Both the position numbers and the translations under genes were made by a program. The notes under the pieces were generated by a model that saw only the letters and a list, made by a program, of their open reading frames with translations, ran no database searches and was not told where the DNA came from. Shown here in pieces: positions 1 to 64,000 of a DNA stretch of 64,000 nucleotides. Numbering within the stretch: the first letter of the stretch is position 1; every line of letters starts with the position of its first letter. Source of the DNA: Thermodesulfobacteriota bacterium (GTDB lineage: Bacteria; Desulfobacterota; BSN033; UBA1163); NCBI GenBank assembly GCA_049514515.1, contig JBEKUZ010000004.1, positions 15,321 to 79,320 of the forward strand, given 5' to 3'.

Positions 1-264
1 TTTCCCGGAAGCCATAAAAGTTGAGATACATCAGAGGACACTCCTTAATACTTCCACATCATTGGCCAGTCATTCTGCCCTGTGAACGCCTCCATCCGTA
101 GAATAGCAGATTCCATGACGAATGTAAAATACTCCTCGCTTATCTGGAGAGGCTATTCATAATTTTTCCTTTTTATCATGTCAACAGAAACCTTCCTTTT
201 TCAATCCCCCGATTCTGTTTTTACCGATTGTTTGAAGGCGATGGATGTGCTAAATTAGAATTCC

Positions 265-1608
265 ATGAAAAAGACCTTTCCCATTCATGGGATTTTTGGA
301 ATCATTCTTCTTCTTCTCTCCGAAATCTTCCTCTTCGAAAAGCTCGATCCGTTCTACAGCTGGTTTTATTCCTTTGCCTGGTGGTCCTACATCCTCATCG
401 TTGATGCAGCCATTTACCGATTGAAAGGGAACTCCCTCATCCTCAATCGTACCAAAGAATTCTTCTTGATGATCCCCTGGTCGATCTTCATCTGGTTGAT
501 CTTTGAAGCGGCCAACCTCTCATTAAAGGATTGGTATTATATCAACCTTCCCCACTTCGTGGTGGAGAGATGGTGTGGTTATGCCATTGCCTATGGGACG
601 GTTCTTCCTGGGTTGTTCGAGACGACGGAATTGTTGGAATCTTTAGGTTTGTTTAAAAAATCTAATATCAAAAAGACGGAGATCTCCGGCGGAGGCCACT
701 CTGTTCTCGTTCTCCTGGGAGCCCTTTGCCTTCTGTCTTCTCTGCTCGTCTCTGAATACTTCTTTCCCCTCATCTGGGTAGGATTCATCTTTCTCTTAGA
801 ACCTTTGAATTACCGGTTTGGCGGAAAATCTCTGCTAAGGGACCTCGAAGAAGGAAGTCCACGGAAAATCTACCTCCTGCTCGTCGCCGGGTTGATCTGC
901 GGCTTTCTCTGGGAGTTCTGGAATTTCTGGGCACTCTCAAAATGGGTTTACACCGTTCCTTTTTTCGAGAATGGGAAAGGGTTCGAAATGCCATTCCTGG
1001 GTTTTCTGGGGTTTCCTCCGTTTGCCGTCCAAGCTTATGTGATGTATAAGTTCATCTCTCTGTTTCGATCCGGAAGGGGATGGGAAGAATCCGCTTATCG
1101 CGTGAATGTGGAGAAAAAGACACGACCGTTGACGACGATCCTGACAGCCATCCTGATCACAAGTTTTTCTGTCCTCATCTTCAGGGCCATTGACTCCTAT
1201 ACTGTTGACTCTTATTATCCCAGGCTTGAGGATGCTTACTGGATTGAACCTCAATATCGCAGGGAACTCCCAAAAGTCGGAATCAGCAGCCTCGACGATC
1301 TCATCTCAAAAACCAGAGGGAAAGACGAGAGGGATGAGCTGGCACTCCGTCTTCTCATTCCGAAGGAAGTACTCGTCCAATGGGTCGAAGAAGCCCGGTT
1401 GGTTCAGTTAAAGGGGCTGGGGGTTGAAAACCTTCGGTTATTGGAAAGAGTGGGCATTGAATCGACCTTCGCTCTTGCAAGGGAAGATCCGGAAAGTCTT
1501 TATCAAAAGCTTGAGCAGGTCACCCAGAAAAAAGGATCTCCTCGAAAGGCAATGATAAGAATATGGGTGAGAGGAGCAAGGGAAGAAGTTAAGAAGTCGG
1601 AGTGGTGA
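265..1608 (+). CDS. Polytopic membrane protein with C-terminal DUF4332/helix-hairpin-helix-like domain
   Basis: Hydrophobic N-terminal two-thirds with several predicted TM helices. C-terminal ~130 aa (DDLISKTRGK...LGVENLRLLERVGIEST...) resembles DUF4332-type HhH modules. ATG at 265. Confidence 0.45.
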   Translation: MKKTFPIHGIFGIILLLLSEIFLFEKLDPFYSWFYSFAWWSYILIVDAAIYRLKGNSLILNRTKEFFLMIPWSIFIWLIFEAANLSLKDWYYINLPHFVVERWCGYAIAYGTVLPGLFETTELLESLGLFKKSNIKKTEISGGGHSVLVLLGALCLLSSLLVSEYFFPLIWVGFIFLLEPLNYRFGGKSLLRDLEEGSPRKIYLLLVAGLICGFLWEFWNFWALSKWVYTVPFFENGKGFEMPFLGFLGFPPFAVQAYVMYKFISLFRSGRGWEESAYRVNVEKKTRPLTTILTAILITSFSVLIFRAIDSYTVDSYYPRLEDAYWIEPQYRRELPKVGISSLDDLISKTRGKDERDELALRLLIPKEVLVQWVEEARLVQLKGLGVENLRLLERVGIESTFALAREDPESLYQKLEQVTQKKGSPRKAMIRIWVRGAREEVKKSEW

Positions 1609-1688
1609 GAGGTAGCGTCGGCATTTATTGCCGACGAAACTACAATTCACGAGTCACGATTCAACGCTCACGAGATGAAGGGCTGACG

Positions 1689-2492
1689 TTATTCTGACAG
1701 CTTAATAAGGACGCCTGTCTTTCTTGCACGGTGAAGCACGGCTTTGAAAAGAATTGCTTCCGCGACAACGTAAAGGCCCGCTAAGCCGAATCCCCATGCT
1801 AACACGTTCTTAAACCCTTCGTTGAATCCATAAAAGGAACGAAAGTATGCCAAGAAATACGTCAGCGGAATGGCTTGGGCTATCTGCGGAAAGGGGAAGG
1901 GGAGGATGAAGACGGGATAATATATCCCGCAGATCAAGGAAATCAAACCGCTGAAAGACCAGGCCGCCACATCCGCCATATAACCAAAAAGGAGAACGAG
2001 GATGCAGACGCTCATGCCCACGGATGCAGCAGTAAGGAAAAGGCCCAAGAGAAAGAGAATGAGAGGACCAATGCCCGGTCGCAAAAGATCGAACCCAAAG
2101 GCAAGACTGCTGAAAATCGAAAGCAATAAAAATACGAAGAAGGATCGAATCACGCCGATTAGCCAGGAACCCAATATGAGCTGAAAGGATTGCACGGGGG
2201 CGATGAAAGTATGTTTGAGGGATTTCGACCAGAGATCATACAGGAGGACATAGGCCACGTCAATCTGACAGACCTGAATCACACTCATGGAGATGACGCC
2301 CACTAGGATGAACCCCGTTTTGTTGGGATCCAGCTCCAGAAAGCTCGTCAAAAGCCCTACGGAAAAGAACCCAACGACAGGCCAGAAAAGGATCTCGAAG
2401 ATCGTAAAGACATTCCGCTTCGCGATGATCCAATTCTTAAACACGAAGGCCCATATCTGGATCAATCTCCGGTGCAAAGTCAATGAAGACAT
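1689..2492 (-). CDS. ABC-2 family transporter permease
   Basis: Six predicted TM segments with an ABC-2 permease pattern. The ORF-track start (2597) overlaps the NUDIX gene, so the internal Met (MSSLTLHRR...) at about 2492 is the more likely start. Confidence 0.65.
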   Translation of the reverse strand: MSSLTLHRRLIQIWAFVFKNWIIAKRNVFTIFEILFWPVVGFFSVGLLTSFLELDPNKTGFILVGVISMSVIQVCQIDVAYVLLYDLWSKSLKHTFIAPVQSFQLILGSWLIGVIRSFFVFLLLSIFSSLAFGFDLLRPGIGPLILFLLGLFLTAASVGMSVCILVLLFGYMADVAAWSFSGLISLICGIYYPVFILPFPFPQIAQAIPLTYFLAYFRSFYGFNEGFKNVLAWGFGLAGLYVVAEAILFKAVLHRARKTGVLIKLSE

Positions 2493-2533
2493 GGTCCAAA
2501 GTCCAACCAACCGTATTTGAAATTCTGATCGTT

Positions 2534-3028
2534 CTATCGGCGCCCGCTGCGCCTTTCCAGCCAATCGCGCACAGCATGACCGGTTCCAAACGGCCACGGC
2601 TTTAGTTTATCAATGGGGATCGATTTGACTTCCGCCAATTCATCTCCCAATTTTATCTCCCCGGCTGCAGAGAGGTGATAGGCGATGATCAATTGGTTCC
2701 TCTCAAAAAAAGAATAAACCCCCACCAGCTCTTTGATCTCGGAATTGAGCCCTAATTCTTCTTTCACTTCCCTCTTGACGGCTGTTTCCGGCGTTTCCCC
2801 TCTTTCCAAAAATCCTGTGATGAGTCCGAACATCTTTCCGGGCCATTCCTTATTCCGCGCAAGAACAACTTGGCCGTCCATTTCGACGATGGCTGCGACG
2901 ACTGGTATGGGATTATCCCAGAACACGTAACCGCAGTCACTCGATGCGCAACAAAGAACCTCTTTCCCGTCCATAGTGCTCATCGTCAAACTTTTCCCAC
3001 ACAGCGGACAATACTTGAATTCATCCAT
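2534..3028 (-). CDS. NUDIX hydrolase with N-terminal zinc-ribbon (NudC-like)
   Basis: CPLCG...CCASSDCGY zinc ribbon followed by a Nudix box (GFLERGETPETAVKREVKEELGL). Confidence 0.75.
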   Translation of the reverse strand: MDEFKYCPLCGKSLTMSTMDGKEVLCCASSDCGYVFWDNPIPVVAAIVEMDGQVVLARNKEWPGKMFGLITGFLERGETPETAVKREVKEELGLNSEIKELVGVYSFFERNQLIIAYHLSAAGEIKLGDELAEVKSIPIDKLKPWPFGTGHAVRDWLERRSGRR

Positions 3029-3091
3029 AACATCCCCATTCTCAAAAAAGTGGACTTCGCAAAACTCGCGTCGTATGTGTCTAAGGAATGC

Positions 3092-4645
3092 TTACGGCAA
3101 TACCATCTCAATGAGATGAGGCCCCGGCTCGGTAAATGCATTGCTCAGTTCCTGGGCGAGGTCTTCTGCAGTGCTGACAGTAACCCCCGGAATTCCAAAC
3201 CCTTGAGCAATTCTTGCCCAATTGATCGGGGGCTTCGTTAGTTCTGTCAGGGCTTGAGCATTCGGGCCAGGCGATGTGTTGCCCGCATGGACCAATTCCA
3301 CCTGAAGGATGCGGTAGCTCCGGTTGGAGCAAATCAAGGTGGTCACGTTTAATCCTTCACGGGCCTGCGTCCACAGGGCCTGCACTGTGTACATCGCACT
3401 TCCATCCGCCTCCAGGTTGATCACCGGCCGATCGGGACAAGCGATGGCAGCACCCGTCGCACAGGGAATGCCCAGCCCGAGCGCCCCGCCCGTCAAGGTC
3501 ATGAAGCTGTAGGCCGGCAGCCACGGAGGCGGAGCAAAATAGAGATACCCCGATGTGGCGGATTCATCGATAATGACCGCGTTTTCCGGCTGCATTGCCG
3601 CCAAAGTAAGACAAGCCTTTTCGGCCGTAAGCTTACCATCTGGTATTGCTTGCCGCTCTTGTCCCGCAAGGAGATTGTCGCCAATGGGAAGATGTGAAGG
3701 TGCGCCCAACGCGTCGGCAAGGTTTTCAAGAGCACCCACGACATTCTGCCGATCCGTACAAAGTGTCATTCTCTCTTGCTCATCAGTCAAAATTCGACTC
3801 CTAAAGCCGGGATACCCAAAGAAGGCAACCGGTTCCGGGGCTCCCGCGAATAGTACTACCTGGTATCGCGAAATCACGGCTGTCGCCTGCCCTGGAAAAT
3901 ATGGAAGCCGCTCCACGATGGGCAGCCCCGCGCCACGCTCCATGTATCCGGGAAATGTTTGAGTAAGGAGATCGCATCCTATCGCCTTCTGAATACGGAC
4001 CGCTGCATCCAGACCAGGCCTTCGCAGCGCCCTCCCTCCGAGCATAAGTGCCACTTTGCGAGAGCCACGTAACCGAGAGGCAATCGCCTTAATGGCATGG
4101 GAGTCAAGAGAATCAAATGGTCCGTCAGATGTCTTCACATTAGAGGAGCCACATTCGGCCAGTTGATAATCGTGAGGCACGATCAGCGTTGCCACCTGAC
4201 CCAGCCGAGTGGCCGTAATCGCCTCCAAGACATCCGCCCCAATCTCGGGAGCAGATTTGCTGGTTCGCCACCACCCTGAGACCGTCCTGGCAAGGCTCTC
4301 AATATCCATGGCGAGCGGCGGGTCCGCATCCCGGTGCCACGTGGCATGCTCGCCGACCACGGTCAGCACCGGCGATTTGGCACGCCGTGCGTTATGCAGG
4401 TTCGATATGCCGTTGGCGAGACCAGGACCCAGATGGAGCAGCACCATTGCCGGTTTATCCAGCATCCGTCCGTAACCGTCCGCAGCGCCGGTACAGACGC
4501 CCTCGAAGAGCCCCAGGAAAGCCTTGATGCCCGACGTTTTGTCGAGCGATGTAACAATCGGCAATTCAGTCGTTCCGGCGTTTGCAAAGCAAACCTCCAC
4601 ACCCGCTTCGATCGCAGTCTTTATAAGAAGCTCAGCACCGTTCAT
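3092..4645 (-). CDS. Thiamine-pyrophosphate-dependent enzyme (acetolactate synthase large subunit/IlvB-like family)
   Basis: N-terminal TPP-enzyme Pyr domain (MNGAELLIKTAIEAGVEVCFANAGTTELPI...). C-terminal TPP-binding GDGS/A...N motif region. True start is the ATG at 4645, preceded by GGAGGAGA; the ORF-track start at 4666 is GTG. Local GC ~60% versus ~48-50% in the neighbours. Confidence 0.8.
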   Translation of the reverse strand: MNGAELLIKTAIEAGVEVCFANAGTTELPIVTSLDKTSGIKAFLGLFEGVCTGAADGYGRMLDKPAMVLLHLGPGLANGISNLHNARRAKSPVLTVVGEHATWHRDADPPLAMDIESLARTVSGWWRTSKSAPEIGADVLEAITATRLGQVATLIVPHDYQLAECGSSNVKTSDGPFDSLDSHAIKAIASRLRGSRKVALMLGGRALRRPGLDAAVRIQKAIGCDLLTQTFPGYMERGAGLPIVERLPYFPGQATAVISRYQVVLFAGAPEPVAFFGYPGFRSRILTDEQERMTLCTDRQNVVGALENLADALGAPSHLPIGDNLLAGQERQAIPDGKLTAEKACLTLAAMQPENAVIIDESATSGYLYFAPPPWLPAYSFMTLTGGALGLGIPCATGAAIACPDRPVINLEADGSAMYTVQALWTQAREGLNVTTLICSNRSYRILQVELVHAGNTSPGPNAQALTELTKPPINWARIAQGFGIPGVTVSTAEDLAQELSNAFTEPGPHLIEMVLP

Positions 4646-4654
4646 GATTAATCT

Positions 4655-4712
4655 CCTCCCCCTCACCGCCTCCCTCTCCCCAGCGGGGCGAGGGGAAGGG
4701 TGAGGGCTTCAT
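4655..4712. repeat. GC-rich palindromic mini-element (CCCTCACC-GCC-TCCCTCTCCCC / GGGGCGAGGGGAAGGGTGAGGG)
   Basis: Near-perfect palindrome filling the 43-bp gap between the ABC ATPase stop and the TPP-enzyme start. Same family as the copy at 16483-16552. Confidence 0.7.
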
Positions 4713-5680
4713 CGCCGATCGGGATCAGGGTTTTCTTCACCCTTTGCAAACTCAATGAAGACATCCTCCAAATCGGTTTGTCCTAAGGTGACCTTTTTGA
4801 TCTCGACACCGCTCTGGGAAAGCAAGGCAATCAGGCTTCCCATTCTTCTTTCCCCATCATCTACTACGATCTCACATAGGGAGTTGGAAATCGTAAAATT
4901 AATCACACCGTCAGCACGGAGCAATTCGTCTTCTTGGATCCTCCCTTTAAATTCAACCTTTAACCGATCGCCGATCCGAACCATTCGTTTTAGGGCCTCC
5001 GAAGTTCCAATGGTAACGATCCTCCCTTCTTTCAGGAAGGCGATGCGACCGCAGAGATTTTCTGCCTCCTTCATATTATGAGTGGTGAGAAGGATGGTTA
5101 TCCCCTTTTGCCTATGAATTGAGAGAATCTCTTCTCGAATTCGTATGGAGACATCGGGGTCGAGGCCCACCGTGGGTTCATCAAGGAAGAGAACTTCCGG
5201 ATCGTTAATAAGGGATTTCGCAAGGGAGAGTCGCTGTTTGATCCCGGTGGACAGTTCGTCAAAAGGGATATTTTGGTATTCCCTCAGGTTGAAAAGATTG
5301 ATCAAAGTGTCAACCTTTGTCTCACGCTCTCTCCCTGTGAGGCCGTAGAGCATGCCGTAGTAGTGAAGGTTTTCCTTTACGGTCAAACTCCATAAGAAAT
5401 TGGCATTTCCGCTTACTATGTTCACCCTCTTCCTGATTTCATGTTCATCGTGGAGTCCGTCCATACCGAGGATTTGAACCTTGCCGCGGTCAGGGAGGAG
5501 TAAAGTGCAGAGAATCGACAATAGAGTGGTCTTACCAGCACCATTGGGACCCAGGATACCAAAGATCTCCCTTTCTTCGATCCGAAGGTCGACCCCTTTC
5601 AGGGCTTCCTTCTCCCGCTTCTTCCACCAGCCTGACCGGAAGGTCTTGAATATTCCCTCTGCTTCAATCGCTAACGCCAT
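4709..5680 (-). CDS. ABC transporter ATP-binding protein (ABC-2/drug-exporter type)
   Basis: Walker A GPNGAGKTT, ABC signature LSTGIKQRLSLA, Walker B LFLDEPTVGLD. Confidence 0.88.
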   Translation of the reverse strand: MALAIEAEGIFKTFRSGWWKKREKEALKGVDLRIEEREIFGILGPNGAGKTTLLSILCTLLLPDRGKVQILGMDGLHDEHEIRKRVNIVSGNANFLWSLTVKENLHYYGMLYGLTGRERETKVDTLINLFNLREYQNIPFDELSTGIKQRLSLAKSLINDPEVLFLDEPTVGLDPDVSIRIREEILSIHRQKGITILLTTHNMKEAENLCGRIAFLKEGRIVTIGTSEALKRMVRIGDRLKVEFKGRIQEDELLRADGVINFTISNSLCEIVVDDGERRMGSLIALLSQSGVEIKKVTLGQTDLEDVFIEFAKGEENPDPDRR

Positions 5681-5717
5681 TATACGTGTCCGTGATTCGT
5701 GACTGGTGTCCGTGGAA
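5681..5717. promoter_or_regulatory. CACGGACACG/CACGAATCACG motif abutting the ABC ATPase start codon
   Basis: On the minus strand ...CACGGACACCAGTCACGAATCACGGACACGTATA sits immediately before the ATG. Related copies at 27095-27124 and 53252-53300. Confidence 0.45.
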
Positions 5718-5955
5718 TCTTACTTCGGGTTCTCACTCCGCAATCCGCACTCTAAATTCCGCAATTTTAAAAGTATATTATGGATTTAGTGATTTGCCAA
5801 GGGGTTTTCAGATGCGGTTTTAATAAAATTGAAGACAACTGAAAGGAAATAAACACAGGGTGGCTAAAAAAACGATTTCTTTTTCTTTGAAGCTTGCCGA
5901 ATAGCCGCGATGATCCATTCTTTCAAGAATGACTTTCAGTATTAGTCGTCCCTCC

Positions 5956-6393
5956 TCATTCTGGCATCGTCCATAGAAACAAGCCGGTCGTCTCATCAAA
6001 ATCCCTCTGTAACACCGGCCCATCAAAGACTTCCAGCATGAACTCACATGCAAAAACTACTGTTCCCGACGCGAGATGGCCCCCGTAAGCATTTGCTTTC
6101 TTGTCCGCCAGTGTGATGTGTGCATGGACAAAGGGACTGTTATCCTTGAGTGAGACGTTGCCCACGAGCTTAGTGATTTCAAGCGGCTGATCTATTACAA
6201 AGAATTGATACTCATGCGTTTCCTGGTTGTAGAATGCAAGGCGGGCCCTCTGAACTGCACCCAGCGCCTCGAAACGCGCAAGCTGAATATTTTCCCTTTG
6301 GCAAATATCAGTGATTTCTTCCAACAAGTCACCCCCATGACTTAATTTTCCAATGAATACTTCCCTGGGCTTAACCTTTTTCATAATTGCCAT
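5956..6393 (-). CDS. DUF296/PPC-domain DNA-binding protein
   Basis: ~145 aa, sequence pattern typical of the PPC (DUF296) fold. Confidence 0.5.
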   Translation of the reverse strand: MAIMKKVKPREVFIGKLSHGGDLLEEITDICQRENIQLARFEALGAVQRARLAFYNQETHEYQFFVIDQPLEITKLVGNVSLKDNSPFVHAHITLADKKANAYGGHLASGTVVFACEFMLEVFDGPVLQRDFDETTGLFLWTMPE

Positions 6394-6481
6394 ATCTGCC
6401 CTCGCCTTATATTCTATGCTGAACGCTTTAGGTCAACGGAGGCTGTAACCCGTCACCTAAAGGCAGCGACCAGTCCGGTGC

Positions 6482-6670
6482 TTATCTTATGAAAGGGATT
6501 CCGAGATCCTTGCAGATCTTCCGGGCGAGCTTGTCGTTGATCTCGGCGTGACGGGGGACGGAAGAGCGTCGGTTCTGCTGCGGGTTGCCCCACCATGAAT
6601 GACTCCCGCCTTCGCGAATGAATACACAGCCTTGCTCATGCAGGTGCTTGAGCAACTCCGTGCGCTTCAT
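6482..6670 (-). CDS. hicA: HicA-family toxin (mRNA interferase)
   Basis: 62 aa. HicA/YcfA-like signature (LLKHLHEQGCVFIREGGSHSWWGNP). 4-nt ATGA overlap with the upstream hicB-like gene. Confidence 0.75.
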   Translation of the reverse strand: MKRTELLKHLHEQGCVFIREGGSHSWWGNPQQNRRSSVPRHAEINDKLARKICKDLGIPFIR

Positions 6671-6879
6671 AGGGTAACCGGTTCCTCGGTATAATCGGGA
6701 GCCGCGGCCTGAATTGCTTCCTGACGGTTGAATTCGAGGGCCTCAGCGAGTGTGGTACGCAAGCTGTCGAGCAGTTTCTCCCGTGTTCTTTCCTGGCAGT
6801 TCACCCCAGGCACTTCCTCAATCCATCCAATCCACCATCCGCCATCCTGTTTTGTAACTGCCGTATAAGTATTTGCCAC
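6667..6879 (-). CDS. hicB: HicB-family antitoxin (UPF0150)
   Basis: 70 aa. HicB N-terminal RNase-H-like fold pattern (GGWWIGWIEEVPGVNCQERTREKLLDSL). Translationally coupled to hicA. Confidence 0.7.
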   Translation of the reverse strand: MANTYTAVTKQDGGWWIGWIEEVPGVNCQERTREKLLDSLRTTLAEALEFNRQEAIQAAAPDYTEEPVTL

Positions 6880-7024
6880 GTTCTGTCACCTCAACTCCAT
6901 AATACCATTTCTCATTTTCGTTGTCCATGTACACAACAACCCTCTAGAAAAACCCTCTCACTACAATCTGGGAGCGGCTTTCAGGGATCTCTTTCACCTC
7001 TCCCCAGCGCGAGGCCGTAGTATT

Positions 7025-7102
7025 CAGAGCATCCTGAAAGCTGTCATGCTTTCCAACTCACTGGTTTTGCGTGAGATCGACTTTTTCTACAGGCTCAATG
7101 CC
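7025..7102 (+). repeat. ~78-bp dispersed direct repeat, copy 1
   Basis: CAGAGCATCCTGAAAGCTGTCATGCTTTCCAACTCACTGGTTTTGCGTGAGATCGACTTTTTCTACAGGCTCAATGCC. About 80% identical to 11311-11390, same orientation. Confidence 0.8.
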
Positions 7103-7123
7103 GGACAGCTCCTTATGGGTTTT

Positions 7124-8869
7124 TCAATCATTCATCTGATATTCTCCGTTCAGAGGAAATACATATTTCTCCCAGACACGGCTAACCTGCACGTCATCCC
7201 CCACGGTCCTGATCAGCATAATCTCCCGGCAAAAGTCCCTTTGATCCGCTTTGGTCGTATTCATGCCGTAGATCTGCAGGGCAAATGAGGCGAAGTCCCT
7301 GACCATGAAATCGAATATCTGGTTGAGGATGTCCTTATCCAGATTTTCAATGCCGGACTGTTCAAGAATCAATTGACCATAGACCACAATAGAAAACATC
7401 TCACCAAGGGGTAACGAGAAGGAAGAATCCATATCCTGCTTCTGATCCGGATAAGCTTTGTTCAAGAACTCCTTGAAGAGTTCGATCTGCTTGATGAAAA
7501 CCGCCACATTCGGCAGATCTTTATACGAATCGAAAGTGGATTGATAGTCGTGAAACCGGACATTACCCAGGCCTTTGGCCGGTCCCTGGTTGAACAGGAA
7601 CAAATCGTCTTTGGTCGAAAGGTCGGGTTGCATCGGAGGATGATCGACAGGATTGAAAAAATAATTCTTCATGAACTTGCGGATAAGCTGAATGTTGACA
7701 TGCACAGTGCCTTCAAGCTTGGACGGACCTCGAATTTCGCTGGTGCCCGTGAAGAAGTAGGTGTCCTTCTCAAAACCCTTGGCGGCAATGACATCCCATA
7801 GCAGATTGATAACTTCTTCGGCCTGAAGGGTGACCTTCATCTTGCTCGTGGGATTGTAAAGGAGATAACGCCGGTCTTTTTCATTGGCATTCCGGAAATA
7901 GTCGGTGGCCCGGCGCTGGTAGAGCTTCATCCCTACCAGGCGGAGCCAGGCGTCCATAAAATTTTTTCTCACATGGGGCATATCGGTAACACGGCGGTCA
8001 TAGAGGATACGGTTGGAGGCATGGGTGATGGCCTCGTAAAAACAATGCTCAGCCACCCCGATGGAAGCCGGGCCGATATTGAATTTCCCGATATTGACCG
8101 TATTCAGAGCGGTATCCCAAGCCGCCGAACCCCGCGAGAGGAGGTCTTCTTCCCTGATGGGGTAATCATGAAGGGCGAAGTTGGACACATATTGCTGATG
8201 GGAAATGACGTTCTTTTTCAACTCGTAGGCTTTATGGCGGTAATTGGTGACGAAAAAGGCATAGTCATCTGTGCCGTCCTTTATTTTGCCCATGGTCGAA
8301 ACCATCTCAGCCTCGTTCCCGTTTCCGATATAGTATTTCTCTCCATTGGCAACCCAGGTGCCGTCTCCTTTTGGTGTGAGTGTCGTATCCGCACTGTAGA
8401 TGTCGGCGCCGTGAGCTCTTTCAGACAGGCCGAAAGCAAAGATCGCCCCTCCCCTGAGAAGCTTGGCCGCTTTCTGCTTGGCCTTCTCATTCTTACTCAT
8501 CCAGATGGGGCCCAAGCCGAGGATGGTCACCTGGAAGCAATACCAGTAACCCAGGCCATAAAAGGCCAGGAGTTCGCTGTAGGCGTTGTTGCGGGCCGTA
8601 TCCCAACGGCAATCCGGATCACCGTCACTATAGATCTTGGGTGTAAGCAACTTGGAAAAGATCCGTTCTTTTTTGATAAAATCGACAAACTCCTTGTACC
8701 AGACCTTCTTATTGAAATCATCGAGGAGCCTGGCCTTTCCCATGCTCTCGAAGAATTGGATTGTCTTTGTCATAATGGTCCGCGAATTTTCATCGACCAT
8801 GAGGCCTGTGTATTTTTTAGGTTGAAGCAGGAAGTTCATTTTTCGCTCCTCTCCTGATCCATTGGTCAT
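7124..8869 (-). CDS. Acyl-CoA dehydrogenase family protein (long, ~580 aa)
   Basis: ACAD middle and C-terminal signatures (AFGLSERAHGADIYS..., GNGNEAEM...). Length class resembles AidB/large ACADs. Confidence 0.75.
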   Translation of the reverse strand: MTNGSGEERKMNFLLQPKKYTGLMVDENSRTIMTKTIQFFESMGKARLLDDFNKKVWYKEFVDFIKKERIFSKLLTPKIYSDGDPDCRWDTARNNAYSELLAFYGLGYWYCFQVTILGLGPIWMSKNEKAKQKAAKLLRGGAIFAFGLSERAHGADIYSADTTLTPKGDGTWVANGEKYYIGNGNEAEMVSTMGKIKDGTDDYAFFVTNYRHKAYELKKNVISHQQYVSNFALHDYPIREEDLLSRGSAAWDTALNTVNIGKFNIGPASIGVAEHCFYEAITHASNRILYDRRVTDMPHVRKNFMDAWLRLVGMKLYQRRATDYFRNANEKDRRYLLYNPTSKMKVTLQAEEVINLLWDVIAAKGFEKDTYFFTGTSEIRGPSKLEGTVHVNIQLIRKFMKNYFFNPVDHPPMQPDLSTKDDLFLFNQGPAKGLGNVRFHDYQSTFDSYKDLPNVAVFIKQIELFKEFLNKAYPDQKQDMDSSFSLPLGEMFSIVVYGQLILEQSGIENLDKDILNQIFDFMVRDFASFALQIYGMNTTKADQRDFCREIMLIRTVGDDVQVSRVWEKYVFPLNGEYQMND

Positions 8870-9111
8870 TTTCTAAAGATAGGGCAATTAATGGTCCAAG
8901 GAAAAAACCTGGCAGGATTTGGTCTCAGCTTTTGGCAAGGTCCTGTTGATTGCAGAAGTCTGGCCCTCTCCACTCCGGCAGTCTTTTTTGCCGTGTCCGA
9001 CTTAAGCACCTTGTTATAAGTCTGATGTTTCAGTAAGAAATGATATCTTACTTGCCTTCGCCAGGTCTCCAACTTTGAGCCAATAAATTAATTTTCTCAA
9101 CTCTGAATTTT

Positions 9112-9300
9112 CTAATTGCTAGTAACGTAGCCCTTTTCGCGAATGTCTTCATCATCCAGATAATGAGATAGATTTGAGTGCACATTCTCTAAGTTATCTA
9201 TTGAGAGTGCCTCGATTTTCTTTCGAGCAACTGAAGCATGTAGCTCTCCATTTGATAGACCCTCTAGGATGGAGACGAGTTCTTCGATTTTTGATTTCAT
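9112..9300 (-). CDS. Small hypothetical protein (62 aa)
   Basis: ORF only. Sigma-54-like promoter TGGCGT-N5-TTGC about 50 nt upstream on the minus strand. Confidence 0.3.
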   Translation of the reverse strand: MKSKIEELVSILEGLSNGELHASVARKKIEALSIDNLENVHSNLSHYLDDEDIREKGYVTSN

Positions 9301-9483
9301 GTTTTGTTCTTTATAACGACTCGCTTAACCTGCGCGCGCAACCTGCCGCCCGCAAACCTAACGCCAATGCCGAATCTTGCAGGGTCTGGTCTCAGCTTTT
9401 GATAAAGTCCTCCTTTTGAGATCTGATCCTCATCACTCTTCCCTATGATGAGGTCGGCGGACTGTCGGGCATCCGTTGATTCG

Positions 9484-9702
9484 TTACGCCGCCACTGTGT
9501 GAACGTCGGATGGAAGTCTGCTAAGAATCAATTCCTTTAATTGAATCTTCTTGCTGGCGTTATCAATATCAATACCCACCAAATTGCCTTCGGCATCATA
9601 ATCAAGCACGACACCTTCAGAAATCTCCTTGCTCTCGACGCTCGTTTTCTCCGAGAGATCGATATACAGGGAATCGGTCTCCGGGTAATAGTTGAGTTTC
9701 AT
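9484..9702 (-). CDS. DUF2283-family protein (putative antitoxin partner)
   Basis: 72 aa (MKLNYYPETDSLYIDLSE...EGVVLDYDAEGNLVGIDI) typical of DUF2283. 4-nt overlap with the upstream DUF4258 gene. Confidence 0.6.
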   Translation of the reverse strand: MKLNYYPETDSLYIDLSEKTSVESKEISEGVVLDYDAEGNLVGIDIDNASKKIQLKELILSRLPSDVHTVAA

Positions 9703-9941
9703 AGCTTGTACCTCCTGTCAAAAAAAGCATTGTGAATCGTTTTTTTATCTTCCAAAGTCACTACTCGTAAGACACGGCCTTCAAGTTCATCGATTATACC
9801 CCAAAATCGAAAACGCTTAGGTTCCTGAGGTTCGATCTTGAGCGGGTTCTCAATGACGCGAATACACCATTCCCTCTTGAGATATGGACGTTTCCTCAAA
9901 ACCTCTTTATCAAAATATTCTGTAAATCTATATTCAGCCAT
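9699..9941 (-). CDS. DUF4258-family protein (putative toxin partner)
   Basis: 80 aa. The DUF4258/DUF2283 pairing is a recurrent two-gene TA-like module. Confidence 0.55.
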   Translation of the reverse strand: MAEYRFTEYFDKEVLRKRPYLKREWCIRVIENPLKIEPQEPKRFRFWGIIDELEGRVLRVVTLEDKKTIHNAFFDRRYKL

Positions 9942-10249
9942 TAAACAATTAAATTATACCATGTTTCCCAGCGTTTTTTAGAAAAATTTAGGGCAATTTG
10001 CGGGGGGAGTCAAGAAGAAAATCTGGGGACGTCTGTCTAACCTCTAAAGAAATAACGGCAAAACATTGCAGGTGAAAATTATAGGGAGGTAGTTTCGGTT
10101 AGCCCTCGGCAGCTCGAACCTCTTAGAGATATATTTCTGCGGTTAAAAACGCAGTTCTAGGCAATAAATCAGCGTCATTTCTTTGAGATTCAGTTATAAG
10201 TATCAAACACTTACCTTGGTCCAACCCACACACGCGCATCAGCCTGTAG

Positions 10250-11200
10250 TTAGACGACCAGCATTCCAAGAGATGCAATAAGCAAGGCCGAAACAAATTC
10301 TTGGAGCGTATTCGTAACATTTAACAAGTCGATGGATGCCTTCTCTGGTTTGCCAGTATGAAGTATTTGGCTGCGTAAATCGTAACAGTAGATGAAAAAG
10401 CGTTCCGCTGACATTCCCCCGTAATCGCGACTTCCCAATAAGCGCTTCACGAGCTTTCTGCCACTTTGCCTTATTGATTCGTATTTCAGCCACTGTAGGC
10501 TACCCATGAATGACTCTTTTGTTTCTGCCAACATGGCAGAGCGCCGTACCAATTCTGACATATTCTCTACGATAGCTTTGTCCAATTCGGAGCGTTCAGC
10601 AAGCTCAAGTACAGCCTCAATCGACGTCACTAGAGTGATAAGCCTACTCCGGAGGGATACATCAAAGGATGAGGCACAATACAGCTCAAACGCCAATAAT
10701 TGTTTCTCAGTCAGAACGGGGTGCTGGCCAAATGTTTCAGAAAATTGGCCAACGAAGGTAGTTGGATCTTTACCAAGCGTGAACTGGGCGTTCATACGAA
10801 CAAACACCATACCATCTTTGTGTTCGTATATGTCTACACCGTGTACGTCATTCCGAACGGGACGTTTATACATTTCTTCAAACATCTTTATTCCGGTACT
10901 TGTTACGACGCCCCGCAACCGCCCATCACCGAAATCAATCCCGACTCTCTGTCGAACCGCCCAAGCCAAGAGAGCTGCTTTTACCCGTTCAACTGCCTCT
11001 TTCGCCTGTTCAACGGAAGAATACGGGCCGCCTATAACAGCTGCATCTGGGAAATCTTTTATTGGATTTCCTATTCCACCTGACCGGATTCGCAGCTTTT
11101 TACCATCTGCTTCTTCGAAGATCACTTGCTCTTCTGTGTCGATGTTGATACGAGTATCTTGCGAAAGGTGAAATCTAACTCGGAAATCAAAATTAGGCAT
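10250..11200 (-). CDS. Uncharacterised protein (316 aa), C-terminal R-x4-H HEPN-like motif
   Basis: No family recognised. C-terminal ...YDLRSQILHTGKP contains Rx4H. Last gene of the repeat-bracketed segment. Confidence 0.5.
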   Translation of the reverse strand: MPNFDFRVRFHLSQDTRINIDTEEQVIFEEADGKKLRIRSGGIGNPIKDFPDAAVIGGPYSSVEQAKEAVERVKAALLAWAVRQRVGIDFGDGRLRGVVTSTGIKMFEEMYKRPVRNDVHGVDIYEHKDGMVFVRMNAQFTLGKDPTTFVGQFSETFGQHPVLTEKQLLAFELYCASSFDVSLRSRLITLVTSIEAVLELAERSELDKAIVENMSELVRRSAMLAETKESFMGSLQWLKYESIRQSGRKLVKRLLGSRDYGGMSAERFFIYCYDLRSQILHTGKPEKASIDLLNVTNTLQEFVSALLIASLGMLVV

Positions 11201-11310
11201 ATTTACTTACCGTTCGCCTAACGAGCCTGTGGGAAAAACCCCTCACTGCGCTTAGGGGGTGGTTTTCGGGGGTCTCTTGACCCCTCCTCAGCATGAGACC
11301 GTCGCATACA

Positions 11311-11390
11311 GAGCATGCTGAGAGGTCGCATTTTCTTCCACTCGTTGGTTTCGCGCGAGATTGACTTTTTCTACAGCCTCAACGCTAAGG
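11311..11390 (+). repeat. ~78-bp dispersed direct repeat, copy 2
   Basis: CAGAGCATGCTGAGAGGTCGCATTTTCTTCCACTCGTTGGTTTCGCGCGAGATTGACTTTTTCTACAGCCTCAACGCT. Matches 7025-7102. Confidence 0.8.
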
Positions 11391-11441
11391 CTCACCGGGA
11401 GCCGGATTTATCGGCGATCCGGTAGCGCCTTGTTAGGTGCT

Positions 11442-11876
11442 TTATTTTTTTCCCATAGAGAGAAATATCTCTAGTGGAAGTCTTGCCCACTGGCTCTTAT
11501 GCATAGGCTCTAATGGTTCCAATTGTTGCAGCGATTTTAATGGCGTTAACTTCTGCAATCCCTTTAGACGTTCAAGTTTTGTAAGCTTATTAACAGCGCC
11601 TTCGATAAAACCAACCGCATAGCCCTCGTGATCCCAGATTATACCTTTTTTAAACCAGCCAAGATGCTTCCCGTTAAACCCATAAATGGATTCTCCGTCT
11701 AGATACGCGACTGGCTCGCCCTTCCATAGATAAATATTCATCTCATCTTCCGTATCAATATACGCGACCGCTTCACCAGCGTCGTCAAATAATGAAATTT
11801 CACGGGCATACCCAATGGCAGGGACCAATAAAAGGATGACCAGAAAGGTTGCTAACAATCTCGTGACTTTCATTGT
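11442..11876 (-). CDS. Secreted hypothetical protein with internal Y-x-D/G repeats
   Basis: Start moved to MKVTRLLATFLVILLLVPAIGYA (signal peptide) with AAGGAGA 6 nt upstream. The ORF-track start at 11987 is unsupported. Repeats AVAYIDTEDE / PVAYLDGES / YAVGFIEG. Confidence 0.5.
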   Translation of the reverse strand, partial: TMKVTRLLATFLVILLLVPAIGYAREISLFDDAGEAVAYIDTEDEMNIYLWKGEPVAYLDGESIYGFNGKHLGWFKKGIIWDHEGYAVGFIEGAVNKLTKLERLKGLQKLTPLKSLQQLEPLEPMHKSQWARLPLEIFLSMGKK

Positions 11877-11983
11877 CGTCTCCTTTGCACCTAACGGAAA
11901 GCTCAGCCAGAGGCAGGCGCCGTTTCCTGCCGATTGGCTGCAGCGCCGGGTTAGAGCTTTCATGGACACTGTCGAGAGATTCC

Positions 11984-12856
11984 TCATGGGGATGTGTCCA
12001 CGGCCCCTATCAACTCAGGTTTCACAAAGGCTTCGAGGTCTGCCAAGAAATCCTCGACCCCGTTGCCGCGCCTTGAGAAGCACTTTGCGATAGGCATTCC
12101 AGTTCGAGCCTTCGCTATGCGCCGCCTCATCTTTTCGACACGCTCCGCCCAGGGGCCGTCGAGAAGAACATAATCGCAGCAATTCACCGACATGGCTGCG
12201 TGCTGAAGGTCAATAGCGTCGTTTTCGGAGATCGGTGCTTTGCAGTCCAGAACATAGCCGCGTATCAGCTCCCCCAAAATCACTTTTGTTCTTGGTCGCC
12301 TGTCATCTGGAACTGCATTGCGAGCTTTGCGGACGTAGCTTGGTTCTAGGCGGATACTTTCTATCCGCTTGATAATCTCCACAGCAACACGATCAGTCGA
12401 TTTAACAAGTTCGGTCCCATACTCGTAAGCCACCGAAATGAAGCCGCGCATAGTGAACCCAAAGGGGGCATTTTGCGCACGCTCACAGAAGAACTTGAGT
12501 GTCGGAAGATCAGCGGACGGCCAAAACCGCCTCTGGTTGTTGGAATCAGCTCGTTCCTGCTCTAGGACCTTGTCTAGGGCGAAATCTGTGAAGAAAACGT
12601 TCGGTAACAACCTCTCGATGAAAGCTTCGGTGTCGCGGCAATGACGAGCATCCGTAGCGCGGACGAACTCGACCAACGAAAGATTAGACAGAAGGAGGGT
12701 TCCTCCCTTCGACATGAGGGCTTTCACAAACCGATCTTGGATACCCGGGTCGTCAGAGAATACTCGAATTGCCCAGTGATCAAAATAGACAGTTGGTGGG
12801 TCAAAGCTCTGCCTCGCGTGAACACCGTCGGACGCTACTAAAAACTCAATGGGCAT
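11984..12856 (-). CDS. Uncharacterised protein (290 aa)
   Basis: No recognisable family. Possible PIN-like pattern, very uncertain. First gene of a three-gene minus-strand operon. Confidence 0.45.
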   Translation of the reverse strand: MPIEFLVASDGVHARQSFDPPTVYFDHWAIRVFSDDPGIQDRFVKALMSKGGTLLLSNLSLVEFVRATDARHCRDTEAFIERLLPNVFFTDFALDKVLEQERADSNNQRRFWPSADLPTLKFFCERAQNAPFGFTMRGFISVAYEYGTELVKSTDRVAVEIIKRIESIRLEPSYVRKARNAVPDDRRPRTKVILGELIRGYVLDCKAPISENDAIDLQHAAMSVNCCDYVLLDGPWAERVEKMRRRIAKARTGMPIAKCFSRRGNGVEDFLADLEAFVKPELIGAVDTSP

Positions 12857-13118
12857 TTGACGGATCCTTGATGTATCATTCTATGGCTCTAACAATTAAT
12901 AGACGAAGTTCCGATTTGTTTCCAATCGGTCCTCCTAAGTCTACCTTATTACCACTTTTTACACATGGTGTCTATAAGTCAATCGATTGTATTCCGGATA
13001 ATAAAGGAGCACTCTCCGCGGGAGAAGTCCCGTGGATCAAAAGCCGTCATAATAAATTCCAAGATATTGAATTGTCCCAACAACTAATGCAAACGCGTTT
13101 AATCACTTTACATGTAGC

Positions 13119-13159
13119 GCAAGGCTTTAGCCTTGCTTAAAGCAACCCTAAAGGGTTGC
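13119..13159. promoter_or_regulatory. Twin 7-4-7 palindromes GCAAGGC-TTTA-GCCTTGC / GCAACCC-TAAA-GGGTTGC upstream of uvrA
   Basis: Two adjacent perfect palindromes with the shared frame GCAA-N3-TWWA-N3-TTGC, about 70-110 bp upstream of the uvrA start. Candidate operator (for example an SOS-type repressor). Confidence 0.35.
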
Positions 13160-13228
13160 CCTACAAAATATTTAATGCGTTTGTATTAGTTTGAAGAAAT
13201 GGTGGACTTATGTATTATAATTAATTCG

Positions 13229-16042
13229 ATGGAAAAGTTTATAGAGATTATCGGGGCCAAGTCCCACAACCTCAAGAATATCAACTGCAAAATTCCCAGG
13301 GGAAAGATTACCGTCATCACAGGCGTCTCGGGGTCGGGCAAATCAACCCTCGCTTTCGACACACTCTTCGCAGAAGGCCAGAGACGTTACATTGAATCCC
13401 TCTCCACTTATGCCCGGCAATTCTTAGAGAAGATGGACCGGCCTGATGTCGAAGCCATCCATGGAATCCCTCCTGCCATCGCCATCGAACAGAAAAACAG
13501 CGTCAAGAATGCTCGCTCCACGGTTGGAACAGCCTCTGAGATATATGATTACCTCAGGCTTCTCTTTGCTAAGATCGGTGAAGTCTTCTGCCCGGACTGC
13601 CACGTCAAAGTCTCAGGCGATACCGTGGAGGGTGTCGTAGAACAGATCTTGAGTCAATTTAAAGGAGTAAAGATTTTCATCCTCAGCCCGGTCTCTCTGG
13701 ACGATAGCCAGGAAAGAGAGCTTAAGGTAAAAGATCTCATCAAAAATGGATATTACCGAATTTGCGAGAAAGGCCAAATTCTTGATCTCACCAGCCTCTC
13801 TGCTTCAGAATTTCAACAAAGGTTTTCCCCCTCTTCCTCCCCTCTCCCACAAGGGGAGAGGGTGATGGAGAAGAAAGCTCTCTCCGTCCTCATTGACAGG
13901 CTTGTCTTAGAAGAGAAGGAAAGATCAAGGCTATCTGAAGCCATTCAGAAAGGGTTTCAAGTAGGGAATGGTAAAATTGAAGTGCTCACTGAACAGGGTA
14001 AGAGAATGACCTTCAACAGGAGCTTCTCCTGTAATCGCTGCGGACGAAATTTTTCAGAGCCCGAGCCTCTTCTCTTCTCGTTTAACAGCCCTCTCGGCGC
14101 CTGCCGCGCCTGCCAGGGTTTCGGCAGGATCATTGGGATCGATTGGCAGAAGGTGATCCCGGATCCGAAAAAGACATTGAAAGAAAAACCCTTTGCTCCC
14201 TGGAACACGCCGGCTTATGAAGACCTTTATGAATATCTATGGACGGCCTGCCGGAGGCACAAGATTCCAACCCAAAAACCCTTTGAAGAACTTCTCCCTC
14301 AACAGAAAGAGATTTTAGTCAACGGAAAAGGGGAGTTCATCGGCTTAAAAGGATTCTTTGAATGGATGGAAGGAAAGCGGTACAAAGTTCACTACCGGGT
14401 TTTTCTGAGTAAATACCGGGCCTATACCCCCTGCCCCACCTGTCACAATACCCGACTAAAAGAAGAAGCACTCTATGTGTTACTGGCGGGGAAAAATATT
14501 GCCGAGCTTTGCGACATGCCTATCTCCGACCTCCAGATGTTCTTCAAGAATCTGCCGATCAAAGACTTTCAAAAGAAGGTTGGAGAGCGCCTGCTTAAAG
14601 AGATTAACGACCGAATCGGATTCATGGTGGATGTCGGATTGGGATACTTAACCCTTTCCCGTCAAACCAGAACTCTCTCCAGCGGCGAATATCAGCGCAT
14701 CACATTGGCGAGGTCGCTCGGCTCCGCTCTGACTGAAACTCTCTATGTCTTGGATGAGCCGAGCATTGGCCTGCACGCAAGGGATACCCATCGCCTCCTT
14801 CGGTCCCTCCGGAAATTACGAGAAGGAGGAAATACAGTGGTCGTAGTGGAACACGATCCGGATGTGATACGAGCAGCCGATGAGGTCATTGACCTTGGCC
14901 CCGGGGCCGGAAGATCGGGAGGCTCTATGGTTTTTCAAGGAGGGCTGGAATCCCTTCTGCAAAACCAGGATTCCATTACAGCCCGCTACTTGCGAGACGG
15001 AACGGCCTCTGATCCAATCAGGTCTCTTAGAAAACCGCAAGGGTGGATTTCCATCCACAATGCACGGGAGCACAACCTTAAAGGAATCGATGTGAGAATC
15101 CCGTTGGGCGTAATGGTTTGCATCACGGGCGTCTCCGGAGCCGGAAAGACCACCTTGGTTCACAACATTCTATACTCAGGAGCAAAGGGCAATGGGAGCT
15201 CAGGCTTTGAAAAGGGAGCCTTCGACTCCATCAAAGGTCTCGATCAGATCCATGATCTCATCCTGGTCGATCAATCGCCCATTGGGAAAAGTCTTCGCTC
15301 AAACTCAGCCACCTATATCAAGGTATTCAGCGAGATTCGGGATCTTTTCGCCCAGACCCGGGAGGCCAAGCGATATGGATTCAAACCCCGCCATTTCTCT
15401 TTCAATACAGAAGGGGGCCGATGTGAAACCTGCCAGGGCGCGGGGTTTCAAGTTCTGGACATGCAATTCTTAGAAGATGTCATCATCACCTGTGAAACGT
15501 GTGAAGGGAAGAGATTCCGGCCTGAGATTCTGAAAGTGAAGTACCGAGATAAGAATATTTCAGAAGTGCTAAATATGACCGTTGATGATGCAATCGCCTT
15601 CTTCGAAAGCCATCACCGAATTCTGCAAAAACTTCAAACCCTGAAAGACGTGGGCTTAGGCTATCTCACCCTCGGCCAATCCACCAATACGCTGAGCGGG
15701 GGAGAATCCCAGCGTCTGAAACTGGCTCAGCATATCGGCCAAAGCCATGAGGGGAAGAGTCTCTTCATCTTTGACGAACCCACCACAGGACTCCACATGG
15801 CCGATGTCGAACTCCTTCTGATGACCTTTGAGAAACTTCTTTCCCAAGGCCATTCGATCATCGTGATTGAACACAACCTCGACCTCATCCGACGTGCAGA
15901 TTATATCATTGATTTGGGCCCTGAAGGAGGGGAAGAAGGAGGAAGGATCGTGGCCGAGGGCGATCTCAAAAAGATCATGGCCTCGCCGCAATCCTACACA
16001 GGGCAGTTCCTAAAACAACGCCTGAACGAAACAAAGGTTTAG
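13229..16042 (+). CDS. uvrA: Excinuclease ABC subunit A (UvrA)
   Basis: MEKFIEIIGAKSHNLKNI...GVSGSGKSTLAFDTLFAEGQRRYIESLSTYARQF. Two ABC ATPase modules, zinc-finger cysteines. Start trimmed to 13229 by alignment to the canonical UvrA N-terminus. Confidence 0.95.
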   Translation: MEKFIEIIGAKSHNLKNINCKIPRGKITVITGVSGSGKSTLAFDTLFAEGQRRYIESLSTYARQFLEKMDRPDVEAIHGIPPAIAIEQKNSVKNARSTVGTASEIYDYLRLLFAKIGEVFCPDCHVKVSGDTVEGVVEQILSQFKGVKIFILSPVSLDDSQERELKVKDLIKNGYYRICEKGQILDLTSLSASEFQQRFSPSSSPLPQGERVMEKKALSVLIDRLVLEEKERSRLSEAIQKGFQVGNGKIEVLTEQGKRMTFNRSFSCNRCGRNFSEPEPLLFSFNSPLGACRACQGFGRIIGIDWQKVIPDPKKTLKEKPFAPWNTPAYEDLYEYLWTACRRHKIPTQKPFEELLPQQKEILVNGKGEFIGLKGFFEWMEGKRYKVHYRVFLSKYRAYTPCPTCHNTRLKEEALYVLLAGKNIAELCDMPISDLQMFFKNLPIKDFQKKVGERLLKEINDRIGFMVDVGLGYLTLSRQTRTLSSGEYQRITLARSLGSALTETLYVLDEPSIGLHARDTHRLLRSLRKLREGGNTVVVVEHDPDVIRAADEVIDLGPGAGRSGGSMVFQGGLESLLQNQDSITARYLRDGTASDPIRSLRKPQGWISIHNAREHNLKGIDVRIPLGVMVCITGVSGAGKTTLVHNILYSGAKGNGSSGFEKGAFDSIKGLDQIHDLILVDQSPIGKSLRSNSATYIKVFSEIRDLFAQTREAKRYGFKPRHFSFNTEGGRCETCQGAGFQVLDMQFLEDVIITCETCEGKRFRPEILKVKYRDKNISEVLNMTVDDAIAFFESHHRILQKLQTLKDVGLGYLTLGQSTNTLSGGESQRLKLAQHIGQSHEGKSLFIFDEPTTGLHMADVELLLMTFEKLLSQGHSIIVIEHNLDLIRRADYIIDLGPEGGEEGGRIVAEGDLKKIMASPQSYTGQFLKQRLNETKV
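13826..13865. repeat. Palindromic mini-element inserted in-frame in uvrA (TCCCCTCTCCC-ACAA-GGGGAGAGGG)
   Basis: Encodes SPSSSPLPQGERV inside the UvrA variable region. Same core as the intergenic copies at 4655 and 16483. Confidence 0.7.
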
Positions 16043-16107
16043 GTTTAGGTTTAGGCTAAGATTAAGATTAAAACCTGAGATCCCTCAATCTTAACCTCAG
16101 CCTCAAC

Positions 16108-16368
16108 CTAAATCTCTGTTCTCTGTTTGATGCAGCTGAGCATCTGTTCGAGGCGATTCCGCTCAAATCCGACCATCACCTCGTTGCATGCAGTAATCAC
16201 CGGTACGCTTCGCGCACCAGAAATCTTCACCATCTCGTCCAATGCTGCCCGGTCTTTGGTCACATCGTACTCTGTAAATTTGTAGCCCTTTTGCGAAAGA
16301 AACTCTTTCGCCATCTTGCAATAGGGTCACGTCGGTGTCGAATAAACTTTGATTTCGTCTTCTGCCAT
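16108..16368 (-). CDS. Glutaredoxin-like selenoprotein (UGA-encoded Sec in a U-P-Y-C active site)
   Basis: The track ORF 16108-16314 starts at MAKEF. Extending upstream in frame gives MAEDEIKVYSTPT-TGA-PYCKMAKEFL..., i.e. a Grx/NrdH CPYC motif with the first Cys replaced by an in-frame TGA (16327-16329). GGAGG RBS 8 nt before the ATG at 16368. SECIS-like hairpin follows the UGA. Confidence 0.75.
16285..16326 (-). promoter_or_regulatory. SECIS-like stem-loop immediately 3' of the in-frame UGA
   Basis: mRNA UGA-CCCUAUUGC-AAGAUG-GCGAAAG-AGUUU-CUUUCGC-AAAAGGG. 7-bp upper stem with a 5-nt G/U-containing loop, plus a lower stem CCCUAUUGC/GCAAAAGGG, at the spacing of bacterial SECIS elements. Confidence 0.5.
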
Positions 16369-16482
16369 AGGGATTCCTCCTCGTTCATATATTATTCACC
16401 GCTTCTTCTTTATTTTTACACATATCCCCTTTGAATTGTCAACGAATGTTTTTTCCCGAGCTTTTCCTTTTATCGGGTTCAC

Positions 16483-16552
16483 CCTCACCCCGCCCTCTCC
16501 CCTCAAGGGAGAGGGAAGTGGAAGGTGGTTCCACCCTCACCCCGCCCGCTGC
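16483..16552. repeat. GC-rich palindromic mini-element (CACCCTCACCCCGCC-CTCTCCCCTCAAGGGAGAGGG...CACCCTCACCCCGCC)
   Basis: Palindrome CCCTCTCCCCTCAAGGGAGAGGG flanked by 15-bp direct repeats. Homologous to 4655-4712. It generates the spurious N-terminal extension of ORF 16431. Confidence 0.7.
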
Positions 16553-16661
16553 CTCAGGCCTGACCCGTACTATTCATCTCGAATTTCTCTATCATTGGCA
16601 CGAAAGGTGTCTAATATTATATCGCAATTTTCAGATTTCCTTTACAGAATTTTGGGCTATA

Positions 16662-17384
16662 ATGTCTCTCATGAATTTTTCGGGAAACAAATCGGCCGCC
16701 GTTAGAAGGTCGAAGTCTAAAGATCTCCAGAATGCAGCAGAGGACTTCCGTTATCTCCTGAACCGACGATACCCCAGGAAAGCTGCGCTTGAACTCGTCG
16801 GGAATCGATTCGGACTGACTTTCGATGAACGGCATCTTCTTCACCGAGGAGTTTTCTCAAGTGCCGATTCTAAATCCAGAAGGAAAAGAATTGTCCCTAT
16901 CACTGGTATCCGGAACAAAGACTTGGCCATCGATGGTCACAATGTCTTGATTACCATTGAAGCTGCCCTCTCCGGCCGTGCTCTGGTTCTTGCAGATGAC
17001 GGGTTTATCAGAGACATCTCCGGCCTCTCAGGAAGTTTTAGGAAATCGAAGGTAACAGAAACAGCCATCCAATTGGTTCTCAACGTCTCAAAGAAGTGGA
17101 AACCCCGTAAAACCCTCTTCCTTTTCGATGCACCGATCAGCATGAGCGGTAAATTGGCCCGGGAGATCAGGGATCGACTGAATCAAGCGAACCTTCCAGG
17201 AGATGCCGTGGCAGTGAAGGTACCGGAGAAGATTCTGATTGGGTTCCCTGGAGTAATCGCTTCGAGTGACACGGCAATCATTGACCGATCTGAGAAGGTG
17301 TTGGATTTGGCCGGCTATATCATAACGAAGAAAATTGGCTTAAAATCTTTTCTGCAATGGAAGAGAAGACCGCTGGTTGACTGA
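16662..17384 (+). CDS. Conserved hypothetical protein (~240 aa)
   Basis: Start moved to MSLMNF (16662). The upstream part of the track ORF is made of repeat-element sequence. No confident family assignment. Confidence 0.45.
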   Translation: MSLMNFSGNKSAAVRRSKSKDLQNAAEDFRYLLNRRYPRKAALELVGNRFGLTFDERHLLHRGVFSSADSKSRRKRIVPITGIRNKDLAIDGHNVLITIEAALSGRALVLADDGFIRDISGLSGSFRKSKVTETAIQLVLNVSKKWKPRKTLFLFDAPISMSGKLAREIRDRLNQANLPGDAVAVKVPEKILIGFPGVIASSDTAIIDRSEKVLDLAGYIITKKIGLKSFLQWKRRPLVD

Positions 17385-17414
17385 CATCCCTGACTCTAAA
17401 GGGAGACACCGCGT

Positions 17415-18608
17415 TTGGAAAGCGCTGAAAAAATGGAAAGCTATCGATGGATCATCCTGATCATCGTCTATTTATCCATCCTCGCTTTTACGTTCATCTT
17501 CCAATCCATCCCTCCCCTTCTTCCATTGATCACCTCTGATCTGCATCTAACTTACGCCCAATCCGGTCTCGTGATGAGCCTCTTTTCCCTCCCAGGCATC
17601 TTCGTCTCGCTTTTAGGTGGATTTGTTTCAGACCGGTATGGGATGAGGTCTTTAGGAGCAGGCTGTTTCCTATTAATGATCGGCGGAACCTTGCTAGTGG
17701 GATTAGGAATGAATCTGCACATCCTATGGATAGGAAGAATGATCGCTGGGATCGGTGGTTTCACCCTCTCCGTTTTCCTCCCCAAGCTGCTCTCTCAATG
17801 GTTTCGTCACAAGGAATTAGGTCTTGCCATGGGCATTTACAACACCGGCGTTCCCCTTGGCTCGGTGATCTGCTTTGGGCTCTTTGGAGAAATGGGAAGC
17901 CGATGGGGATGGCATGTTCCTATTTTATTGACCGGGCTGTTTCTGTTTATCACGTTCATTCTCTTCTTGAGCCTTTACCGATTGCCCCCTTCGCCAGTGG
18001 CGAGGGAAGGTAGACCGCTCAGCATTTATAGGTCGGTAATAGAGACGGGATGGCCCATCTGGTGGGTGGGCCTTTCCTGGCTCTGGTACAATGCTGCTTT
18101 CACCTCCTTTGCCACTTTCGCGCCCAACCTGTTTTTGCAAAAGGGCTATACAATTGAAGAGAGCGGTCTCCTCATCGGAATTCCTCTTTTAGGTTCTCTC
18201 TTCCTAAGCACCCCCATCGGACATCTGGTGGACCGGTTTAAACATCAGGAATGGTTTATTGGATTAGGAGCCGCTGCATTGGCCGTTCTGGCACTATTCT
18301 TCAATTTTAGCTCTCTGTTTCTGCTTCTCGTCATCCTGATGGGAATCTTCTCCGCAATGATTCCCGCTCCTACTTATTCCCTTCCTCCGGAAATGTTAAA
18401 GGCAGAAAATGTTGGGTTGGGATTCGGGGTCATCTCCACCTGTTCAAGCACCGGCTTATTTATTGCACCCTATCTGGTTGGAAAAGCCAAGGACTTAACA
18501 GGCTCCTACCATTGGAGTTTCATCTTGATCTCGGTCTTCTTCTTTCTCATCGCAATCTTCATCTTCCTTGCTCACCGCTCCCGGAAGAGAAAAGAAAGCC
18601 TTGATTAG
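17415..18608 (+). CDS. MFS transporter
   Basis: 12 predicted TM helices. The MFS motif region GxLxDRxGxR is present as GFVSDRYGMRSL. TTG at 17415 with AAGGGAGA RBS; alternative ATG at 17433. Confidence 0.8.
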   Translation: MESAEKMESYRWIILIIVYLSILAFTFIFQSIPPLLPLITSDLHLTYAQSGLVMSLFSLPGIFVSLLGGFVSDRYGMRSLGAGCFLLMIGGTLLVGLGMNLHILWIGRMIAGIGGFTLSVFLPKLLSQWFRHKELGLAMGIYNTGVPLGSVICFGLFGEMGSRWGWHVPILLTGLFLFITFILFLSLYRLPPSPVAREGRPLSIYRSVIETGWPIWWVGLSWLWYNAAFTSFATFAPNLFLQKGYTIEESGLLIGIPLLGSLFLSTPIGHLVDRFKHQEWFIGLGAAALAVLALFFNFSSLFLLLVILMGIFSAMIPAPTYSLPPEMLKAENVGLGFGVISTCSSTGLFIAPYLVGKAKDLTGSYHWSFILISVFFFLIAIFIFLAHRSRKRKESLD

Positions 18609-18741
18609 CGGTGCCATCAGAGGATCCCAATTTTTTTTGGAAAACTCCGCGGGAACCCTTGACAAGCCAAAACCCTTAGCTTATGAAGAAACGTGTTTCT
18701 GGATGCCGTATACAAAGGTTTGACTGAAAAAGGAGGACGTT

Positions 18742-19428
18742 ATGGAAGTCGGTTTAGGCGGTCTTAAGACCAGCAAAAAGAAATCCCTACGGGAAGAAGT
18801 CTACCAATCATTAAGAAAATCTATTCTCCACGGAAAATTGAAGGGCGGGCAGCGTCTCATTGAGGAGCAATTGGCCGATCAGGTAGGAATCAGCCGTACC
18901 CCTGTCAGAGAGGCTTTCTACAAACTGGAGAGGGAAGAATTAGTCACGCGACTTCCCAAAGGGGGCTTTGCAGTGAGGGAATTCACCAAAGAGGACGTGG
19001 AGGAAATCTTTGGGATTCGGAGTGCCCTCGAAAGTTATGCTGCTTATTTGGCCACCGTTCATATGGCTCCGGATAAGATTTCTATCCTGGAGAGAAAATT
19101 GAAGGAATCGGAAGATGCCTTAGAGAAAGGAGACGATGATAAGGCCCTCCAGCTTCACAACGATTTTTACGATCTCCTCTATAAATCCTGCAGGAGCAGA
19201 AAACTCGCGGAGATGATTAATAACTTCCGCGATTATTTTTATCGGTATCGGTCCGCTCTGCTCCGTACGGAAAATGGAGTGAGCCACACCAATCAATACC
19301 ATCGTCAGATGTTGGAAGCGATGAAGAAGAAGAATCCAAGGCTGGCAGAAAGGCTCGTCCGAATGCATTTGGCGAGAGCAAAGGACCTTGTTCTGAAGGA
19401 AATCGAAGAGGGAAGAATCGTCGCCTGA
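18742..19428 (+). CDS. GntR-family transcriptional regulator (FadR-type FCD C-terminal domain)
   Basis: wHTH region LIEEQLADQVGISRTPVREAFYKLEREELV, then an all-helical FCD domain. AGGAGG RBS. TTGACA-N17-TATGAA promoter at 18648-18682. Confidence 0.85.
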   Translation: MEVGLGGLKTSKKKSLREEVYQSLRKSILHGKLKGGQRLIEEQLADQVGISRTPVREAFYKLEREELVTRLPKGGFAVREFTKEDVEEIFGIRSALESYAAYLATVHMAPDKISILERKLKESEDALEKGDDDKALQLHNDFYDLLYKSCRSRKLAEMINNFRDYFYRYRSALLRTENGVSHTNQYHRQMLEAMKKKNPRLAERLVRMHLARAKDLVLKEIEEGRIVA

Positions 19429-19753
19429 AGCGGGACAGGCTACTTTTTCAGTCATCTATTACCCATCATAAGTCGTTGCCGGACCTAAGAAAAACCAGCC
19501 TGTCTCATCTTTCCCCTCTTTTACAAAAATGTCAATTTCTAAGTAAATTTTTCATAATTTGTCCGTCTTTCTCCACTAATGTCCTCTCAAGTGCATTTAC
19601 ATACCTTACCTCCCATAATCTAGACATTCCTTAAAATACAGTGGGTTACAAAAAAATCGGTATCTTCGTGAAGAATTTGGAGCATCTTGGAACAAAACTT
19701 GCTTTTTTGCTAATCCTTAGGAAAATCTATACCCATAGTTAGGCTATACCATC

Positions 19754-22231
19754 ATGGCAAAAGACCCAAACAGAGTCATTTCCGAGCTACATAAAGGAAG
19801 ATATATACCCATCCAAAACATAAAGAGAAAGAAAATAGCTACCCATTTAGCAGATCGGAAAACAACTCGACCCCTCAAAAACTCGGCCATTACCATGCCC
19901 TTACTTGCTAAACAGATGGAGGAGGCACTGCGTCGGAGTGAGGAGAAATACCGAACCATCATTGAGAACATGCAGGAGGGTTATTATGAGCTTGACCTTG
20001 CCGGTCGTTTTACCTTTGTTAATGACGCGCTTTGCAAACATCTCGGATATACCAAAGAGGAATTGGTCGGGACGCGCGCCCGACAGTATCAAGATGAAAC
20101 AACCACTAAGAAAATGCATCAGATATTCACCGAACTCTACAGAACAGGGGAACCGGTTAAGGCATTAGAGTCGGAATATATCAGAAAAGACGGCACCAAA
20201 GGGACTTACGAACTGTCGGTATCTCTTCTACGGGATGCACAAGGCAAACCCATCGGATTCCGGGGTGTTTCTCGGGACATCACCGAGCGCAAGCAGACGG
20301 AGGAGGCACTGCGAAGAAGTGAGGAGAAATACCGAACCATTCTTAAAAACATGGAAGAGGGTTATTACGAAGTAGACCTTGCCGGTAATTTCACCTTTGT
20401 CAATGATGTCATCTCCAGACATCTCGGGTATACCAAAGAGGAATTGATCGGGATGAACTACCGGAAGTATGCGAGCGAGGAAACCTCTAAAGAGTTGTAT
20501 CAGCACTTTAGCGAACTCTACCGAACAGGCCAACCGATTAAGCCATTCGCGGTGGAATATATCAGGAGAGACAGAACCAAACTGATTTCTGAAATTTCGG
20601 TATCTCTTATAAGAGACCTCGAAGGGAAGCCGATCGGGTTTCGTGGAATCTCGCGCGATATCACCGAGCGCAAACAAGCAGAGGAGACATTGCGGAGAAG
20701 CGAGGAGAGATACCGAACCATTATCGAGAACCTCCAGGACGGCTATTTTGAGAACGACCTTGCCGGTAATTTAACCTTTGTGAACGATATCATCTGCCGA
20801 AATCTCAGATATACCAGAGAGGAACTAATCGGGATGAATTACCGGCAGTATACGGACGAGGAAGACCGTAAAAAGGTGCTTCAACTTTATGGCGAACTGT
20901 ACAGAACAGGGCAGCCTGTTAAGTCATTGGAAGTAAAACATGTCAGAAAAGATGGGGCCAAACTGTTTGCCGAGATCTCGTCATCTCTTATACGGGATTC
21001 GGAAGGAAAACCGATCGGGTTTCGAGGCATCTCGCATAACATCACCGAGCGCAAGCAGGCAGAAGAGGAGAAGTTATCTCTTCAAGAGCAGCTTCGGCAG
21101 GCGCAGAAAATGGAGGCCGTTGGCCAGTTGGCAGGGGGGGTGGCTCACGACTTTAACAACCTCCTGACCGTTATCAAGGGCTACAGCCAACTTTCCCTCT
21201 TCGACCTTAAAGAAGATAACCCCCTTTGGGGAAACATCCAAGAGATTGAAAAAGCCAGTCAACGGGCAACGGATCTAACTCGCCAACTTTTAGCCTTCAG
21301 CCGTCGTCAGATCTTGGACCTCAAAGTGGTCGATCTCAACGTCCTCCTAGAAGATCTGGAAAAGATGCTGCGCCGGATCATCGGCGAGGACATTACATTG
21401 GCCACTCTTCTATCCGAAGGTTTAGGAAAGGTCAAAGTAGATCCGGGTCAGATCGAGCAAGTGATCCTCAATTTAGCCGTAAACGCCAGGGATGCAATGC
21501 CCTCCGGCGGGAAACTCACCATCGAAACGGCGAATGTGGAGTTGGACGAAGAGTATGCCCATGCCCATGTCAATGTGGCCCCGGGTCGATATGTGAGGCT
21601 TTCCGTCAGCGATACGGGGGTTGGGATGACACCGGAGGTGAAAGAAAAGGTCTTCGAGCCCTTCTTTACGACTAAAGAAAAAGGAAAGGGGACCGGATTG
21701 GGCCTCTCCATGGTTTACGGAATTGTCAAGCAGAGCAATGGGAATATCTGGCTTTATAGTGAACCGGGGCGTGGGACCACCTTCAGGATTTATTTTCCAA
21801 GGGCGGAGGAAGAGGCAGATGGTCTTCATAAGGAAGAAGTAACGGATGTCTTTCCGAGGGGTAGTGAGACAATCCTTCTGGTGGAGGACGACGAATTGGT
21901 GCGAAACCTGGCAACCCGACTTTTAGAGCAGCAGGGCTACAGGGTCTTGAAGGCAACCAACGGCCAAGAGGCGCTGCGCGTCGCGAAGGAACATGTCGGA
22001 GAAACGATCCACCTCCTGCTGTCTGACATTGTGATGCCTCAGATGGGTGGAAAAGAGTTGTCCGATTGGCTTAAAATCTCGCGGCCCAACGTCAAGGTCC
22101 TTTATACCTCGGGTTATGCGGACGATGCGATTGTCCACCACGGTGTGCTGGACCCGGGGACCCATTTCTTGCAGAAACCTTTCTCTCTCAAAACGTTATC
22201 ACACAAGGTACGCGAAGTATTGGATGAGTAA
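19754..22231 (+). CDS. Hybrid sensor histidine kinase with multiple PAS domains and C-terminal receiver domain
   Basis: Repeated PAS units (EEALRRSEEKYRTI...GYTKEEL...YRTGQP...), HisKA (VAHDFNNLLTVIKGY), HATPase_c (GTGLGLSMVYGIV), REC (ILLVEDDELVRNL...LLSDIVMPQMGG). Confidence 0.9.
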   Translation: MAKDPNRVISELHKGRYIPIQNIKRKKIATHLADRKTTRPLKNSAITMPLLAKQMEEALRRSEEKYRTIIENMQEGYYELDLAGRFTFVNDALCKHLGYTKEELVGTRARQYQDETTTKKMHQIFTELYRTGEPVKALESEYIRKDGTKGTYELSVSLLRDAQGKPIGFRGVSRDITERKQTEEALRRSEEKYRTILKNMEEGYYEVDLAGNFTFVNDVISRHLGYTKEELIGMNYRKYASEETSKELYQHFSELYRTGQPIKPFAVEYIRRDRTKLISEISVSLIRDLEGKPIGFRGISRDITERKQAEETLRRSEERYRTIIENLQDGYFENDLAGNLTFVNDIICRNLRYTREELIGMNYRQYTDEEDRKKVLQLYGELYRTGQPVKSLEVKHVRKDGAKLFAEISSSLIRDSEGKPIGFRGISHNITERKQAEEEKLSLQEQLRQAQKMEAVGQLAGGVAHDFNNLLTVIKGYSQLSLFDLKEDNPLWGNIQEIEKASQRATDLTRQLLAFSRRQILDLKVVDLNVLLEDLEKMLRRIIGEDITLATLLSEGLGKVKVDPGQIEQVILNLAVNARDAMPSGGKLTIETANVELDEEYAHAHVNVAPGRYVRLSVSDTGVGMTPEVKEKVFEPFFTTKEKGKGTGLGLSMVYGIVKQSNGNIWLYSEPGRGTTFRIYFPRAEEEADGLHKEEVTDVFPRGSETILLVEDDELVRNLATRLLEQQGYRVLKATNGQEALRVAKEHVGETIHLLLSDIVMPQMGGKELSDWLKISRPNVKVLYTSGYADDAIVHHGVLDPGTHFLQKPFSLKTLSHKVREVLDE
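19918..21051 (+). repeat. Three tandem 378-bp repeats encoding PAS modules
   Basis: Units at 19918-20295, 20296-20673 and 20674-21051, each starting GAGGAGGCACTGCG.AG.AG.GAGGAGA.ATACCGAACCAT and ending ATCACCGAGCGCAAGCAG.C. Roughly 75-80% nucleotide identity. Confidence 0.85.
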
Positions 22232-22284
22232 GCCGGGATGAGGAGAGAGGCGAAGATTAATTTGGAACAGATTGGAGCCATTCA

Positions 22285-22473
22285 ATGAAAGAGATTATGA
22301 CACCCCGTGAGGCAGCCGAATATCTGAGCGTTCATGTTCGAACGATCTACCGTTTGGCTAAGAACGGGGATATCCCCGGTCGCAAGGTAGGTGGGAGCTG
22401 GAGGTTCAAAAAGGATGCCCTGGATGAATGGCTCTCATGGAGAGAAGCCCCCTTTTCGTACGGCAAAAGATAG
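22285..22473 (+). CDS. Excisionase-family helix-turn-helix DNA-binding protein
   Basis: MTPREAAEYLSVHVRTIYRLAKNGDIPGRKVGGSWRF, a typical Xis/MerR-like HTH (TIGR01764-type). Confidence 0.6.
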   Translation: MKEIMTPREAAEYLSVHVRTIYRLAKNGDIPGRKVGGSWRFKKDALDEWLSWREAPFSYGKR

Positions 22474-22636
22474 AATGAGAGGATTCAAGGGAGCAAGTGA
22501 AGTGATTAAGAATGGTAAGGAATTAATGGCCTGGCAGAAAGTGTATCAACAAAAGACGTGTGACCCCGTAAACCCTCGCCTGCTTGCAGGCGAGCCCGAG
22601 ACTTTTGCGGGGACTTCTTAGGAGAAGGACTTAAGA

Positions 22637-24190
22637 GTGGAAAGTCGAATCTTAATCGTGGATGACGAAAAAGAGATCAGGGGTTTTCTCAGCAAGGCCC
22701 TCACCCGTCTTGGAGGGTTTCAGGTGGAACTTGCGGAGTCGGGAGAAGATGCGCTTCAAAAAATGGAGAAAGACCCTTTTGACCTGGTTTTGACGGATCT
22801 GAAAATGCCAAAGATGGACGGACTCCAATTGATCTCAGAGATCGCCAAATCAAAACCGGAAACCCTCACGATGATGATGACGGGTCATGGAACCATTGAC
22901 TCCGCATTGACGGCGATGAAACGGGGAGCGAGTGATTATCTCATGAAGCCCCTCAACCTCGATGAGCTGATCGTCCGCATCCGAAAGGTCTTGGAGGAGA
23001 AACAACGCTTTGTCAGGCTGAGGGACTTCGCCGATCAATTGGAAAAGGCCAACCAGGAGTTGAGAAGGATTGACGGCATGAAGTCCGAGTTTGTCTCGGT
23101 CGCTTCTCATGAGTTAAGGACCCCGCTCGCTGCCATTAAGAATGCAGTCCAATTGGTCCTGAAGGGGACTGCCGGGAAGATTAATGAAAATCAAGAGAAG
23201 TTTCTTTCCATGGCGGAGAGAAATATCAATCGCCTGACCAATATCCTCAACGATCTTCTAAACCTCTCGAGGATTGAGTCTGGAAAGATTGAAATGAAGT
23301 TTGAGAATATTGGATTGAAAGAGATTGTCGAACTGACCGCATCCTCCCTCAAGCCCCACGCCGACGGGAAATCGATAAAAATTGACGTGGAAATCAATGA
23401 AGCCCTCCCGACGATCTATGCAGATCCGGAAAAAATAGAACAGATTCTCACGAACCTTATCGGCAACGCAATTAAATTCACGCCGGAGGGAGGAAGAATT
23501 CTCATTGCTGCCCAACCCCTCGCCCACGACGGAAAGGATAGTTATGGCGACAGGGTCGCTGTCTCCGTGAAAGACACAGGGATTGGGATTCCGTCCGAAC
23601 ATTTCGATGCTATCTTCGAAAAATTCCACCAGGTAGAAAGCTCGCTTCAACGGTCGGTGAGCGGAACAGGATTGGGCCTGGCGATCACAAAAGGGTTGGT
23701 GGAAGCTCATCAAGGAAAAATCTGGGTGGAAAGCGAATTGGGGAAAGGAAGCACATTTACATTCACCTTACCCATCTCGGAAGGCGAGAGAAGGGACCCT
23801 TATTTCCGTCTCATCCTGGATAAGGAGTTTCAGCGGGCCCTGGAAAATGATGCTCCTCTCACCCTCTTTCTGATCGAGGTCCTGGATGAACAGGGAGAGG
23901 TCAAAGAGACATTATTAAACCAATTGGAAGAGAGGGTTAAGCAGTGTCTTTGTCGGAAGGCAGATATCTTATTGAGGCGGGAGAAAGAGAAAATATTGGC
24001 CGCTTTATGCGAGGCAGACCTCAAAGGGGCTCAGATCATCCGGCAGCGGATTGAGGAAGGAATTCAAAAGACCCCTGTTGGAGGTCAGGAAGCCGCTGCC
24101 GTCATCAAAGTGGGGACGGCCACTTACCCTGAAGAGGCCGTTTCAAAGGCCGAACTCTTCAGGCTCGCAAAACAAAGATTGGGAGGTTGA
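22637..24190 (+). CDS. Response-regulator/histidine-kinase hybrid (REC-HisKA-HATPase) with C-terminal degenerate GGDEF-like domain
   Basis: GTG start. REC ([11 protein letters not shown]...DLKMPKMDG), HisKA ([11 protein letters not shown]), HATPase ([13 protein letters not shown]). C-terminal ~170 aa has the GGDEF fold pattern but lacks the GG(D/E)EF motif. Confidence 0.8.
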
Positions 24191-24193
24191 AAG

Positions 24194-24565
24194 ATGAATC
24201 CAAAAAAAATTTTGATTGTCGATGACGAAGTCGACCTGGTGGAAACCGTCCGTTTCCCCTTGGAGATCGAGGGATATCATGTCCTGGTTGCTTACAACGG
24301 CGAAGATGCCTTGAGTCAGGCTCGCAAAGAAAGCCCGGACCTGATCCTCCTGGACCTCATGCTTCCAAAATTGGATGGGTATAAGGTATGCCGACTATTG
24401 AAATTTGACGAAAGATATAAGCACATCCCCATCCTCATGTTGACCGCCAAGACTCAGGAAAAGGATAAAGTCATCGGAATGGAGACAGGGGCGAACGAGT
24501 ATATCACCAAACCCTTTGATATGGACTATTTGTTGAAGAAGGTGAAGGAGTATTTGAGTAAATGA
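24194..24565 (+). CDS. Single-domain response regulator (CheY-like receiver)
   Basis: ILIVDDEVDLVE...DLILLDLMLPKLDG...K. GGAGG RBS. Confidence 0.85.
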   Translation: MNPKKILIVDDEVDLVETVRFPLEIEGYHVLVAYNGEDALSQARKESPDLILLDLMLPKLDGYKVCRLLKFDERYKHIPILMLTAKTQEKDKVIGMETGANEYITKPFDMDYLLKKVKEYLSK

Positions 24566-24647
24566 AGTTCAAAGTTCAGAGTTCGGAGATTTGGGTCAAT
24601 GGCCCCGAACTCCGAACTACTTACTCCGAACTTTAGTTGGTGAGAAC

Positions 24648-25865
24648 ATGCCGACTTTTAAGTATCGTGTGAGGGACAGATTAGGGAAGGCCATGACCGG
24701 GACGATCGAGGCTCAGACCGTCGAGGTGGCAGGGAATCACCTTTACCAGAGGGGATACTTCCCCATCGCCATTGAAAAGGAGTCGGCTTCGGCCTCCCTC
24801 GATTTGTCGGACTTCTGGAAACGATTCAACAAAGTGAAGCCGGAGGAAATAATCGTCTTCAGTCAGCAGCTTTCCACTTTATATAAAGCAGGATTACCCT
24901 TGCTTACAGGGTTAAAAGGTCTGAGAGACCAGACATTGAATCAACGGTTTAAAAAAGTACTGGAAGAAATCGATCTCCAGGTGGAAGGAGGAAATACACT
25001 TTTTGGGGCTATGTCCAAGCACCCGGATGTCTTTTCTGCGGTTTATCTCAATATGATCCGGGCCGGTGAAGCTTCAGGAAGGCTGGGCGAATCGCTCGAC
25101 CGTTACGCTGCCCTTGCCGATCGAGAATTGAGGAGTCGCCAAAAAGTAAACGAGGCAACCCGTTATCCTAAGATTGTCGTCGTTTCAGTAATCATCGCAT
25201 TTGTCGTCTTGCTCTCTTTTGTCATCCCGCGGTTTGCCCAGGTTTTTTCCCAATTTAACACACCCCTGCCCTTGCCCACCCGGATAATGATCGGGGTTAA
25301 TAACCTGTTTCATGATTTTTGGTATCTTATTTTACCCGTATTTGTGTTCATACCGATCCTGCTGAGACGCTATATTCATACGGAGAAAGGAAAGATCTTC
25401 TGGGATAGCCTCAAGACAAGAATTCCTGGAATCGGCCATCTCTTCGTCATCTCTGCCCTCTCACGGTTTGCTCATACCTTTGTCATGCTAAACAAGAGTG
25501 GTATTCCTATCCTTCAGACTCTCGAAGTCTCTTCCACTACCATCAACAACGTTGTTATTTCTCAATCGATTCGAGAAATCAGCCAACAGGTAAGAGAAGG
25601 AGGAAGCCTGGCGGATTCGATGAGCAAGAGTGGAAGGTTTACCCCTCTCGTTATCCAGATGGTAGGGGTGGGGGAGACGACAGGAACATTGGATGAGATG
25701 CTGGTGAGAATAACGGAATACTATGATATCGAGCTGGAAAACGCGATCAAAAAGATGACTACTTACATTGAACCTGCTTTGACGTTGTTTATGGGTGTTG
25801 TGGTTTTGCTTCTGGCACTGGCCGTGTTCTTGCCATGGTGGAATATGGCCAAACTATTCAGATAA
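24648..25865 (+). CDS. pilC: Type IV pilus/T2SS platform protein PilC/GspF family (MshG-like)
   Basis: Two GspF repeats, three TM segments. The start MPTFKYRV matches PilC N-termini. Confidence 0.9.
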   Translation: MPTFKYRVRDRLGKAMTGTIEAQTVEVAGNHLYQRGYFPIAIEKESASASLDLSDFWKRFNKVKPEEIIVFSQQLSTLYKAGLPLLTGLKGLRDQTLNQRFKKVLEEIDLQVEGGNTLFGAMSKHPDVFSAVYLNMIRAGEASGRLGESLDRYAALADRELRSRQKVNEATRYPKIVVVSVIIAFVVLLSFVIPRFAQVFSQFNTPLPLPTRIMIGVNNLFHDFWYLILPVFVFIPILLRRYIHTEKGKIFWDSLKTRIPGIGHLFVISALSRFAHTFVMLNKSGIPILQTLEVSSTTINNVVISQSIREISQQVREGGSLADSMSKSGRFTPLVIQMVGVGETTGTLDEMLVRITEYYDIELENAIKKMTTYIEPALTLFMGVVVLLLALAVFLPWWNMAKLFR

Positions 25866-26320
25866 GGTCCGAGGAAAGATGTTTAAGAAGATGCAAATTA
25901 ATCCTGCAACAGTAACCACAGCGAAGATCGTCATTCCCGCCCCGATTTTCACCGGGATAAACTCCAACGGGAATCCAGACGTCGTCCCTGCGAAAGCAGG
26001 GAACCAGTTTTCAAATACTGGATTCCCCCGTGTCAAACACGGGGCAGGCTTAATCAAACCGGGAATAACAGAACGGCTAGGTCTTATATTGCCGTACATA
26101 AAAAATGATTTGGCAGCAGTGGCCTTCGATTTGCGCCGGATTTTATTGCCTCTGACCATTTGGTCATGCCATGCGTGGGTGGCCCCTACGTTCAGGTTGT
26201 ACCATGGTTTGGCAGCCGCACTTCACCCACAGGATGAGGCGCTAAAACCAAAATTCTTGAACGCAAATCCGAGATCCCAACCCAAGTTCGGGATGACAAA
26301 AAGAGAAGAAACGGACAGTC

Positions 26321-26425
26321 ATGTCATGCTGAACCCTGAAGGTGTCATGCCGAACTCTGAATGTGTTATGCCGAACGCCCAAAGTGTCATGCCGAACGCC
26401 CAAAGTGTCATGCCGAACTTGTTTC
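26321..26425 (+). repeat. Tandem 21-bp repeat array (GTGTCATGCCGAACGCCCAAA x about 5)
   Basis: Units at 26342, 26363, 26384 and 26405, with a degenerate copy at about 26321. Ends in the palindrome ATGCCGAA-cttg-TTCGGCAT. Lies about 100 bp upstream of the first pseudopilin gene. Confidence 0.8.
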
Positions 26426-26529
26426 GGCATCTCTCCAGGGCAGGCTTGTTTCAGCATTTGGTTCATTCTTTTCCCGCTGTCAGCAGACGCAGTATTAATA
26501 AACCTTCGGACCCTCGACCCCTTGAACCC

Positions 26530-26967
26530 GTGAACTCTTCGGGGTTCACCGTAATCGAACTCATCGTGGTCATAGTCATCATCGGAATTTTGGCTGCTAC
26601 TGTGCTGCCCAGGATCAATTTTGGCTCCGTCTCCTCTCAAACCTCCGTGGCCGGAGCAGCGAATATGGTCCGCTCCGACATCCGATATACCCAAGAATGC
26701 GCGATGGCCAGTCGGGTTTCTAAAGCTATCAGCTTCACGTCGGGCCAATCTTCATATACCTTCCCGGCGACCAACCCTTCTACCAGCAGTCTTGATCCTA
26801 CGGGACGACTTCAAGGAGCAGCGATTGGCACTACAGTCCAATTTACTTTTAATTCTCTTGGGGAACCAAGTACATCCTCCGTAGGGGTTTGGACAGTGAG
26901 TGTCTCTGACGGGGTAACGACAATACCAATTACTATAACCCAATATACAGGAGAGGTGGCTTATTGA
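26530..26967 (+). CDS. Prepilin-type N-terminal cleavage/methylation-domain protein (minor pilin/pseudopilin)
   Basis: GTG start giving (M)NSSG|FTVIELIVVIVIIGILAA. The track ORF from 25795 is rejected as a single protein. No clear RBS, so the start is uncertain. Confidence 0.55.
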   Translation: MNSSGFTVIELIVVIVIIGILAATVLPRINFGSVSSQTSVAGAANMVRSDIRYTQECAMASRVSKAISFTSGQSSYTFPATNPSTSSLDPTGRLQGAAIGTTVQFTFNSLGEPSTSSVGVWTVSVSDGVTTIPITITQYTGEVAY

Positions 26968-27094
26968 TTGCGGATATCGGAATGCGGATTTCAAAATAAA
27001 AATCAGTTTGTTTGATGCAAACAGGTAAGGATGGTTATGAAAAAGAAAGATCTAAATGAGAGAACAAGAAGCTTCATCCACTGTTTGTCGTACT

Positions 27095-27124
27095 GCGGAC
27101 ACGGAACACGGACACGGTCACGTT
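27095..27124 (+). promoter_or_regulatory. CACGGACACG motif copy immediately upstream of the pseudopilin start
   Basis: GCGGACACGGAACACGGACACGGTCACGTTATTTT-ATG. Related to 5681-5717 (reverse complement) and 53252-53300. Confidence 0.45.
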
Positions 27125-27129
27125 ATTTT

Positions 27130-27516
27130 ATGAATAGAAGGGGCTTCACACTTATTGAAATTATCGTCTTGATCGTGATGGCGGGTATCCTCATCTCCGC
27201 TATTGTCGTCCCTTTTACAACCGGCATTCGAACAAGTAATAAGCCTGAAATGGTAGCGACAGCCATGTACCTTGCGCACCAGAAGATGGAAGAATTGATG
27301 AAATTTAATTATTGCCAGGCACCCGATTTAACTCCTGGTACATATACACTGCCGGCGCCACCTATTGCTGGCTACACGTGGCAATGGGTGATTTCCTATG
27401 TGACCAATACTTTCGCTGCCTCAGGGTCGGATGTCGGTTATAAAATGATTCAGGTCACTGTAAAAGACCCACAAGGCAGTACTTATAATGTCTATTCGGT
27501 TATTACAAGATTTTAA
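27130..27516 (+). CDS. Prepilin-type minor pilin/pseudopilin
   Basis: MNRRG|FTLIEIIVLIVMAGILI. The start is trimmed from the track ORF (27031). Confidence 0.7.
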   Translation: MNRRGFTLIEIIVLIVMAGILISAIVVPFTTGIRTSNKPEMVATAMYLAHQKMEELMKFNYCQAPDLTPGTYTLPAPPIAGYTWQWVISYVTNTFAASGSDVGYKMIQVTVKDPQGSTYNVYSVITRF

Positions 27517-27540
27517 TAACGAGGGAAGAAACGCCAAGGC

Positions 27541-28128
27541 ATGACTAATTATCCCGAAATCCAAAATCCAAAATCCCCCTCACCCTCTCCCTCCCCCTCC
27601 AGGGGGGAGGGTTGGGGAGGCGATAGGGGTTTCACCCTAATAGAAATCATCGTTGTGATTGTCATTTTGTCTATTGTCTCGGTCATCACTATTAAGTTCT
27701 TGGTTGATAGTTTGAGAGTCTATACGATGACAGTCAATCAAAAGAGTCTTTTCGACGAAGGGAAATTAGCATTGGAACAGATGTGCAGAGGTATCCGGGA
27801 TGCAAATAGCATTACAGGAGTTACTGCCACTTCGATAACTTTTGTGAGAGACAATGCAACAGCTAACGATGCTGTAGGAGAAACAATTAGTTATCAACTC
27901 AACGCAGGTGTAGTCCAAAAAGTGAAAGCCGGCAACGGCTACGCAATGGCCAGAAACGCTACTACATTTGCCGTGACGAATGCTACAAATGAGATCCTTC
28001 TACAATTAACACTTCAATTGGCAAGCGGAGAGAATGTAACCCTGCAGACAAAGATTTATCCCAAAAACCTTGCAAAAAGTCTAACTTATAAGAGCTTCTA
28101 CTCAAACTGGATGGAGGCATACCAGTAG
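27541..28128 (+). CDS. Prepilin-type minor pilin/pseudopilin with extended leader
   Basis: ...RG|FTLIEIIVVIVILSIV. The 29-aa leader contains SPSPSPSPSRGEGWGG encoded by a palindromic mini-element (27574-27625). Confidence 0.7.
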   Translation: MTNYPEIQNPKSPSPSPSPSRGEGWGGDRGFTLIEIIVVIVILSIVSVITIKFLVDSLRVYTMTVNQKSLFDEGKLALEQMCRGIRDANSITGVTATSITFVRDNATANDAVGETISYQLNAGVVQKVKAGNGYAMARNATTFAVTNATNEILLQLTLQLASGENVTLQTKIYPKNLAKSLTYKSFYSNWMEAYQ

Positions 28129-29835
28129 GTGAAAAAGCTAAATTTAACCAACTTTCTATTTGGGGGCTACCATCCAAAATCGATGAAAATTGAAAATCCC
28201 CCTTCATCCCCCTTTGTTAAAGGGGGAATAACTACCCCTCCCTTTAGCAAAGGGAGGTTGGGAGGGATTTTCTTTCTAACAAATATCAAAGGAATCTCGG
28301 TGATCTTTCTGGTGATTGCCATGCTGCTGATGGTGACGATCGGATACGTTTTCTCTTATTTGATCCCCACAAAACAGAAATCCGTGGTCTTCCCTATCCA
28401 GTCCACCCAGGCTTTCTTCATCGCTCAATCCGGAGTCGAATTCGCTGTTCGCTATGCCAAGGATCAAAGTTGGACAACAAAGGCACAACTCGCCGGATTG
28501 ACCGGTATGACAAGGACTTTTGGAGCAGGAAGCTTTACTTTGACTTATACTAACACCGCTCCCAATCTTGATACCCTGACTTCTGTTGGATATGTCCCCG
28601 CCGGCACTGAAAGAAGGAGGATTGTTGTCTCCAATTTAACCAGTTTCTTGAACTACTTCGCCTACCATAAGACAATTACGGTACAGGCGGGGCAGGTAAG
28701 TGCTGGCCCCCTTACTAATTTTCCCATGCTTGTAAGTGTCACAGACCCTAATCTCGCAACCGTCGCAAGCGGCGGACATGTCGCGAGCTATAATGCCGGT
28801 ACCAACGATCCTTGGGACATTATCTTCGAAGGTCTGGACGACACCACTTGTGGGGGGGCCGGGACCTCACCCTGTAAGTTAAACCACGAAATTGAAGCCT
28901 ATGCTCCAGCGACGGGGACACTTGTTGCATGGGTCAGGGTTCCTTCTATTAATAACGGCACAGTCATTTACATGTATTATGGAAATGGCTGTATGACAGC
29001 TTCCACGCAGAGTGCGACAGGGGTCTGGGATGCTACCTACAAGGGGGTTTGGCATCTCAGTCAGAGTCCTACTGGCACAGCTCCCCAGATGAAAGATTCC
29101 ACGTCGAACGGATACAATGGGACGGCGAATGGAGGGTTTGTCGCCGGCGACCAACAAACAGCCAAGATCGATGGAGGTCTTGACTTCGAAAGCGCACATA
29201 ACGACTATGTACAGATAGCAGCGGCGGCCCTCGGCACCACTTCTGTAACTGTTTCTGCCTGGATTAAAGTCACGAGCTTCACCGAATATACATTCGGCGG
29301 TACCACTAACCCAAGCTTAGGTGCGGTTGTTTTCAGCACAAGGGACCTGGACGCGAACGTTTCCCCGACGCTTCTGGTATCAGCGGCAAGTAATGGTGGT
29401 GGATTTGGGGGCCCAACCTCCCTTGTGTTCTGTGACGACACTGCCAACGTTGCAGTAGGAGCAAAGGGCGCCACGACAATCGCAACTGGTACGTGGTACT
29501 ACGCTGTCGGTACGTTCAGCTATAACGCCGGCACTGCGACATATTTAGGCAACTGGAATGTGTACCGGAACGGCGTGCAGGACAACGCCGCGGCAAATAA
29601 CTTCGATTACGCGGGCACGGCCACCGTCCCCTTCAGTGGCGCATCGTGGATACTCGGAAATGACCCTCAGTGGACGACGGCGAACACAGATAGTAACGTC
29701 ATTCTCGACGAAGTTCGTGTATCAAACATCGCGCGTTCCGCCGGCTGGATCTTGACCGAATACAACAACCAGAGCACCCCCGGTAACCTGGGCGCCCCCG
29801 GTTTTTATGGCGTAGGGGCCGAGCAAAATAATTGA
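28129..29835 (+). CDS. Large pilus-associated protein: PilX-like N-terminal TM region + LamG/DUF2341-like jelly-roll C-terminal domain (MshQ-like)
   Basis: TM helix followed by AFFIAQSGVEFAVRYA (PilX_N-like). C-terminal lectin/LamG-like Gly/Thr/Asn-rich beta region. N-terminal 45 aa carry two copies of the CCCCCTTT..AAAGGGGG mini-hairpin. Confidence 0.55.
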   Translation: MKKLNLTNFLFGGYHPKSMKIENPPSSPFVKGGITTPPFSKGRLGGIFFLTNIKGISVIFLVIAMLLMVTIGYVFSYLIPTKQKSVVFPIQSTQAFFIAQSGVEFAVRYAKDQSWTTKAQLAGLTGMTRTFGAGSFTLTYTNTAPNLDTLTSVGYVPAGTERRRIVVSNLTSFLNYFAYHKTITVQAGQVSAGPLTNFPMLVSVTDPNLATVASGGHVASYNAGTNDPWDIIFEGLDDTTCGGAGTSPCKLNHEIEAYAPATGTLVAWVRVPSINNGTVIYMYYGNGCMTASTQSATGVWDATYKGVWHLSQSPTGTAPQMKDSTSNGYNGTANGGFVAGDQQTAKIDGGLDFESAHNDYVQIAAAALGTTSVTVSAWIKVTSFTEYTFGGTTNPSLGAVVFSTRDLDANVSPTLLVSAASNGGGFGGPTSLVFCDDTANVAVGAKGATTIATGTWYYAVGTFSYNAGTATYLGNWNVYRNGVQDNAAANNFDYAGTATVPFSGASWILGNDPQWTTANTDSNVILDEVRVSNIARSAGWILTEYNNQSTPGNLGAPGFYGVGAEQNN

Positions 29836-29861
29836 GGAGGAGGCTCCTTAAGGAGTTATAT

Positions 29862-31700
29862 ATGCCAGAAACAATCGGTTTGGATATTGGTTCTCATTCG
29901 ATTAAGTTAATTGGTCTCAAGACGACTTCCAAGGGACCTTTCTTGACATGTTTAGGGATGAAAGAAATTCCCCCTAACACTGACAAAGAGGATGTGAACG
30001 CTCTTTCCGGGATCCTCAGGGCCCTTATTACGGAAGTTGGTCTTAAAACGAAAAAGGTGAATTTAACTGTTTCAGGTTCAGGAGTTCAGGTCAAGCGAAT
30101 CTCCGTTCCTTCTCTCCCCAAAGCCGAATTAAAAGAGGCTGTTCGTTGGGAGATGAAGAATTACATCCCCTTCCCTGTTGAAACAGCGGAAATTGATTTC
30201 CACACCTTAAATGAATATGTTGAAGATAACGTTAAGAGATTAAATCTGATCGTTGTGGCTTGCCCGAAACAACTCATTGACCGCACTCTCTCCATCGCCG
30301 AGAATGCTGGGCTTCAACCGAATCATCTCGATGTAGCCCCCTTTTCCCTTTGGAATACTCTTTTGGTTTGGGATCAACTTAGGAAAGAAGAAACCATTGC
30401 TTTGATTGACCTTGGAGCTGAAAAAACCGGCATTTATCTTTTCAAGGATGGAATTTTGCAGTTCGCTCGAGAAGTCACTCCTGCCGGGACAGACATTACC
30501 AAAGCCGTTATGGAGGGAATCGGTTCTGAAGGAAAAACCAATGTCGTTTTTGAGCGAGCGGAAGAGATAAAGCAAGAAATGGGAATCCCTTCGGAGGCTT
30601 ACCAGGAGAAAGGTGGCGATAAATCCTTATCGAAAATGTCTTTTCTCGTCAGACCTGTGTTTGAGAGACTATCAGCAGAGATAGGACGATCTCTTGACTA
30701 TTACAGGAGCCAATTTAATGAAGAACGGATTGATAAGCTGCTCCTGACCGGCGGAGGCGCCAACCTGAAGAATTTGGTTTCCTATCTCGCAAGCGAGGTT
30801 CGATTGCCCGTGGAGCATTTTAATCCGCTTAGCGATATCCTTTTCGATCCAAGAAGGATCGGCACTCAATTTCTTAACCAGATGGGTTCGCTTTTCGCCG
30901 TCGCGATAGGCGTAGCCCTCCCTGAACCCAAACGAATCGAGTTGCTCCCGGTTGTAGAACCATTTTTATCGAAGGCTCAATTAGTGAAGTCCTTTCCTGT
31001 CCTGGCCCCTGGAATCGCATTGCTTGTCTTTTTAGGAGTCGCCTTATATATGAACGCACAGGTGAACGCAATAAGAAGAGAAATAGATATGAAGAAGGCG
31101 AAGCTGGCGGTTCTGGATGCCCGTCAGGAAAAACTAAAAATGTTAAAAGAGAAAGATATCCAGCTCAAGGAAAAGCTTTCTCAATTCCCATCTTCAATGA
31201 TCGTTCCCGTTCCCTATCGAGACATCTTGAGAGAGGTGAGTCAAATTATCCCGGACAACGTCACCTTGACTCTTCTTGCAGTTCAAAATAAGGGGAAACC
31301 TCTGACGAAAGGAACTCCGCCCCCAAAGCCACAGGAAGGAGAATCCCCCAAAGGCGTGGGGAGAGAACTTCATATAACAGGTGTCGTTTTCGGAAGCGAT
31401 CTTCGCTGCCTCACAGCCTTAGCCCAGATCATCGAGCGGCTCGAGAAAACACCCTTGTTTAATAATACAAGACTGGTTTCAGCCGATGAGAACAAACTCT
31501 ATACTCAATCAGGAGCAGAATTTGGCATCGTCTGCGACATCAATCCTAATAATCCCCCCTCTCTCCCCGACACCTCCTTCTCCCCCCTTTACAAAAGGGG
31601 GGGAGGGGGGATTACTGACACCTCTTCCTCCCTTTACAAAGGCGGGGAAGGGGGAATTACTAAAAGGGAGATAACAGAATTAAGAAAGGAAAAACAATAG
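29862..31700 (+). CDS. PilM-PilN fusion protein (MshI-like)
   Basis: N-terminal actin-like PilM ATPase fold (IGLDIGSHSIKLIGL...). After about residue 350 there is a TM helix plus a PilN-like coiled-coil periplasmic domain. C-terminal tail encoded by a duplicated ~48-bp palindromic unit. Confidence 0.85.
   Translation: MPETIGLDIGSHSIKLIGLKTTSKGPFLTCLGMKEIPPNTDKEDVNALSGILRALITEVGLKTKKVNLTVSGSGVQVKRISVPSLPKAELKEAVRWEMKNYIPFPVETAEIDFHTLNEYVEDNVKRLNLIVVACPKQLIDRTLSIAENAGLQPNHLDVAPFSLWNTLLVWDQLRKEETIALIDLGAEKTGIYLFKDGILQFAREVTPAGTDITKAVMEGIGSEGKTNVVFERAEEIKQEMGIPSEAYQEKGGDKSLSKMSFLVRPVFERLSAEIGRSLDYYRSQFNEERIDKLLLTGGGANLKNLVSYLASEVRLPVEHFNPLSDILFDPRRIGTQFLNQMGSLFAVAIGVALPEPKRIELLPVVEPFLSKAQLVKSFPVLAPGIALLVFLGVALYMNAQVNAIRREIDMKKAKLAVLDARQEKLKMLKEKDIQLKEKLSQFPSSMIVPVPYRDILREVSQIIPDNVTLTLLAVQNKGKPLTKGTPPPKPQEGESPKGVGRELHITGVVFGSDLRCLTALAQIIERLEKTPLFNNTRLVSADENKLYTQSGAEFGIVCDINPNNPPSLPDTSFSPLYKRGGGGITDTSSSLYKGGEGGITKREITELRKEKQ
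31553..31672. repeat. Tandem pair of ~48-bp GC-rich hairpin units (…CCCCCCCTTTACAAAAGGGGGGG…)
   Basis: GACACCTCCTTCTCCCCCCCTTTACAAAAGGGGGGGAGGGGGGATTACT followed by GACACCTCTTCCTCCCTTTACAAAGGCGGGGAAGGGGGAATTACT. In-frame at the C-terminus of the PilM-N fusion gene. Confidence 0.75.
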
Positions 31701-31703
31701 ACC

Positions 31704-32270
31704 ATGGTACTGAAAAGCAGAGAAAAAATATTGATCATCTTGGCCGTCATTGCTATTGCCTTTTGGGCCTTCGTCACCTTTTACTACGCGCCGCAGAGTC
31801 GCAAAATGAAGGCGTTGGAGGCAGACCTCAAAGCGGCTGATCTCAGATCTGAAGAATCCCAGCTGGTGACGAAAGGGGTAGAAACGTTAGAGGCCGAAAT
31901 CCTTCGTCAGGAGGATGCGCTAAAAAGACTAAGCGAACGAACCCTGAGAGGCGAAGAATTCAGAACCTTCCTAAGACACTTAGCCAGGGAAAGCGACTCC
32001 CCTGAGATGAAGGTGATCTCTCTGATCCCTCAAGAAGAAAATCTTCCGCCTCCCGAGGGGCAGAAGGAACGTCCTGCTCCTCAATACAGGAGGGTAACTG
32101 TTCAGATGGTTCTTCACTCAACCTTTGGGAAGCTGGAGACCTATTTAAAAGGGATTGAACAACTTCCTTTTCTCATCAATGTGGACAATATCCAGATGGA
32201 AAGGATCGAAGAGGTTCAGCCCTTTTCAAAGGTCACCATAGGGTTAAGTATGTATGTTACTTCACAATAG
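31704..32270 (+). CDS. pilO: Type IV pilus assembly protein PilO (MshJ-like)
   Basis: N-terminal TM helix, coiled coil, ~190 aa, directly downstream of the pilM-N fusion. Confidence 0.7.
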   Translation: MVLKSREKILIILAVIAIAFWAFVTFYYAPQSRKMKALEADLKAADLRSEESQLVTKGVETLEAEILRQEDALKRLSERTLRGEEFRTFLRHLARESDSPEMKVISLIPQEENLPPPEGQKERPAPQYRRVTVQMVLHSTFGKLETYLKGIEQLPFLINVDNIQMERIEEVQPFSKVTIGLSMYVTSQ

Positions 32271-32365
32271 AAGATCGGGCGGCCTCGGAGGGCCGCCCCT
32301 ACAGACGTTAGAACCAAGTAGGGGAGTCCCTCTGCGGGCTCCCAACCCTTGAAGGAGAAAATTCC

Positions 32366-32971
32366 GTGAGACAACATCGAAAAATAATTATGGCTACGGT
32401 CTTCATCACCTTTTTCATTTTTGCCGGAATCGACCTGCTGCACCCGATCCGGGCAAACGGACAGGCCAAAGAGAGGACAATTTCCCCTCAAGAAAGTAGG
32501 AGGGATCCATTCCTCCTCCCTTCGGACGTCCATCTCCTTTCGAAGATCGGATTGTCTCCAGGAATGAAGGGAGTTTTCCCAAAAACGGAAACGGATGCGC
32601 CGGTCAAGGCCATTTTAATCGGCGACCGCATTCGATTGGCATTGATCGATCATCATATTGTTACCGTAGGAGATTCGATCCATGGCGAAAAGGTTTTAGA
32701 GATTAAAACAGACCGAGTCATTTTAGGAAAAGGAGAGCAAAAGAAAACCCTTCTTTTGCCTCAAAGCCCCGTTCCATTAACCGTTGAAGAGAAACCCCAC
32801 CTTTCTCCTCCCCCGCAAAAGGGGGAGCGAACCCCGTTAGAAATTCCAGTCGGTGCGACTCGAAACCGAGCGGTGAGCCAAACCCCGCCGGAGGGACCTC
32901 ATCCCGCAGCAGAGCAGGGGGCTATCCTTTCTAACGAGGTGAAGGAGGGAGTTAAAGGAGATGAACGATGA
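32366..32971 (+). CDS. PilP-like pilus assembly protein (MshK-like)
   Basis: N-terminal TM/signal anchor, RDPF motif, beta-rich C-terminal region. GTG start with AAGGAGA RBS. In-frame mini-hairpin at 32798-32832. Confidence 0.55.
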   Translation: MRQHRKIIMATVFITFFIFAGIDLLHPIRANGQAKERTISPQESRRDPFLLPSDVHLLSKIGLSPGMKGVFPKTETDAPVKAILIGDRIRLALIDHHIVTVGDSIHGEKVLEIKTDRVILGKGEQKKTLLLPQSPVPLTVEEKPHLSPPPQKGERTPLEIPVGATRNRAVSQTPPEGPHPAAEQGAILSNEVKEGVKGDER

Positions 32972-34689
32972 AAACGAAGACCCTCTTTATGCTCTATCTC
33001 ATTCCATTGCTGGTCCTGGGATGCGCTACTCTCCCGAATAAGGAGCGTGCCAAGTTACCTCCCCAAAAGGCGGAGGCTGTAAGACCTCAACCTCCTCCTG
33101 AAGAAAAATTGAAAGAACTGATGATCCCCCAAATGGAGGAGGCGAAAAAGGTGCCCGAAAAGCTCTTCTCCATCTACGCGAGGGATTCGAGTATCCAGGA
33201 TGTCCTTCTGGCCTTTTCAAAGGAGAGCGACCTCAACATTGTCATCGATCCCCAGTTGAGCGGCAAAGTAACCGTGGATTTAAAGCGCGTCACCTTAAAA
33301 GAAGCCTTGGATACCGTTCTCTCTCCGCTCGGCTGGACTTATCGAACCGATGGAAAATTCATCAAAGTATTAAGGCCTGAGGTCGAGACCCGTTTCTTCA
33401 CACTGAATTATATGGCCACGAAACGGAGCGGAAAAAGGGAGGTCTATGCCACCACCAGCACAACGCAAGCCCAACAAACGAGTACGAGCACTACCATTTC
33501 GGGCATTTCAGGCGTTTCAGGCCTTCCGGATCAGCAGACTACCTACAATCCAGTGGCAGGGGCAAGAACCGGGTATACTGGCGTCGTCAGTGAGGATGAC
33601 GTGGATTTGTGGAAGGAAATTCGAAAAGGATTAGAGGCTCTCATCTTTGGATTCGTTGAAGAGAAGGGAAAAGAGGGGACTTCTTCCGAGAAAGAAAAAG
33701 TGACCTGGACCAGAGTGGACGAAACAGGGAAGAGGTTGGCGATCAACAAATCGACAGGGGTGATCATGGTTACCGATTACCCTGTCAATTTGAATAGGGT
33801 CGCCTGCTACATTGAGACTGTAGAGGCAAGTTCCCAGAGGCAGGTCAGCATCGAGGCAAAAATCATGGAGGTAACTCTCTCCGATAGTCACCAAGAAGGG
33901 ATTAACTGGAAAGTGATCGAAGGGCTTCCTAGTTCCACTAACTTAGCTTGGGGACTTACAGATAAAACAGGGAAGACCGGGTTTCCAGGTGGAACGAGTG
34001 GTTTCCTTAACAGTACCGGGACAGGGGGGACAACAACGACGACAACCAGCCAGATTCTCACCCCCGGTATTTTTAAAGTCATGCCTTACGGAGGCCTTTT
34101 CGCGCTCGGTGCGGCAGGGTCGCAAGTAGCCCTCTCAGATATCATGCAGGCGATCGCACAACAGGGGGATGTGAAGGTTCTCTCCAGTCCGACCATCTCA
34201 ACTCTCAATAATCAGAAAGCGATTATCCGAGTTGGAAATCAGAGTGTCTTCTTTATTACCGGGGCGGTGGCTACACAAACGACTGTGACCCAGTTCATTC
34301 AACCCATGACCATTGATATTGGGATCATCCTGGATGTGACTCCCCAAATTGCCGAAGATGGCACCATCATCATGAACATTCATCCCAGTATCACCGCCCA
34401 GACCGGGAGTGTGACGGCACCCGATGGAAAGTCAACTTTTCCCCTCCTGAGCGTGAGGGAGACCGACACAACAGTGAGGGTCAGAGACGGCCAGACGATT
34501 ATCATTGGTGGCCTGATGCAGGAGCAGACTGAGGAGGATTATACCGGCGTTCCTGTCTTGCAGTCCCTTCCGGTAATGGGCCCTCTGTTCCGATTCAAGA
34601 GCCGAACAAAAACGAAATCGGAACTGGTGATCATGATCACCCCTACCCTTCAACTGGGTAAAAAGGTGGAAGACTTCGCAAAACAATAA
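32968..34689 (+). CDS. pilQ: Type IV pilus secretin (PilQ/MshL family)
   Basis: Lipoprotein signal (LLVLGC). C-terminal secretin domain (VLSSPTISTLNNQKAIIRVG...VPVLQSLPVMGPLFRFKS). Confidence 0.9.
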   Translation: MKTKTLFMLYLIPLLVLGCATLPNKERAKLPPQKAEAVRPQPPPEEKLKELMIPQMEEAKKVPEKLFSIYARDSSIQDVLLAFSKESDLNIVIDPQLSGKVTVDLKRVTLKEALDTVLSPLGWTYRTDGKFIKVLRPEVETRFFTLNYMATKRSGKREVYATTSTTQAQQTSTSTTISGISGVSGLPDQQTTYNPVAGARTGYTGVVSEDDVDLWKEIRKGLEALIFGFVEEKGKEGTSSEKEKVTWTRVDETGKRLAINKSTGVIMVTDYPVNLNRVACYIETVEASSQRQVSIEAKIMEVTLSDSHQEGINWKVIEGLPSSTNLAWGLTDKTGKTGFPGGTSGFLNSTGTGGTTTTTTSQILTPGIFKVMPYGGLFALGAAGSQVALSDIMQAIAQQGDVKVLSSPTISTLNNQKAIIRVGNQSVFFITGAVATQTTVTQFIQPMTIDIGIILDVTPQIAEDGTIIMNIHPSITAQTGSVTAPDGKSTFPLLSVRETDTTVRVRDGQTIIIGGLMQEQTEEDYTGVPVLQSLPVMGPLFRFKSRTKTKSELVIMITPTLQLGKKVEDFAKQ

Positions 34690-34694
34690 GAGGC

Positions 34695-34760
34695 AAGGGG
34701 TCGAGGGGTCGAACCACCCAAACTTGAACCCTGGAATCCTTAGAATCCTCGAACCCTTTT
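34695..34760. repeat. GGGGTCGAGGGGTCGAACC...CTTGAACCCTGGAATCC repeat-family copy
   Basis: Shares CTTGAACCC / GGAATCCT / GGGGTCGAG blocks with 26500-26545 and 59636-59780. Confidence 0.6.
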
Positions 34761-34770
34761 GGAGAAAACC

Positions 34771-35880
34771 ATGTACCAAAGATTTTATAGTCTGAGAGAA
34801 AAACCATTTGTCCTGACCCCTGACCCTCAATTTCTCTTCTTAAGCGAGGGCCATCGTACCGCGATCGAATCTCTTCTTTACGGGATTCGGCAGAAGGAAG
34901 GGTTTATGGTCATTACCGGAGATATCGGAACCGGGAAGACAACCATCTGCCGGGCCCTCTTGGAGAGATTGGATAAAAACGTGAAGACGGCGGTCATCTT
35001 CAATTCCTTCCTCACCGAAGAAGAATTGTTGGAAGCGATTCTCCGCGATTTCGGATTCTCTTCAAAGGGAAGGACCAAGAAGGAGCGGATCGATGCGCTG
35101 AACAAAATACTCATCTACTTCTTGTCCCACGGAAAGAATGCCGTCCTGATCATCGACGAGGCCCAGAATTTATCCATCCCTGTCCTGGAGCAGATTCGCA
35201 TGCTCTCCAATTTGGAGACGGAAAAGGAGAAATTGTTTCAGATCATATTATTTGGCCAGTTAGAGCTGGACCAAAAACTCCGGTCCGCCGAATTGAAACA
35301 ATTGAACCAACGGATCGCCATCCGGCATTACCTCCAGCCCCTCACCCAAACGGAAATGGAGTCTTATATTTACCAGCGTCTAATGATGGCAGGCTCTCAG
35401 GGGAGCATAACCTTTTCAAGATCTGCTCTCCACGAGATCTACAGATTTTCGAGAGGGGCGCCCAGGCTGATCAACCTTCTCTGCGATCGAGCCCTATTGG
35501 CCGGTTTCATCCAACAGACCCATTATTTCGACAAAGAAATTATCAAGCTGGCGAAGGACAGCCTTTTGGGAGAGGAAGCAGTCCCAAAGCCATTCTATTC
35601 TTTTCCCTTGCCAAGAAATTTAAGCTCGTTACGCATCCCGTTCTTGACGATTTTCCTTTTCTTAATGGCGGGTATGATCTCAACAAGCCAAGGCCATTTT
35701 CCTTCGCATCAAGATGCAAAGAATGCTATTGGGGGAAGAGTTCAAGGCATCTATTCTCGGATATCGGAATCTATTCCTCCTTCTATTCCTGCCCTTCCAC
35801 TGGATAAGGAACGGTTTCAAAATTCTGCAAAAGAGCCTTTCGAGAATCCAGAAAGGGCATCCCAGGAGGTTTCAAAATGA
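34771..35880 (+). CDS. ExeA/GspA-like AAA ATPase (MshM-like)
   Basis: Walker A GDIGTGKTT. IDEAQNL Walker B/sensor region. Overlaps the next gene by ATGA. Confidence 0.85.
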   Translation: MYQRFYSLREKPFVLTPDPQFLFLSEGHRTAIESLLYGIRQKEGFMVITGDIGTGKTTICRALLERLDKNVKTAVIFNSFLTEEELLEAILRDFGFSSKGRTKKERIDALNKILIYFLSHGKNAVLIIDEAQNLSIPVLEQIRMLSNLETEKEKLFQIILFGQLELDQKLRSAELKQLNQRIAIRHYLQPLTQTEMESYIYQRLMMAGSQGSITFSRSALHEIYRFSRGAPRLINLLCDRALLAGFIQQTHYFDKEIIKLAKDSLLGEEAVPKPFYSFPLPRNLSSLRIPFLTIFLFLMAGMISTSQGHFPSHQDAKNAIGGRVQGIYSRISESIPPSIPALPLDKERFQNSAKEPFENPERASQEVSK

Positions 35881-37127
35881 GCCTGATCATCGATGCCCTC
35901 AAAAGGGCACAACAGCTTCGATTGAGCGGGGCCGAGGAGTCTCCAACCTTGAACTATCCATACCCGAAGAGAAAAACGGGGAGGAGGTCTAAAAAACAAT
36001 GGATTCCCGTCGGCGCGGGTCTCATCGGCCTCTGTATCGTTCTACTCGTTCTTTTGCGACCTGCCTCTTCACCCTTGGCCACCCAAACCAATCGAGCCAT
36101 CGTTCCCGTGGAGAGGGAGCCTTCTGTTTCTGTAGCGGAGAAGATGCCTTCAGAGCCTCCGAAGGAAGTGGTGGGTGCGGCAAAGGATGAAGAACCGCTG
36201 TCTGCTGGATCTTCAGCCAAAGGCGATCGCCCGCAGGCGAGCCAGACCCTGAAGCCCGTCAACAGCAGGACTGAATCGGGGAAGGCAATAAATCCCGGCC
36301 ACGGTGGGAGTGGTTCGGGGCAAGCACGCCCTCAGGTATCCCTCAACGCTGGGGCGCCCCTCAGCGAGCACCCCTCTTATCCCCAAGAAGAGAAGAAGTC
36401 AGTTGAAACGGCGACATCTTCCACTGGAAAAAAGGGAGGACCGTTGAAAAAACAGGCACCCCCTCCTCTCGCCGCTCAGAAAGAAAATAAGCCCCTTAAG
36501 TCTATCGGGGTAGAACAGGAAGGCGGAAAGGCCGGCGCATTGGCCTCGGATGTCCTCACTCATTTCAATTCAGGGGTGACTTTCTATAACCAGAGAGAAT
36601 TTTCAAGAGCAATCCAGGCCTACCAGAAGGTTATCGAGCTGGATCCGACCTATGTCGAGGCCTATAACAATCTGGGGATCATCTATCAAACGATCGGGGA
36701 TGTGGACAGGGCCTTCGGAGCTTACCAGAAAGCAACGGAGATCAATCCAAGGTATGATAAAGGATATAATAATCTTGGGATCCTCCTTTTGCTCAAGGGC
36801 CGTGACGAAGAGGCGCTGGAGGATTTCCAAAAAGCTCTGGCCATCAATCCTAAGAATATCGAAAGTTTTATTAACCTCGGGACCCTTTTTAAGAAAAAAG
36901 GCCAGTGGGATGAGGCGATTGAGTCGTATCAGAAGGCTCTGGCGATTGATCGCCTCCACAGGGAGACGCACTACAATATGGCGCTGCTTTATGAACAAAT
37001 GGAGAAGTTAGAATTGGCGATCAGCCATTATCAACAATTTATCCGGCTCTCCTCGAGATCCGATCCGGAATTGGTCTCGCGGGTGCAAAGACATTTAAAC
37101 GATTTAATGAAGGCGAAAAATAGGTAA
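35877..37127 (+). CDS. TPR-repeat protein (MshN-like)
   Basis: N-terminal TM anchor, Pro/Ser-rich linker, then about 5 TPR repeats (AYNNLGIIYQ..., GYNNLGILLL...). Confidence 0.75.
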   Translation: MSLIIDALKRAQQLRLSGAEESPTLNYPYPKRKTGRRSKKQWIPVGAGLIGLCIVLLVLLRPASSPLATQTNRAIVPVEREPSVSVAEKMPSEPPKEVVGAAKDEEPLSAGSSAKGDRPQASQTLKPVNSRTESGKAINPGHGGSGSGQARPQVSLNAGAPLSEHPSYPQEEKKSVETATSSTGKKGGPLKKQAPPPLAAQKENKPLKSIGVEQEGGKAGALASDVLTHFNSGVTFYNQREFSRAIQAYQKVIELDPTYVEAYNNLGIIYQTIGDVDRAFGAYQKATEINPRYDKGYNNLGILLLLKGRDEEALEDFQKALAINPKNIESFINLGTLFKKKGQWDEAIESYQKALAIDRLHRETHYNMALLYEQMEKLELAISHYQQFIRLSSRSDPELVSRVQRHLNDLMKAKNR

Positions 37128-37210
37128 CGCATGAAAATCAGAAATCCCCCGGTAGGCAGGGGAGGATTGGGAAGTAGATTTTCTGGGTAATTGATCTTTG
37201 GAGGTATTCT

Positions 37211-38938
37211 ATGGCCGAGGAGAAAAAAAGTTTTGGAGATTTTCTGGTGAGATTGGGGGTCCTCAGCGCTGATCAGTTGAGAACAGCCTCCCAGGAACAG
37301 AAACAGAGAGGCGAACGCCTGGAACAGACCATCGTCCGGCTGGGTTATGCTAAAGAAGAGGTGATCCTGCAGGGCTTGGCCGATTATTTTAATCTCCCCT
37401 ATGTCGATCTCGACACCTATCTAATTGATGAGAATATCGTAAAAACCATCCCCGAAGACCTGGCGCGGCGCCATACATTAATCCCTCTCTTTAAGATCGG
37501 AAACACGTTGACGGTCGCCATGCCCGATCCCCTTAATCTCCTTGCATTGGATGAGGTGAGGAACAAGGTGAAGAACGACGTGGAGATAGCCATCGGCACC
37601 GAAAAAAAGATTAAAAAAGCGATTGAACAACACTACGGAGCCGCAGCCACGGTCTTTGAAAGTACCCTCCAGCAAATGGCACAGGGCAGCGTAGGCGGGC
37701 TGCCCCAGGAATCTACAGACTACAGAAAAACGCATGACCTCATTGCCAAAGACGTTCGGCCAGGAGCGATGGAAGATGCTTCTGCTGCCCGGGTGCTCGA
37801 TTTGGTCATGATTCAAGCCATTCGAGATCGGGCCAGCGATATTCATTTCGAACCCGACGAAAAGAACCTACGGGTCCGGTTACGAATTGACGGCTTTTTA
37901 TATGAATCTCTAACCCTCCCTAAGCCAATCCAGCCGGCCATCACTTCGAGGATTAAAATCCTGGCTGAGATGGATATTGCGGAGACGAGGCTTCCCCAGG
38001 ACGGAAATTTCAATGTCAAAATGGAGAAACGGGGTTTTGAAATCCGGGTCTCAACGTTTCCTACGATCTACGGTGAAAACGTGGTGCTTCGAATTCTTGA
38101 CCAGACCAGCCCCCTTTTCAAGCTGGATGATTTGGGGTTTTCCGGAGAGATGCTAAAACAATTCAAGCAACTGGTTCGAAAAACGAACGGGATCATCCTG
38201 GTCACCGGACCGACAGGCAGTGGGAAAACAACCACCCTCTACGGCCTCTTAAACATGATCAATTCGAAGGATAAAAACATTATCACCATAGAGGACCCTG
38301 TGGAGTACCGGTTGGCTCTGATCAGACAGACACAGATCAATCCCAAAGCAGGAATTAGCTTTGCCACGGGATTGAGGTCTATTCTCAGGCAGGACCCTGA
38401 TATCATCATGATCGGAGAGATCAGGGACCTGGAGACCTCAGAGATTGCGATGCAGGCAGCCCTGACAGGCCATCTGGTATTGAGCACGCTACATACGAAT
38501 GACGCGCCAGAGGCGATCTCCCGACTGATGGATATCGGCGTGGAGCCCTACCTCATCTCATCCTGTGTCATCGGGGTTTTAGCACAACGTCTGGTCCGGA
38601 CCATCTGTCCGGATTGCAAGGCGTCTTATCAGATTGACACGAAGGGCACGAGTGATCTTGGCGCTGACGTCTCGAAATCAAAAGGACCGTTAACCCTCTA
38701 TCGGGGGAAGGGCTGCAAAAATTGCAAACAGTCCGGATTCCGGGGAAGAACCGGGATCTTCGAGCTTCTCTTGGTCAATGACGAGATTAAGAAGCTTATT
38801 TCCGAAAGAGCTTCGGTCCAGGTGATTCGAGAGGTAGCGAAGAAGACGGCAGGAATGGTTCCCTTGAGAGAGGACGGCCTGGAAAAGGTTCTAAAAGGAA
38901 TTACCACCCTTAAAGAAGTGGATCGGGTGGCTTACTAA
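37211..38938 (+). CDS. pilB: Type IV pilus assembly ATPase PilB/GspE family (MshE-like)
   Basis: N-terminal T2SSE_N domain, Walker A GPTGSGKTTT, Asp/His boxes, C-terminal tetracysteine motif (CPDC...CKNC). Confidence 0.95.
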   Translation: MAEEKKSFGDFLVRLGVLSADQLRTASQEQKQRGERLEQTIVRLGYAKEEVILQGLADYFNLPYVDLDTYLIDENIVKTIPEDLARRHTLIPLFKIGNTLTVAMPDPLNLLALDEVRNKVKNDVEIAIGTEKKIKKAIEQHYGAAATVFESTLQQMAQGSVGGLPQESTDYRKTHDLIAKDVRPGAMEDASAARVLDLVMIQAIRDRASDIHFEPDEKNLRVRLRIDGFLYESLTLPKPIQPAITSRIKILAEMDIAETRLPQDGNFNVKMEKRGFEIRVSTFPTIYGENVVLRILDQTSPLFKLDDLGFSGEMLKQFKQLVRKTNGIILVTGPTGSGKTTTLYGLLNMINSKDKNIITIEDPVEYRLALIRQTQINPKAGISFATGLRSILRQDPDIIMIGEIRDLETSEIAMQAALTGHLVLSTLHTNDAPEAISRLMDIGVEPYLISSCVIGVLAQRLVRTICPDCKASYQIDTKGTSDLGADVSKSKGPLTLYRGKGCKNCKQSGFRGRTGIFELLLVNDEIKKLISERASVQVIREVAKKTAGMVPLREDGLEKVLKGITTLKEVDRVAY

Positions 38939-41570
38939 CGACGGCCCTTTTGCGTCGCCCGACCCATCCCAGACCAACACAACCTAAAATTCCCAGGATG
39001 GTTGCTCCAATACCCAACTTAAAACTCAAGGGATCATAAACAAATTCTACCTGATGTGTCCCGACACTCAGAGGAATTGCTCTGAATGTATAATCGGCCC
39101 TATATATTTTGGTTTCTTTCCCATCCACGAAAGCCTTCCACCCCGGATAGTAAGTATCGCTCAATACCAGCAGGCAATCTTTGGGAGCCTTCACCTGAAG
39201 GTCTAACCGGTTATTGCTCTCCGTCAAGATTTGGGCCTTCTGAGGGAGCCCACTGAGCGGCTCCCCTACATCATTCGTTCTTCGTAGGGGCGGCCCTCTG
39301 CGGCCGCTCTGGCTTGGGGTGGCTTCTTCCCCCTTTGCAAAAGGAACGGCGTGGGAACTTATCCATTTGGGTTCTTCTTCAAGAAAAACCTCCTGACCCG
39401 GACGAAATTCATTCTGGAGCATCATCAAAAGCATTTTTTGTAAGTCCATCACTTTGAAGTCTTTTACAAGCCATGCTCTCGGAAGAGGGCTGCGATTTTT
39501 ATATAGCTTTATGGTATTCTCTTTAAGGAGATCTTCCCTCTTTCCCTGAAGCCCTTCAAGGTTTGCATAAATCAACTCAAATTTATGGTTTTTCTCAAGA
39601 AGAGTAACAGAGGTAATATATTTCACACCGTAAAGATCTATGAGTTGCGTTGCTGAAATAGAAGGAGTACTGACAAAAATTCTATAAAGATCATCCGTTC
39701 GTTTTACTCGAATGACGTCAGCTCCCCAAAGGTCATGTAACTGATACAGGAGATTCATAGAAGGATAATGTTTTTCCTTCAATGTATTAAGAAATGAAGG
39801 GTCTCCAACCAAAATTGTAGCGTCTTGCGAAATAGTTTTGGCAGTTGAAAATACTCTAAAAAAGCCTTTGTCCGAAGAAATTGTTTTCAATATTTCAGTC
39901 TTTTGAAAATAGTCCGACGCTTTTTCTTTCCAGTAGTAGCCCATATTACCAAACAGGTCTGTTATCAGGAAAAGGATCAATAGAAGTTTTGTCCAACCCT
40001 TCCATTTCTTCTCGTAGCCGGTCCTTAGCAAGAGAAAGAAAAGAGCCAAGTAGAAGAAAAATCTTTTCGTATGGAAAAGGTTTGCAGAGAGATAATTGAA
40101 TTGCGGAAAATCAATCTCTCTTAGTTTCAAATATTGTTCAATACTTCTATGGCCTAAAGCCAGAAATAAAAGGAGTAGACCACTGATGAGAGAAAGCGTT
40201 GTGAGAAGGTTTTTAATTCTCTTCCCTCCACCCTCTTTTGAGAGATCGAACAACCGCTGAAACCCCATGCCTGCTGTAACAGAGAGGAGGAGAATAAAAA
40301 TATAGAGAAATTTTGCAGGATACCGGATTCCATTGAAAAATGGAATGTACTTAAAAACAAAAGGGTAGAGAGGATTGTAAGCGCCTAACGATAGAAAGAT
40401 CGAGAAGATCATGAGAATGAGAAAGAGCATCTTGTTGTCTTGGTGCGCTTCCGTTCGATCCTTTTCTTCAGAGGATAAGGTGCGGCGATGGGGCATGAGA
40501 AAGAAGATCAAGCTCAGTATAAAGGGAAGTCCTCCCGTATAGAGCGTTTTGAACCAGCATTGAACGGTCCAATATTTTTTCATATCTAAAAAATATCCAT
40601 AGGCATCGGGAAGAAAGAATAGAAGAATATCCTTGGGCGCAAAACTCCATGTGGTTGCTTCTTGATAGGAAATTCCATTTCCCCTGATAGAGTGATGAAA
40701 CAATTCGACAAAAGGGAATAATTGAACTGCGGAGAGAAACAAAAAGAGAATGGAAATAACCAAGAGACTTCTTATTCGTCCCCAATAAATGGGGGCGCTA
40801 CGGACGAATTTGGAAATGGAAAGGCTAAAAGGGGATTTGTGGCGTCGGGGTTTATCCCCGACAGAGTTGGCATATGGAAAGGGGGAGAAAATCACCATGA
40901 TTAAGAGAACAAAAAAATTACCATAGACAATTTCTATCCCTCCGCCCAAAAAAGAAATAGTGATCAGAATAGCCGTAAAAATCTCATTTTTTAAACCCCG
41001 TCCGTTGATCGCCCTTCTGAAAAACATCATGATCAAAGGCGTCCAGATACTCGAAAGGAGAATGGTCAGCAAACTATGGACGGAAAGGAGATACCCGCTG
41101 AGCATAAATGTCAGGCCCGAGATAAGGGAACCTGTTGCATTTATCTTAAAGTCTCTAAGGAGAAGGTAGGTGAATAATCCGCCCAAGAAGAAATGAAGAA
41201 TGATGATGGCATTAAAGGCCACATCGAAGGGGAGAAGAAAAAAAAGACCATTTAAGGGATAAAGGAGGGCATGCTGGGGGTTAGCAAAGAAGGGTTGGCC
41301 GGAGAATTGATAGGGATTCCATAAAGGGAAACTTCCATGCTTGATGCTTTCGACCCAGAAGAATCGCGGTGGAATGAAATAAGGACCTAAATCCCTTTCT
41401 ATGAGCAGAAACCTTTTCTCAAGGAGGTCATAAAAAAAGAACAGGGATAAAAAGAAAAGGGCCAGAACAGCCAAGAAATCCGGTGATCTGACCCATCCTA
41501 TTTTTTCTCTAATCTTTTCAATCACAAGGAGGCTGGTTTTACTGTATTCCTTCCTTATAAATCTCAACAA
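38910..41570 (-). CDS. YfhO-family polytopic membrane protein (GT-C-like putative glycosyltransferase)
   Basis: N-terminal region with GPYF...LWNPYQFSGQPFFANPQ..LYP, typical of YfhO. More than 12 TM helices plus a C-terminal periplasmic domain. The track start at 41570 is TTG without an SD, so the exact start is uncertain. Confidence 0.65.
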   Translation of the reverse strand: MLRFIRKEYSKTSLLVIEKIREKIGWVRSPDFLAVLALFFLSLFFFYDLLEKRFLLIERDLGPYFIPPRFFWVESIKHGSFPLWNPYQFSGQPFFANPQHALLYPLNGLFFLLPFDVAFNAIIILHFFLGGLFTYLLLRDFKINATGSLISGLTFMLSGYLLSVHSLLTILLSSIWTPLIMMFFRRAINGRGLKNEIFTAILITISFLGGGIEIVYGNFFVLLIMVIFSPFPYANSVGDKPRRHKSPFSLSISKFVRSAPIYWGRIRSLLVISILFLFLSAVQLFPFVELFHHSIRGNGISYQEATTWSFAPKDILLFFLPDAYGYFLDMKKYWTVQCWFKTLYTGGLPFILSLIFFLMPHRRTLSSEEKDRTEAHQDNKMLFLILMIFSIFLSLGAYNPLYPFVFKYIPFFNGIRYPAKFLYIFILLLSVTAGMGFQRLFDLSKEGGGKRIKNLLTTLSLISGLLLLFLALGHRSIEQYLKLREIDFPQFNYLSANLFHTKRFFFYLALFFLLLRTGYEKKWKGWTKLLLILFLITDLFGNMGYYWKEKASDYFQKTEILKTISSDKGFFRVFSTAKTISQDATILVGDPSFLNTLKEKHYPSMNLLYQLHDLWGADVIRVKRTDDLYRIFVSTPSISATQLIDLYGVKYITSVTLLEKNHKFELIYANLEGLQGKREDLLKENTIKLYKNRSPLPRAWLVKDFKVMDLQKMLLMMLQNEFRPGQEVFLEEEPKWISSHAVPFAKGEEATPSQSGRRGPPLRRTNDVGEPLSGLPQKAQILTESNNRLDLQVKAPKDCLLVLSDTYYPGWKAFVDGKETKIYRADYTFRAIPLSVGTHQVEFVYDPLSFKLGIGATILGILGCVGLGWVGRRKRAVVSKPPDPLL

Positions 41571-41618
41571 TCAATTCAAGACCGTCGTGTTACCATGTGC
41601 TACAACAATAGAACACCT

Positions 41619-41664
41619 CCAATAAACACCCTTTCCTTCTCTCCGTTGAGAGAAAGGAAAGGGT
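41619..41664 (-). terminator. Intrinsic terminator after pilin gene 1
   Basis: Minus strand: CACCCTTTCCTTTCTCTC-aacgg-AGAGAAGGAAAGGGTG followed by TTTATT. Confidence 0.6.
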
Positions 41665-41703
41665 GAGGAGAACATTTTGGATATAAGTTTGCCTATCCCT
41701 CTA

Positions 41704-42075
41704 TTACCACGTAGTATGTGCCGGACAGGTAATATTGGGGGGGGTAGCTGCATCTATTGAAAAACTATACGTAGCCGCTCCCACGGTTATAGTCAGATAG
41801 GTAGCATCTGAGCCAGCAACTTGAACTCCCTGCACTCCGGCAGAACCAACAATGCCCGTCCAATCCTCCGTAGTGGTTGTAACGTTCAATACGCGAGCTG
41901 CATACAATAGGGTATTCGCGGCTCTAAGGCCTCCTAATACCCCCCTTGCCGTGCCATCTTGAGCTTGAGTTGTCAAATCGACATATCTTGGGATGGCAAC
42001 TGCCGCAAGAATCCCGATGATCACAATAATTACGATTAACTCAATTAACGTGAAGCCCCTCTGATGTCTTAGCAT
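41704..42075 (-). CDS. Type IVa major pilin (MshA/PilA-like), copy 1
   Basis: MLRHQRG|FTLIELIVIIVIIGILAAVAIP. AAGGAG RBS. The start is trimmed to match the 7-aa leader of copy 2. Confidence 0.85.
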   Translation of the reverse strand: MLRHQRGFTLIELIVIIVIIGILAAVAIPRYVDLTTQAQDGTARGVLGGLRAANTLLYAARVLNVTTTTEDWTGIVGSAGVQGVQVAGSDATYLTITVGAATYSFSIDAATPPNITCPAHTTW

Positions 42076-42169
42076 ACATGCTCCTTTCCAAATCTTCAAG
42101 ATAAAACCCTTCCTGTAACGGAATTTTCTCTAAAATGAACTGCAGTCGTAAGCAACAACAGAGCACCTG

Positions 42170-42216
42170 CAATAAACACACCCTTTCTTTCTCTCCGTTA
42201 AGGGAAAGGAAAGGGT
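42170..42216 (-). terminator. Intrinsic terminator after pilin gene 2 (duplicate of the 41619-41664 terminator)
   Basis: Same long GC-rich hairpin plus TGTGTTTATT on the minus strand. Confidence 0.6.
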
Positions 42217-42255
42217 GAGGAGAACATTTTGGATATAAGTTTGCCTATCCCTCTA

Positions 42256-42627
42256 TTACCACGTAGTATGTGCCGGACAAGTAATAATGGGGGGAGTACC
42301 CGTATCCATTGAAAAACTATACGTAACCGCTCCCACGGTTATAGTTAGATACTGAGTACCTGAACCAGAAACTTGAACTCCCTGCAATCCGGCAGAACCA
42401 ACAATGCCCGTCCAATCCTGCGTAGTGGTTGTAACGTTCAATATGCGAGCTGCATATAACAGGGCATTCGCGCTTCTAAGGCCTCCTAATATCCCCCTTG
42501 CTGTGCCATCTTGAGCTTGAGTTGTCAAATCGACATATCTTGGGATGGCAACTGCCGCAAGAATCCCGATGATCACAATGATGACGATCAACTCAATTAA
42601 TGTGAAGCCCTTCCGATTTTTAAGCAT
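42256..42627 (-). CDS. Type IVa major pilin (MshA/PilA-like), copy 2
   Basis: MLKNRKG|FTLIELIVIIVIIGILAAVAIP. About 85% identical to copy 1. GGAGGAG RBS. Confidence 0.85.
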   Translation of the reverse strand: MLKNRKGFTLIELIVIIVIIGILAAVAIPRYVDLTTQAQDGTARGILGGLRSANALLYAARILNVTTTTQDWTGIVGSAGLQGVQVSGSGTQYLTITVGAVTYSFSMDTGTPPIITCPAHTTW

Positions 42628-42722
42628 ATTTTCTCCTCCTTGTCGAGAATTTATTGGTATTCACTCCATTTTGCACAATTTAATATCAGCTTGGAAATTC
42701 CTTGTCAAGTGAATTAGTTAAC

Positions 42723-42739
42723 AGCAATATTTATGCCAG
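42723..42739 (-). promoter_or_regulatory. Sigma-54-type (-24/-12) promoter candidate for the pilin genes
   Basis: Minus strand CTGGCAT-AAATA-TTGCT matches TGGCAY-N5-TTGCW, about 85-100 nt upstream of the pilin-2 ATG. A sigma-70-like TTGACA-N17-TATTAA lies just upstream as an alternative. Confidence 0.5.
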
Positions 42740-42897
42740 TCGAATCCAAAATTGGCAAAATCATTATACTAATAAAAAAATAAATGATTTCAAATAGTTA
42801 GTTGATGGCGGGTAGTTATTTTGAATTTAACAAGGATCAGCTTGCTAAGAAAAATGGACAAATTTTGCATGTTGGACAAAAATTGTTCGTTTTTTTG

Positions 42898-44041
42898 GTA
42901 ATTATTTACTTGACACACAAGAATTTTTATGCTACATTAATCTTAACAAATACTTGAAAGGAATATCTCATGGAAACAACAATTCAATTCCCAAAAACCT
43001 TACAGGAAGCAATCGCCTACTTTTCTGATTCTGACCGATGTTTTGAATATGCGGTAAAACTTAGATGGCCGAATGGAAAAATCACTTGCCCCCGTTGCGG
43101 ATCGGATAAACACTCTTTCATTTCAACACGTCGCCTTTGGTGGTGCAAGGGTTGCAAACAACAATTCACCATGAAAGTAAATACCATCTTCGAGGATAGC
43201 CCTCTTGGTATGGATAAATGGATGACTGCCCTTTGGTTGTTAGTGAATTGTAAAAATGGAATCAGTAGTTGCGAAGTCGCCCGTGATCTTGGAGTTACAC
43301 AAAAGACTGCATGGTTTATGTTACATAGACTACGCCTTGCTATGCAGACCGGATCATTCTCTAAACTTGGCGGAGAAGTTGAGGTTGACGAAACATTTAT
43401 TGGTGGCAAGGCCAGAAACATGCATCCCCAAAAGAAGAGCCTTAGAGTTACCGGAAGAGGGGGGAAGGATAAAGTCCCCGTTATGGGAATCTTGGAGCGT
43501 GGCGGAGAGGTTAGGACAGCCATCGTCCCAAGCCGGAAGAAGAAAGTTCTTCAAAACGAAATCAAGAAGCATGTTAAGGCAGGAAGCGCACTTTATAGTG
43601 ATGCCTTGCGGTCTTATGATGGGCTTGATTCAGAATTTGCTCACAAAGTCATTGACCACGCCGTTGCATACGTTGACGGTAAAGTCCATACAAACGGCCT
43701 TGAAAACTTCTGGAGTCTTTTGAAACGTAGCTTGAAGGGGACCTATGTCAGTGTAGAACCTTTTCATCTCTTCCGTTACTTGGATGAACAGAGTTTTCGT
43801 TTTAACAATCGGAAAGAAATGAATGATTCGGAAAGATTTGAAGAAGTGATGAGCCAAGTTTTAAATCGTCGCGTTACCTTTAATCAACTCACTGGCAAAG
43901 AAATTTCTACGACGCAACTCAATTAACCACAAACGTCAAGGACGGGGCAAGCGAAAGAAAAACTAACTCTTTCGCCTATGCCCTGTCTTACATTTTTTCT
44001 CTGCTTCTTTAATTTCGGACTTTGGTACCTTAAATAATTTC
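42898..44041 (+). mobile_element. IS1595-family insertion sequence (single transposase ORF). The ends are approximate.
   Basis: A DDE transposase with an N-terminal zinc ribbon fills the interval. Imperfect terminal inverted repeats GTAATTATTTAC (left) / GAAATTATTTAA (right, reverse complement). Transposase terminator hairpin at 43943-43995. No clean target-site duplication recognised. Confidence 0.5.
42970..43926 (+). CDS. IS1595-family transposase
   Basis: N-terminal zinc ribbon (CPRCGS...CKGC) + DDE domain (...VEVDETFIGG...YSDALRSYDGL...HAVAYVDGKVHTNGLENFWSLLKR). Confidence 0.9.
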   Translation: METTIQFPKTLQEAIAYFSDSDRCFEYAVKLRWPNGKITCPRCGSDKHSFISTRRLWWCKGCKQQFTMKVNTIFEDSPLGMDKWMTALWLLVNCKNGISSCEVARDLGVTQKTAWFMLHRLRLAMQTGSFSKLGGEVEVDETFIGGKARNMHPQKKSLRVTGRGGKDKVPVMGILERGGEVRTAIVPSRKKKVLQNEIKKHVKAGSALYSDALRSYDGLDSEFAHKVIDHAVAYVDGKVHTNGLENFWSLLKRSLKGTYVSVEPFHLFRYLDEQSFRFNNRKEMNDSERFEEVMSQVLNRRVTFNQLTGKEISTTQLN

Positions 44042-44103
44042 TTTAATGTGTTCTCAAAGTTCGTCTTTGCTTTGTTGCCTTCAATCATTTTAGGTTTCAT
44101 AAC

Positions 44104-45030
44104 TCACTCCGATAATTTAATTGAAAGACCTTCAAGAAATTCCTTTGTCCTCTCCATAATGCTAAGCGCTGGTTCTTCATCGTAGCTTTCCCTTGCATGG
44201 GCAACAAATATACGGTAACCGTTTTTAAAATGTCTAAATTGAGAAGCGGCTTCTGAACAAAATTTCAGTTCTTCGTCTCTTGCTGTACTTCTGGGAAGTT
44301 GTTGCTGTGTTTCTATTTTTTTTTCAATCTCTTTTATGAGAGCATTCCATTCAGCAAGATTAATCTCAAAAGGGAAAATCACGTTTAAATGTTGAGCCAA
44401 TGCCCGCAAACCTATTTCTGCTGCTCGCATTGAATGAAATACAGAAGCAGTATATTCACCAACAGTAAAAGAGTTCCCCGCATGTTGCAATTCCCTTAAC
44501 GCTTTTGGGAAAAAAGATATAAAACGCTCATTGAAATCTGATCGTTCGTAATATTTAGCTCGATGGGATGGAACAAAAAAGAATAGATGTTGACTCATTT
44601 CGACCTTAACTGCTTTTATTAATATCTCTAAAGTTTCTGAATTGCTTGGCGGAATGTCAAGTGCATCTTTTAATAAAGTTGAAGCGATTTTAAGATGCAT
44701 ATTATCACAATGGGTTTTTAATTTATTCAATAATTTTATAAAATCTATTTTCTCTTGATCTGTCAAAACCATTTCTTTATCTAACTCGCCAATATGGAGA
44801 CAAATTCCAATATCGTTGATCGTTTCTCCCATTTCTATGTATTCACTTGCTGCAAATTTAAGCATGTCTTCTAAACTCCAAAGTCGGAAAGGATTTTTGA
44901 CCCATGGCAATAGATGATCGTCCGAATCATTATCGCTTAATGAGGTTTGTGTGTCAAGTATAAATGGTTGGGGAAGATCAGGAGATTTTCGACGAGAAGA
45001 AAAAAATTCTTGCATTTGGCATACCTCCAT
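44104..45030 (-). CDS. Uncharacterised protein, possible HEPN-like (R-x4-H) domain
   Basis: Low-GC (~35%) gene. ...MRAAEIGLRALAQHLNV contains Rx4H. No confident family. Confidence 0.4.
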   Translation of the reverse strand: MEVCQMQEFFSSRRKSPDLPQPFILDTQTSLSDNDSDDHLLPWVKNPFRLWSLEDMLKFAASEYIEMGETINDIGICLHIGELDKEMVLTDQEKIDFIKLLNKLKTHCDNMHLKIASTLLKDALDIPPSNSETLEILIKAVKVEMSQHLFFFVPSHRAKYYERSDFNERFISFFPKALRELQHAGNSFTVGEYTASVFHSMRAAEIGLRALAQHLNVIFPFEINLAEWNALIKEIEKKIETQQQLPRSTARDEELKFCSEAASQFRHFKNGYRIFVAHARESYDEEPALSIMERTKEFLEGLSIKLSE

Positions 45031-45130
45031 GCTAAGATTTGGTTAGTACGGCCAAATGCGTTAGTTCTAAGGAAATCGGACTGCCATCCGATCTTCTTAT
45101 TCCTTCCGACGAGCGTTAATCCATAATAGC

Positions 45131-45787
45131 ATGGAGGACGCTCGGATGCAAGTCTTATTGTCTTTTAAACAACAAAAAATACTTAGAGCAATTAAAATCG
45201 TGTTCCCAAAAGTCAAAAATACGTGGCAATATTTTGAATCCCCTGGATATGTAGGGGTATTCGGTGCCATGACTTTATTTTATTTATCAGTAACACAGGG
45301 GCATATATACGTTGGATTATCTATCATAATTCTTGGAATATTTTTTGGATTTCTGGCTTCTTATAATTCAGGTAGACATAAATCAACTGACTTGGTTGAT
45401 GAATATGAAGAAAGATTTTTTATAAGAATGAAAGCAGAAAGGAAACATGCCGCCCAATACTTATTGGGAGAAATAAAAAACAATGCTTGCCTAAAATGGG
45501 TTCTTGATTACCTTGAAGCTCCAATAGCAGAAAAAGTTGTTAAAGAGCAAATTGATACTATGCAAGTTTACAGTTATTTCCGGCACTGGATCGAGTTGTA
45601 TTGGCAAGCAAGCCAAAAAGACATTCAGATATACCGCAAGAATGATCCTGGCGCGTGGCCAACATTAGGTAAGCTCTATAATATTATGATCACTCTTGAG
45701 AAAAAAGAATTAGGAGAACGATACGTCGGTTGGAATGAAGAACGTGTTGAGGAAGCATTAAAAGACGAAGCAAGTCTTGTGCTATAG
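45131..45787 (+). CDS. Uncharacterised membrane protein (2 predicted TM helices)
   Basis: Low-GC gene divergent from the gene at 44104-45030. TM hairpin GYVGVFGAMTLFYLSV...LSIIILGIFFGFLASY. Confidence 0.4.
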   Translation: MEDARMQVLLSFKQQKILRAIKIVFPKVKNTWQYFESPGYVGVFGAMTLFYLSVTQGHIYVGLSIIILGIFFGFLASYNSGRHKSTDLVDEYEERFFIRMKAERKHAAQYLLGEIKNNACLKWVLDYLEAPIAEKVVKEQIDTMQVYSYFRHWIELYWQASQKDIQIYRKNDPGAWPTLGKLYNIMITLEKKELGERYVGWNEERVEEALKDEASLVL

Positions 45788-45845
45788 TTCCATTTTGTCC
45801 AGTCTCAACCTCTGTGTGTCAAATATATAATTACCGTTTTTTTCA

Positions 45846-46922
45846 TTATCGGCGAGGACTTTCTCCCCTTATCTTTATTAATTCTGCTACAATGCTGACA
45901 GCGATTTCCTCAGGGGTTTCGGAGTTGATGTCAAGTCCGATGGGTGCGTGAACTCGTTCCAGCGTCTCTTTGGAGATTCCTTTTTTCTTCAAACTCTGAT
46001 AAAGAGTCTTAATCTTCTTCTTCGACCCTATCATTCCGATATACCGCGCGTTTGTCTTGATTGCCTGTTCCAGCACGAAGCCATCATAAAGATGACCTCG
46101 GGTGACGATGACAATATATGAGGAATCATCAACATCGAGTCGGTCGAAGCACTTCTCAAATTCTGACACGACGACTTCGTCCACTTCTGGGAAACGCTCT
46201 CGATTGGCAAACATCTCCCGGTCATCGATGACCATCACCCTGAAATGGACTTTCTTGACAAGAGGAGCCAACTGTTCAGAAATATGGCCTCCCCCAAAAA
46301 TATAGACCGTCGGCTCACAAAAAACGGGTTCCAGCAGGACTTCCACCTTTCTCTGTTCAGAATTTAAGACTGACATCTTCGGCCTTTTCTCTTTTAATAA
46401 TATCTTACCTTCACTCAAAAGCTTTTTCCGTAATTCCACTCCGCCAAATAAAGAACCGAACTTCTCTCCGGAAGTCTTCATCAATATCTTCGGGCCTTCT
46501 CTTTTTGGAAAATCAGCATCCACCGAGACCAGCGTAGCCAAAATAGCTGACCCGCCCTTCTGTCTTATCTTTGCCGCCTCCTGGTAGATGCTTAAGAAAT
46601 CTTCTTCAAGGGGTTCCAAAAAGATGTCAATATTTCCCCCGCAGATCAGCCCACCTTCTGCCAATTGCTCAGACGTAAGGTCGAAATGGAGAATTCGCCC
46701 CTTCCCTGTCTCCATCACTTTTTGAGCTTCTTGCCAAACCTCTGCCTCAACGCATCCTCCCCCAATAGAGCCGACAGAAGTTCCGTCTCCTTTAACCAAA
46801 TATTTCGCGCCCACTGCCCTGGGGGCAGAGCCTATCCGGTTGACCAGAGTAGCAAGTGCACACTTTTCTTTGTTCTCAAGGGCTCTCACTATATCAACGT
46901 ATATGTCCTGCACGATCCTCAT
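45846..46922 (-). CDS. xdhC: XdhC/CoxI-family molybdenum-hydroxylase accessory protein
   Basis: XdhC_CoxI N-terminal domain + XdhC Rossmann C-terminal domain (VYIFGGGHISEQLAPL). Confidence 0.85.
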   Translation of the reverse strand: MRIVQDIYVDIVRALENKEKCALATLVNRIGSAPRAVGAKYLVKGDGTSVGSIGGGCVEAEVWQEAQKVMETGKGRILHFDLTSEQLAEGGLICGGNIDIFLEPLEEDFLSIYQEAAKIRQKGGSAILATLVSVDADFPKREGPKILMKTSGEKFGSLFGGVELRKKLLSEGKILLKEKRPKMSVLNSEQRKVEVLLEPVFCEPTVYIFGGGHISEQLAPLVKKVHFRVMVIDDREMFANRERFPEVDEVVVSEFEKCFDRLDVDDSSYIVIVTRGHLYDGFVLEQAIKTNARYIGMIGSKKKIKTLYQSLKKKGISKETLERVHAPIGLDINSETPEEIAVSIVAELIKIRGESPRR

Positions 46923-47039
46923 CCCTCACTAAACTCTTAGGAAATAAGAGACCTCCTTATGATTTCATCCCATTCCGGTATGTTGGAGTGCACTCACCCC
47001 TATGTGCTACGGTGATATTTTCCGTAATGGGCTTCATTT

Positions 47040-47618
47040 TTAAGGCCTCTTTCCTTTTGTGGCTGGTTTCTGCTCCGTCCGTGGAGGCATTTTTTCCACA
47101 TCCTTTGAATGGGCAAGAGGAAGAAGGTAGAGTTTGTAAAAAATTGGGTCACCCCACAATTTGATTTCGGGTGCCAAATCCCCTACTAGAGCGGAGAAGG
47201 GAGGAAAATTGTTATAGGCATTAAAATTCTCCGAGACGTCTTTTAAACATTTATAAAGCTTGACCGAGGCGCCGAGATGAGCGGGTTTCTCCTTCAACAA
47301 CTTAATCTGTTGAATTCCCGTTTCGATCGATGCTTGGTCTTCCTCCAGCTTTGATATCCAAAATTTTCCCTCCTGATATAGAACCTCCGTCTCCCCCGTC
47401 TGAACGGCCTGCATCAGCTTTGTGCGAATCCCTTGAGCCCGCTTCATCACTTCATCCAGTTGATTGAGCAGCTCCATTTTGTCTTTCTTGGAAAGTTCGA
47501 CGGTCTTGGATGAGGCTTTTGACAAAAAATACTGCAGAGTATCGTCTTCTGCAAAGCCCATGCTGGTGAAGCCAAAGGACAAAAGAATTGCCGTGAGAAA
47601 GAATTTGCCACGTCTCAT
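47040..47618 (-). CDS. Secreted hypothetical protein (signal peptide, coiled-coil)
   Basis: MRRGKFFLTAILLSFGFTSMGFA signal peptide. No family recognised. Confidence 0.45.
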   Translation of the reverse strand: MRRGKFFLTAILLSFGFTSMGFAEDDTLQYFLSKASSKTVELSKKDKMELLNQLDEVMKRAQGIRTKLMQAVQTGETEVLYQEGKFWISKLEEDQASIETGIQQIKLLKEKPAHLGASVKLYKCLKDVSENFNAYNNFPPFSALVGDLAPEIKLWGDPIFYKLYLLPLAHSKDVEKMPPRTEQKPATKGKRP

Positions 47619-47728
47619 CTTATCCCTCCATTAACCTCTCGTCCATCCCCTCTCCTCTGCCTGGAAGGCAGGGAAAACAGCCCACCCGTTTGGGCAATGG
47701 TCACGGTGACGAGGCCCGTTTCGGACAA

Positions 47729-47876
47729 TGAACGATGGACAACGAACAAATAAACAAAAAAATAATAAGCTGTTCATCGTTTATCGTTTCATGTTCATCG
47801 TCCCTAACAACATGGGCATCCTCACCCTTGCCCGCGGACAGAACCTGTTTTCAATGAAATCGTTCACGATGAACTT
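47729..47876. promoter_or_regulatory. Array of TGTTCATCG / CGATGAACA motif repeats (3' of yqeC, 5' of the secreted-protein gene)
   Basis: ATGAACGATGGACAACGAACA; GCTGTTCATCGTTTATCGTTTCATGTTCATCGT (about 10-bp periodicity); palindrome GTTCACGATGAAC at 47862-47874; GTCACGGTGAC at 47708-47718. Confidence 0.55.
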
Positions 47877-48695
47877 CTATGGAAAGATCACCTCTACCAC
47901 AGGGGGCTCACTATTCAACTGTCCCAAGACGATCTTTTCGATCTTCTGGTGCTTTTTGTCAAGAACTTTCTGCGCGATATTCCTTGCCTTTGCTACGCCA
48001 TCTGGAAGGTCCACTTTGTTAAGGAAGGCGACGACCCTAGACGAAGAAGGAGCTCCTTTAAAGATGCCCTCGGAATGAGTCATTAAAATAGCCATGGCCT
48101 CATCCGTCAGCCTTTCTCCAACAGGAATCCCTGTTATCTTTGAAACCCTTTCCGGCTGAAAAACATTTTCATCGCTTAATTCTTTCCCCATCCCATCTGT
48201 CCCCAAAATGGCCACGACTAAACTCGTCGCCGTTGGGATCACGGGCTCATTCTCCCTCGGCGCTTTCACCGGTCGGCCCGCCGCGCCATCCGCTTCTACA
48301 ATAACCACATCCGTTTCACGTAAACGCCAAAGTGCACCCACTAATTTTTGAGAAATCCCCTTCAATTTCCCTGATTCAAGCCTCTCCCGAGCAACCGTGA
48401 TATGAGCGTATCGATCGAGATGGCGCCGCACAAAATCCTTAATCTTCCCTTCATCCGGATCGACAAACAGAGAACCCGTTTCTCCTAAAGCGGGCTCCGC
48501 TATCTTCGTGGTCGTAGTGGTAACCACCTTCATCCCGCGGAGAAGCAGCTCTTTGGCAAGGCGAAACATGAGTGTGGTCTTTCCCCCTGCCCCGACCAAG
48601 CTGACCACGTCCCTTGCCTTGATCCCCAAGGCTTCGGTCAGAGAATCAACCATGCCTTCCTCTTTGGGGTCTCCTTCACAAGCTCTCCGTGACAA
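47877..48695 (-). CDS. yqeC: YqeC-family selenium-dependent molybdenum hydroxylase accessory protein (P-loop)
   Basis: P-loop LVGAGGKTTLM. Length and pattern fit the TIGR03172 family. Confidence 0.7.
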   Translation of the reverse strand: MSRRACEGDPKEEGMVDSLTEALGIKARDVVSLVGAGGKTTLMFRLAKELLLRGMKVVTTTTTKIAEPALGETGSLFVDPDEGKIKDFVRRHLDRYAHITVARERLESGKLKGISQKLVGALWRLRETDVVIVEADGAAGRPVKAPRENEPVIPTATSLVVAILGTDGMGKELSDENVFQPERVSKITGIPVGERLTDEAMAILMTHSEGIFKGAPSSSRVVAFLNKVDLPDGVAKARNIAQKVLDKKHQKIEKIVLGQLNSEPPVVEVIFP

Positions 48696-48725
48696 ACACG
48701 TGACGGACGATAAATGATGAACAGT

Positions 48726-48810
48726 GCGTCTTCTCTTTTGTTCACTGCCTATAGTCTATTGCCCACGGTTCATTGTTCATCGCCCATTGTTCATGGTTGA
48801 TCGTTCGAAA
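48726..48810. promoter_or_regulatory. Second array of GTTCATCG-type repeats upstream of yqeC
   Basis: CGATAAATGATGAACAGTG; TTGTTCACTG; CGGTTCATTGTTCATCGCCCATTGTTCATGGTTGATCGTTCG; also CGTGACAAACACGTGAC. Confidence 0.55.
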
Positions 48811-48842
48811 CGTCCCTCGTCACCCGATCCCGAACACCATCT

Positions 48843-49688
48843 TCATCGATTGAACCTGTATAAAACGGCTTCCAGCACTCCTCCGCCAATGGCTCTTGCT
48901 TTATCTGAGATAGTAAAGCAGGACTCCTTTTTGCCCCTCGGATCGATATCGCCTACCTTCATCCCTTTCTTTACTTCCACCCCTTCTCGAAGAAGCCCTC
49001 TCAAAACACCGCTGATTCTGGCGATGACCGGAAAATCGTCTACCACCGCCACCACGGATCCCATTTCCAGTCTATCTCCAATTGATTTTTGTGGATGGAA
49101 AATCCCCTTTTTCATTGTTCGAAGAACCCTTCCCATCGTATATCCGCCGATCTCCCCCGGAATGCCCGTGTCAGGTTCTGCTGTCCCATTCAAGATCATC
49201 CTGCCCAGCTGCTGTCCGCGATTCGTTTCGATGACGATGTGAACATCTCTTCCTGCCGTAAACCCTGGACCAAGACCGATCACCAAAGGCGCATCGTGAA
49301 CCTGAGTACCTAAATTCTGCTTAGCCATGATGGCGTCCACCAGGACATCGGGTTTCAAAAAACTTTTTGTCCTCTTCCCATCAGGGTCCACAAGAATTGG
49401 GACGTCCGCTTTCTGCCACACGGATACAACTTCCTCCGGCCTGGAAATAAGTCGGGCACGAACGCCTTCCACTTCTTTCTTGCCTTCATAGATCGCCTCG
49501 CTGAAGGCTACCTCTCTTCTTACAGCCAGGGGATGGGGGATCTCTGTCAGGCAGATCTTAAAATGGGACCGGTAAAGCCGGTGGGCAACCCCGCTGGCGA
49601 CCTCCCCGGCCCCTCGAATCAAAACGACTAACTCACCCACGCTCTTTTTTGATTTCGTCTGAATTCCCTTCTTCATTCTCTCACTCAA
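48843..49688 (-). CDS. yqeB: YqeB-family selenium-dependent molybdenum hydroxylase system protein
   Basis: N-terminal Rossmann-like GAGEVASGVAHRL. Length (~280 aa) and pattern fit TIGR03309/EF2563-type. 4-nt overlap with mocA. Confidence 0.6.
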   Translation of the reverse strand: MSERMKKGIQTKSKKSVGELVVLIRGAGEVASGVAHRLYRSHFKICLTEIPHPLAVRREVAFSEAIYEGKKEVEGVRARLISRPEEVVSVWQKADVPILVDPDGKRTKSFLKPDVLVDAIMAKQNLGTQVHDAPLVIGLGPGFTAGRDVHIVIETNRGQQLGRMILNGTAEPDTGIPGEIGGYTMGRVLRTMKKGIFHPQKSIGDRLEMGSVVAVVDDFPVIARISGVLRGLLREGVEVKKGMKVGDIDPRGKKESCFTISDKARAIGGGVLEAVLYRFNR

Positions 49689-50281
49689 TCCTTGCTTCTT
49701 CCTTCTCGCCCTTTTTTATAATCTTGCCACGTATCCACATCCTTTACAACGCCTATCGATTTTACGCGAATCGCTCGTACGTCTTGAGGATGCCTCTCCA
49801 TGATGGGCCTGCCTCCCACATCTCCCTCCAAATTCAATAACTCCTTCCTGTATCTCCTATGGAAAATAACAGGATGCCCTTGTCTACCCTGAAAGGAGGG
49901 AACGATGATTCCACCTTTTCCTTTTTGAAAGGCATGGATCAAAACATTGATCGTCGGCGTCTTGAGAAAAGGCTGATCCCCCAAAGCGATGAGGATCCCG
50001 TCACTTTTGGAGCGGACGGCCATAAGACCTCTACGGATGGAAGTACTCATGCCCCTGTACGAATAGGGATTGATGACGGCTCTCGCTTTTCGACTGCGAA
50101 ATAGATTTTTCGCCCCCTTCTTTCGAACGCCAAGGACGATGACTAGCTCCCGGACTTCAGATCGCAACAGAGTTTCAAAGCAATGCTCCAGGACGGTCTT
50201 CCTTCCCCAAGGCAGGGATAATTTATCGACGCCCATTCTTTTCGACTTACCGGCTCCGAGGAGAATGGCTGAAATCATCAT
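49685..50281 (-). CDS. mocA: Molybdenum cofactor cytidylyl/guanylyl-transferase (MocA/MobA-like NTP transferase)
   Basis: ILLGAGKSKRMGVDKLSLPW...LGDQP: MobA-like NTP_transf_3 signature. Confidence 0.8.
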   Translation of the reverse strand: MMISAILLGAGKSKRMGVDKLSLPWGRKTVLEHCFETLLRSEVRELVIVLGVRKKGAKNLFRSRKARAVINPYSYRGMSTSIRRGLMAVRSKSDGILIALGDQPFLKTPTINVLIHAFQKGKGGIIVPSFQGRQGHPVIFHRRYRKELLNLEGDVGGRPIMERHPQDVRAIRVKSIGVVKDVDTWQDYKKGREGRSKD

Positions 50282-50645
50282 CTTCTTCTATTTGTTAACT
50301 CTTACAAATTTAATCCGTATCCTCAATTTCTGTCAAGGTTTTGAGGCAGAATATCGGCTCTTAACTCTATCGGACGCTTGCAAAAAAAACGGACAAGCTT
50401 TCCGCTGAATCCTTTGAGAAGGAGGAATCTGAGGGCCGATTCCAATATTGCCTTCGCTGTTGTGGATTCAAGAGTTTTAAGGGGATACCCGATTGGTAGG
50501 GAAAGCAGAATTCTCGAAAAGTGTGATATCTACGATGGTGTCGTCTGTTATCTTCAGACCCTGCCAATGAAAATGCCTGGTCCTCGGCGTGTCGAAATAA
50601 CCGAGTGGAGAAAATCTTCAATCCCGGTACGTGAAAAAAGAAATC

Positions 50646-50690
50646 CCCCCAGGTCTTCCTTTACAGGCTGAGGTGGGGGGATTAACAAAC
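50646..50690 (-). terminator. Intrinsic terminator after the bacterioferritin gene
   Basis: Minus strand: AATCCCCCCACCTC-agcctgtaaaggaag-ACCTGGGGGGATT followed by TCTTTTTTC. Confidence 0.65.
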
Positions 50691-50691
50691 C

Positions 50692-51147
50692 CTACACTTC
50701 TTCCAGCATCGTGGTGAAGAGATCGTGATGCTCCTCTTCATCCTCAAGGATCTCTTTGAACATAAAAGCCGTCGTAACATCCCCTTCTTTTTGAGCCAGC
50801 TCAATAATCCCCCGATACATCTCGATCGCTTCTACCTCTGCCCTTACATCGAGTTCGAGGAACTCTTTCAAACTCTCCCCCACCTTGATGGGTGATGGTT
50901 TAGTGGTTGGGGTTCCCTCAAGATACCAAAGTCTCTCAGCAATCTTCTCGGCATGTTTCATCTCCACAATGGCCGTCTGTTGGAATTTATCCTGGACCGC
51001 AACGCCCTTCACCCCCACCACCTGCACATGCTGCCACATGTACTGGATGCTAACTTGAATCTCCCTGGCAATGGCGTCATTTAACATTCCTTTCAGCTTG
51101 TCACTCGCCTTGACGACAGGTTTTAACGAAATTGCCATATCCTTCAC
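50692..51147 (-). CDS. bfr: Bacterioferritin / ferritin-like diiron protein
   Basis: Ferritin-like four-helix pattern with E...EXXH metal ligands (EMKHAEKI...EEEHHDL). Confidence 0.75.
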   Translation of the reverse strand: MKDMAISLKPVVKASDKLKGMLNDAIAREIQVSIQYMWQHVQVVGVKGVAVQDKFQQTAIVEMKHAEKIAERLWYLEGTPTTKPSPIKVGESLKEFLELDVRAEVEAIEMYRGIIELAQKEGDVTTAFMFKEILEDEEEHHDLFTTMLEEV

Positions 51148-51365
51148 CTCCTCTCTGAATTTGGATTAGTCATCCTTCATTTTCTGTTCCAATTCTCTAC
51201 CAAGCCCCTTTCGAAAGAAATAAGGTGAAGTACGTATTTTTCGATGAAAAGCACGGTATTTTTGAAAAGGGCTTAACGATTTGCACACAGGCTGCCCTTT
51301 CCAATCGCTGAATCTTAAGCATCAGATTGACATATTGATTTGGTTATGCTATCGCTAAGCCAAAG

Positions 51366-52517
51366 ATGGGAACTAAATTTCCAAAAATCATCCTCCTGTC
51401 CTTCTTCCTAATCCCCATCCTGACTTTACAGCCTACTTTTGCCCCGGCTGCCCTCATCACAGATGTGAGGTCTTGGTCTGCCACGGATCACACCCGAGTG
51501 GTCATCGACCTCACGGAACCCGTCCAATATGAGAGCACTTCACAGGAAAATCCTCCTCAATTTCAGCTGGAGTTGAAAGGGGTCTACTTCTATACTCCCA
51601 AGAGAGAGTTGGAAGTGAAAGATCCGTTTCTTAGCACGATTAGTCTAACGGATCTTGGCGATGGAAGAGTCAGAATTATTTTTCAGCAAAAAAAGACCTT
51701 GAACACCAATGTTTTCCTTCTAAAGCCTTACCAAGATAAACCCCACCGTCTTGTCATTGACCTTATCGATGTATCGCTGGAGAAAAAGGAAATAGAAGAG
51801 AGGCAGAAGCAAAAAGAGATCAGACCCAAAGGGACCAAGATCGTTGTCATTGATCCGGGTCACGGCGGGGAAGATCCGGGAGCCATCGGTCCGAAAAAGA
51901 CGATGGAAAAGGATATCGTTTTAAAGGTAGGAGCGAAATTGCTTCAACTCCTTAATCGAGACAAGGAAATTCAGGCATTCCTTACCCGAAAAGGAGATTA
52001 TTTTATTCCTTTGGGCGGTAGAAGTAAGATGGCAACGGATTACGGTGCCGACCTATTTATCAGCCTCCATACAGACGCAAGTTTCAACCCGCAGGCCAGA
52101 GGATCCTCTGTCTATTGTCTCTCCCTCGCGGGAGCCACGGATCAAGCAGCTAAGATCCTCGCTGACAAAGAGAATTTGTCAAACTTTTTGGGCGGTGTTA
52201 CCTCAAAACCTATTACCAACGGAAAAGATAAGGTGGAGCCGATTTTGGTGGACCTCGCGCAGAACGATACGATGAGGGAAAGCTTTGTATTCGCTGAGAC
52301 TGTTCTCCAGGACCTTAAGGCTGTCAACCTACTAAAATACTCTTCCTACCGGCAGGCCAACTTCATTGTTTTGAGAGCCCCGAGGATCCCTTCTGTGCTG
52401 ATCGAGATGGCTTACATCACGAATAAGGAAGACGAACGCTTGCTCAAGAGCAGCGACTTTCAAGAAAAAATAGCGAAAGCCCTCGCCGTCTCTATTAAAA
52501 AATACTTCAGACCCTAA
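51366..52517 (+). CDS. amiC: N-acetylmuramoyl-L-alanine amidase with N-terminal AMIN domain (AmiC-like)
   Basis: Signal peptide, AMIN domain, Amidase_3 catalytic domain (VIDPGHGGEDPGAIG...LFISLHTDA). Confidence 0.9.
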   Translation: MGTKFPKIILLSFFLIPILTLQPTFAPAALITDVRSWSATDHTRVVIDLTEPVQYESTSQENPPQFQLELKGVYFYTPKRELEVKDPFLSTISLTDLGDGRVRIIFQQKKTLNTNVFLLKPYQDKPHRLVIDLIDVSLEKKEIEERQKQKEIRPKGTKIVVIDPGHGGEDPGAIGPKKTMEKDIVLKVGAKLLQLLNRDKEIQAFLTRKGDYFIPLGGRSKMATDYGADLFISLHTDASFNPQARGSSVYCLSLAGATDQAAKILADKENLSNFLGGVTSKPITNGKDKVEPILVDLAQNDTMRESFVFAETVLQDLKAVNLLKYSSYRQANFIVLRAPRIPSVLIEMAYITNKEDERLLKSSDFQEKIAKALAVSIKKYFRP

Positions 52518-52804
52518 CGCCTTCGGCTGCTCCTATTGACGTCTGCTAGCCGGACAGCCCGTTATCGCGTTGACAGATCGACCGTCTTCTAAGGATCCGT
52601 AAAGGAGTGCTGCGAGCTTGAGGAAGTGTAGAATTCAGATGGACTCTTTAGAAAAGTAGGTGCAACCATAGATTTCGTGATTTTTTTCAAAGATCTCCCA
52701 AAAAATATTTGACAAGCTCTACCATTATCGTATATATAAAAACTAGCCACGAAGGCGATGCTCCTACGAAAGGCGCGGCCAGAAGTGGCTTTTTTATTGA
52801 TGGA

Positions 52805-53239
52805 ATGAGCGTGGAAAAGAGGAAGAAGTCCATCGCAGTGATCGACGGTCAGGGTGGGGGGATCGGAAGTGCCGTCATCAAGCGCCTGCAGGAAAAGGTT
52901 GCCGGAGAGGCTGAAATCATCGCTTTAGGAACAAATGCAATGGCAACGGGAGCGATGCTGAAAGCGGGCGCCAACAAAGGCGCTTCCGGAGAGAATGCCA
53001 TTGTCCAAACCGTAAAAACCGTGGATATCATCATCGGGACTGCCGGCATCGTGTTGGCCAATTCAATGATGGGGGAGTTGACCCCAACAATGGCAGAGGC
53101 CATTGCTTCGTCACTTGCGATGAAATTTCTGCTCCCGCTAAAAATGCAGGACGTTGAAATCGTTGGTGCGCCGAAGGAACCCCTTCCCCATTTGATTGAT
53201 CAACTGATCAGACGGATCCAAGAATTGGTTGGAACTTGA
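52805..53239 (+). CDS. DUF3842-family protein
   Basis: MSVEKRKKSIAVIDGQGGGIGSAVIKRL. The start is trimmed because a TTGACA-N16/17-TATATA promoter (52707-52742) lies inside the track ORF. Confidence 0.5.
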   Translation: MSVEKRKKSIAVIDGQGGGIGSAVIKRLQEKVAGEAEIIALGTNAMATGAMLKAGANKGASGENAIVQTVKTVDIIIGTAGIVLANSMMGELTPTMAEAIASSLAMKFLLPLKMQDVEIVGAPKEPLPHLIDQLIRRIQELVGT

Positions 53240-53251
53240 AGGGAAAAGCTC

Positions 53252-53300
53252 CGACACGAATCACGCCTGCCTACCCGTAGGCAGGGACACGGACACGTAA
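53252..53300 (+). promoter_or_regulatory. CACGAATCACG–hairpin–GACACGGACACGT motif upstream of the cooT-like gene
   Basis: GACACGAATCACG-CCTGCCTACCCGTAGGCAGG-GACACGGACACGTAAAT, followed by an AGGAGG RBS and the ATG at 53316. Confidence 0.45.
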
Positions 53301-53315
53301 ATTTAGGAGGAAAAA

Positions 53316-53504
53316 ATGTGTGAGGCCAATGCCTATCTAGTAAAAGAAGGAAGGGAAGAATTGGTGCTAGAAGACATCTCCATCCTTCGGCCGGAAAAAG
53401 ATGAACTCTATCTTCAAAATATCTTTGGTGAACAAAAACGGATCAAGGCCCGAATCAAAGAGATGAACCTGATCGATCATCGCATCGTTTTGGAACAAGG
53501 CTAA
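53316..53504 (+). CDS. CooT-like small nickel-binding protein
   Basis: 62 aa starting MCEANAYL (N-terminal Cys2). Size and pattern resemble the CooT family. Confidence 0.55.
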   Translation: MCEANAYLVKEGREELVLEDISILRPEKDELYLQNIFGEQKRIKARIKEMNLIDHRIVLEQG

Positions 53505-53712
53505 ATCGATCCGTTGCCGTGACTCGTCAATCGTGACGGGATGAAGTCTGAATGGGCTGAGAAACAACGATTTACGAATCGCAAAACACGCATTGCGAAT
53601 GAAGAGGCCACGAAAGCCTTTACATCTACAGAAGTAGAAAAAGTCTTCGTGGTCTTTTTATTTTGATCCCCTCCCCAAAGAGGGGGTAAGGGGATCAAAA
53701 AGGAGAAAATAT

Positions 53713-54387
53713 ACGCACATACCGGATGGATTCCTGAGCAATACGCTCAATGCGGCCACTTTTGTCATCTCTGCAGGCGCCTGTGCTTATGGAGTGAGAC
53801 GGGTAAACCGTAACTTTGGAGAGCGAGAAGTTCCCCTGATGGGCGTGACGGCTGCCTTCATTTTCGCCGCTCAGATGATCAATTTTCCTGTGGCCGGAGG
53901 AACCAGCGGCCATTTCCTGGGAGCGGTTTTTTCCTCGGTGCTCCTAGGCCCCTGGGCAAGCCTCATCATTATGACCATCGTCCTCGTTGTCCAATGCCTC
54001 GGATTTGCTGACGGAGGGTTAACCGCTATCGGTTCCAATATCTTCAACATGGGTGTGATGGGAGCATTGGGAGGCTACGGCGTTTTCATCTCTCTTTACG
54101 TCTTGTTCCGGAAAAGCCGAAAGGGATTTTTTATTGCACTTGCTATTGCGTCATGGTGCTCGATTATGATGGGGGCCTGCGCAGCGGCAATTGAATTGGC
54201 GATCTCAGGAACTTCTCCCTTGAAAGTGGCGTTGCCTGCCATGGCAGGTACTCACGCGCTCATCGGCATCGGCGAGGCGATCATCACCACGACGGCAGTT
54301 TCCCTCATTTTAAAAACGAGGCCAGACCTGGTGGGAGCTTACACCCGCCCTCGCATCGACCACAAGAGATCGCTTCATAAATCATGA
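53713..54387 (+). CDS. CbiM/NikM-family ECF-type metal (Ni/Co) transporter substrate-capture subunit
   Basis: Conserved N-terminus (T)HIPDGFLS plus 6-7 TM helices. No in-frame ATG upstream of His: the codon before HIPDGF is ACG, 7 nt after AAGGAGA. The track ORF starts at an internal GTG (53794). Confidence 0.65.
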   Translation, partial: THIPDGFLSNTLNAATFVISAGACAYGVRRVNRNFGEREVPLMGVTAAFIFAAQMINFPVAGGTSGHFLGAVFSSVLLGPWASLIIMTIVLVVQCLGFADGGLTAIGSNIFNMGVMGALGGYGVFISLYVLFRKSRKGFFIALAIASWCSIMMGACAAAIELAISGTSPLKVALPAMAGTHALIGIGEAIITTTAVSLILKTRPDLVGAYTRPRIDHKRSLHKS

Positions 54388-54479
54388 TCCAAGGGTGATA
54401 GGGGTGGAACAACCCAAGGGTCTCTCGTGATTTATGACAGAATCTCCGAGGGGACAGGGCGACCAGGCAGGAGGATTTC

Positions 54480-54776
54480 ATGAAAAGACGGCTTGACGGA
54501 TATGTATGGGTTGGATTGGGAGTCGCCCTTCTCCTGGCCCTCTTTCTCTCACCCTTTGCCTCCACTTCTCCTGAGAGTCTTGAAAAAATCGCAGAAGCAA
54601 AGAGATTATCAGAAAGAGGAGGGGGTTGGAAATTCTGGGAATATGCACCTTTTTCCGATTATACACTTCCGTGGATTAAGAATGCGAAAGTGTCCACCGC
54701 TCTTTCGGGGCTGGTCGGAACCCTTGCTATCTTCTTCATCACGATCGGTATTGCAAAAGTGATTAGAAAACGATAG
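54480..54776 (+). CDS. PDGLE-domain membrane protein (NikL/CbiN-like partner of NikM/CbiM)
   Basis: 98 aa, two TM helices flanking an SPESLEKIAE (PDGLE-like) segment. Confidence 0.55.
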   Translation: MKRRLDGYVWVGLGVALLLALFLSPFASTSPESLEKIAEAKRLSERGGGWKFWEYAPFSDYTLPWIKNAKVSTALSGLVGTLAIFFITIGIAKVIRKR

Positions 54777-54796
54777 AGGACTTGTTCTCAAGGGGA

Positions 54797-55432
54797 TTAT
54801 TTAAAATTTTTCTCGCCGGTTCGGATCTCGATATTCAGCATATTTTCTCGAGGAGGCAGAACGCAGACGAATTTTTCGTTATACGCGCAAGAGGGATTAT
54901 AGGCCATATTGAAGTCCAAGACCATCTTATAATCTGTCAGGACTTCGGCATCGAGATACCTTCCACCTTCATAAGTCTCTTCTCCGTTCGTCTTATCTTT
55001 AAAAGGAACGAAAAGATAATCGCTCAAAATGGATTTGTAAATTTCAATAGCATATTGCTTCCCATCCAGCGTAAAATGGAATTTCCCGTAGCTAAGATAA
55101 CGCTTGTTTGTCCCTTTGTTCGTTAGGAAGGTGGCATAATATTTCGGGTTATTGATATTGAAAACGAAGCGCTCGATCTTGCCAGAAAAGATATACCCGG
55201 GGTTGAAAGGATAGTATTTTAACCCCTTAAAGTTTCTTTTGTCATGAGGAAGAAGCGGAGAACGCTGATGGTCTCTAAAAAAGGCATCTCGTTCTTTTCT
55301 CCACTCGAGAACCCGTTGCTCTTCGAGTTTCATTTCTTCCTGGGTCCCTCCGCCTACCGCAACAGGAATTCCTTGAATCAGAGTGAAAATTCCGATCATC
55401 CATAGAATAGAAATGATTTTCCTTTTCTTCAT
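54797..55432 (-). CDS. DUF1684-family protein
   Basis: YYPFNPGY...YGKFHF...ETYEGGRYLD...DFNMAYNPSCAYNEKFVCVLPPREN. Start set at MKKRKIISILWMIGIF (signal peptide). Confidence 0.7.
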   Translation of the reverse strand: MKKRKIISILWMIGIFTLIQGIPVAVGGGTQEEMKLEEQRVLEWRKERDAFFRDHQRSPLLPHDKRNFKGLKYYPFNPGYIFSGKIERFVFNINNPKYYATFLTNKGTNKRYLSYGKFHFTLDGKQYAIEIYKSILSDYLFVPFKDKTNGEETYEGGRYLDAEVLTDYKMVLDFNMAYNPSCAYNEKFVCVLPPRENMLNIEIRTGEKNFK

Positions 55433-55496
55433 GCCGAGCCACCAAAACCTCCCGTATCTTAACAAATAGGATACCCAGGCGCAAATCATCTATCAT

Positions 55497-55556
55497 CTTG
55501 ACAGGGTGAACGGCATTCAGTATATTGGCGTTATACGCAATAAAGAATAACGGAGC
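55497..55556 (+). promoter_or_regulatory. Sigma-70-type promoter (TTGACA-N17-TATATT) followed by the inverted repeat CGTTATACG-N9-ATAACG (candidate ModE box)
   Basis: Palindrome CGTTATACGCAATAAAGAATAACG at 55533-55556, just downstream of the -10 and upstream of modE and modABC. Confidence 0.45.
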
Positions 55557-55565
55557 GGGTAAACC

Positions 55566-55901
55566 ATGAAGATCGGTTATAAAGTCTGGCTTGACAATCA
55601 TGGGAAGGCCTTTGGAGATGGCCCTTATGAGCTTTTGAGGCGAGTGGAAAAACTGCTGTCCCTTCACCAAGCGGCCAATCAAATGGGTATGTCCTACAGC
55701 AAGGCATGGCGCTTAATCCAGACCCTGGAAGAAAGGCTTGGCTTTGCTCTTCTGGAGCGGAAGGTCGGCGGCCCATCCGGAGGAGGGTCCCGGGTCACCT
55801 CCCAGGGAAAAGATCTCATGAGCCGATATGAGCGATTTCGGAAGGACGTGGAAAAGGGACTGCTGAAAATCTATGATAAACATTTTGGGCCGCGGAAATA
55901 A
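55566..55901 (+). CDS. modE: ModE-like molybdate-responsive regulator, N-terminal wHTH domain only
   Basis: LSLHQAANQMGMSYSKAWRLIQTLEERLGFALLERKVGGPSGGGSRVT, as in the ModE N-domain. Confidence 0.7.
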   Translation: MKIGYKVWLDNHGKAFGDGPYELLRRVEKLLSLHQAANQMGMSYSKAWRLIQTLEERLGFALLERKVGGPSGGGSRVTSQGKDLMSRYERFRKDVEKGLLKIYDKHFGPRK

Positions 55902-56682
55902 AAGGACGGCAAGGAATTCCTTGATCACCCTCCTTCTCGCTGTCTCGGTGATCCATAGTGCTCAATCCTTGTTTGCCGAGCCAGCAAAAGAGATTACCGT
56001 CTCCGCTGCGATTAGCCTCAAAGACGCATTTGTAGAGATCGGGAAGATCTTTAAAGAGAGGCACCCAGGAGTGAAGCTGGTCTTTAATTTTGCCGCCTCA
56101 GGGGATCTTGCAAGGCAGATTGAGGCCGGCGCCCCCGTCGACCTATTCGCCTCTGCGGCACAAAATGACATGGACGATATTGACCGCAAAGGCCTCCTTG
56201 TGGCCAATTCGAGGGCTAATTTTGCGAGCAATAAAATGGTCTTGGTAAAACCCGCTCGTTCAAGAATCCCCGTAAACTCATTTCAAGACCTCCAAAAAAA
56301 TGAGATAAAAAGGGTGGTCATCGGAAATCCCAAAACGGTTCCGGCAGGGAGATATGCGGAAGGGATTTTAAGATATTTTAGTTTATGGGATGTGGTCAAG
56401 GAAAAACTTGTCTTTGCTGAACACGTCAGACAGGTTTTGGACTATGTTGATAGGAATGAAGTCGATGCAGCCATTCTCTATTCAACAGACGCCTTCCTCA
56501 GAGATAAGCAAGTTAAGACGGTCGCCGTGGCACCGGACGGGAGCCATCAGCCTATTATCTATTCTATTGCTACCGTCAAGGGGACCAAGAATGAGAATTT
56601 AGCGAAATCATTTATTTCTCTTATCCTGTCTGAAGAGGGGAAAAAGGTTCTTCAGAAATTTGGATTCGGGATATTAAAATAA
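55873..56682 (+). CDS. modA: Molybdate/tungstate ABC transporter substrate-binding protein
   Basis: Signal peptide. ModA-type motifs (AAISLKDAF...FNFAASGDLARQIEAGAPVDLFASA). Confidence 0.85.
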   Translation: MINILGRGNKRTARNSLITLLLAVSVIHSAQSLFAEPAKEITVSAAISLKDAFVEIGKIFKERHPGVKLVFNFAASGDLARQIEAGAPVDLFASAAQNDMDDIDRKGLLVANSRANFASNKMVLVKPARSRIPVNSFQDLQKNEIKRVVIGNPKTVPAGRYAEGILRYFSLWDVVKEKLVFAEHVRQVLDYVDRNEVDAAILYSTDAFLRDKQVKTVAVAPDGSHQPIIYSIATVKGTKNENLAKSFISLILSEEGKKVLQKFGFGILK

Positions 56683-56688
56683 AAAGCC

Positions 56689-57354
56689 ATGGAAAGCACC
56701 CTCTTATTCTCTCTGAGACTTTCCGTACAGGTGGCATTGGCCGCAACGTTCCTGATTGTGATGGTAGGCGTTACGGCCGCGTATCTCCTTGCGAGCAAGA
56801 ACTTCAAGGGAAAGGAGTTTATTGATATACTCTTCACCCTCCCTCTGGTACTGCCGCCCACGGTGACCGGCTATTATCTGATTATACTCTTCGGGAGAAA
56901 TGGTCTGATCGGTAGATTTGTTTACGACTGGACAGGATGGGGGATCATGTTTACCTGGTACGCAGCCGTCCTTGCCTCCTTTGTGGTAGCTCTGCCGCTG
57001 ATGATCAGGACCACAAGAGCCGCTATCGAATCCGTAGACAAGAGTCTCATCAACGCGTCGCTCACCTTGGGCCATTCGGAATTTGAAACGGCCCTCCGGG
57101 TCGTGCTTCCTCTTGCAAAAAAGGGCATCCTTGCCGGAACGGTCCTTTCCTTTGCCAGGGCGATGGGAGAATTTGGTGCCACCCTGATGGTTGCAGGAAA
57201 TATCCCTGGAAAAACAAACACCATGCCCCTTGCGATTTATACCTCCGCGAGCAGTGGGGATTGGTCAAAGGCCAATGTCATGGTCATTTTCTTTTCTCTC
57301 CTATCAGGGCTATTTCTTTATATCGCAAACCAATTTACCAAAAGGACGATCTAA
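56689..57354 (+). CDS. modB: Molybdate ABC transporter permease
   Basis: BPD_transp_1 EAA-like loop. 5-6 TM helices. Confidence 0.88.
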   Translation: MESTLLFSLRLSVQVALAATFLIVMVGVTAAYLLASKNFKGKEFIDILFTLPLVLPPTVTGYYLIILFGRNGLIGRFVYDWTGWGIMFTWYAAVLASFVVALPLMIRTTRAAIESVDKSLINASLTLGHSEFETALRVVLPLAKKGILAGTVLSFARAMGEFGATLMVAGNIPGKTNTMPLAIYTSASSGDWSKANVMVIFFSLLSGLFLYIANQFTKRTI

Positions 57355-58064
57355 TGGGATTATCAGTAAAATTGTTGAAAAAAGTCAAAGGATTTACCCT
57401 TGACGTGGAATGGAAGATAGGGAATGAGCTCGCCATTCTTTTTGGTTATTCGGGGTCGGGGAAATCCTTAACCCTTCAATGCGTCGCCGGTCTTATGGAA
57501 CCTGACGAAGGGTTCATTCGCTCCAACGGGGACCTCTTTTTCGATAGCACCTTGGAAATAGATGTGCCTCCTCAAAAACGATCCTTCGGATATGTCTTCC
57601 AGGATCGTGTTCTTTTCCCCCATATGACCGTGAGAGGAAACATAGCCTACGGGCTCAAGGGACTGCGTCATTCCGACATAAAGGATAAAGTGGGCCAAAT
57701 GATGAACCTGTTTCACCTCCAGGGGTTGGAAGACAAGTTCCCTTCGGAAATCTCCGGAGGTCAAAAACAGAGAGTCGCGCTTGCGAGAGCCCTCATCCGG
57801 AGACCCAAAGCGCTCCTTTTAGATGAACCCTTTTCAGCGCTCGATGGCCCGATACGGCTGGAAATGAGACGGCTCCTGAAGGATATCAGAAATGATTTTG
57901 ATATCCCAGTGGTCCTCGTGACGCATGATGTGATCGAAGCTTATGCCATGGCCGACAAAATCATTGTCTATTCAGAAGGGAGAGTCGTTAAGACAGGTTC
58001 GCCATCCGAAATCTTTTATCTCCCGGTAGGCTCAGAGGTGGAACCACTTCGGGATAGAATTTGA
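57354..58064 (+). CDS. modC: Molybdate ABC transporter ATP-binding protein
   Basis: Walker A GYSGSGKS. Signature ISGGQKQRVALARAL. Start at MGLSVKLL overlaps the modB stop (TAATG). Confidence 0.85.
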   Translation: MGLSVKLLKKVKGFTLDVEWKIGNELAILFGYSGSGKSLTLQCVAGLMEPDEGFIRSNGDLFFDSTLEIDVPPQKRSFGYVFQDRVLFPHMTVRGNIAYGLKGLRHSDIKDKVGQMMNLFHLQGLEDKFPSEISGGQKQRVALARALIRRPKALLLDEPFSALDGPIRLEMRRLLKDIRNDFDIPVVLVTHDVIEAYAMADKIIVYSEGRVVKTGSPSEIFYLPVGSEVEPLRDRI

Positions 58065-58459
58065 AACCTCCCAACGAAAGGGGGAGCCTCGAGGGGTGGC
58101 GGGGAAAGCATTACTGCCCCACTGTCTTATTACGACGCGGCCTCTGCTCAATCTCCTCTCCCCGTCTGTTTTCGGCTTATGGTGTGCACATGTTTGTTAC
58201 CCGTTGTGCACAAATGCCCCTTCTCCCAGACCCATCGGTTGCCATCCAGAATTAAAATGAAGACAAATGCGGCCAGGGCCAAATAAATCGAAATACGGTT
58301 GCTTGTATCCGGCACTAGTATTGCCCGCCATAGGAATGTCAGGTTTTCCGGCCCCCCGTCAGGACGGAACAGGGCACTTGCTGGCTAAAGGACGGCGGTT
58401 GCAATCCTCTTATTTCATTCGAACTTCTGGCATAGAGGTCTTCGTTTAGGGGGAAAGCC

Positions 58460-58849
58460 ATGGACATTCCGATGGAGCCAAAAACATTTGGCCTTCTGGT
58501 AGCCATCCTGTTTTCCCTTGTCTCTCTTCTTGTCAATCTCCTTCAGCGCCGTTACGCAAAGAGCCGTTTCGGGCGTACCCTGAGAAAGGAAGAGTCCGTC
58601 GTGAAATTCCTGGGAGCAATAGATAAAAATCTCGGTAAACTGGAAGTCAGTTGCACCCTCGAACTGCAAGGGGTAAGCTCCCCCCAGGAAGTGGGGAAAA
58701 AGATCCATGTGGTACGGAATGAGATTCAATCAGCTATTGCTAACATAGAGGAACATCTTCGCTCCTTTCGTCAGTACCGGCGAAAAGAAAAAAAACGGGG
58801 AAAACAGAGAAAAGGGTTGGAGAAATCATACCAGAGATCGTCAGGATGA
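58460..58849 (+). CDS. Hypothetical small membrane protein with basic C-terminus
   Basis: N-terminal TM helix, Lys/Arg-rich tail, GGGGGAAAG upstream of the ATG. Confidence 0.4.
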   Translation: MDIPMEPKTFGLLVAILFSLVSLLVNLLQRRYAKSRFGRTLRKEESVVKFLGAIDKNLGKLEVSCTLELQGVSSPQEVGKKIHVVRNEIQSAIANIEEHLRSFRQYRRKEKKRGKQRKGLEKSYQRSSG

Positions 58850-58957
58850 GGGGCTTCATGATAAACGTGACCTTGCCCTATCGCTGCGCAATTCTGGGGA
58901 CCGTTGTCGGTCGTTCATGCACCATTTCGGCCGGGGAGGTAGATTTTCTAAATAGGA

Positions 58958-59623
58958 CTATCCCGACTGCCCTTCGCCTTCAATTCGAATCTCGATAGAT
59001 TCGGACGTTTGACATCCTCTCAGAGCTGAAAGCATCCCTTTGATCGTCTTGCTTAAGAAATCTCTGACGAAAGGGGTCATGGGAATTGGCCTTCCATCCA
59101 CCCTTAGAAAGATCTCCTTCTCTTTCTTCGATTTCAGGATGTCTTTCTCGATAAAGTTGGCTAAACCCCTCATATCTTCAAGGTCGAAGCAGGGAACGCC
59201 CACACGAAATTTTTGGTTCGAAACGATAGCAATGAGGTTATCTTTCTTTGCGCAGAGGAGTTTCTTGTGTTTCTCCTTCCGAAAAATCTCAATCTTAGGC
59301 TGAACATCTCTTTTGTATCCTTCAGAGAGGATAAGGTCCACATCCTGAATCCATTTCCTGCGGATCTCATCCAGGGTTAAATCCTTTTCCACATCCCGAA
59401 TCAGGGCGAGCTTTTGCGGCGACGAGATGACGACGGTGTGTGCCCCTGCTTGCTTATGTCGCCAGCTATCTTTCCCTTCTCGATCCACTTCAAACCCGTG
59501 CATGTCGTGCTTGACCGTTGCAACCCGGTAACCCCGCCGGGTCAACTCGGGGACCAATTTTTCAATCAGCGTGGTTTTTCCGCTGTCCGATTTTCCAACG
59601 ATAGAAATGATGGGGATCATCAT
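58958..59623 (-). CDS. mobB: Molybdopterin-guanine dinucleotide biosynthesis adapter protein MobB (with C-terminal extension)
   Basis: IISIVGKSDSGKTTLIEKLVPELTRRGYRVATVKH... P-loop MobB fold. About 60 extra C-terminal residues. Confidence 0.8.
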   Translation of the reverse strand: MMIPIISIVGKSDSGKTTLIEKLVPELTRRGYRVATVKHDMHGFEVDREGKDSWRHKQAGAHTVVISSPQKLALIRDVEKDLTLDEIRRKWIQDVDLILSEGYKRDVQPKIEIFRKEKHKKLLCAKKDNLIAIVSNQKFRVGVPCFDLEDMRGLANFIEKDILKSKKEKEIFLRVDGRPIPMTPFVRDFLSKTIKGMLSALRGCQTSESIEIRIEGEGQSG

Positions 59624-59635
59624 AACCCCTCTAAA

Positions 59636-59780
59636 AGGATTCGAGGATTCAAGGGTCCAAGGGGTCGAGTGTCAACATTGAATTCATTTTTACAATGGCT
59701 AAACATTGATCCACTCCGTCCATCCCTTAGTGTCACTGGAATCCTTGAACCCTAGCCCCCCTTGAACTCTTCAAAGGGTA
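59636..59780. repeat. Composite inverted-repeat element of the GGAATCCTTGAACCC / GGGGTCGAG family
   Basis: GGATTCGAGGATTCAAGGGTCCAAGGGGTCGAG ... GGAATCCTTGAACCCTAGCCCCCTTGAACTCTTC. The two arms are in inverted orientation. Related to 26500-26545 and 34695-34760. Confidence 0.6.
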
Positions 59781-60991
59781 TTATCGAGCAACTGGACTTT
59801 GACCTTCTCCCCTGCTCTCACGATCTCCCGGTCCTCGGGGATGACGATCAAGCCATTTGCCTTAACCATGGATCTTAGAATTCCAGACCCCTGCTCTCCG
59901 GTGGTGGTGACGACGTATTGATCCTTTTCAAGAGAGACGAACCCTCTGACGAAATAACGCCTTCCGATGATCTTCTTTATCTCCTCTTTTAGCGTGGCCT
60001 CGACCAGGGGCCGGAAAATGTGACGGCAGCCCATCATCTTCAAAAGAGAAGGTCTCACAAACTGCTCAAAAGAAATCATGGATGAGACGGGGTTGCCGGG
60101 AAGACCGAACACGGGCTTTTCTCCAATCCTCCCAAAAGCCAAGGGTTGCCCGGGCCTCATGGCCACTTTCCAAAATACCATCTCCATACCCAACTGTTTC
60201 ATGACATCCTTGACGAAATCATAATCACCCACCGAAACCCCGGCTGAAGAGATGAGGACATCTGCTCGGATTCCCTGGCGAAGTTTCTCCTCGATCTCCT
60301 CTTTCCGATCCCTGGCAATACCCAGTTGAAGGGGGATGGCCCCACAATCTTTCACCTGGGCCCCTAAGGTGTACGAATTACTTGAGATGATTTTGACCCC
60401 ATCCAAATCCCCATCCACATCGACTAACTCGTCTCCGGTGCAGAGAATGGCGACCAGCGGCTTCTGATAGACAGAGACAAAAGAGCGTCCTACGGAAGCA
60501 AGCATTCCCACCTCGGCAGGACGCACAATATCTCCTCCGGAGATCACACGATCTCCTTGTTTCACATCCTCGCCGGACTCCCGGATGTTTTCACCAATAC
60601 CAGTCGCTTTGAAGATTAACACGGATCCATCTTCCTTCTTCGTCACCTCAACGGGTACAACCGTATCTGCTCCTTTTGGAATGGGAGCGCCCGTCATAAT
60701 TCGGACGGCCTTTCCCCTCTCGACGGTCTTGGTTGAAACAAAACCTGCGGGAAGATCTTCGATCACGACTAATCGCACAGGATGATCTTGCGAGGCCTGC
60801 CGAACATCCTCTGATCTCAGGGCATACCCATCCATTGCTGAATTATCCAAGGGGGGGATATTTCTCTTGGCGAAGATGTCTTCCGCGATCACCCTTCCTA
60901 AAGCATCTAAAAGGGATACCTTTTCGAATCCTAAGGGCTGGACGTGAGAAAGAATCTTATCTAAGGCTTCATCAACCGGGATCATACGCAA
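59771..60991 (-). CDS. moeA: Molybdopterin molybdotransferase MoeA
   Basis: MoeA N-terminal, MoCF_biosynth (GGVSVGDYD) and C-terminal domains. Confidence 0.9.
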   Translation of the reverse strand: MRMIPVDEALDKILSHVQPLGFEKVSLLDALGRVIAEDIFAKRNIPPLDNSAMDGYALRSEDVRQASQDHPVRLVVIEDLPAGFVSTKTVERGKAVRIMTGAPIPKGADTVVPVEVTKKEDGSVLIFKATGIGENIRESGEDVKQGDRVISGGDIVRPAEVGMLASVGRSFVSVYQKPLVAILCTGDELVDVDGDLDGVKIISSNSYTLGAQVKDCGAIPLQLGIARDRKEEIEEKLRQGIRADVLISSAGVSVGDYDFVKDVMKQLGMEMVFWKVAMRPGQPLAFGRIGEKPVFGLPGNPVSSMISFEQFVRPSLLKMMGCRHIFRPLVEATLKEEIKKIIGRRYFVRGFVSLEKDQYVVTTTGEQGSGILRSMVKANGLIVIPEDREIVRAGEKVKVQLLDNTL

Positions 60992-61343
60992 AATATAACA
61001 TAAAATTTATTCCATGGGAATTCAGGCGGACCTCAGCCTTCCCTCTCTCTTTTGAGGCGGTGTCGCATTTGAACGGAAAAAGATAAAAACGAGACAACCC
61101 CCTGAGGGAGAGGAAATTGCTGATTCGATATACGTGATTGAGGGCCATTGTGAGCGCCACCAAGAACCTGCGGAGTCGCTCCTTATGGGCAAGTGGAAAA
61201 CAGGGTGGAAAGACGAGAAATGCGTAGAAATTATCCAAAAGTCTCTTGGTCTTAACGGTGGGATTTAAGGTGGAGGCTTATCCATTAAAAAGGCTTTCAA
61301 ATTCAATATGTTATACAAATTTGTTCTTCACAATTTCTCCCCT

Positions 61344-61378
61344 TGACAATTTTTCTGCCCCTGTCTTATAATTACTTT
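61344..61378 (+). promoter_or_regulatory. Sigma-70-type promoter TTGACA-N17/18-TATAAT
   Basis: CTTGACAATTTTTCTGCCCCTGTCTTATAATTAC, about 70 bp upstream of the ORF at 61445. Confidence 0.5.
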
Positions 61379-61444
61379 GTAGCTATATTGTGATTACATG
61401 ATCCTTTGCGCGTCTCGTAGATTTGAAACAACCTAATTTAAACG

Positions 61445-61642
61445 ATGCCTCCTAAGAAAGCTCTATTGCCTTACACGCCAACTCAGATGGAAGAACTGAA
61501 TTTTGTTCAGAACAAATCCAAGTTCGAACTCTACGGCGAAGAGATGATTGAGAAGGTTGTCAAACTGAGCGGGAACAGTGGTCGAGTCTATCTTCCTCCG
61601 GAGTGGGTGGGAAAGCATGTCAAGATCATCCGTATCGACTGA
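61445..61642 (+). CDS. Small AbrB/SpoVT-like swapped-hairpin domain protein (DUF2080-like)
   Basis: ...VKLSGNSGRVYLPPEWVGKHVKIIRID. Confidence 0.4.
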   Translation: MPPKKALLPYTPTQMEELNFVQNKSKFELYGEEMIEKVVKLSGNSGRVYLPPEWVGKHVKIIRID

Positions 61643-61649
61643 CCCAGGA

Positions 61650-62090
61650 ATGTTAAAGGGAATCAAAATCCGAAAGATTGGAACTGACAATATCCCTGAG
61701 ATGGTTGCCATCCAAGAAGCCATATTACAGAAAAAGGTTTCCAAAAAGTGGATCCGAATGGTAAAGGCCCGCTTAACAAAACAAGAAGCCGTGGGTTTCG
61801 TTGCCTCCATGGATGATCGAGTTGCCGGATTTATCATCGGAGAGATCAAAGGTGGAAGCTTTGGTTTGGAGCAGAGCGGCTGGATCGAAGTGGTTGGAGT
61901 CCATCCCGGGCACATGGGAGTTGGAATCGGCCGGGTCCTCGCCAAGAAACTCTTCGACTTTTTTGAGAAAAAGGGGATCCGGGACATCTACACCACGGTG
62001 CTCTGGGATGCGGGTGATATGCTTTCCTTCTTCAAGGCGATTGGCTTTGACCGTTCACCATTTATCAATCTCAGGAAACATTTGGATTGA
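61650..62090 (+). CDS. GNAT-family N-acetyltransferase
   Basis: Acetyl-CoA-binding motif VVGVHPGHMGVGIGRVLAKKL. Start set at MLKGIKI. Confidence 0.75.
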   Translation: MLKGIKIRKIGTDNIPEMVAIQEAILQKKVSKKWIRMVKARLTKQEAVGFVASMDDRVAGFIIGEIKGGSFGLEQSGWIEVVGVHPGHMGVGIGRVLAKKLFDFFEKKGIRDIYTTVLWDAGDMLSFFKAIGFDRSPFINLRKHLD

Positions 62091-62342
62091 GGCCTTCTGC
62101 CCTAGCGGGGAGAGAGGGTGCCAAAAACATGAACAACCTGCGCAGTGGAATGCCATGGCTGCCGAGACACCTATCAGCTTGTTGGAAAAATCATTTTTTG
62201 CAGGTTACTCAAAAATGCCCATATGCAAAGCGCCCGAAATCCTGAGGAGTGAGGCGTGCTTGGGTGTACGCCGCAATGACGAAGGATGAGGGCAACGCCG
62301 CAGATGGGCGTTTTTCAGTAACCTGATCGAGGGGCTAAAAAA

Positions 62343-64000
62343 ATGAGGTACTCAGAGACAGGGTATAATTTAGAAATTGATCTATCACGGGGAAACATTG
62401 AGAGGGTAGAAACTGACCCAAGATTAACCGAACTTCATCTTGGGGGTTTGGGTACTAACGCCAAGATATTATGGGATAGGGTTCCCCCTGAAACTGAACC
62501 CTTTTCTCCTGATAATCTGCTCATATTTGGCACTGGTCTTTTAGGCGCCACACCTGCTGCCGGTGCTAATCGTACCATTGTTTCTACCTATTCTCCTCAG
62601 ACTTTGTTAATGGCATATTCAATGATGGGGGGATTTTGGGCGCCAGAATTAAAGTATGCCGGTTATGACAAAGTCATCTTTCGTGGCAAGTCCCCAAATC
62701 TGGTTTATGTGTGGATAAACAATGACAAAGTAGAAATACGTGATGCCTCTCATTTGCGGGGTAAAGGCGCAGGTGAAACTGCAGAACTTATTAAACAGGA
62801 GTTGAAGGAGCCGAACGCCCAGGTGGCTGCTATCGGACTGGCCGGTGAAAACAGGGTCTATACGGCTTCCATCGAGCAGGGCCGCTCCAGTGCCAGCCGG
62901 CTCGGAGTAGGCGCCGTGATGGGAGACAAAGGGATAAAGGCTATAGTTGTTCGTGGAACAAAGGACATCAATGTTGCCCGACCGGCTGAATATATGGAGC
63001 TTTGCAACGAAGTGCTGAAGTACATAAAAGTCCGGGAAGAACATCCAGTTCCGGGGGTCATGACCATTTTACAGGGGCTTGGGTCACCGCAAGAAATGAA
63101 ACACGTCGATGAGGAGTGGCACACCCAGAATTTCATGTGGGGGAATGCCCGCACCCGGAGAAAAGATTTTTGGAACAAGGAAGTCGAAGAGAAGTGGAAG
63201 GAGACTCAAGAAACTGTGCGGACGAGGTTAATCAGTTGCTACAACTGTCCGATGAAATGCGGGGCAATCATTTCCGTCCCAGGAATTTCAACCTACATGA
63301 TGAAATGTTTCTCGAAACTTACTTACACCATGGCGGCTTATTCAGACCTGGATTTTGGTTTTAGAATCGCTCAACGTGCTACGGAGTATGGAGTGGACGG
63401 GTTCTCAACCCCGCAAATTATGGCCTTCGCCTTTGAGCTTAAAGAAGCCGGCATTTTGACTGACGCGGACTTTGCAGGATGCCCATCGGATAACGAGGGG
63501 AAATTTTACTGGTTACTCGACAGAATTGTCCGGCGAGAAGGGATAGGAGACGTGTTGGCCAATGGCACTCATTGGGCGGCCCAACAGATCGGCAAGGGCG
63601 CAGAAGCATATGCTCATAATAACATTAAGAAACACGAGCAGCTGCCTCTCAAGCTGGGAATGCTGAATCCCGTTTATTTCCTTATGTATGCCACCGGCGA
63701 GAAGATAAACATTACCCAGATTGAAGGGCAGTTCCCCCAGTCGCCTTTTCCTACGATGGAGGAGAGAGAAGACTTTTGCAAGGATTGGATCCAGGTTCCT
63801 GATGAAAAGTTTAAGAAGTATCTTCTGGACTGGGAGCTACGCGGAGAACGCTCAAATCCATATTACCCGACTGTTGACATGTCCGTTGATATTGTTGACT
63901 GGCAAGAGATGATGCACTACATTGATGACGCCCTCGGGGTGTGCGCCGGTTTGTCGTCATTTCCGTTAAAGCCTCCCTATCATATCCACAATTACCCGCG
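62343..64000 (+). CDS. aor: Aldehyde:ferredoxin oxidoreductase (tungsten-containing AOR family), 5'-partial view; continues beyond the window
   Basis: Absent from the ORF track because there is no stop in the window. Manual translation is open from the ATG at 62343 to the window end. Canonical AOR N-terminus (MRYSETGYNLEIDLSRGNIERVE...LGGLGTNAKILWDRVPPETEP) and the [4Fe-4S] motif CYNCPMKC. Confidence 0.85.
   Translation, partial: MRYSETGYNLEIDLSRGNIERVETDPRLTELHLGGLGTNAKILWDRVPPETEPFSPDNLLIFGTGLLGATPAAGANRTIVSTYSPQTLLMAYSMMGGFWAPELKYAGYDKVIFRGKSPNLVYVWINNDKVEIRDASHLRGKGAGETAELIKQELKEPNAQVAAIGLAGENRVYTASIEQGRSSASRLGVGAVMGDKGIKAIVVRGTKDINVARPAEYMELCNEVLKYIKVREEHPVPGVMTILQGLGSPQEMKHVDEEWHTQNFMWGNARTRRKDFWNKEVEEKWKETQETVRTRLISCYNCPMKCGAIISVPGISTYMMKCFSKLTYTMAAYSDLDFGFRIAQRATEYGVDGFSTPQIMAFAFELKEAGILTDADFAGCPSDNEGKFYWLLDRIVRREGIGDVLANGTHWAAQQIGKGAEAYAHNNIKKHEQLPLKLGMLNPVYFLMYATGEKINITQIEGQFPQSPFPTMEEREDFCKDWIQVPDEKFKKYLLDWELRGERSNPYYPTVDMSVDIVDWQEMMHYIDDALGVCAGLSSFPLKPPYHIHNYP

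Follow-up and report, generated by a model that had tools for sequence, protein, structure and literature searches.

Tandem arrays of short units built around an invariant CACG core have been found in leaders and intercistronic spacers of Syntrophales, mostly at a distance of several to several tens of nucleotides on the 5' side of the ribosome-binding region. The arrays recur far beyond chance, are oriented with the downstream gene, and have no RNA structure of their own at the three sites from which the analysis started. We tentatively regard them, with less than even confidence, as a lineage-specific interspersed tandem repeat that may act at the transcript level, close to where ribosomes load.

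The window, i.e., the whole 64,000-nt stretch of DNA analyzed here, belongs to an uncultured Syntrophales/Syntrophaceae bacterium (Thermodesulfobacteriota). At the species level the closest genome is that of the MAG MFD04492.bin.2.7, with a 97% identical DUF3842 protein, and identical contigs are present in several metagenomes. An earlier note had reported three copies of a short motif in the window, and all three are found where it placed them, each 5' of an unrelated start codon; the genes 3' of the arrays, assigned by Pfam, have no common function. The sites are composed as follows.

5685..5715, minus strand: CACG array of site 1, CCACGGACACCAGTCACGAATCACGGACACG (units CCACG, GACACC, AGTCACG, AATCACG, GACACG), followed by TATA and the ATG (5680-5678) of an ABC-2-type ATPase gene (4709-5680, minus strand; Pfam ABC_tran)
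27095..27122, plus strand: CACG array of site 2, GCGGACACGGAACACGGACACGGTCACG (GCG, then GACACG, GAACACG, GACACG, GTCACG), with a TTATTTT tail to 27129 and then, at 27130, the start codon ATG of a pseudopilin gene with the prepilin motif MNRRGFTLIEI
53251..53265, plus strand: 5' half of the site 3 array, CCGACACGAATCACG (CCGACACG AATCACG), after the end of the DUF3842 gene at 53239
53266..53285, plus strand: palindromic hairpin CCTGCCTACCCGTAGGCAGG (CCTGCCTAC-cc-GTAGGCAGG) inside the site 3 array
53286..53297, plus strand: 3' half of the site 3 array, GACACGGACACG (GACACG GACACG), with a TAAATTT tail to 53304, then AGGAGG (53305-53310) and the ATG (53316) of cooT (62 residues, 53316-53504)

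Three exact copies of the string CACGGACACG are present in the window (both strands), compared to 0.023 on average in 300 dinucleotide shuffles, none of which had more than 1; with one mismatch, six matches are observed against 1.35 expected, all six inside the three sites. A second string, CACGAATCACG, is found in the window exactly at sites 1 and 3 only. The non-random recurrence of a shared short motif is hence real, but the motif is a tandem array rather than a single box, and it belongs to one of many such repeat families in this genome, two points that the earlier note had missed.

Each array consists of tandem (N)NNCACG units with mixed 6- and 7-nt spacing, the consensus being (G)GACACG, and ends in a T/A-rich 3' tail, typically TTATTTT. 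Among 27 non-redundant CACG arrays used for unit statistics, the number of CACG blocks varies from two to five, most commonly four; the spacing is 6 nt in 37 cases and 7 nt in 24, with both values occurring within single arrays. Two-nucleotide linkers are always G followed by A, T, or G, three-nucleotide linkers are free, and in 16 arrays TT or TA comes directly after the final CACG. T accounts for 6% of array bases, so that stop codons are lacking and gene callers over-extend ORFs through the arrays. In 500 kb of related DNA we observe 12 arrays with at least three CACG at 6–7-nt spacing against 0.1 expected, eight of these 12 being orthologs of one site; an unbiased ranking of 4-mer arrays is confounded by palindromic words and coding repeats.

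Further copies were identified by searching an array profile against 594 kb of related DNA. It matched before a thiolase-like gene (L040, L043, L044) and before cbiM (L034, L036), as well as in L013/L015, L022, and L066, the last one being a perfect (CACGGTT)x3.5 array. A metagenome scan with a 15-nt pattern yielded at least 120 matches; among those listed, about 100 are high-GC chance or coding matches and about eight are family members. A 14-nt pattern in viral contigs likewise yielded at least 120 matches, those listed being chance matches. Metagenomic copies precede rubredoxin-, aldehyde dehydrogenase-, glutaredoxin-, and lumazine-synthase-like genes, as named from N-terminal sequences alone, and another is found at a pseudopilin ortholog (L321). 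Four of the metagenomic copies, at different loci, have a common block of 75–90 nt, with no consensus structure and no Rfam match. Altogether, at least 12 independent CACG-array loci are present in about 0.6 Mb of Syntrophales DNA, in addition to the metagenome matches.

Wherever the flanking genes are readable, the coding strand carries CACG and not CGTG, in agreement with the proposed orientation of the motif relative to the downstream gene. This holds for the ABC ATPase, pseudopilin, cooT, thiolase-like, and cbiM sites and for L013/L015 (where polarity is read only from an ATG about 20 nt downstream), L066, L022, L221, L289, L253, and L286; the L218 copy, at a contig end with no downstream gene start, is uninformative. 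The orientation tracks the gene (minus at site 1, plus at sites 2 and 3) and not one replication direction. The position is less strict than had been claimed: all exact copies of the string in the window are on the sense strand, 4, 7, or 18 nt 5' of the start codon, and the distance from array to start reaches 260 nt in other copies, the whole range being 4–260 nt. At sites 1 and 2 only, the array stops 4–7 nt short of the ATG and no Shine-Dalgarno sequence is present; most other copies are followed by AGGAGG at 8–60 nt. Neither of the two patterns named earlier as contrary to a cis-element, copies scattered without positional bias and absence from relatives, is observed, as the motif is non-random, oriented with the downstream gene, and retained before orthologous genes in a subset of relatives.

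The 5' context is clearest at site 1, where two further features are located upstream of the array.

5772..5800, minus strand: sigma-70-like promoter TTGGCA-N17-TATACT, with 10 of 12 consensus matches
5734..5766, minus strand: tandem TGCGGA(A/T) array TTGCGGAATTTAGAGTGCGGATTGCGGAGTG, at the 5' end of the site 1 leader

The block GGCAAATC...TAATATACT, containing the promoter, is invariant in all eight species (8/8), and the leader 3' of it varies. The CACG array lies about 60–90 nt downstream of the promoter; this conserved predicted promoter places site 1 inside a transcript, within a 5' UTR of about 90 nt.

The earlier suggestion of an ECF-type promoter with a CGTA or CGTT –10 core is consistent with the CGT and A/T-rich stretch that ends most arrays and with a GGAAC present in site 2. 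It fails, however, since site 1 is located downstream of its own conserved promoter and the genes on either side of sites 2 and 3 run in one direction. No GGAAC-like –35 box is found 16–17 nt upstream of CGT; the only GGAAC, at site 2, is 13 nt from CGT and unconserved, aligned arrays having CACG units in its place. Moreover, a CGT –10 element at 3–7 nt from the ATG (sites 1 and 2) could not yield a usable transcript. An ECF or other alternative-sigma promoter is the least probable reading considered. TATAAT at site 1 was also tried as a –10 box, but it overlaps the ATG and has no –35 counterpart, and the spacing of a candidate sigma-54 promoter (TGGCAC-N5-TTGC) does not fit. Of the proposed cis-regulatory element, the non-random, sense-oriented, start-proximal, and retained character stands; it probably acts in cis, but not as a promoter, and a translational operator or an sRNA target is possible.

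In the ABC ATPase leaders the CACG array is present in three of eight species (the window, L205, and L331), in all three with a 4-nt gap to the ATG and without a Shine-Dalgarno sequence, whose absence at site 1 had been correctly noticed. The other leaders carry different elements: GGGTTCGAGG//GAACCCTGGAAC with a Shine-Dalgarno-like GGTGGAG in L204 and L330, a TGCGGAAT//ATTCCGCA hairpin in L333/L334, and in L206 a (TGGTTTA)n//(AAACCAGAT)n hairpin that is almost perfect and has –45 kcal/mol. A TGCGGA(A/T)-type array 3' of the promoter is also found in L205, L331, and L333/L334; pairing between it and the CACG array of the site 1 leader was considered and rejected, as the two lack complementarity. 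The leader as a whole is approximately neutral, with 74 of 113 positions identical compared to 99 of 130 at 4-fold sites.

Site 2 differs in that its reading frame is open upstream, with in-frame ATGs at 27031 and 27037. There is indeed no Shine-Dalgarno sequence at the ATG 27130, as reported, but the upstream ATG 27037 is preceded by AAGGA, and with this open frame the array may be translated within a long prepilin leader. The L321 ortholog, which has the CACG array, reads ATT in place of the canonical ATG; the predicted ORF must then start 5' of the array, which would be translated in the leader. Another array is located about 100 nt 5' of site 2, beginning right after the TGA (26965-26967) of the preceding pseudopilin-like gene.

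26968..26992, plus strand: TGCGGAT-type array TTGCGGATATCGGAATGCGGATTTC (TRF 26969-26989, period 7)

The closest match to site 2 is GCACGGACACGGAACACGGAGACGGTCACGTTATTTT-ATG in L208, identical in 33 of 35 nt, with 77% identical proteins, 21 of 42 identical 4-fold sites, and an unalignable flank 5' of the array. At the same site L209, with an 83% identical protein, has another upstream content. For a broader view, the upstream repeat content was read from over-extended ORF calls of 118 pseudopilin homologues.

CACG array, peptide HGHGTRTRSRYF: 5 of 118 protein entries, two of them alternative calls of the window gene, which gives four lineages
TCCGCAW array, peptide SAFRNPHSAIG: 18 of 118
GAGTTCG//CTCCGAAC hairpin: 25 of 118
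GAATCCT family: 5 of 118
TGCGGAAT//ATTCCGAAT: 5 of 118

The peptide HGHGTRTRSRYF is seen in the over-extended calls P0181, P0209, and P0222, and with L321 as the fifth, the CACG array precedes the pseudopilin gene in at least five lineages. The repeat families are scattered over the clustering of the pseudopilin proteins, which has low resolution (about 124 aligned residues).

The array before cooT is present in 11 species (75 relatives examined), with copies in L004, L005, L007, L008, L014, L025, L034, L036, L043, and L044, and with the identity of DUF3842 among relatives having it going down to 72%. Aligned over the 11 species, the columns of the CACG blocks reach at least 90% conservation and the linkers are variable, while the 4-fold sites of cooT are only about 35–50% identical in more distant array-bearing species. 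As judged from these alignments and from the comparison with L208, the CACG arrays of sites 2 and 3 are better preserved than synonymous positions. At the cooT site of other relatives, a CCCC...GGGG hairpin stands in for the array or the spacer is lacking altogether, DUF3842 and cooT abutting or overlapping in many relatives. The layout of site 3, with a hairpin between two array halves, is as previously described, but the hairpin is a separate insertion and not a part of the motif: in L005 the array is the uninterrupted CACGAATCACGGACACGTT, the same string as at site 1, which identifies the hairpin as a later insertion. It is also present in L004 and L007, the same hairpin type has been inserted in other arrays of L205, L331, and L019, and the element at 53266-53285 fits a REP-like element.

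CACG is one family among many, as the spacers of the window are rich in short degenerate tandem arrays, with units such as AGGTTT/TAAGAT, AAGTTCA with CCGAACT, TGCGGAT, AAATCCA, GAATCCT/CGAACCC, and GTTCATC. Out of 33 TRF arrays with periods 5–9, 17 are in spacers, which constitute 14.7% of the window. Arrays are found in 10 of 32 co-directional spacers and in 1 of 10 convergent or divergent ones, a difference that is suggestive only, and TRF misses mixed-period arrays. Inverted pairs of other families are located at 16035-16127, 24565-24632, 47722-47801, and 59635-59760; many inverted pairs of the window fold strongly (z from –4 to –8), the sense strand being more stable in five of six. At orthologous spots relatives carry other tandem-heptamer arrays, often as inverted hairpin pairs, or nothing, so the specific CACG sequence is dispensable for these genes.

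This diversity is expected if the arrays are selfish or neutral interspersed repeats without host function, either termini or leftovers of small non-autonomous mobile elements, whose tandem subrepeats would be recombinase or transposase binding sites, or products of a lineage-specific slippage process. In this main rival reading, which is possible but in our view rather doubtful, the arrays would accumulate in short spacers near gene starts as the only places tolerated. The coexistence of many families with different units, the swapping of families at one orthologous site against the protein tree, the small hairpin elements nested in arrays, the patchy presence among close relatives, and the 75–90 nt common to four copies at unrelated loci, which look like a dispersed mobile repeat, all agree with it; in Geobacter metallireducens IS elements lie a constant distance away from arrays of this sort (PMC2700814). 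On the other hand, insertion alone does not explain the consistent sense polarity of CACG. Neither target-site duplications nor terminal inverted repeats have been seen, and no transposase is linked to the arrays. Finally, CACG is kept while linkers vary, and 33 of 35 nt are retained at site 2 against 50% at synonymous sites, which suggests recognition rather than decay.

The predicted RNA folds of the window copies are close to random, with z-scores of +0.72 for site 1 (whole leader), –0.69 for site 2, and –0.22 for site 3; fold z-scores of orthologous sites are near zero as well. No match at the gathering score was obtained with Rfam in the window or in six related loci, RNAalifold yielded no consensus structure, and no tRNA-related element was found. 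A structured RNA or riboswitch was rejected on the fold z-scores and the empty RNAalifold and Rfam results; an intrinsic terminator, because the window arrays do not fold and none was found at site 1, a hairpin with a T run being present at the cooT site only in a few relatives (L043, L044, L014); and a REP or MITE element, because the window copies are unpaired and no target-site duplications were seen on inspection. The arrays also do not match the consensuses of IHF, NikR, and CooA.

Pairing is predicted elsewhere. At the thiolase site, between co-directional genes, there is an inverted pair 5'-(CGTG)n...(CACG)n-3' in which the array forms the 3' arm, the family being paired in L040, L043, and L044 and unpaired in the three window copies; the hairpin has –38.7 kcal/mol and z –4.0 in L044, and z –4.6 in L040. 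These natural cis (CGTG)n arms, which pair with the array in L040 and L044, make it conceivable that the array is the target of a trans-acting antisense RNA carrying (CGUG)n. GcvB pairs with C/A-rich enhancers upstream of ribosome-binding sites, and the CACG array likewise is a C/A-rich single-stranded tract beside such a site. However, linker length and sequence differ within one genome, leaving no single continuous seed, and no free-standing antisense array is present in the 1.25 Mb searched, so we give this reading a slight chance.

Alternatively, the array could be read at the DNA level, as an operator whose units are coated by a ribbon-helix-helix (omega- or MetJ-like) or nucleoid protein modulating transcription. 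The omega protein binds WATCACW heptads and MetJ binds metboxes, and the variants AATCACG, GATCACG, and GGTCACG resemble omega heptads. The lack of a common function among downstream genes is as expected for a global factor, and IHF/HU-type global regulators have been proposed for the analogous Geobacter arrays (PMC2700814). Still, the mixed 6/7-bp spacing in one array breaks the helical register, the arrays are located 60–90 nt downstream of the site 1 promoter or between cistrons and not over promoters, and a DNA operator gives no reason for the sense polarity; on balance it is unlikely, if somewhat less so than the antisense target.

Repression of translation by CsrA/RsmA, via A(N)GGA sites, was considered as ACGGA and GCGGA abound in the window copies and the site 1 leader contains five GGA. 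These GGA are not in hairpin loops and are not conserved, since orthologous arrays have GGG, GGT, or GAA instead and those of L043, L025, and L066 have no GGA at all, which makes CsrA very improbable.

What favors the reading of the array as a single strand by a multimeric protein is the combination of invariant 4-nt blocks, free 2–3-nt linkers, and mixed 6/7 spacing, a pattern that seems less suited to an uninterrupted antisense duplex or to a double-stranded operator in helical phase. In our preferred interpretation, the CACG array would act in RNA: a U-poor tract unable to pair with itself would display CACG every 6–7 nt where the 30S subunit loads, and a putative multimeric single-strand-binding protein would read these blocks, as TRAP and HutP read spaced triplets. 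At sites 1 and 2 the array occupies the place expected for a Shine-Dalgarno sequence. Where a (CGTG)n partner is present upstream, it could pair in cis and sequester the CACG tract in a hairpin. The outcome would be tuning of translation initiation, or of the stability, of the downstream cistron.

Several observations count against an RNA-level role: the dispensability of the sequence, the neutrality of the site 1 leader, the 75–90-nt block common to four metagenomic copies, the 4–260-nt range of distances, the L218 copy with no downstream gene start, and the placement of the array inside the translated leader peptide in some pseudopilin orthologs.

An extended version, in which CACG and its sister families (TCCGCAW, CCGAACT, GAATCCT, and others) are exchangeable leader cassettes, each read by its own oligomeric single-strand RNA-binding protein, is a speculative and improbable one. 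If it were true, a genome-wide post-transcriptional code for ribosome access would exist in Syntrophales, perhaps extending to Geobacter and Beggiatoaceae, and swapping of cassettes at a gene start would rewire regulon membership.

The closest known counterparts by geometry are the TAACTGA direct repeats of marine Beggiatoaceae, where two to six tandem 7-nt copies, mostly forward, end a few nucleotides from start codons, often in the place of the Shine-Dalgarno sequence (MacGregor, 2015; PMC4679880). Related heptamers interrupt some of the sets, no shared function unites the genes that follow, and an RNA-binding protein has been proposed, the function being unknown (PMC4679880). CACG arrays are similarly tandem, and forward wherever the flanking genes are readable, with no functional theme downstream; an end within 4–7 nt of the ATG and no Shine-Dalgarno sequence are seen at sites 1 and 2 only. 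In contrast to TAACTGA, the unit (G)GACACG is degenerate, with only CACG fixed and a mixed 6/7-nt period; most copies are followed by a normal Shine-Dalgarno sequence, some are arms of inverted pairs, and several unrelated families coexist and swap at one site, while related heptamers are rare in Beggiatoaceae.

The multi-family style resembles that of Geobacter metallireducens, whose multicopy hepta- and octanucleotide arrays consist of three to five degenerate units (GGACCGG, GTTGCTYN, TCTCCGTS, MTYCTGA) and have been read by the authors as DNA sites for IHF/HU-type regulators (Aklujkar, 2009; PMC2700814). Dozens of copies, often forming inverted pairs at variable distance, are located between and sometimes within genes and are absent from a sister species (PMC2700814). 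The CACG arrays, too, are degenerate tandem units at many loci, some of them in inverted pairs, with units of 6–7 nt compared to 7–9 nt in Geobacter, and the class 2 unit of G. metallireducens, TCTCCGTG, contains TCCGTG, the complement of CACGGA. The phylum-level lineage, unit lengths, and sequences differ, and the likeness is one of style.

Cyanobacterial STRR heptamers also form intergenic tandem arrays of unknown function, with several families per genome; unlike the CACG arrays, they are usually longer and near-perfect, without a known rule of start-proximal polarity. The RNA targets of TRAP and HutP in Bacillus subtilis have invariant blocks separated by spacers of 2–3 nt (TRAP) or 4 nt (HutP) and are single-stranded, and some TRAP sites overlap the translation start and block ribosomes. 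Here the block is CACG and not (G/U)AG, and repeats number 3–5 instead of 9–11, so that this likeness concerns a possible way of working rather than family membership. REP/BIME elements are small interspersed palindromes in intra-operonic spacers, nested and patchy, with possible roles in mRNA stability. The CACG arrays share with them the intra-operonic location, nested insertions, and patchiness among relatives, but the window copies are non-palindromic and unfolded, consist of tandem subrepeats, and have no linked RAYT-type transposase.

A search for the motif string in the searchable literature returned unrelated eukaryotic primer matches only. No description of the CACG family turned up in that literature; start-proximal tandem arrays as a kind are already described and poorly understood; we place the family with this kind because its geometry matches Beggiatoaceae and its multi-family style Geobacter, neither with a demonstrated function. 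Indeed, to our knowledge, start-adjacent hexa- and heptamer arrays of Beggiatoaceae, cyanobacteria, and Geobacter have been the subject of descriptive reports, with no function ever demonstrated. To these the present analysis adds a defined array family in widespread uncultured syntrophs with clear polarity relative to the transcript, two sites preserved better than synonymous positions, and direct evidence that families replace one another at a translation start, sometimes inside a cleaved leader peptide. A small number of orthologous leaders would now suffice to test whether such arrays serve as regulators or stabilisers or are parasites. The analysis is also relevant for annotation, given the ORFs over-extended through T-poor arrays.

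Upstream of the ABC ATPase gene, the sigma-70-like promoter shows almost no variation among eight species over its entire block, the 17-nt spacer GGCAAATCACTAATTCCATAATATACT included, and all its surroundings vary. The location of this block is as follows:
5772-5800, minus strand: promoter TTGGCA-N17-TATACT with the spacer; orthologs at related loci L204-L206 and L330-L333.
The true regulator of the ABC/TPP-enzyme/NUDIX operon may have its operator within this spacer.

The true start of the pseudopilin gene (canonical ATG at 27130) is uncertain, since an upstream in-frame ORF, possibly a remnant of a small gene of the four-helix-bundle type, is preceded by the Shine-Dalgarno sequence AAGGA:
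27031-27129: upstream in-frame ORF starting with MKKKDLNERTRSF.
This start resembles those of proteins from relatives, MKKRELKEKTK and MEKRDLKERTKSFALKVIKAVEMLPK (P0131, P0170, P0236). Several pseudopilin orthologs (P0154, P0155, P0157, P0198, P0219, P0224, P0240, and locus L321) have no Met at -5, and their ORFs begin farther upstream (MNKYSAFRNPHSAIGKRGF..., MMHGHETRTRSRYFIANNGF...); the tandem arrays have thus become part of the prepilin leader that is cleaved off. As CACG arrays are almost T-free, gene callers often run across them and predict ORFs that are too long.

Hairpins of the following kinds are observed in addition to the CACG arrays:
~4667-4711, 27576-27611 and ~53664-53702: hairpin family distinct from the palindrome at 53266-53285, CCCCTCNCCCC...GGGGNGAGGGG; in relatives, at L006, L011-L013, L015, L016, L027, L042, L208 and L209.
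16035-16127, 24565-24632, 47722-47801, 48761-48806, 34696-34758 and 59635-59760: degenerate heptamer arrays arranged as inverted pairs.
The CCCCTCNCCCC...GGGGNGAGGGG hairpins are located in intercistronic spacers, and in many relatives such a hairpin stands in the DUF3842-cooT spacer instead of the CACG array. The inverted pairs, with units AGGTTT/TAAGAT, AAGTTCA//CCGAACT, GTTCATC and GAATCCT/CGAACCC, form long hairpins. Among the regions folded (16035-16127, 24565-24632, 47722-47801 and 59635-59760), the fold z-scores are about -1 to -6, and most pairs have a G/U-rich 5' arm and a C/A-rich 3' arm, the sense-strand fold being the more stable one; the region 16030-16135 is an exception to this pattern.

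Longer repeats are also present in the window:
26322-26418: 4.6 copies of the 21-nt unit TGTCATGCCGAACGCCCAAAG.
19913-21058: three copies of a 381-nt unit (75% matches) inside ORF 19754-22231 (825 residues).
41660-42100 and 42212-42650: tandemly duplicated segment (period 552 nt) that spans two small ORFs of 131 and 123 residues on the minus strand.
The 21-nt repeat, whose final copy forms a hairpin ATGCCGAAC..TTCGGCAT, lies upstream of what is probably the true start of a pseudopilin-like gene (ORF 25795-26967, N_methyl motif at residue 247). A period of 381 nt corresponds to an integral number of codons, and so this triplicate probably represents repeated protein domains. The two copies of the 552-nt duplication share many identical 13-mers.

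Further arrays were found in metagenome contigs:
L218, L221, L253, L289: conserved 75-90-nt block, ..GTCACCCTCGAACGATGAAAATCAATAAGGT followed by a CACG array and TTATTTTCTAA.
L215, L219, L226, L255, L256, L280, L283, L297, L317, L318, L320: perfect (GGGCAC)n hexamer arrays, high GC.
L270, L271: perfect (GGGCAC)n hexamer arrays, low GC.
The 75-90-nt block adjoins different genes at its four loci, and neither a consensus structure nor a match in Rfam was found for it; the block probably represents a subfamily of the CACG-array repeat with longer members. The (GGGCAC)n arrays are often framed by GAGATCGGGCAC...CACGTTTACGGG, and those of L270 are arranged as an inverted pair with an AT-rich loop between. 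Their presence on many contigs unrelated to one another suggests that the range of CACG-type hexamer arrays may extend far beyond Syntrophales.

Finally, tandem arrays at unrelated loci are interrupted by a small palindrome:
53266-53285, and L004, L007, L019, L205, L331: CCTGCCT(A/G)C-N2-4-G(T/C)AGGCAGG.
The host array is of the CACG type for the window copy, and of the TGCGGA type for the copies in L205 and L331. This palindrome has the look of a mobile, REP-like hairpin, one which either targets tandem arrays or tolerates them.

Follow-up and report, generated by a model that had tools for sequence, protein, structure and literature searches.

Insertion sequences of the IS1111-attC group, which target attC, were reportedly described by Tetu and Holmes in 2008. 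Elements of this group leave footprints at the ends of arrays (PMC11187229), and IS1272, a member of the IS1182 family, is reported to target inverted-repeat structures (PMC5678879). Integron integrases themselves have been reported to integrate cassettes into GWT sites that lie outside att, with a central cleavage point (bioRxiv 10.1101/2022.09.11.507474), and clusters of attC sites lacking an integron integrase are termed CALIN (Cury et al. 2016, PMC4889954). Here we compare with these systems a pair of direct repeats that an earlier note had placed around a 4.3-kb segment of a Thermodesulfobacteriota bacterium; the window is the whole 64-kb stretch of DNA analysed. Both repeats belong to one non-coding element of about 160 bp, which we call element X and of which they are diverged copies. 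Our preferred reading, to which we assign a probability of roughly 0.6, is that X is a MITE-like insertion targeting attC and that the 4.3 kb between its copies is not one mobile block.

The direct-orientation repeat lies where the earlier note had placed it and is about twice as long as reported there. The segments named, 7025-7102 and 11311-11390, are indeed similar, but the identity is 75% (60 identical positions over 78/80) instead of about 80%. Ungapped similarity between the two repeats covers 109 nt at 76% (family D6), and blastn aligns them over 155 nt with 75.5% identity (E 1.7e-24). Measured from inverted repeat to inverted repeat, copy A (6938-7096) has 159 nt and copy B (11223-11380) 158 nt, both on the minus strand and 74.5% identical. 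The termini are 18-nt terminal inverted repeats, GAGGCTGTAGAAAAAGTC ... GACTTTTTCTACAGGCTC, with one mismatch; they lie at 7079-7096 (5′) and 6938-6955 (3′) in copy A, where the 3′ repeat is degenerate (CTAGAGGGTT), and at 11363-11380 (5′) and 11223-11240 (3′) in copy B. Both copies are situated, as had been described, in the gap between two successive minus-strand genes, past the stop of the first and ahead of the start of the second, and the acyl-CoA dehydrogenase stop codon ends 24 nt before copy A (21 nt plus an ATT triplet). Copy A is flanked by ATT (7097-7099) and GTT (6935-6937), while its orthologue in the strain variant L083 has GTT at both ends, as does copy B. A third copy was not found in the 64-kb window by nhmmer or blastn. 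X contains no ORF, is small (156-161 nt), occurs in many copies and ends in terminal inverted repeats, the features by which MITEs are recognised; since the copies on this one contig are about 25% diverged, they do not reflect a recent burst.

The X family occurs in many uncultured Thermodesulfobacteriota and Nitrospirota. We collected about 46 distinct full-length copies; a metagenome scan gave 59 loci, and a genome scan found full or partial X in one MAG each of Nitrospirae, delta-proteobacterial, Syntrophaceae and Thermodesulfobacteriota origin. Mean column identity is 82% over the 46 copies, which come from many contexts, and similarity ends exactly at the inverted repeats; copy B is 84-90% identical to its homologues in other contigs. 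GTT stands at both ends in 42 of the 49 distinct paired elements, and the only concordant case with another reading is L059, whose flanks are AAC/AAC in the element's orientation.

Copy B splits the core site of an integron-type attC hairpin (11377-11438, minus strand; ACCTAAC ... GTTGAGG). The GTT on its 5′ side (11381-11383, minus strand) is also the GTT of the core site beside the hairpin (GTTGAGG), and the GTTAGGC directly after it (11216-11222, minus strand) is the far copy of the core site (GTTRRRY), with the 316-aa gene unit next; the occupied attC reads ACCTAAC ... GTT[X]GTTAGGC. A second integron-type attC hairpin, without X, lies between the 290-aa and Bflower genes (11889-11956, minus strand; CTCTAAC ... 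GTTAGGT). Both hairpins combine an inverse core with a GTTRRRY core, CTCTAAC deviating from RYYYAAC at base 1, and both are imperfect palindromes whose lengths of 62 nt and 68 nt fall within the attC range of about 57-141 nt. Their inverse cores begin 4 nt (Bflower gene) and 28 nt (290-aa gene) past the stop of the ORF and lie on its strand, and an attC just downstream of an ORF and on its strand is also present in L006, L012 and L014. These attC calls come from our own constrained AAC...GTT hairpin scan and comparison, not from the IntegronFinder covariance model; only three hairpins in the 64 kb exceed the threshold of the scan, all within this island, and there is no attC hairpin upstream of copy A.

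Across the family, the attC consists of AAC, a 2-3 nt spacer, a 6-bp stem with one bulged base in the 5′ arm, and a stem-loop, and the same architecture is found beside intact TIGR02249 integron integrases in L084, L085 and L088. The constrained AAC...GTT DNA hairpin energy upstream of X has a median of -10.5 kcal/mol compared to -2.8 in shuffles, and is -10 or lower at 35 of 69 sites compared to 8 of 69 shuffles. The hairpin lies upstream of X in 24 of 34 elements and the mirrored arrangement in none of the 34 (Wilcoxon p 4e-7). Most X copies lie precisely within the GTTRRRY core of an attC of integron type, and in one orientation only; the insertions without a recognisable attC are copy A with its L083 orthologue, and L059. 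The same attC subtype is unoccupied in L023, L062 and L077, where it ends in GTTAGCA or GTTAAGT and has a single GTT, compared to the GTT/GTT flanks of an occupied site. With the first bases of X, the near core site reads GTTGAGC or GTTGAGG and so stays close to consensus, and in the predicted DNA fold of the attC with copy B the inverse core CCTAAC pairs with the far GTTAGG, leaving X as a side branch.

This placement also bears on a possible but unlikely alternative, that X is mobilised by an integron integrase and not by a transposase, either as a cassette-like unit without an ORF or as an IS or MITE whose ends mimic an integrase site. The ends of the excised circle would abut as CTACAGGCTC-G|TT-GAGGCTGTAG, a double-stranded palindrome centred on the crossover triplet and comparable to attI or attG, and the partner of this site would be a resident attC, recombining as its folded bottom strand. 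Such a route is consistent with the fixed orientation of X relative to attC, with its exact position where a cassette would sit, between two G|TT points (42 of 49), and with the near-consensus core site that its start preserves; in addition, the junction with hicBA after X, GTT GTGTACATGG (GTT GTGTAC), is kept in three contexts (here, L046 and L083), and copies outside attC are still at GTT, matching the integrase insertions reported at GWT sites in genomes. Cassettes without an ORF are known (PMC6557892). However, X has neither an inverse core (RYYYAAC) of its own nor an attC-type fold with paired core boxes, so a defining feature of a cassette is missing: there is no attC of its own at the 3′ end, which pairs instead with its own 5′ end. 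Further, the X of L059 is inverted relative to its GTT flanks, and no X was found within 10 kb of three integrons of related integrase type with intact integrases. The only integrase remnant is in L062, an internally deleted integron integrase (TIGR02249, E 1.2e-43) divergent from an array with two X copies. Also against an integrase, the inverted repeats of X bound an IS-like layout of left repeat, RBS, IS1182-type transposase remnant and right repeat. The flanking triplets do not decide the matter, because the GTT/GTT 'duplication' is not diagnostic: integrase crossover at G|TT would give an identical pattern. The near-total orientation bias fits a site- or strand-specific mechanism better, since with near-identical ends a transpososome should produce insertions in both orientations at the non-palindromic GTT. 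It is rather doubtful that X and its IS1182-like siblings are a previously undescribed class of integron parasites, inserted in one orientation by the host integrase via CTACAGGCTC-GTT-GAGGCTGTAG. If an integrase were responsible, it would use the G|TT of attC and now and then a GTT elsewhere in the genome, the self-pairing ends would let an occupied attC still fold and recombine, and an IS or MITE would have captured a site-specific recombination pathway.

The layout just described belongs to other elements that have the same inverted repeats as X and different interiors. In one sibling class, an RBS and an ORF come right after the left inverted repeat and are followed by the right one, and the ORF corresponds to the N-terminus of an IS1182-family transposase, sometimes fused to the C-terminus (PF05598, PF13751, NF033551). 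No complete IS combining these inverted repeats with an intact transposase was found among the 1171 matches inspected, all of them headed by fragments of at most 137 aa. The interior of X is unrelated to the transposase-bearing class beyond the inverted repeats, with the exception of a hybrid (L079, 9908-10576). X looks MITE-like because the attC subtype also exists without it and because its siblings share its inverted repeats, one class carrying IS1182-family transposase remnants. We propose that X is a non-autonomous derivative of an IS1182-family insertion sequence ending in these inverted repeats, mobilised by a transposase that acts in trans. Its target would be a GTT triplet, seemingly duplicated (3 bp) on insertion, and it would strongly prefer the attC core site. 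As the ends of X pair, it can fold on itself in single-stranded DNA, and since folded X leaves the attC arms beside the far GTTAGGC, the host site may stay usable. Copy A has either lost its upstream attC or never had one; the attC that holds copy B is intact. The hairpin and T-run at the 3′ end of X may stop read-through from the upstream cassette; a terminator-like hairpin with T-run was flagged at the 3′ end of one copy (L022), on the coding strand of the cassettes.

This terminator-like end is also an argument for the improbable reading that X is retained for its function, either as structured RNA or in transcription (for example as an sRNA, a leader regulating in cis or a terminator that insulates cassettes from one another), with its spread being secondary. 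The conservation of X points the same way, as do a predicted fold into a closing helix with four hairpins and the replacement, in L023 and L062, of one X hairpin by an unrelated one. Against this, Rfam gave 0 matches in the whole window, none even at E up to 10, and in E-value mode its best matches were at chance level, at most 17 bits compared to gathering scores of at least 34.7. The single-sequence fold z-scores of X are only -1.6 and -2.0, paired cells amount to 90.2% compared to 89.5% in shuffles, and double-sided changes are not above shuffled or slid controls. With consensus G-T pairs set aside, the strand asymmetry is absent (70 versus 76). X has no convincing promoter, and its inverted repeats, flanking triplets and variable interiors point to mobile DNA. 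As there is neither an Rfam match nor significant covariation beyond controls, the regulatory or structured-RNA role that the earlier note had offered as an alternative is unsupported. We consider it extremely improbable that X is a REPIN-like or BIME-like doublet moved by a REP-associated tyrosine transposase. The inverted repeats do contain GTAG ... CTAC, and L027 has, after the left inverted repeat, an ORF truncated at the end of the contig that starts with MPRQARLDAPGILHHVMVRG and that we take to resemble Y1/RAYT transposases. But no REP hairpin lies beside GTAG, the inverted similarity between the two ends of X stops after 18 nt, the one Y1 transposase that we examined (L006) is a normal IS200 lying within a cassette gene, and the transposase remnants in elements sharing the inverted repeats of X are of IS1182 type.

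The region from uvrA to an ABC transporter gene is a small cassette island with two attC hairpins, toxin-antitoxin pairs and orphan genes, all features below being on the minus strand. It includes a 290-aa gene (11984-12856; no Pfam match), which forms a cassette-like unit with the attC at 11889-11956, and a Bflower-domain gene (PF21784; 11442-11987), followed by the attC at 11377-11438. Because the longest Bflower ORF overlaps the upstream attC, translation probably begins more internally, near 11873 or 11963. Copy B is followed first by a 316-aa gene (10250-11200; no Pfam match). Then come a toxin-antitoxin-like pair, an 80-aa ORF and a DUF2283 ORF overlapping by 4 nt (9484-9941), a 62-aa ORF flanked by a 39-nt repeat of family D8 (9112-9300), and, directly upstream of copy A, a 581-aa gene of the acyl-CoA dehydrogenase family (7124-8869); a unit with a hicB-like and hicA pair (6482-6879) begins right after copy A. 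Pfam agrees with the earlier labels of acyl-CoA dehydrogenase, DUF2283, HicA and PCC/DUF296, whereas HicB has only a weak UPF0150-like match and the 80-aa ORF labelled DUF4258 has no match at E<0.01. A complete integron (intI, TIGR02249, with adjoining array) is not present in the window, where tblastn with an approximate IntI1 query gave nothing better than E 4. The two attC hairpins, with no integrase in 64 kb, fit a small CALIN-type island.

The earlier note had offered, as one reading, a 4.3-kb block that recombines at the two repeats and is gained or lost as a whole, which we consider very improbable. Two similar direct-orientation sequences do bracket accessory genes, and in L046 a copy-B-type attC with X is followed directly by hicBA, as though the block were missing. 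However, the element in L046 is no B/A hybrid, and 75% identity over 155 nt is a poor substrate for homologous recombination. Close relatives compared at the locus differ in the gene content of this island, but their variable segments end elsewhere: in L083 the replaced segment is about window 8977-12889, and L060/L037 have deletions from a point within copy A to about 5800 and within the acyl-CoA dehydrogenase gene. As these end points differ from the repeat pair, the repeats do not delimit a 4.3-kb cassette. The 4.3 kb between the copies is several independent gene units, and the two repeats are independent insertions of a small element that ends in terminal inverted repeats. Two parts of the earlier interpretation stand: the locus is not simple intergenic DNA, and it is linked both to a recombination system, its island containing attC hairpins, and to variable genes.

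Compared with known systems, X resembles the IS1111-attC group (ISPa21, ISKpn4, ISPst6) in inserting at one end of attC in a fixed position and orientation. That group has a DEDD transposase and a downstream seekRNA and makes no duplication, whereas X has no gene; its inverted repeats are 11-13 bp and subterminal, with 7-bp and 3-bp extensions, whereas those of X are 18 bp and terminal (PMC11187229). The relatives of X carry remnants of an IS1182-type (DDE) transposase instead, and X was rejected as a member of the group on account of its lack of a gene, its inverted repeats reaching the ends at 18 nt and these relatives. Group IIC-attC introns are likewise a mobile element class targeting attC, but they are about 2 kb and encode a reverse transcriptase, whereas X has no intron structure or ORF (PMC3001079). 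Integron cassettes without an ORF are, like X, non-coding DNA in the cassette slot between two G|TT points (PMC6557892); a cassette is terminated by its own attC, in which inverse core and core pair, whereas the ends of X pair with each other. A CALIN has at least two attC less than 4 kb apart and no integrase nearby, and the island itself is CALIN-like, its two attC-type hairpins being separated by about 450 nt and oriented like the small accessory genes, with no integrase anywhere in the 64 kb; it differs in that only two sites pass, in our own scan and not in IntegronFinder, and in that the downstream gene units have no recognisable attC. X departs from MITEs in its near-absolute target and orientation specificity for a recombination-site hairpin, and no autonomous parent was found. 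In other respects it matches them, as a small element without coding capacity that has terminal inverted repeats, a short direct repeat at its flanks and many copies, and whose siblings share its ends and differ inside, including internally deleted IS copies.

The intergenic repeats at 7025-7102 and 11311-11390, put at about 80% identity in the earlier note, are direct repeats as described, with a measured identity of 75%. They belong to two copies of a non-coding element of about 160 nt, here called X: copy A at 6938-7096 and copy B at 11223-11380, both on the minus strand. The copies align over 155 nt at 75.5% identity (blastn, E 1.7e-24), with 109 nt at 76% ungapped, and neither nhmmer nor blastn found a third copy in the 64 kb. 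As the note had stated, both fill gaps between minus-strand genes, and they have the same orientation as those genes when read on the minus strand. Pfam supported the labels acyl-CoA dehydrogenase, DUF2283, HicA and PCC/DUF296 and identified a Bflower-domain protein in the island, the region between uvrA and an ABC-transporter gene; it gave no family for the 316-aa, 290-aa or 80-aa ORFs, the last of which had been labelled DUF4258. The contig derives from an uncultured, peat-associated Thermodesulfobacteriota and was found in many samples.

A genome scan with the most conserved 20-mer of X as the query returned true homologues in MAGs of Nitrospirae, a delta-proteobacterium (three sites), Syntrophaceae and Thermodesulfobacteriota, and a metagenome scan set up to leave out the window's own organism yielded 59 loci. 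With nhmmer, about 46 distinct copies of full length were recovered, together with many partial copies; several contigs carry two to five copies, always on the same strand per contig. The scan of viral contigs gave one match, at chance level. Elements of this type are common in Thermodesulfobacteriota and Nitrospirota. Across the family X is 156-161 nt long with boundaries that are sharp in the alignment, starting with GAGGCTGTAGAAAAAGTC and ending with GACTTTTTCTACAGGCTC, and its terminal inverted repeats span 18 nt with one conserved mismatch. Of 49 distinct paired elements, 42 have GTT on either flank; in most copies AGGC, AGGT or AGCC follows the second GTT on its right, with no similarity beyond. 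The left flank varies in sequence but is constant in shape: RYYYAAC is followed by 2-3 nt and a 6-bp stem, after a single bulged base in the 5' arm come a stem-loop and the return arm, and a short spacer leads to GTT. The constrained hairpin energy of this flank has a median of -10.5 kcal/mol, compared to -2.8 for shuffles.

Because the inverse core (RYYYAAC) and core (GTTRRRY) motifs, the extra-helical base, the length and the position right after an ORF match the definition of attC, the recombination site of integrons, the hairpins left of X are taken to be attC sites. They resemble the sites beside three intact integron integrases (416 bits to TIGR02249, cut-off 265), and the motif C-CAGCGG-A...CCGCTG-A is common to both. 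At L062, an internally deleted integron integrase, divergent, adjoins an array with two X copies. When the whole window was scanned, only three AAC...GTT hairpins exceeded the threshold, all of them in the island: an attC-like hairpin at 11377-11438 (minus strand) whose core is split by copy B, another at 11889-11956 (minus strand) without X, and a 118-nt multi-branch palindrome at 13078-13195, between the 5' ends of the 290-aa gene and uvrA. No integrase-like sequence was found in the window. With two attC-like hairpins and no integrase, the island therefore fits the definition of an attC cluster lacking an integrase, the attC calls coming from the hairpin scan and comparison rather than from the IntegronFinder model. 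Beside the intact integron integrase of a Thermodesulforhabdaceae MAG lies an attC, ACCTAACAATTCATTCAAGCCGACGCCGCTTCGCGGCGCGGCTTAATTCAGGCGTTAGCC (L084 9000-9059, minus strand), which looks almost identical to the aadA-type attC found in class 1 integrons from clinical settings.

The attC ahead of copy B is of a subtype (CCGGATCGCCGATAAATCCGGCTCCCGGTGAGCC) that was also seen without X, in L023, L062 and L077, where the core is uninterrupted (GTTAGCA, GTTAAGT). We rejected a composite long attC that includes X because of these empty sites, and X reads as an insertion into attC, not as a part of it. The hairpin lies upstream in 24 of the 34 elements with enough flank, and the mirrored downstream arrangement occurs in none of them (p 4e-7). 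In the predicted DNA fold of attC plus copy B, the inverse core CCTAAC pairs with the far GTTAGG and X forms a side branch, suggesting that an occupied site may still be able to fold. Copy A is away from any recognisable attC, about 20 nt after the acyl-CoA dehydrogenase stop codon, and its orthologue in the related locus L083 has GTT on both sides; another X away from a recognisable attC, in L059, has AAC/AAC flanks in element orientation. At L006 4430-4960, an ordinary IS200 (Y1 transposase, hairpins at both ends) breaks a DJ-1/PfpI cassette gene just upstream of attC and X.

The same inverted repeats enclose other interiors in a 99-nt class (L024, L038) and a 250-670-nt class (L012, L022, L042, L045, L079). 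In the longer class, a Shine-Dalgarno sequence and an ORF come after the left inverted repeat; the ORF encodes the N-terminal part of an IS1182-family transposase, in some cases joined to the final 35 residues of that protein (PF05598, PF13751, NF033551). As this class is laid out like an internally deleted insertion sequence (IS), the shared inverted repeats would most simply be IS ends and X a MITE-like relative. A hybrid at L079 9908-10576 consists of the left part of a transposase-bearing element followed by the right half of X. IS1272, of the IS1182 family, has been reported to target inverted-repeat structures (PMC5678879). More than 1100 predicted proteins, 45-137 aa long, represent the truncated N-terminal part of a single IS1182-family transposase lineage, a number of them with the last ~35 residues attached; this amounts to a very abundant population of internally deleted IS copies bounded by X-type inverted repeats (L022, L042, L045, L079, L080), with no intact copy among the matches listed. 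At L022 ~1520-1650 and L012 ~3950-4125, the array end beside a conserved acyltransferase gene has been reduced to the left inverted repeat and a shortened interior, reminiscent of the degenerate footprints that IS1111-attC elements are reported to leave where arrays end. An IS1111-type reading of X, with a 7-bp extension and a subterminal inverted repeat, was rejected since IS1182 remnants are present in related elements and the inverted repeats pair right up to the ends. The REPIN/RAYT reading was also rejected. The description that fits X best is that of a MITE-like, IS1182-related insertion with the core of integron attC sites as its target, in one orientation.

The main rival is that an integron integrase, not a transposase, moves X. 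A search for the full-length parent IS, first with the sequence of the truncated transposase and then with a profile of it, gave only fragments among the matches listed, and integrase crossover at G|TT also leaves a GTT on either side. Integron integrases have been reported to insert cassettes at GWT genome sites, via double-stranded sites cut at their centre (bioRxiv 10.1101/2022.09.11.507474), and X joined end to end in a circle would give such a double-stranded palindrome around GTT. The near-total orientation bias fits a mechanism with site specificity better than one that uses a symmetric transpososome. For these reasons the integrase mechanism is retained as the main rival, one that we consider improbable. 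No X was found in the arrays of three intact integrons of related integrase type, and X is not a canonical cassette, because it has neither an inverse core of its own nor the attC fold.

The earlier note had read the repeat pair as bracketing a recombination-delimited cassette. Its link to recombination and to variable gene content stands, as the repeats lie in a cassette-type island between uvrA and the ABC-transporter gene that varies among relatives; the bracketing does not, since this variation is not located at the repeat pair. In L083 the acyl-CoA dehydrogenase gene, copy A, hicBA and the PCC gene are retained at 94% identity, and window ~8977-12889 is replaced by three different small genes. 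In L060 and L037, all that is left between uvrA and the ABC-transporter gene is an acyl-CoA dehydrogenase gene with an internal deletion and about 50 nt from the start of copy A. Neither difference coincides with the ends of the 4.3-kb block between the copies; copies A and B are thus separate insertions and the intervening genes several independent units. In L046 an attC of the copy-B type with X lies directly before hicBA, with the right-hand junction of copy A; a B/A recombinant is not supported, as this X is not a B/A hybrid.

Other repeats also occur in the window. A 39-nt intergenic repeat at 8906-8944 and 9373-9411 (82% identical; AGGACYTT..CAAAAGCTGAGACCA..CCTGC on the minus strand) flanks a 62-aa ORF and recurs in L083 3291-3325; one copy adjoins an end of the segment in which the window and L083 differ. 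The non-coding leader at 9961-10236, upstream of the 80-aa/DUF2283 pair and with a promoter-like site (TTGACT-17-TAAATT), recurs at 81-84% identity in L046 (2597-2871 and 4713-4822), L047 and L050, suggesting that it moves along with cassettes or from one to another. G/C-rich palindromic intergenic repeats of the CCCTCTCCCC...GGGGAGAGGG type form two families, with copies at 4657-4694, 13825-13862, 16478-16515 and 27574-27611, and also at 28231, 31576, 31621 and 39322; the first family recurs in L035, L060 and L083. There are further 381-nt tandem repeats inside an 825-aa PAS-domain ORF (19910-21162), a 21-nt tandem repeat of about five units (26322-26426) and a 300-nt duplicate at 91% identity (41626-41925 and 42178-42477).

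The alternative that the repeat is a structured-RNA element found no support in the structure and covariation analysis. A search of the whole window against Rfam gave nothing at the gathering threshold, and the two copies, searched in E-value mode, gave chance-level matches only. Single-sequence folds of X copies were mildly better than shuffles (z-scores -1.6 and -2.0), and the RNAalifold consensus was an empty structure. A RIBOSUM-weighted consensus gave five helices, i.e. a closing helix formed by the inverted repeats and four hairpins, the last followed by a T-run. The pair statistics were no better than controls: paired cells made up 90.2% compared to 89.5% in shuffles, double-sided change was seen at 9 pairs (7.2 ± 1.9 in shuffles, 12-16 in slid versions), and the strand asymmetry (G-T over A-C excess) disappeared once consensus G-T positions were removed. 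The 3' hairpin and T-run were flagged as terminator-like in one copy, and a terminator or insulator side effect of X is possible. No convincing sigma-70 or sigma-54 promoter was found in the conserved 5' block by eye or by prediction; a putative TAGAAA-17-TAATAT promoter in the transposase-bearing class was picked out by eye and falls below the prediction threshold.

X accounts for the repeat in the window. Integron cassette arrays are a main store of accessory genes in environmental bacteria. If confirmed, the insertion of X would affect the annotation of these arrays, as attC finders will meet a split or doubled core site, and would bear on the decay of arrays into integrase-less clusters and on transposon recognition of a folded recombination site. 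To our knowledge, attC-homing elements have until now been of two kinds, IS1111-attC insertion sequences and group IIC-attC introns. X is best described as a new variant beside them, with a candidate transposase or integrase as the mobilising enzyme; as a third kind it would differ from both in being very small and non-coding, in lying exactly on the crossover triplet and in its tie to IS1182-type elements.

Follow-up and report, generated by a model that had tools for sequence, protein, structure and literature searches.

Within the 64,000-nucleotide stretch of DNA that was analysed (the window), three minus-strand open reading frames of the same orientation, A, B and C, are present at the coordinates given in a preliminary description, which read them as a tightly packed operon. 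Details of the genes, their spacers and the neighbouring features are presented in Table 1. The spacing is wider than described: A and B are 107 nt apart, with a Shine-Dalgarno site at the start of B, and the gap between B and C measures 241 nt. The 4-nt overlap reported between A and B needs an upstream in-frame ATG, which gives a 181-aa ORF, and not the start of the 144-aa protein. The latter start, at 11876, is preceded at a distance of 6 nt by AAGGAG, and with it the gap to A is 107 nt. The overlapping reading frame is kept only in an 85%-identical relative of A, which is itself without a B gene. Judged from the sequence alone, A, B and C may be co-transcribed in the source organism.

Table 1. 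Coordinates of the genes, domains and spacers at the locus and of nearby features.
Feature	Position	Strand	Length or residues	Description
Gene A	11984-12856	-	290 aa	PIN-like predicted nuclease, stand-alone
A-B spacer	11877-11983	-		in-frame ATG at 11987 (apparent overlap) and AAGGAG ribosome-binding site of B
Gene B	11442-11876	-	144 aa	secreted 4-fold beta-flower protein, PF21784
B-C spacer	11201-11441	-		copy of ~140-nt intergenic repeat, strong hairpins
Gene C	10250-11200	-	316 aa	two-domain protein with C-terminal HEPN, stand-alone
C, N-terminal alpha/beta domain	10796-11200	-	1-135	small ferredoxin-like fold
C, C-terminal HEPN domain	10253-10783	-	~140-316
C, RSQILH	10358-10375	-	R276-H281	Rx4H motif of the HEPN domain
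DUF2283 gene	9484-9702			Pfam E 6.5e-19
HicA gene	6482-6670			near the three genes

The repeat that had been placed at the edge of the proposed operon sits inside it, between B and C. Its core (11277-11385) matches 6993-7101 at 76%, and the extended alignment is 78% identical. The spacer copy has a predicted fold of -86 kcal/mol (z -3.0), finds no match in Rfam and probably marks the boundary of a transcript or acts as an RNA element. A scan for promoter-like and terminator-like sequences remained near the shuffled expectation (7 against 4.4 and 5 against 3.5, respectively). The GC content shows no anomaly at this locus, and a PHROGs search with six local proteins gave no match. As for the toxin-antitoxin (TA) modules said to adjoin the genes, the DUF2283 gene is indeed nearby, but HicAB is separated from them by 3.4 kb with an acyl-CoA dehydrogenase gene in between, and the 80-aa ORF named as DUF4258, which together with B flanks C in the window, has no Pfam match at E<=1.

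The preliminary description could name no family for any of the three proteins; A and C have no match in Pfam or NCBIfam, and for B the statement is incorrect. Residues 28-139 of B align to positions 2-116 of the 116 positions of the Pfam profile PF21784 (Bflower), with an E-value of 7.5e-35 and 120.2 bits against a gathering cut-off of 25. The signal peptide and the internal repeats seen earlier in B are both there: the N-terminus (MKVTRLLATFLVILLLVPAIGYA, then RE) is signal-peptide-like by eye over roughly residues 1-22, and four hairpins can be recognized (DDAGEAVAYI, WKGEPVAYL, FNGKHLGWF and DHEGYAVGF). The 4-fold beta-flower family was described by Durairaj et al. 2023 (PMC10584680), and its features include a [DNEQ]xxG turn motif, a signal for export at the N-terminus and a helical segment at the C-terminus. 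B has the same four hairpin repeats, a similar turn motif, the export signal and the C-terminal helical segment, and with no notable difference from the family it looks like an ordinary member. B would be a Sec-exported protein acting outside the cytoplasm, with no detectable tie to A or C.

The predicted structure of A shows the PIN domain-like fold (Rossmann-like alpha/beta/alpha). An N-terminal beta-hairpin is followed by a PIN core, formed by residues ~17-104 and ~207-264, into which a helical insert of ~105 aa is placed. The closest structural matches are the TA toxins VapC11, VapC-1 and VapC2. Foldseek against the PDB returned nothing significant. The candidate active-site residues, the acidic D26, E63, D213 and D233, do not vary among 66 sequences, and on the predicted secondary structure they fall at the positions expected for a PIN domain: at the end of beta1, in the helix that follows beta2, in the ND-AID-L-HAA helix and in the VLLD strand. 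An NCCD motif is likewise invariant, and the full-length architecture, including the extra domains, is conserved family-wide. At the sequence level the PIN profile PF01850 remains far below threshold (best E 0.1 at full length and 0.0056 once the insert is taken out), the A alignment, with or without the insert, gave noise only in profile searches of the PDB, and hhalign of this alignment against one VapC-like protein (locus L137) was uninformative. A second homologue search from the alignment recovered the same family and nothing else.

By pattern scan, A was detected in only 37 of ~185,000 species genomes, and its hosts are scattered over the Acidobacteriota, Beta- and Gammaproteobacteria, Chlorobi, Nitrospirota and Desulfobacterota. 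About 8 of the 37 copies are truncated or frameshifted. Across these phyla the mean column identity is 67%, which is unusually high for a conflict gene and counts against the explanation that we prefer below. A carries no export signal, and tblastn found no match to it among phage genomes or plasmids. It seems plausible that A is an Mg2+-dependent endoribonuclease acting through D26, E63, D213 and D233, in which the role of a VapB-type antitoxin is probably taken by the ~105-aa insert and the N-terminal hairpin, through substrate choice or self-regulation.

For C, the earlier suggestion of a HEPN protein is borne out. The C-terminal domain adopts the alpha-helical HEPN fold, its closest structural matches being the HepT-type HEPN toxins 8xdj, 5yep and 7ae2, and it carries the conserved Rx4-6H motif within YDLRSQILHTG, with R276 encoded at 10373-10375 and H281 at 10358-10360. 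This motif is conserved among the homologues: in 99 diverse representatives (24-46% identity) neither R276 nor H281 varies, and the same holds for E195, S242 and Y273, and the conserved residues are at least 90% kept across 45 closer homologues. The extra N-terminal domain is retained at full length throughout the family, in which there are no fewer than 2,800 clusters at 50% identity. Two residues after H281 there is a Thr and not a Tyr, at the position of the Tyr that MntA AMPylates in HepT. Membership of the HEPN superfamily is associated with an RNase activity that needs no metal and arises at the composite site of a dimer. C may dimerise, perhaps through its ferredoxin-like N-terminal domain, and the two Rx4H motifs (R276, H281) of the dimer would form one RNase site. 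By analogy with ApeA, AbiV and AbiU2, C could act as a single-protein toxin or as an abortive-infection-type RNase.

No homology to housekeeping families was found for A or C in Pfam, NCBIfam, PADLOC or PHROG, and no match of any kind was obtained for either protein in these four collections; for C there was none at E<=1 in Pfam and PADLOC. The comparison with PADLOC-DB 2.0 gave B a single match at chance level (MTase_II, E 0.018). Relatives of C reach only sub-threshold matches in PADLOC (DzbB in 9 of 99 and Cas13-ApeA in 2 of 99, E 0.031), and HEPN_Apea is matched, below threshold, in 2 of 99 (E 0.005). A profile search of the PDB with the C alignment gave noise only, tblastn of C against phage genomes found no match, and C has no export signal. 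The absence of PADLOC matches for A and C and of any relatives in the phage and PHROG searches weighs against the explanation that we prefer.

If the three genes made one system, their homologues should be found together. In none of the 37 genome loci with A homologues is B or C present within 4 kb, in none of the 80 metagenome loci with C homologues is A or B present, and no B-like ORF was found beside any A or C homologue. The nearest relatives agree with this: homology of both A and C ends at the gene edges. In the 85%-identical A relative, which lacks B downstream, DNA homology stops at 12893 and 11903, and in a 68% relative of C it is confined to 11223-10236. A smaller module of A and B was also considered and rejected, with B at 0 of 37 A loci and homology ending at 11903, before the start of B. 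The reading of A, B and C as a single three-gene operon for defence or conflict, a secreted protein and two nucleases cooperating, is consistent with their adjacency and common orientation, with the TA modules nearby and with the nature of C as a genuine HEPN protein and of A as a PIN-like nuclease. It has against it, besides the absence of co-occurrence and the partnerless nearest relatives, the abrupt gene-edge homology, the 241 nt of structured repeat between B and C, the predicted export of B as opposed to A and C, and the lack of PADLOC matches. The preliminary description had itself made co-occurrence in other genomes the measure of its proposal, and because the partners are never together in the sampled loci this reading, which we consider highly improbable, is already refuted. 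What is plausible in the earlier account is that conflict-type nuclease genes lie in a TA-rich variable region.

No other recurrent partner emerged. No neighbour cluster of A is common to more than 4 loci, and among 129 genes directly next to C there is essentially no relationship. By Pfam content, the neighbours of A fall into 102 families in 133 proteins with none in more than 3, and those of C into 74 families in 105 proteins with none in more than 2; there is no nucleotidyltransferase among the 25 listed of these 74. Genes of 800-1000 aa upstream of C (loci L012, L053, L063, L071 and L085), considered as a large conserved partner, are mutually non-homologous. Downstream genes are conserved at four Acidobacteria loci with distant A homologues, but since the genomes are related and share a serine-recombinase element, they are not a true partner set. 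A small ORF in translational coupling with the stop of A was considered as an antitoxin; it occurs only in the 85% relative, because of DNA homology, and is absent elsewhere.

This bears on a second reading, that A and C are toxins left behind by decayed type II TA pairs (VapBC-like and HepT/MntA-like, respectively) whose antitoxins were lost, so that they are inactive relics or are restrained by antitoxins encoded elsewhere. TA toxins are the top structural matches of both proteins, several A copies are degraded and the surroundings are TA-rich. However, no conserved small partner ORF accompanies A or C in ~120 loci, and family-wide loss of a partner is unlikely as long as the catalytic residues do not change. 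VapC and HepT are less than half as large as A and C, whose extra domains are conserved at full length, and C has the Thr in place of the Tyr. We therefore regard this reading as unlikely.

The settings of several homologues point to mobility and conflict. A homologues adjoin serine recombinases (loci L136 and L041), IS66 and rve transposases and also BrnTA, ParE/Phd and XhoI. On a conjugative plasmid of Arthrobacter, C occurs as the passenger of a Tn3 element, with a SIR2 gene next to it; further homologues have as neighbours PemK and VapBC pairs, a DAC conflict gene, a CHAT protease gene, or ArdC with a resolvase, and the start of one is overlapped by the stop of an MmeI-type restriction-modification gene. 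Beside A and C homologues there are also many ordinary housekeeping genes, and enrichment in defence islands therefore cannot be claimed for either. These neighbours, together with the 67% mean identity of the A family and the absence of defence-database matches, fit the proposal that A, C or both are housekeeping PIN/HEPN RNA-processing RNases unrelated to conflict. This is nevertheless quite unlikely, given the patchy occurrence of A over many phyla, the lack of conserved synteny, the copies beside recombinases and transposons and the existence of pseudogenised copies.

Taken together, it is likely that the locus is not one system and that three genes of independent origin lie, among small TA pairs, in a variable stretch downstream of uvrA. 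A and C are best read as independently mobile genes, each encoding on its own a predicted RNase, in this TA-rich stretch. A bolder version is possible but doubtful: the C family would be a new stand-alone anti-phage or abortive-infection "mini-ApeA", that is, compact (~315 aa) HEPN RNases with the N-terminal domain as sensor or for dimerisation, and A a new single-gene PIN defence nuclease with the insert replacing an antitoxin.

Lists of candidate defence systems should no longer include the proposed three-gene system. What remains is two uncurated families, each of which belongs to a well-known nuclease superfamily. Of the two, the C family is of greater use: it is widespread and always solitary, has a fixed two-domain architecture and an invariant Rx4H, and is carried as transposon, plasmid and island cargo. 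With this distribution and architecture it can reasonably and cheaply be entered in single-gene screens of phage defence or toxicity, and it is also a candidate for its own Pfam entry within the HEPN clan. The A family, a strikingly conserved but rare PIN variant, is missed by current profile libraries.

Compared with VapBC, A is much larger (290 aa against ~130 aa for VapC, PF01850), adds the ~105-aa insert, the N-terminal hairpin and the NCCD motif, and has no VapB-like gene beside it in any locus. Compared with HepT/MntA (HEPN-MNT, type II/VII TA; for example SO_3166, PDB 5yep), C has an additional N-terminal domain of 135 aa, shows no sequence-level match and carries Thr after the His where HepT has the Tyr of RX4HXY, and the MNT gene is absent beside C and ~85 homologues.

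The anti-phage system ApeA was reportedly described by Gao et al. 2020. As a precedent for C, it achieves defence with one protein, in which an N-terminal domain is joined to a HEPN domain at the C-terminus (bioRxiv 10.64898/2026.03.20.713152). ApeA is larger (~600 aa against 316 aa), and C matches neither PF18739 HEPN_Apea nor the PADLOC Cas13-ApeA model; in C the N-terminal part has a small ferredoxin-like fold. The two are alike in that each is a single gene with no conserved partner, and both would need homodimerisation to form an active site.

Positions of the three minus-strand genes downstream of uvrA, named here A, B and C, are presented in the table below together with other features of the window and the genes found near homologues. 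The preliminary description had taken the three as a tightly spaced operon constituting a candidate novel defence system. Their ORFs and coordinates stand, whereas the tight spacing and the repeat at the operon border do not. The 4-nt overlap between A and B is true only of the 181-aa form of B; the 144-aa form, which that description itself used, starts after a 107-nt gap, has AAGGAG 6 nt upstream and carries a signal-peptide-like segment at its N-terminus (MKVTRLLATFLVILLLVPAIGYA followed by RE). The frame overlapping the A stop is common only to an 85%-identical A relative, which is without a B gene, and was not found at the other A loci. B and C are separated by 241 nt, and since one copy of the ~140-nt intergenic repeat occupies this spacer, the repeat lies inside the proposed operon. 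Both copies are in direct orientation (78% identity) and sit directly downstream of a minus-strand gene. Folding of the B-C spacer is far stronger than that of shuffled controls (z -3.0), and an Rfam search with it gave no match. A 34-nt hairpin piece of the repeat recurs ~60 nt upstream of a C homologue in a metagenome locus (91% identity). GC content around the three genes is ordinary.

Genes A, B and C, other features of the window, and genes near homologues of A and C
Feature	Position	Strand	Description
Gene A	11984-12856	minus	290 aa; six-frame ORF list
Gene B	11442-11876	minus	144 aa; 181 aa from upstream in-frame ATG at 11987; six-frame ORF list
Gene C	10250-11200	minus	316 aa; six-frame ORF list
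~140-nt repeat	6960-7125; 11240-11445		two copies
Hairpin piece of repeat	11390-11423		recurs at L073, 1697-1730
ORF between A and uvrA	12871-13137	plus	85-89 aa
39-nt direct repeat	8906-8944; 9373-9411		82% identity; flanks 62-aa ORF 9112-9300, unassigned to a family
Low-GC stretch	40000-46000		GC 0.37-0.43, about 0.48 elsewhere
300-nt direct repeat	41626-41925; 42178-42477		91% identity; inside low-GC stretch
381-nt-period repeats	19910-21162		in 825-aa PAS-domain gene
21-nt tandem repeat	26322-26426 (around 26.3 kb)		4-5 copies
Near A homologues	L136, L041		large serine recombinases
Near A homologues			IS66 and rve transposases
Near A homologues			XhoI restriction enzyme
Near A homologues			BrnTA and ParE/Phd toxin-antitoxin pairs
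Near A homologues			KAP NTPase
Near C homologue	L138, Arthrobacter conjugative plasmid NC_019339.1, 2353-8740		Tn3 transposon; C homologue is a passenger directly upstream of a SIR2-family gene
Near C homologue	L053, 982-4945		MmeI-type R-M gene, 1008 aa; C homologue starts 4 nt before its stop
Near C homologue			DAC-domain conflict gene
Near C homologue			CHAT protease gene
Near C homologue			ArdC and resolvase

Co-occurrence of the genes in other genomes had been proposed as a test of the operon, and none was found. In one genome from each of about 185,000 species, pattern scanning identified 37 A loci; within 4 kb, none of them has an ORF that is B-like or of the C family, and neither A nor B is present at any of the 80 loci of C homologues from a scan of JGI metagenomes. 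The three-gene operon as a novel defence system is therefore not sustained. The most widely recurring neighbour family of A is found in four loci only, all in related Acidobacteria with a common serine-recombinase element, while the 129 immediate neighbours of C resemble each other only between near-identical contigs. Pfam scans found 74 families among the 105 neighbouring proteins of C and 102 among the 133 of A, none occurring more than 3 times. The closest A relative (85% identity) is flanked by a ParE/Phd pair on one side and an FAA hydrolase gene on the other and lacks a neighbouring beta-flower gene; its nucleotide homology to the window extends from 12893 to 11903 only. The closest C relative with a known context (68% identity) is surrounded by PemK, VapBC and Phd modules and is homologous from 11223 to 10236 only. 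The lack of co-occurrence and the restriction of homology to single-gene blocks indicate that each gene is its own unit of inheritance. The ORF between A and uvrA is called in public assemblies; it has no Pfam or PHROG match, lies outside the homology block common to the nearest A relative and may be spurious.

Gene B matches PF21784 (4-fold beta-flower) over its full length (E 7.5e-35, 120 bits against the Pfam cut-off of 25). This family was defined in 2023 from AlphaFold models, and its members, exported proteins or lipoproteins, are small beta-barrels whose hairpin turns carry a [DNEQ]xxG motif (PMC10584680). The 'Y-x-D/G beta repeats' noted earlier in B are real, and correspond to the four beta-flower hairpins of PF21784. 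Judged from its sequence, B is newly assigned here as an ordinary member of an already known family; it would be exported, and nothing evident links it to A or C.

Gene C has no match in Pfam, NCBIfam, PADLOC or PHROGs, and its structure model is confident (pLDDT 89). Its proposed HEPN nature is confirmed and strengthened: the RSQILH motif reaches at least 90% conservation across 45 homologues, and R276 and H281 are, with E195, S242 and Y273, the only invariant residues among 99 representatives of 24-46% identity to the query, as would be expected if selection maintained a HEPN catalytic site. Among 1.84 billion cluster representatives, a profile search found 2,868 C-family clusters at E<=1e-3, 801 of them at E<=1e-30, with the full ~315-aa architecture kept in nearly all of the best 150. 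Residues 1-135 form a beta-sheet-plus-helix domain, whose structural neighbours are only generic ferredoxin-like modules, among them the C-terminal region of aIF2-alpha and M20 peptidase dimerisation domains. Sub-threshold matches of C relatives in Pfam (HEPN_Apea, 2/99; HEPN_AbiU2, 2/45) and PADLOC (DzbB, 9/99; Cas13-ApeA, 2/99) point to the HEPN clan only. As in all single-HEPN enzymes, C would dimerise to create a composite Rx4H RNase site, its N-terminal domain being a putative dimerisation or sensing module.

Gene A also finds no match in Pfam, NCBIfam, PADLOC or PHROGs. Its 207 homologues at E<=1e-3 form an unusually uniform family (52-85% identity to the query, mean column identity 67%), hosted by Desulfobacterota, Acidobacteriota, Nitrosomonas, Thiobacillus, Nitrotoga, Chlorobiaceae and others. 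In the confident AF2 model from 66 sequences (pLDDT 89.7, pTM 0.88), invariant residues include D26, where the first core strand ends, S57 and E63 following the second strand, N212-D213 with H219 within the 'ENDxIDLxHAA' helix, and NCCD228-YVLLD233. D26, E63, D213 and D233 have the order and secondary-structure positions expected of the four acidic PIN active-site residues, and the additions to the core are an N-terminal hairpin and a ~105-residue helical insert (about 105-206). Foldseek against the PDB gave nothing significant (best E 0.19), VapC entries having the highest probabilities among the weak matches. PF01850 was matched below threshold only, both by full-length sequences (E 0.1) and with the insert removed (E 0.0056 in 2 of 23 sequences). 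On the basis of its model, A is newly assigned to a PIN-like fold; it would act as a metal-dependent PIN endonuclease, and the insert would assume the control that VapB exerts in VapBC pairs.

Both A and C are solitary and patchily distributed, with no conserved partner and with invariant catalytic-type residues. Their surroundings are a mixture of housekeeping genes, mobile elements and conflict genes; this heterogeneity, often of housekeeping character, argues against a strong defence-island signal, and no PADLOC, phage or PHROG links were found for either. The two may serve in phage defence, as selfish addiction-type toxins or in some other role. The overlap with an R-M gene and the Tn3 passenger beside the SIR2-family gene, one case each, are suggestive of C as defence cargo. 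About 8 of the 37 genomic A copies are truncated, frameshifted or interrupted (L026, L032, L033, L046-L050) although intact ones are 52-85% identical across phyla, a pattern consistent with copies that spread horizontally not long ago and have since decayed.

Elsewhere in the window, the 80-aa minus-strand ORF at 9699-9941, labelled DUF4258 in the preliminary description, has no Pfam match at E<=1, and its overlapping partner at 9484-9702 clearly belongs to DUF2283 (E 6.5e-19). The low-GC stretch is possibly of foreign origin or mobile.

Since A and C resemble known nucleases and fall outside their defined families, they are new uncurated families inside known superfamilies, not a new kind of system. 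The value of the locus lies mainly in the C family, a candidate single-gene HEPN module that is large and uniform in architecture. A resembles VapC, but is twice the size, is without a VapB partner and stays below the PF01850 threshold. The closest structural look of C is that of HepT; however, C has no MNT partner of the HepT/MntA type, and Thr rather than Tyr stands two residues after the His. C does not match the ApeA profile, yet its design principle would be shared with ApeA, in which a single HEPN protein constitutes the defence system, and its proposed working is likened to that of ApeA, AbiV and AbiU2.
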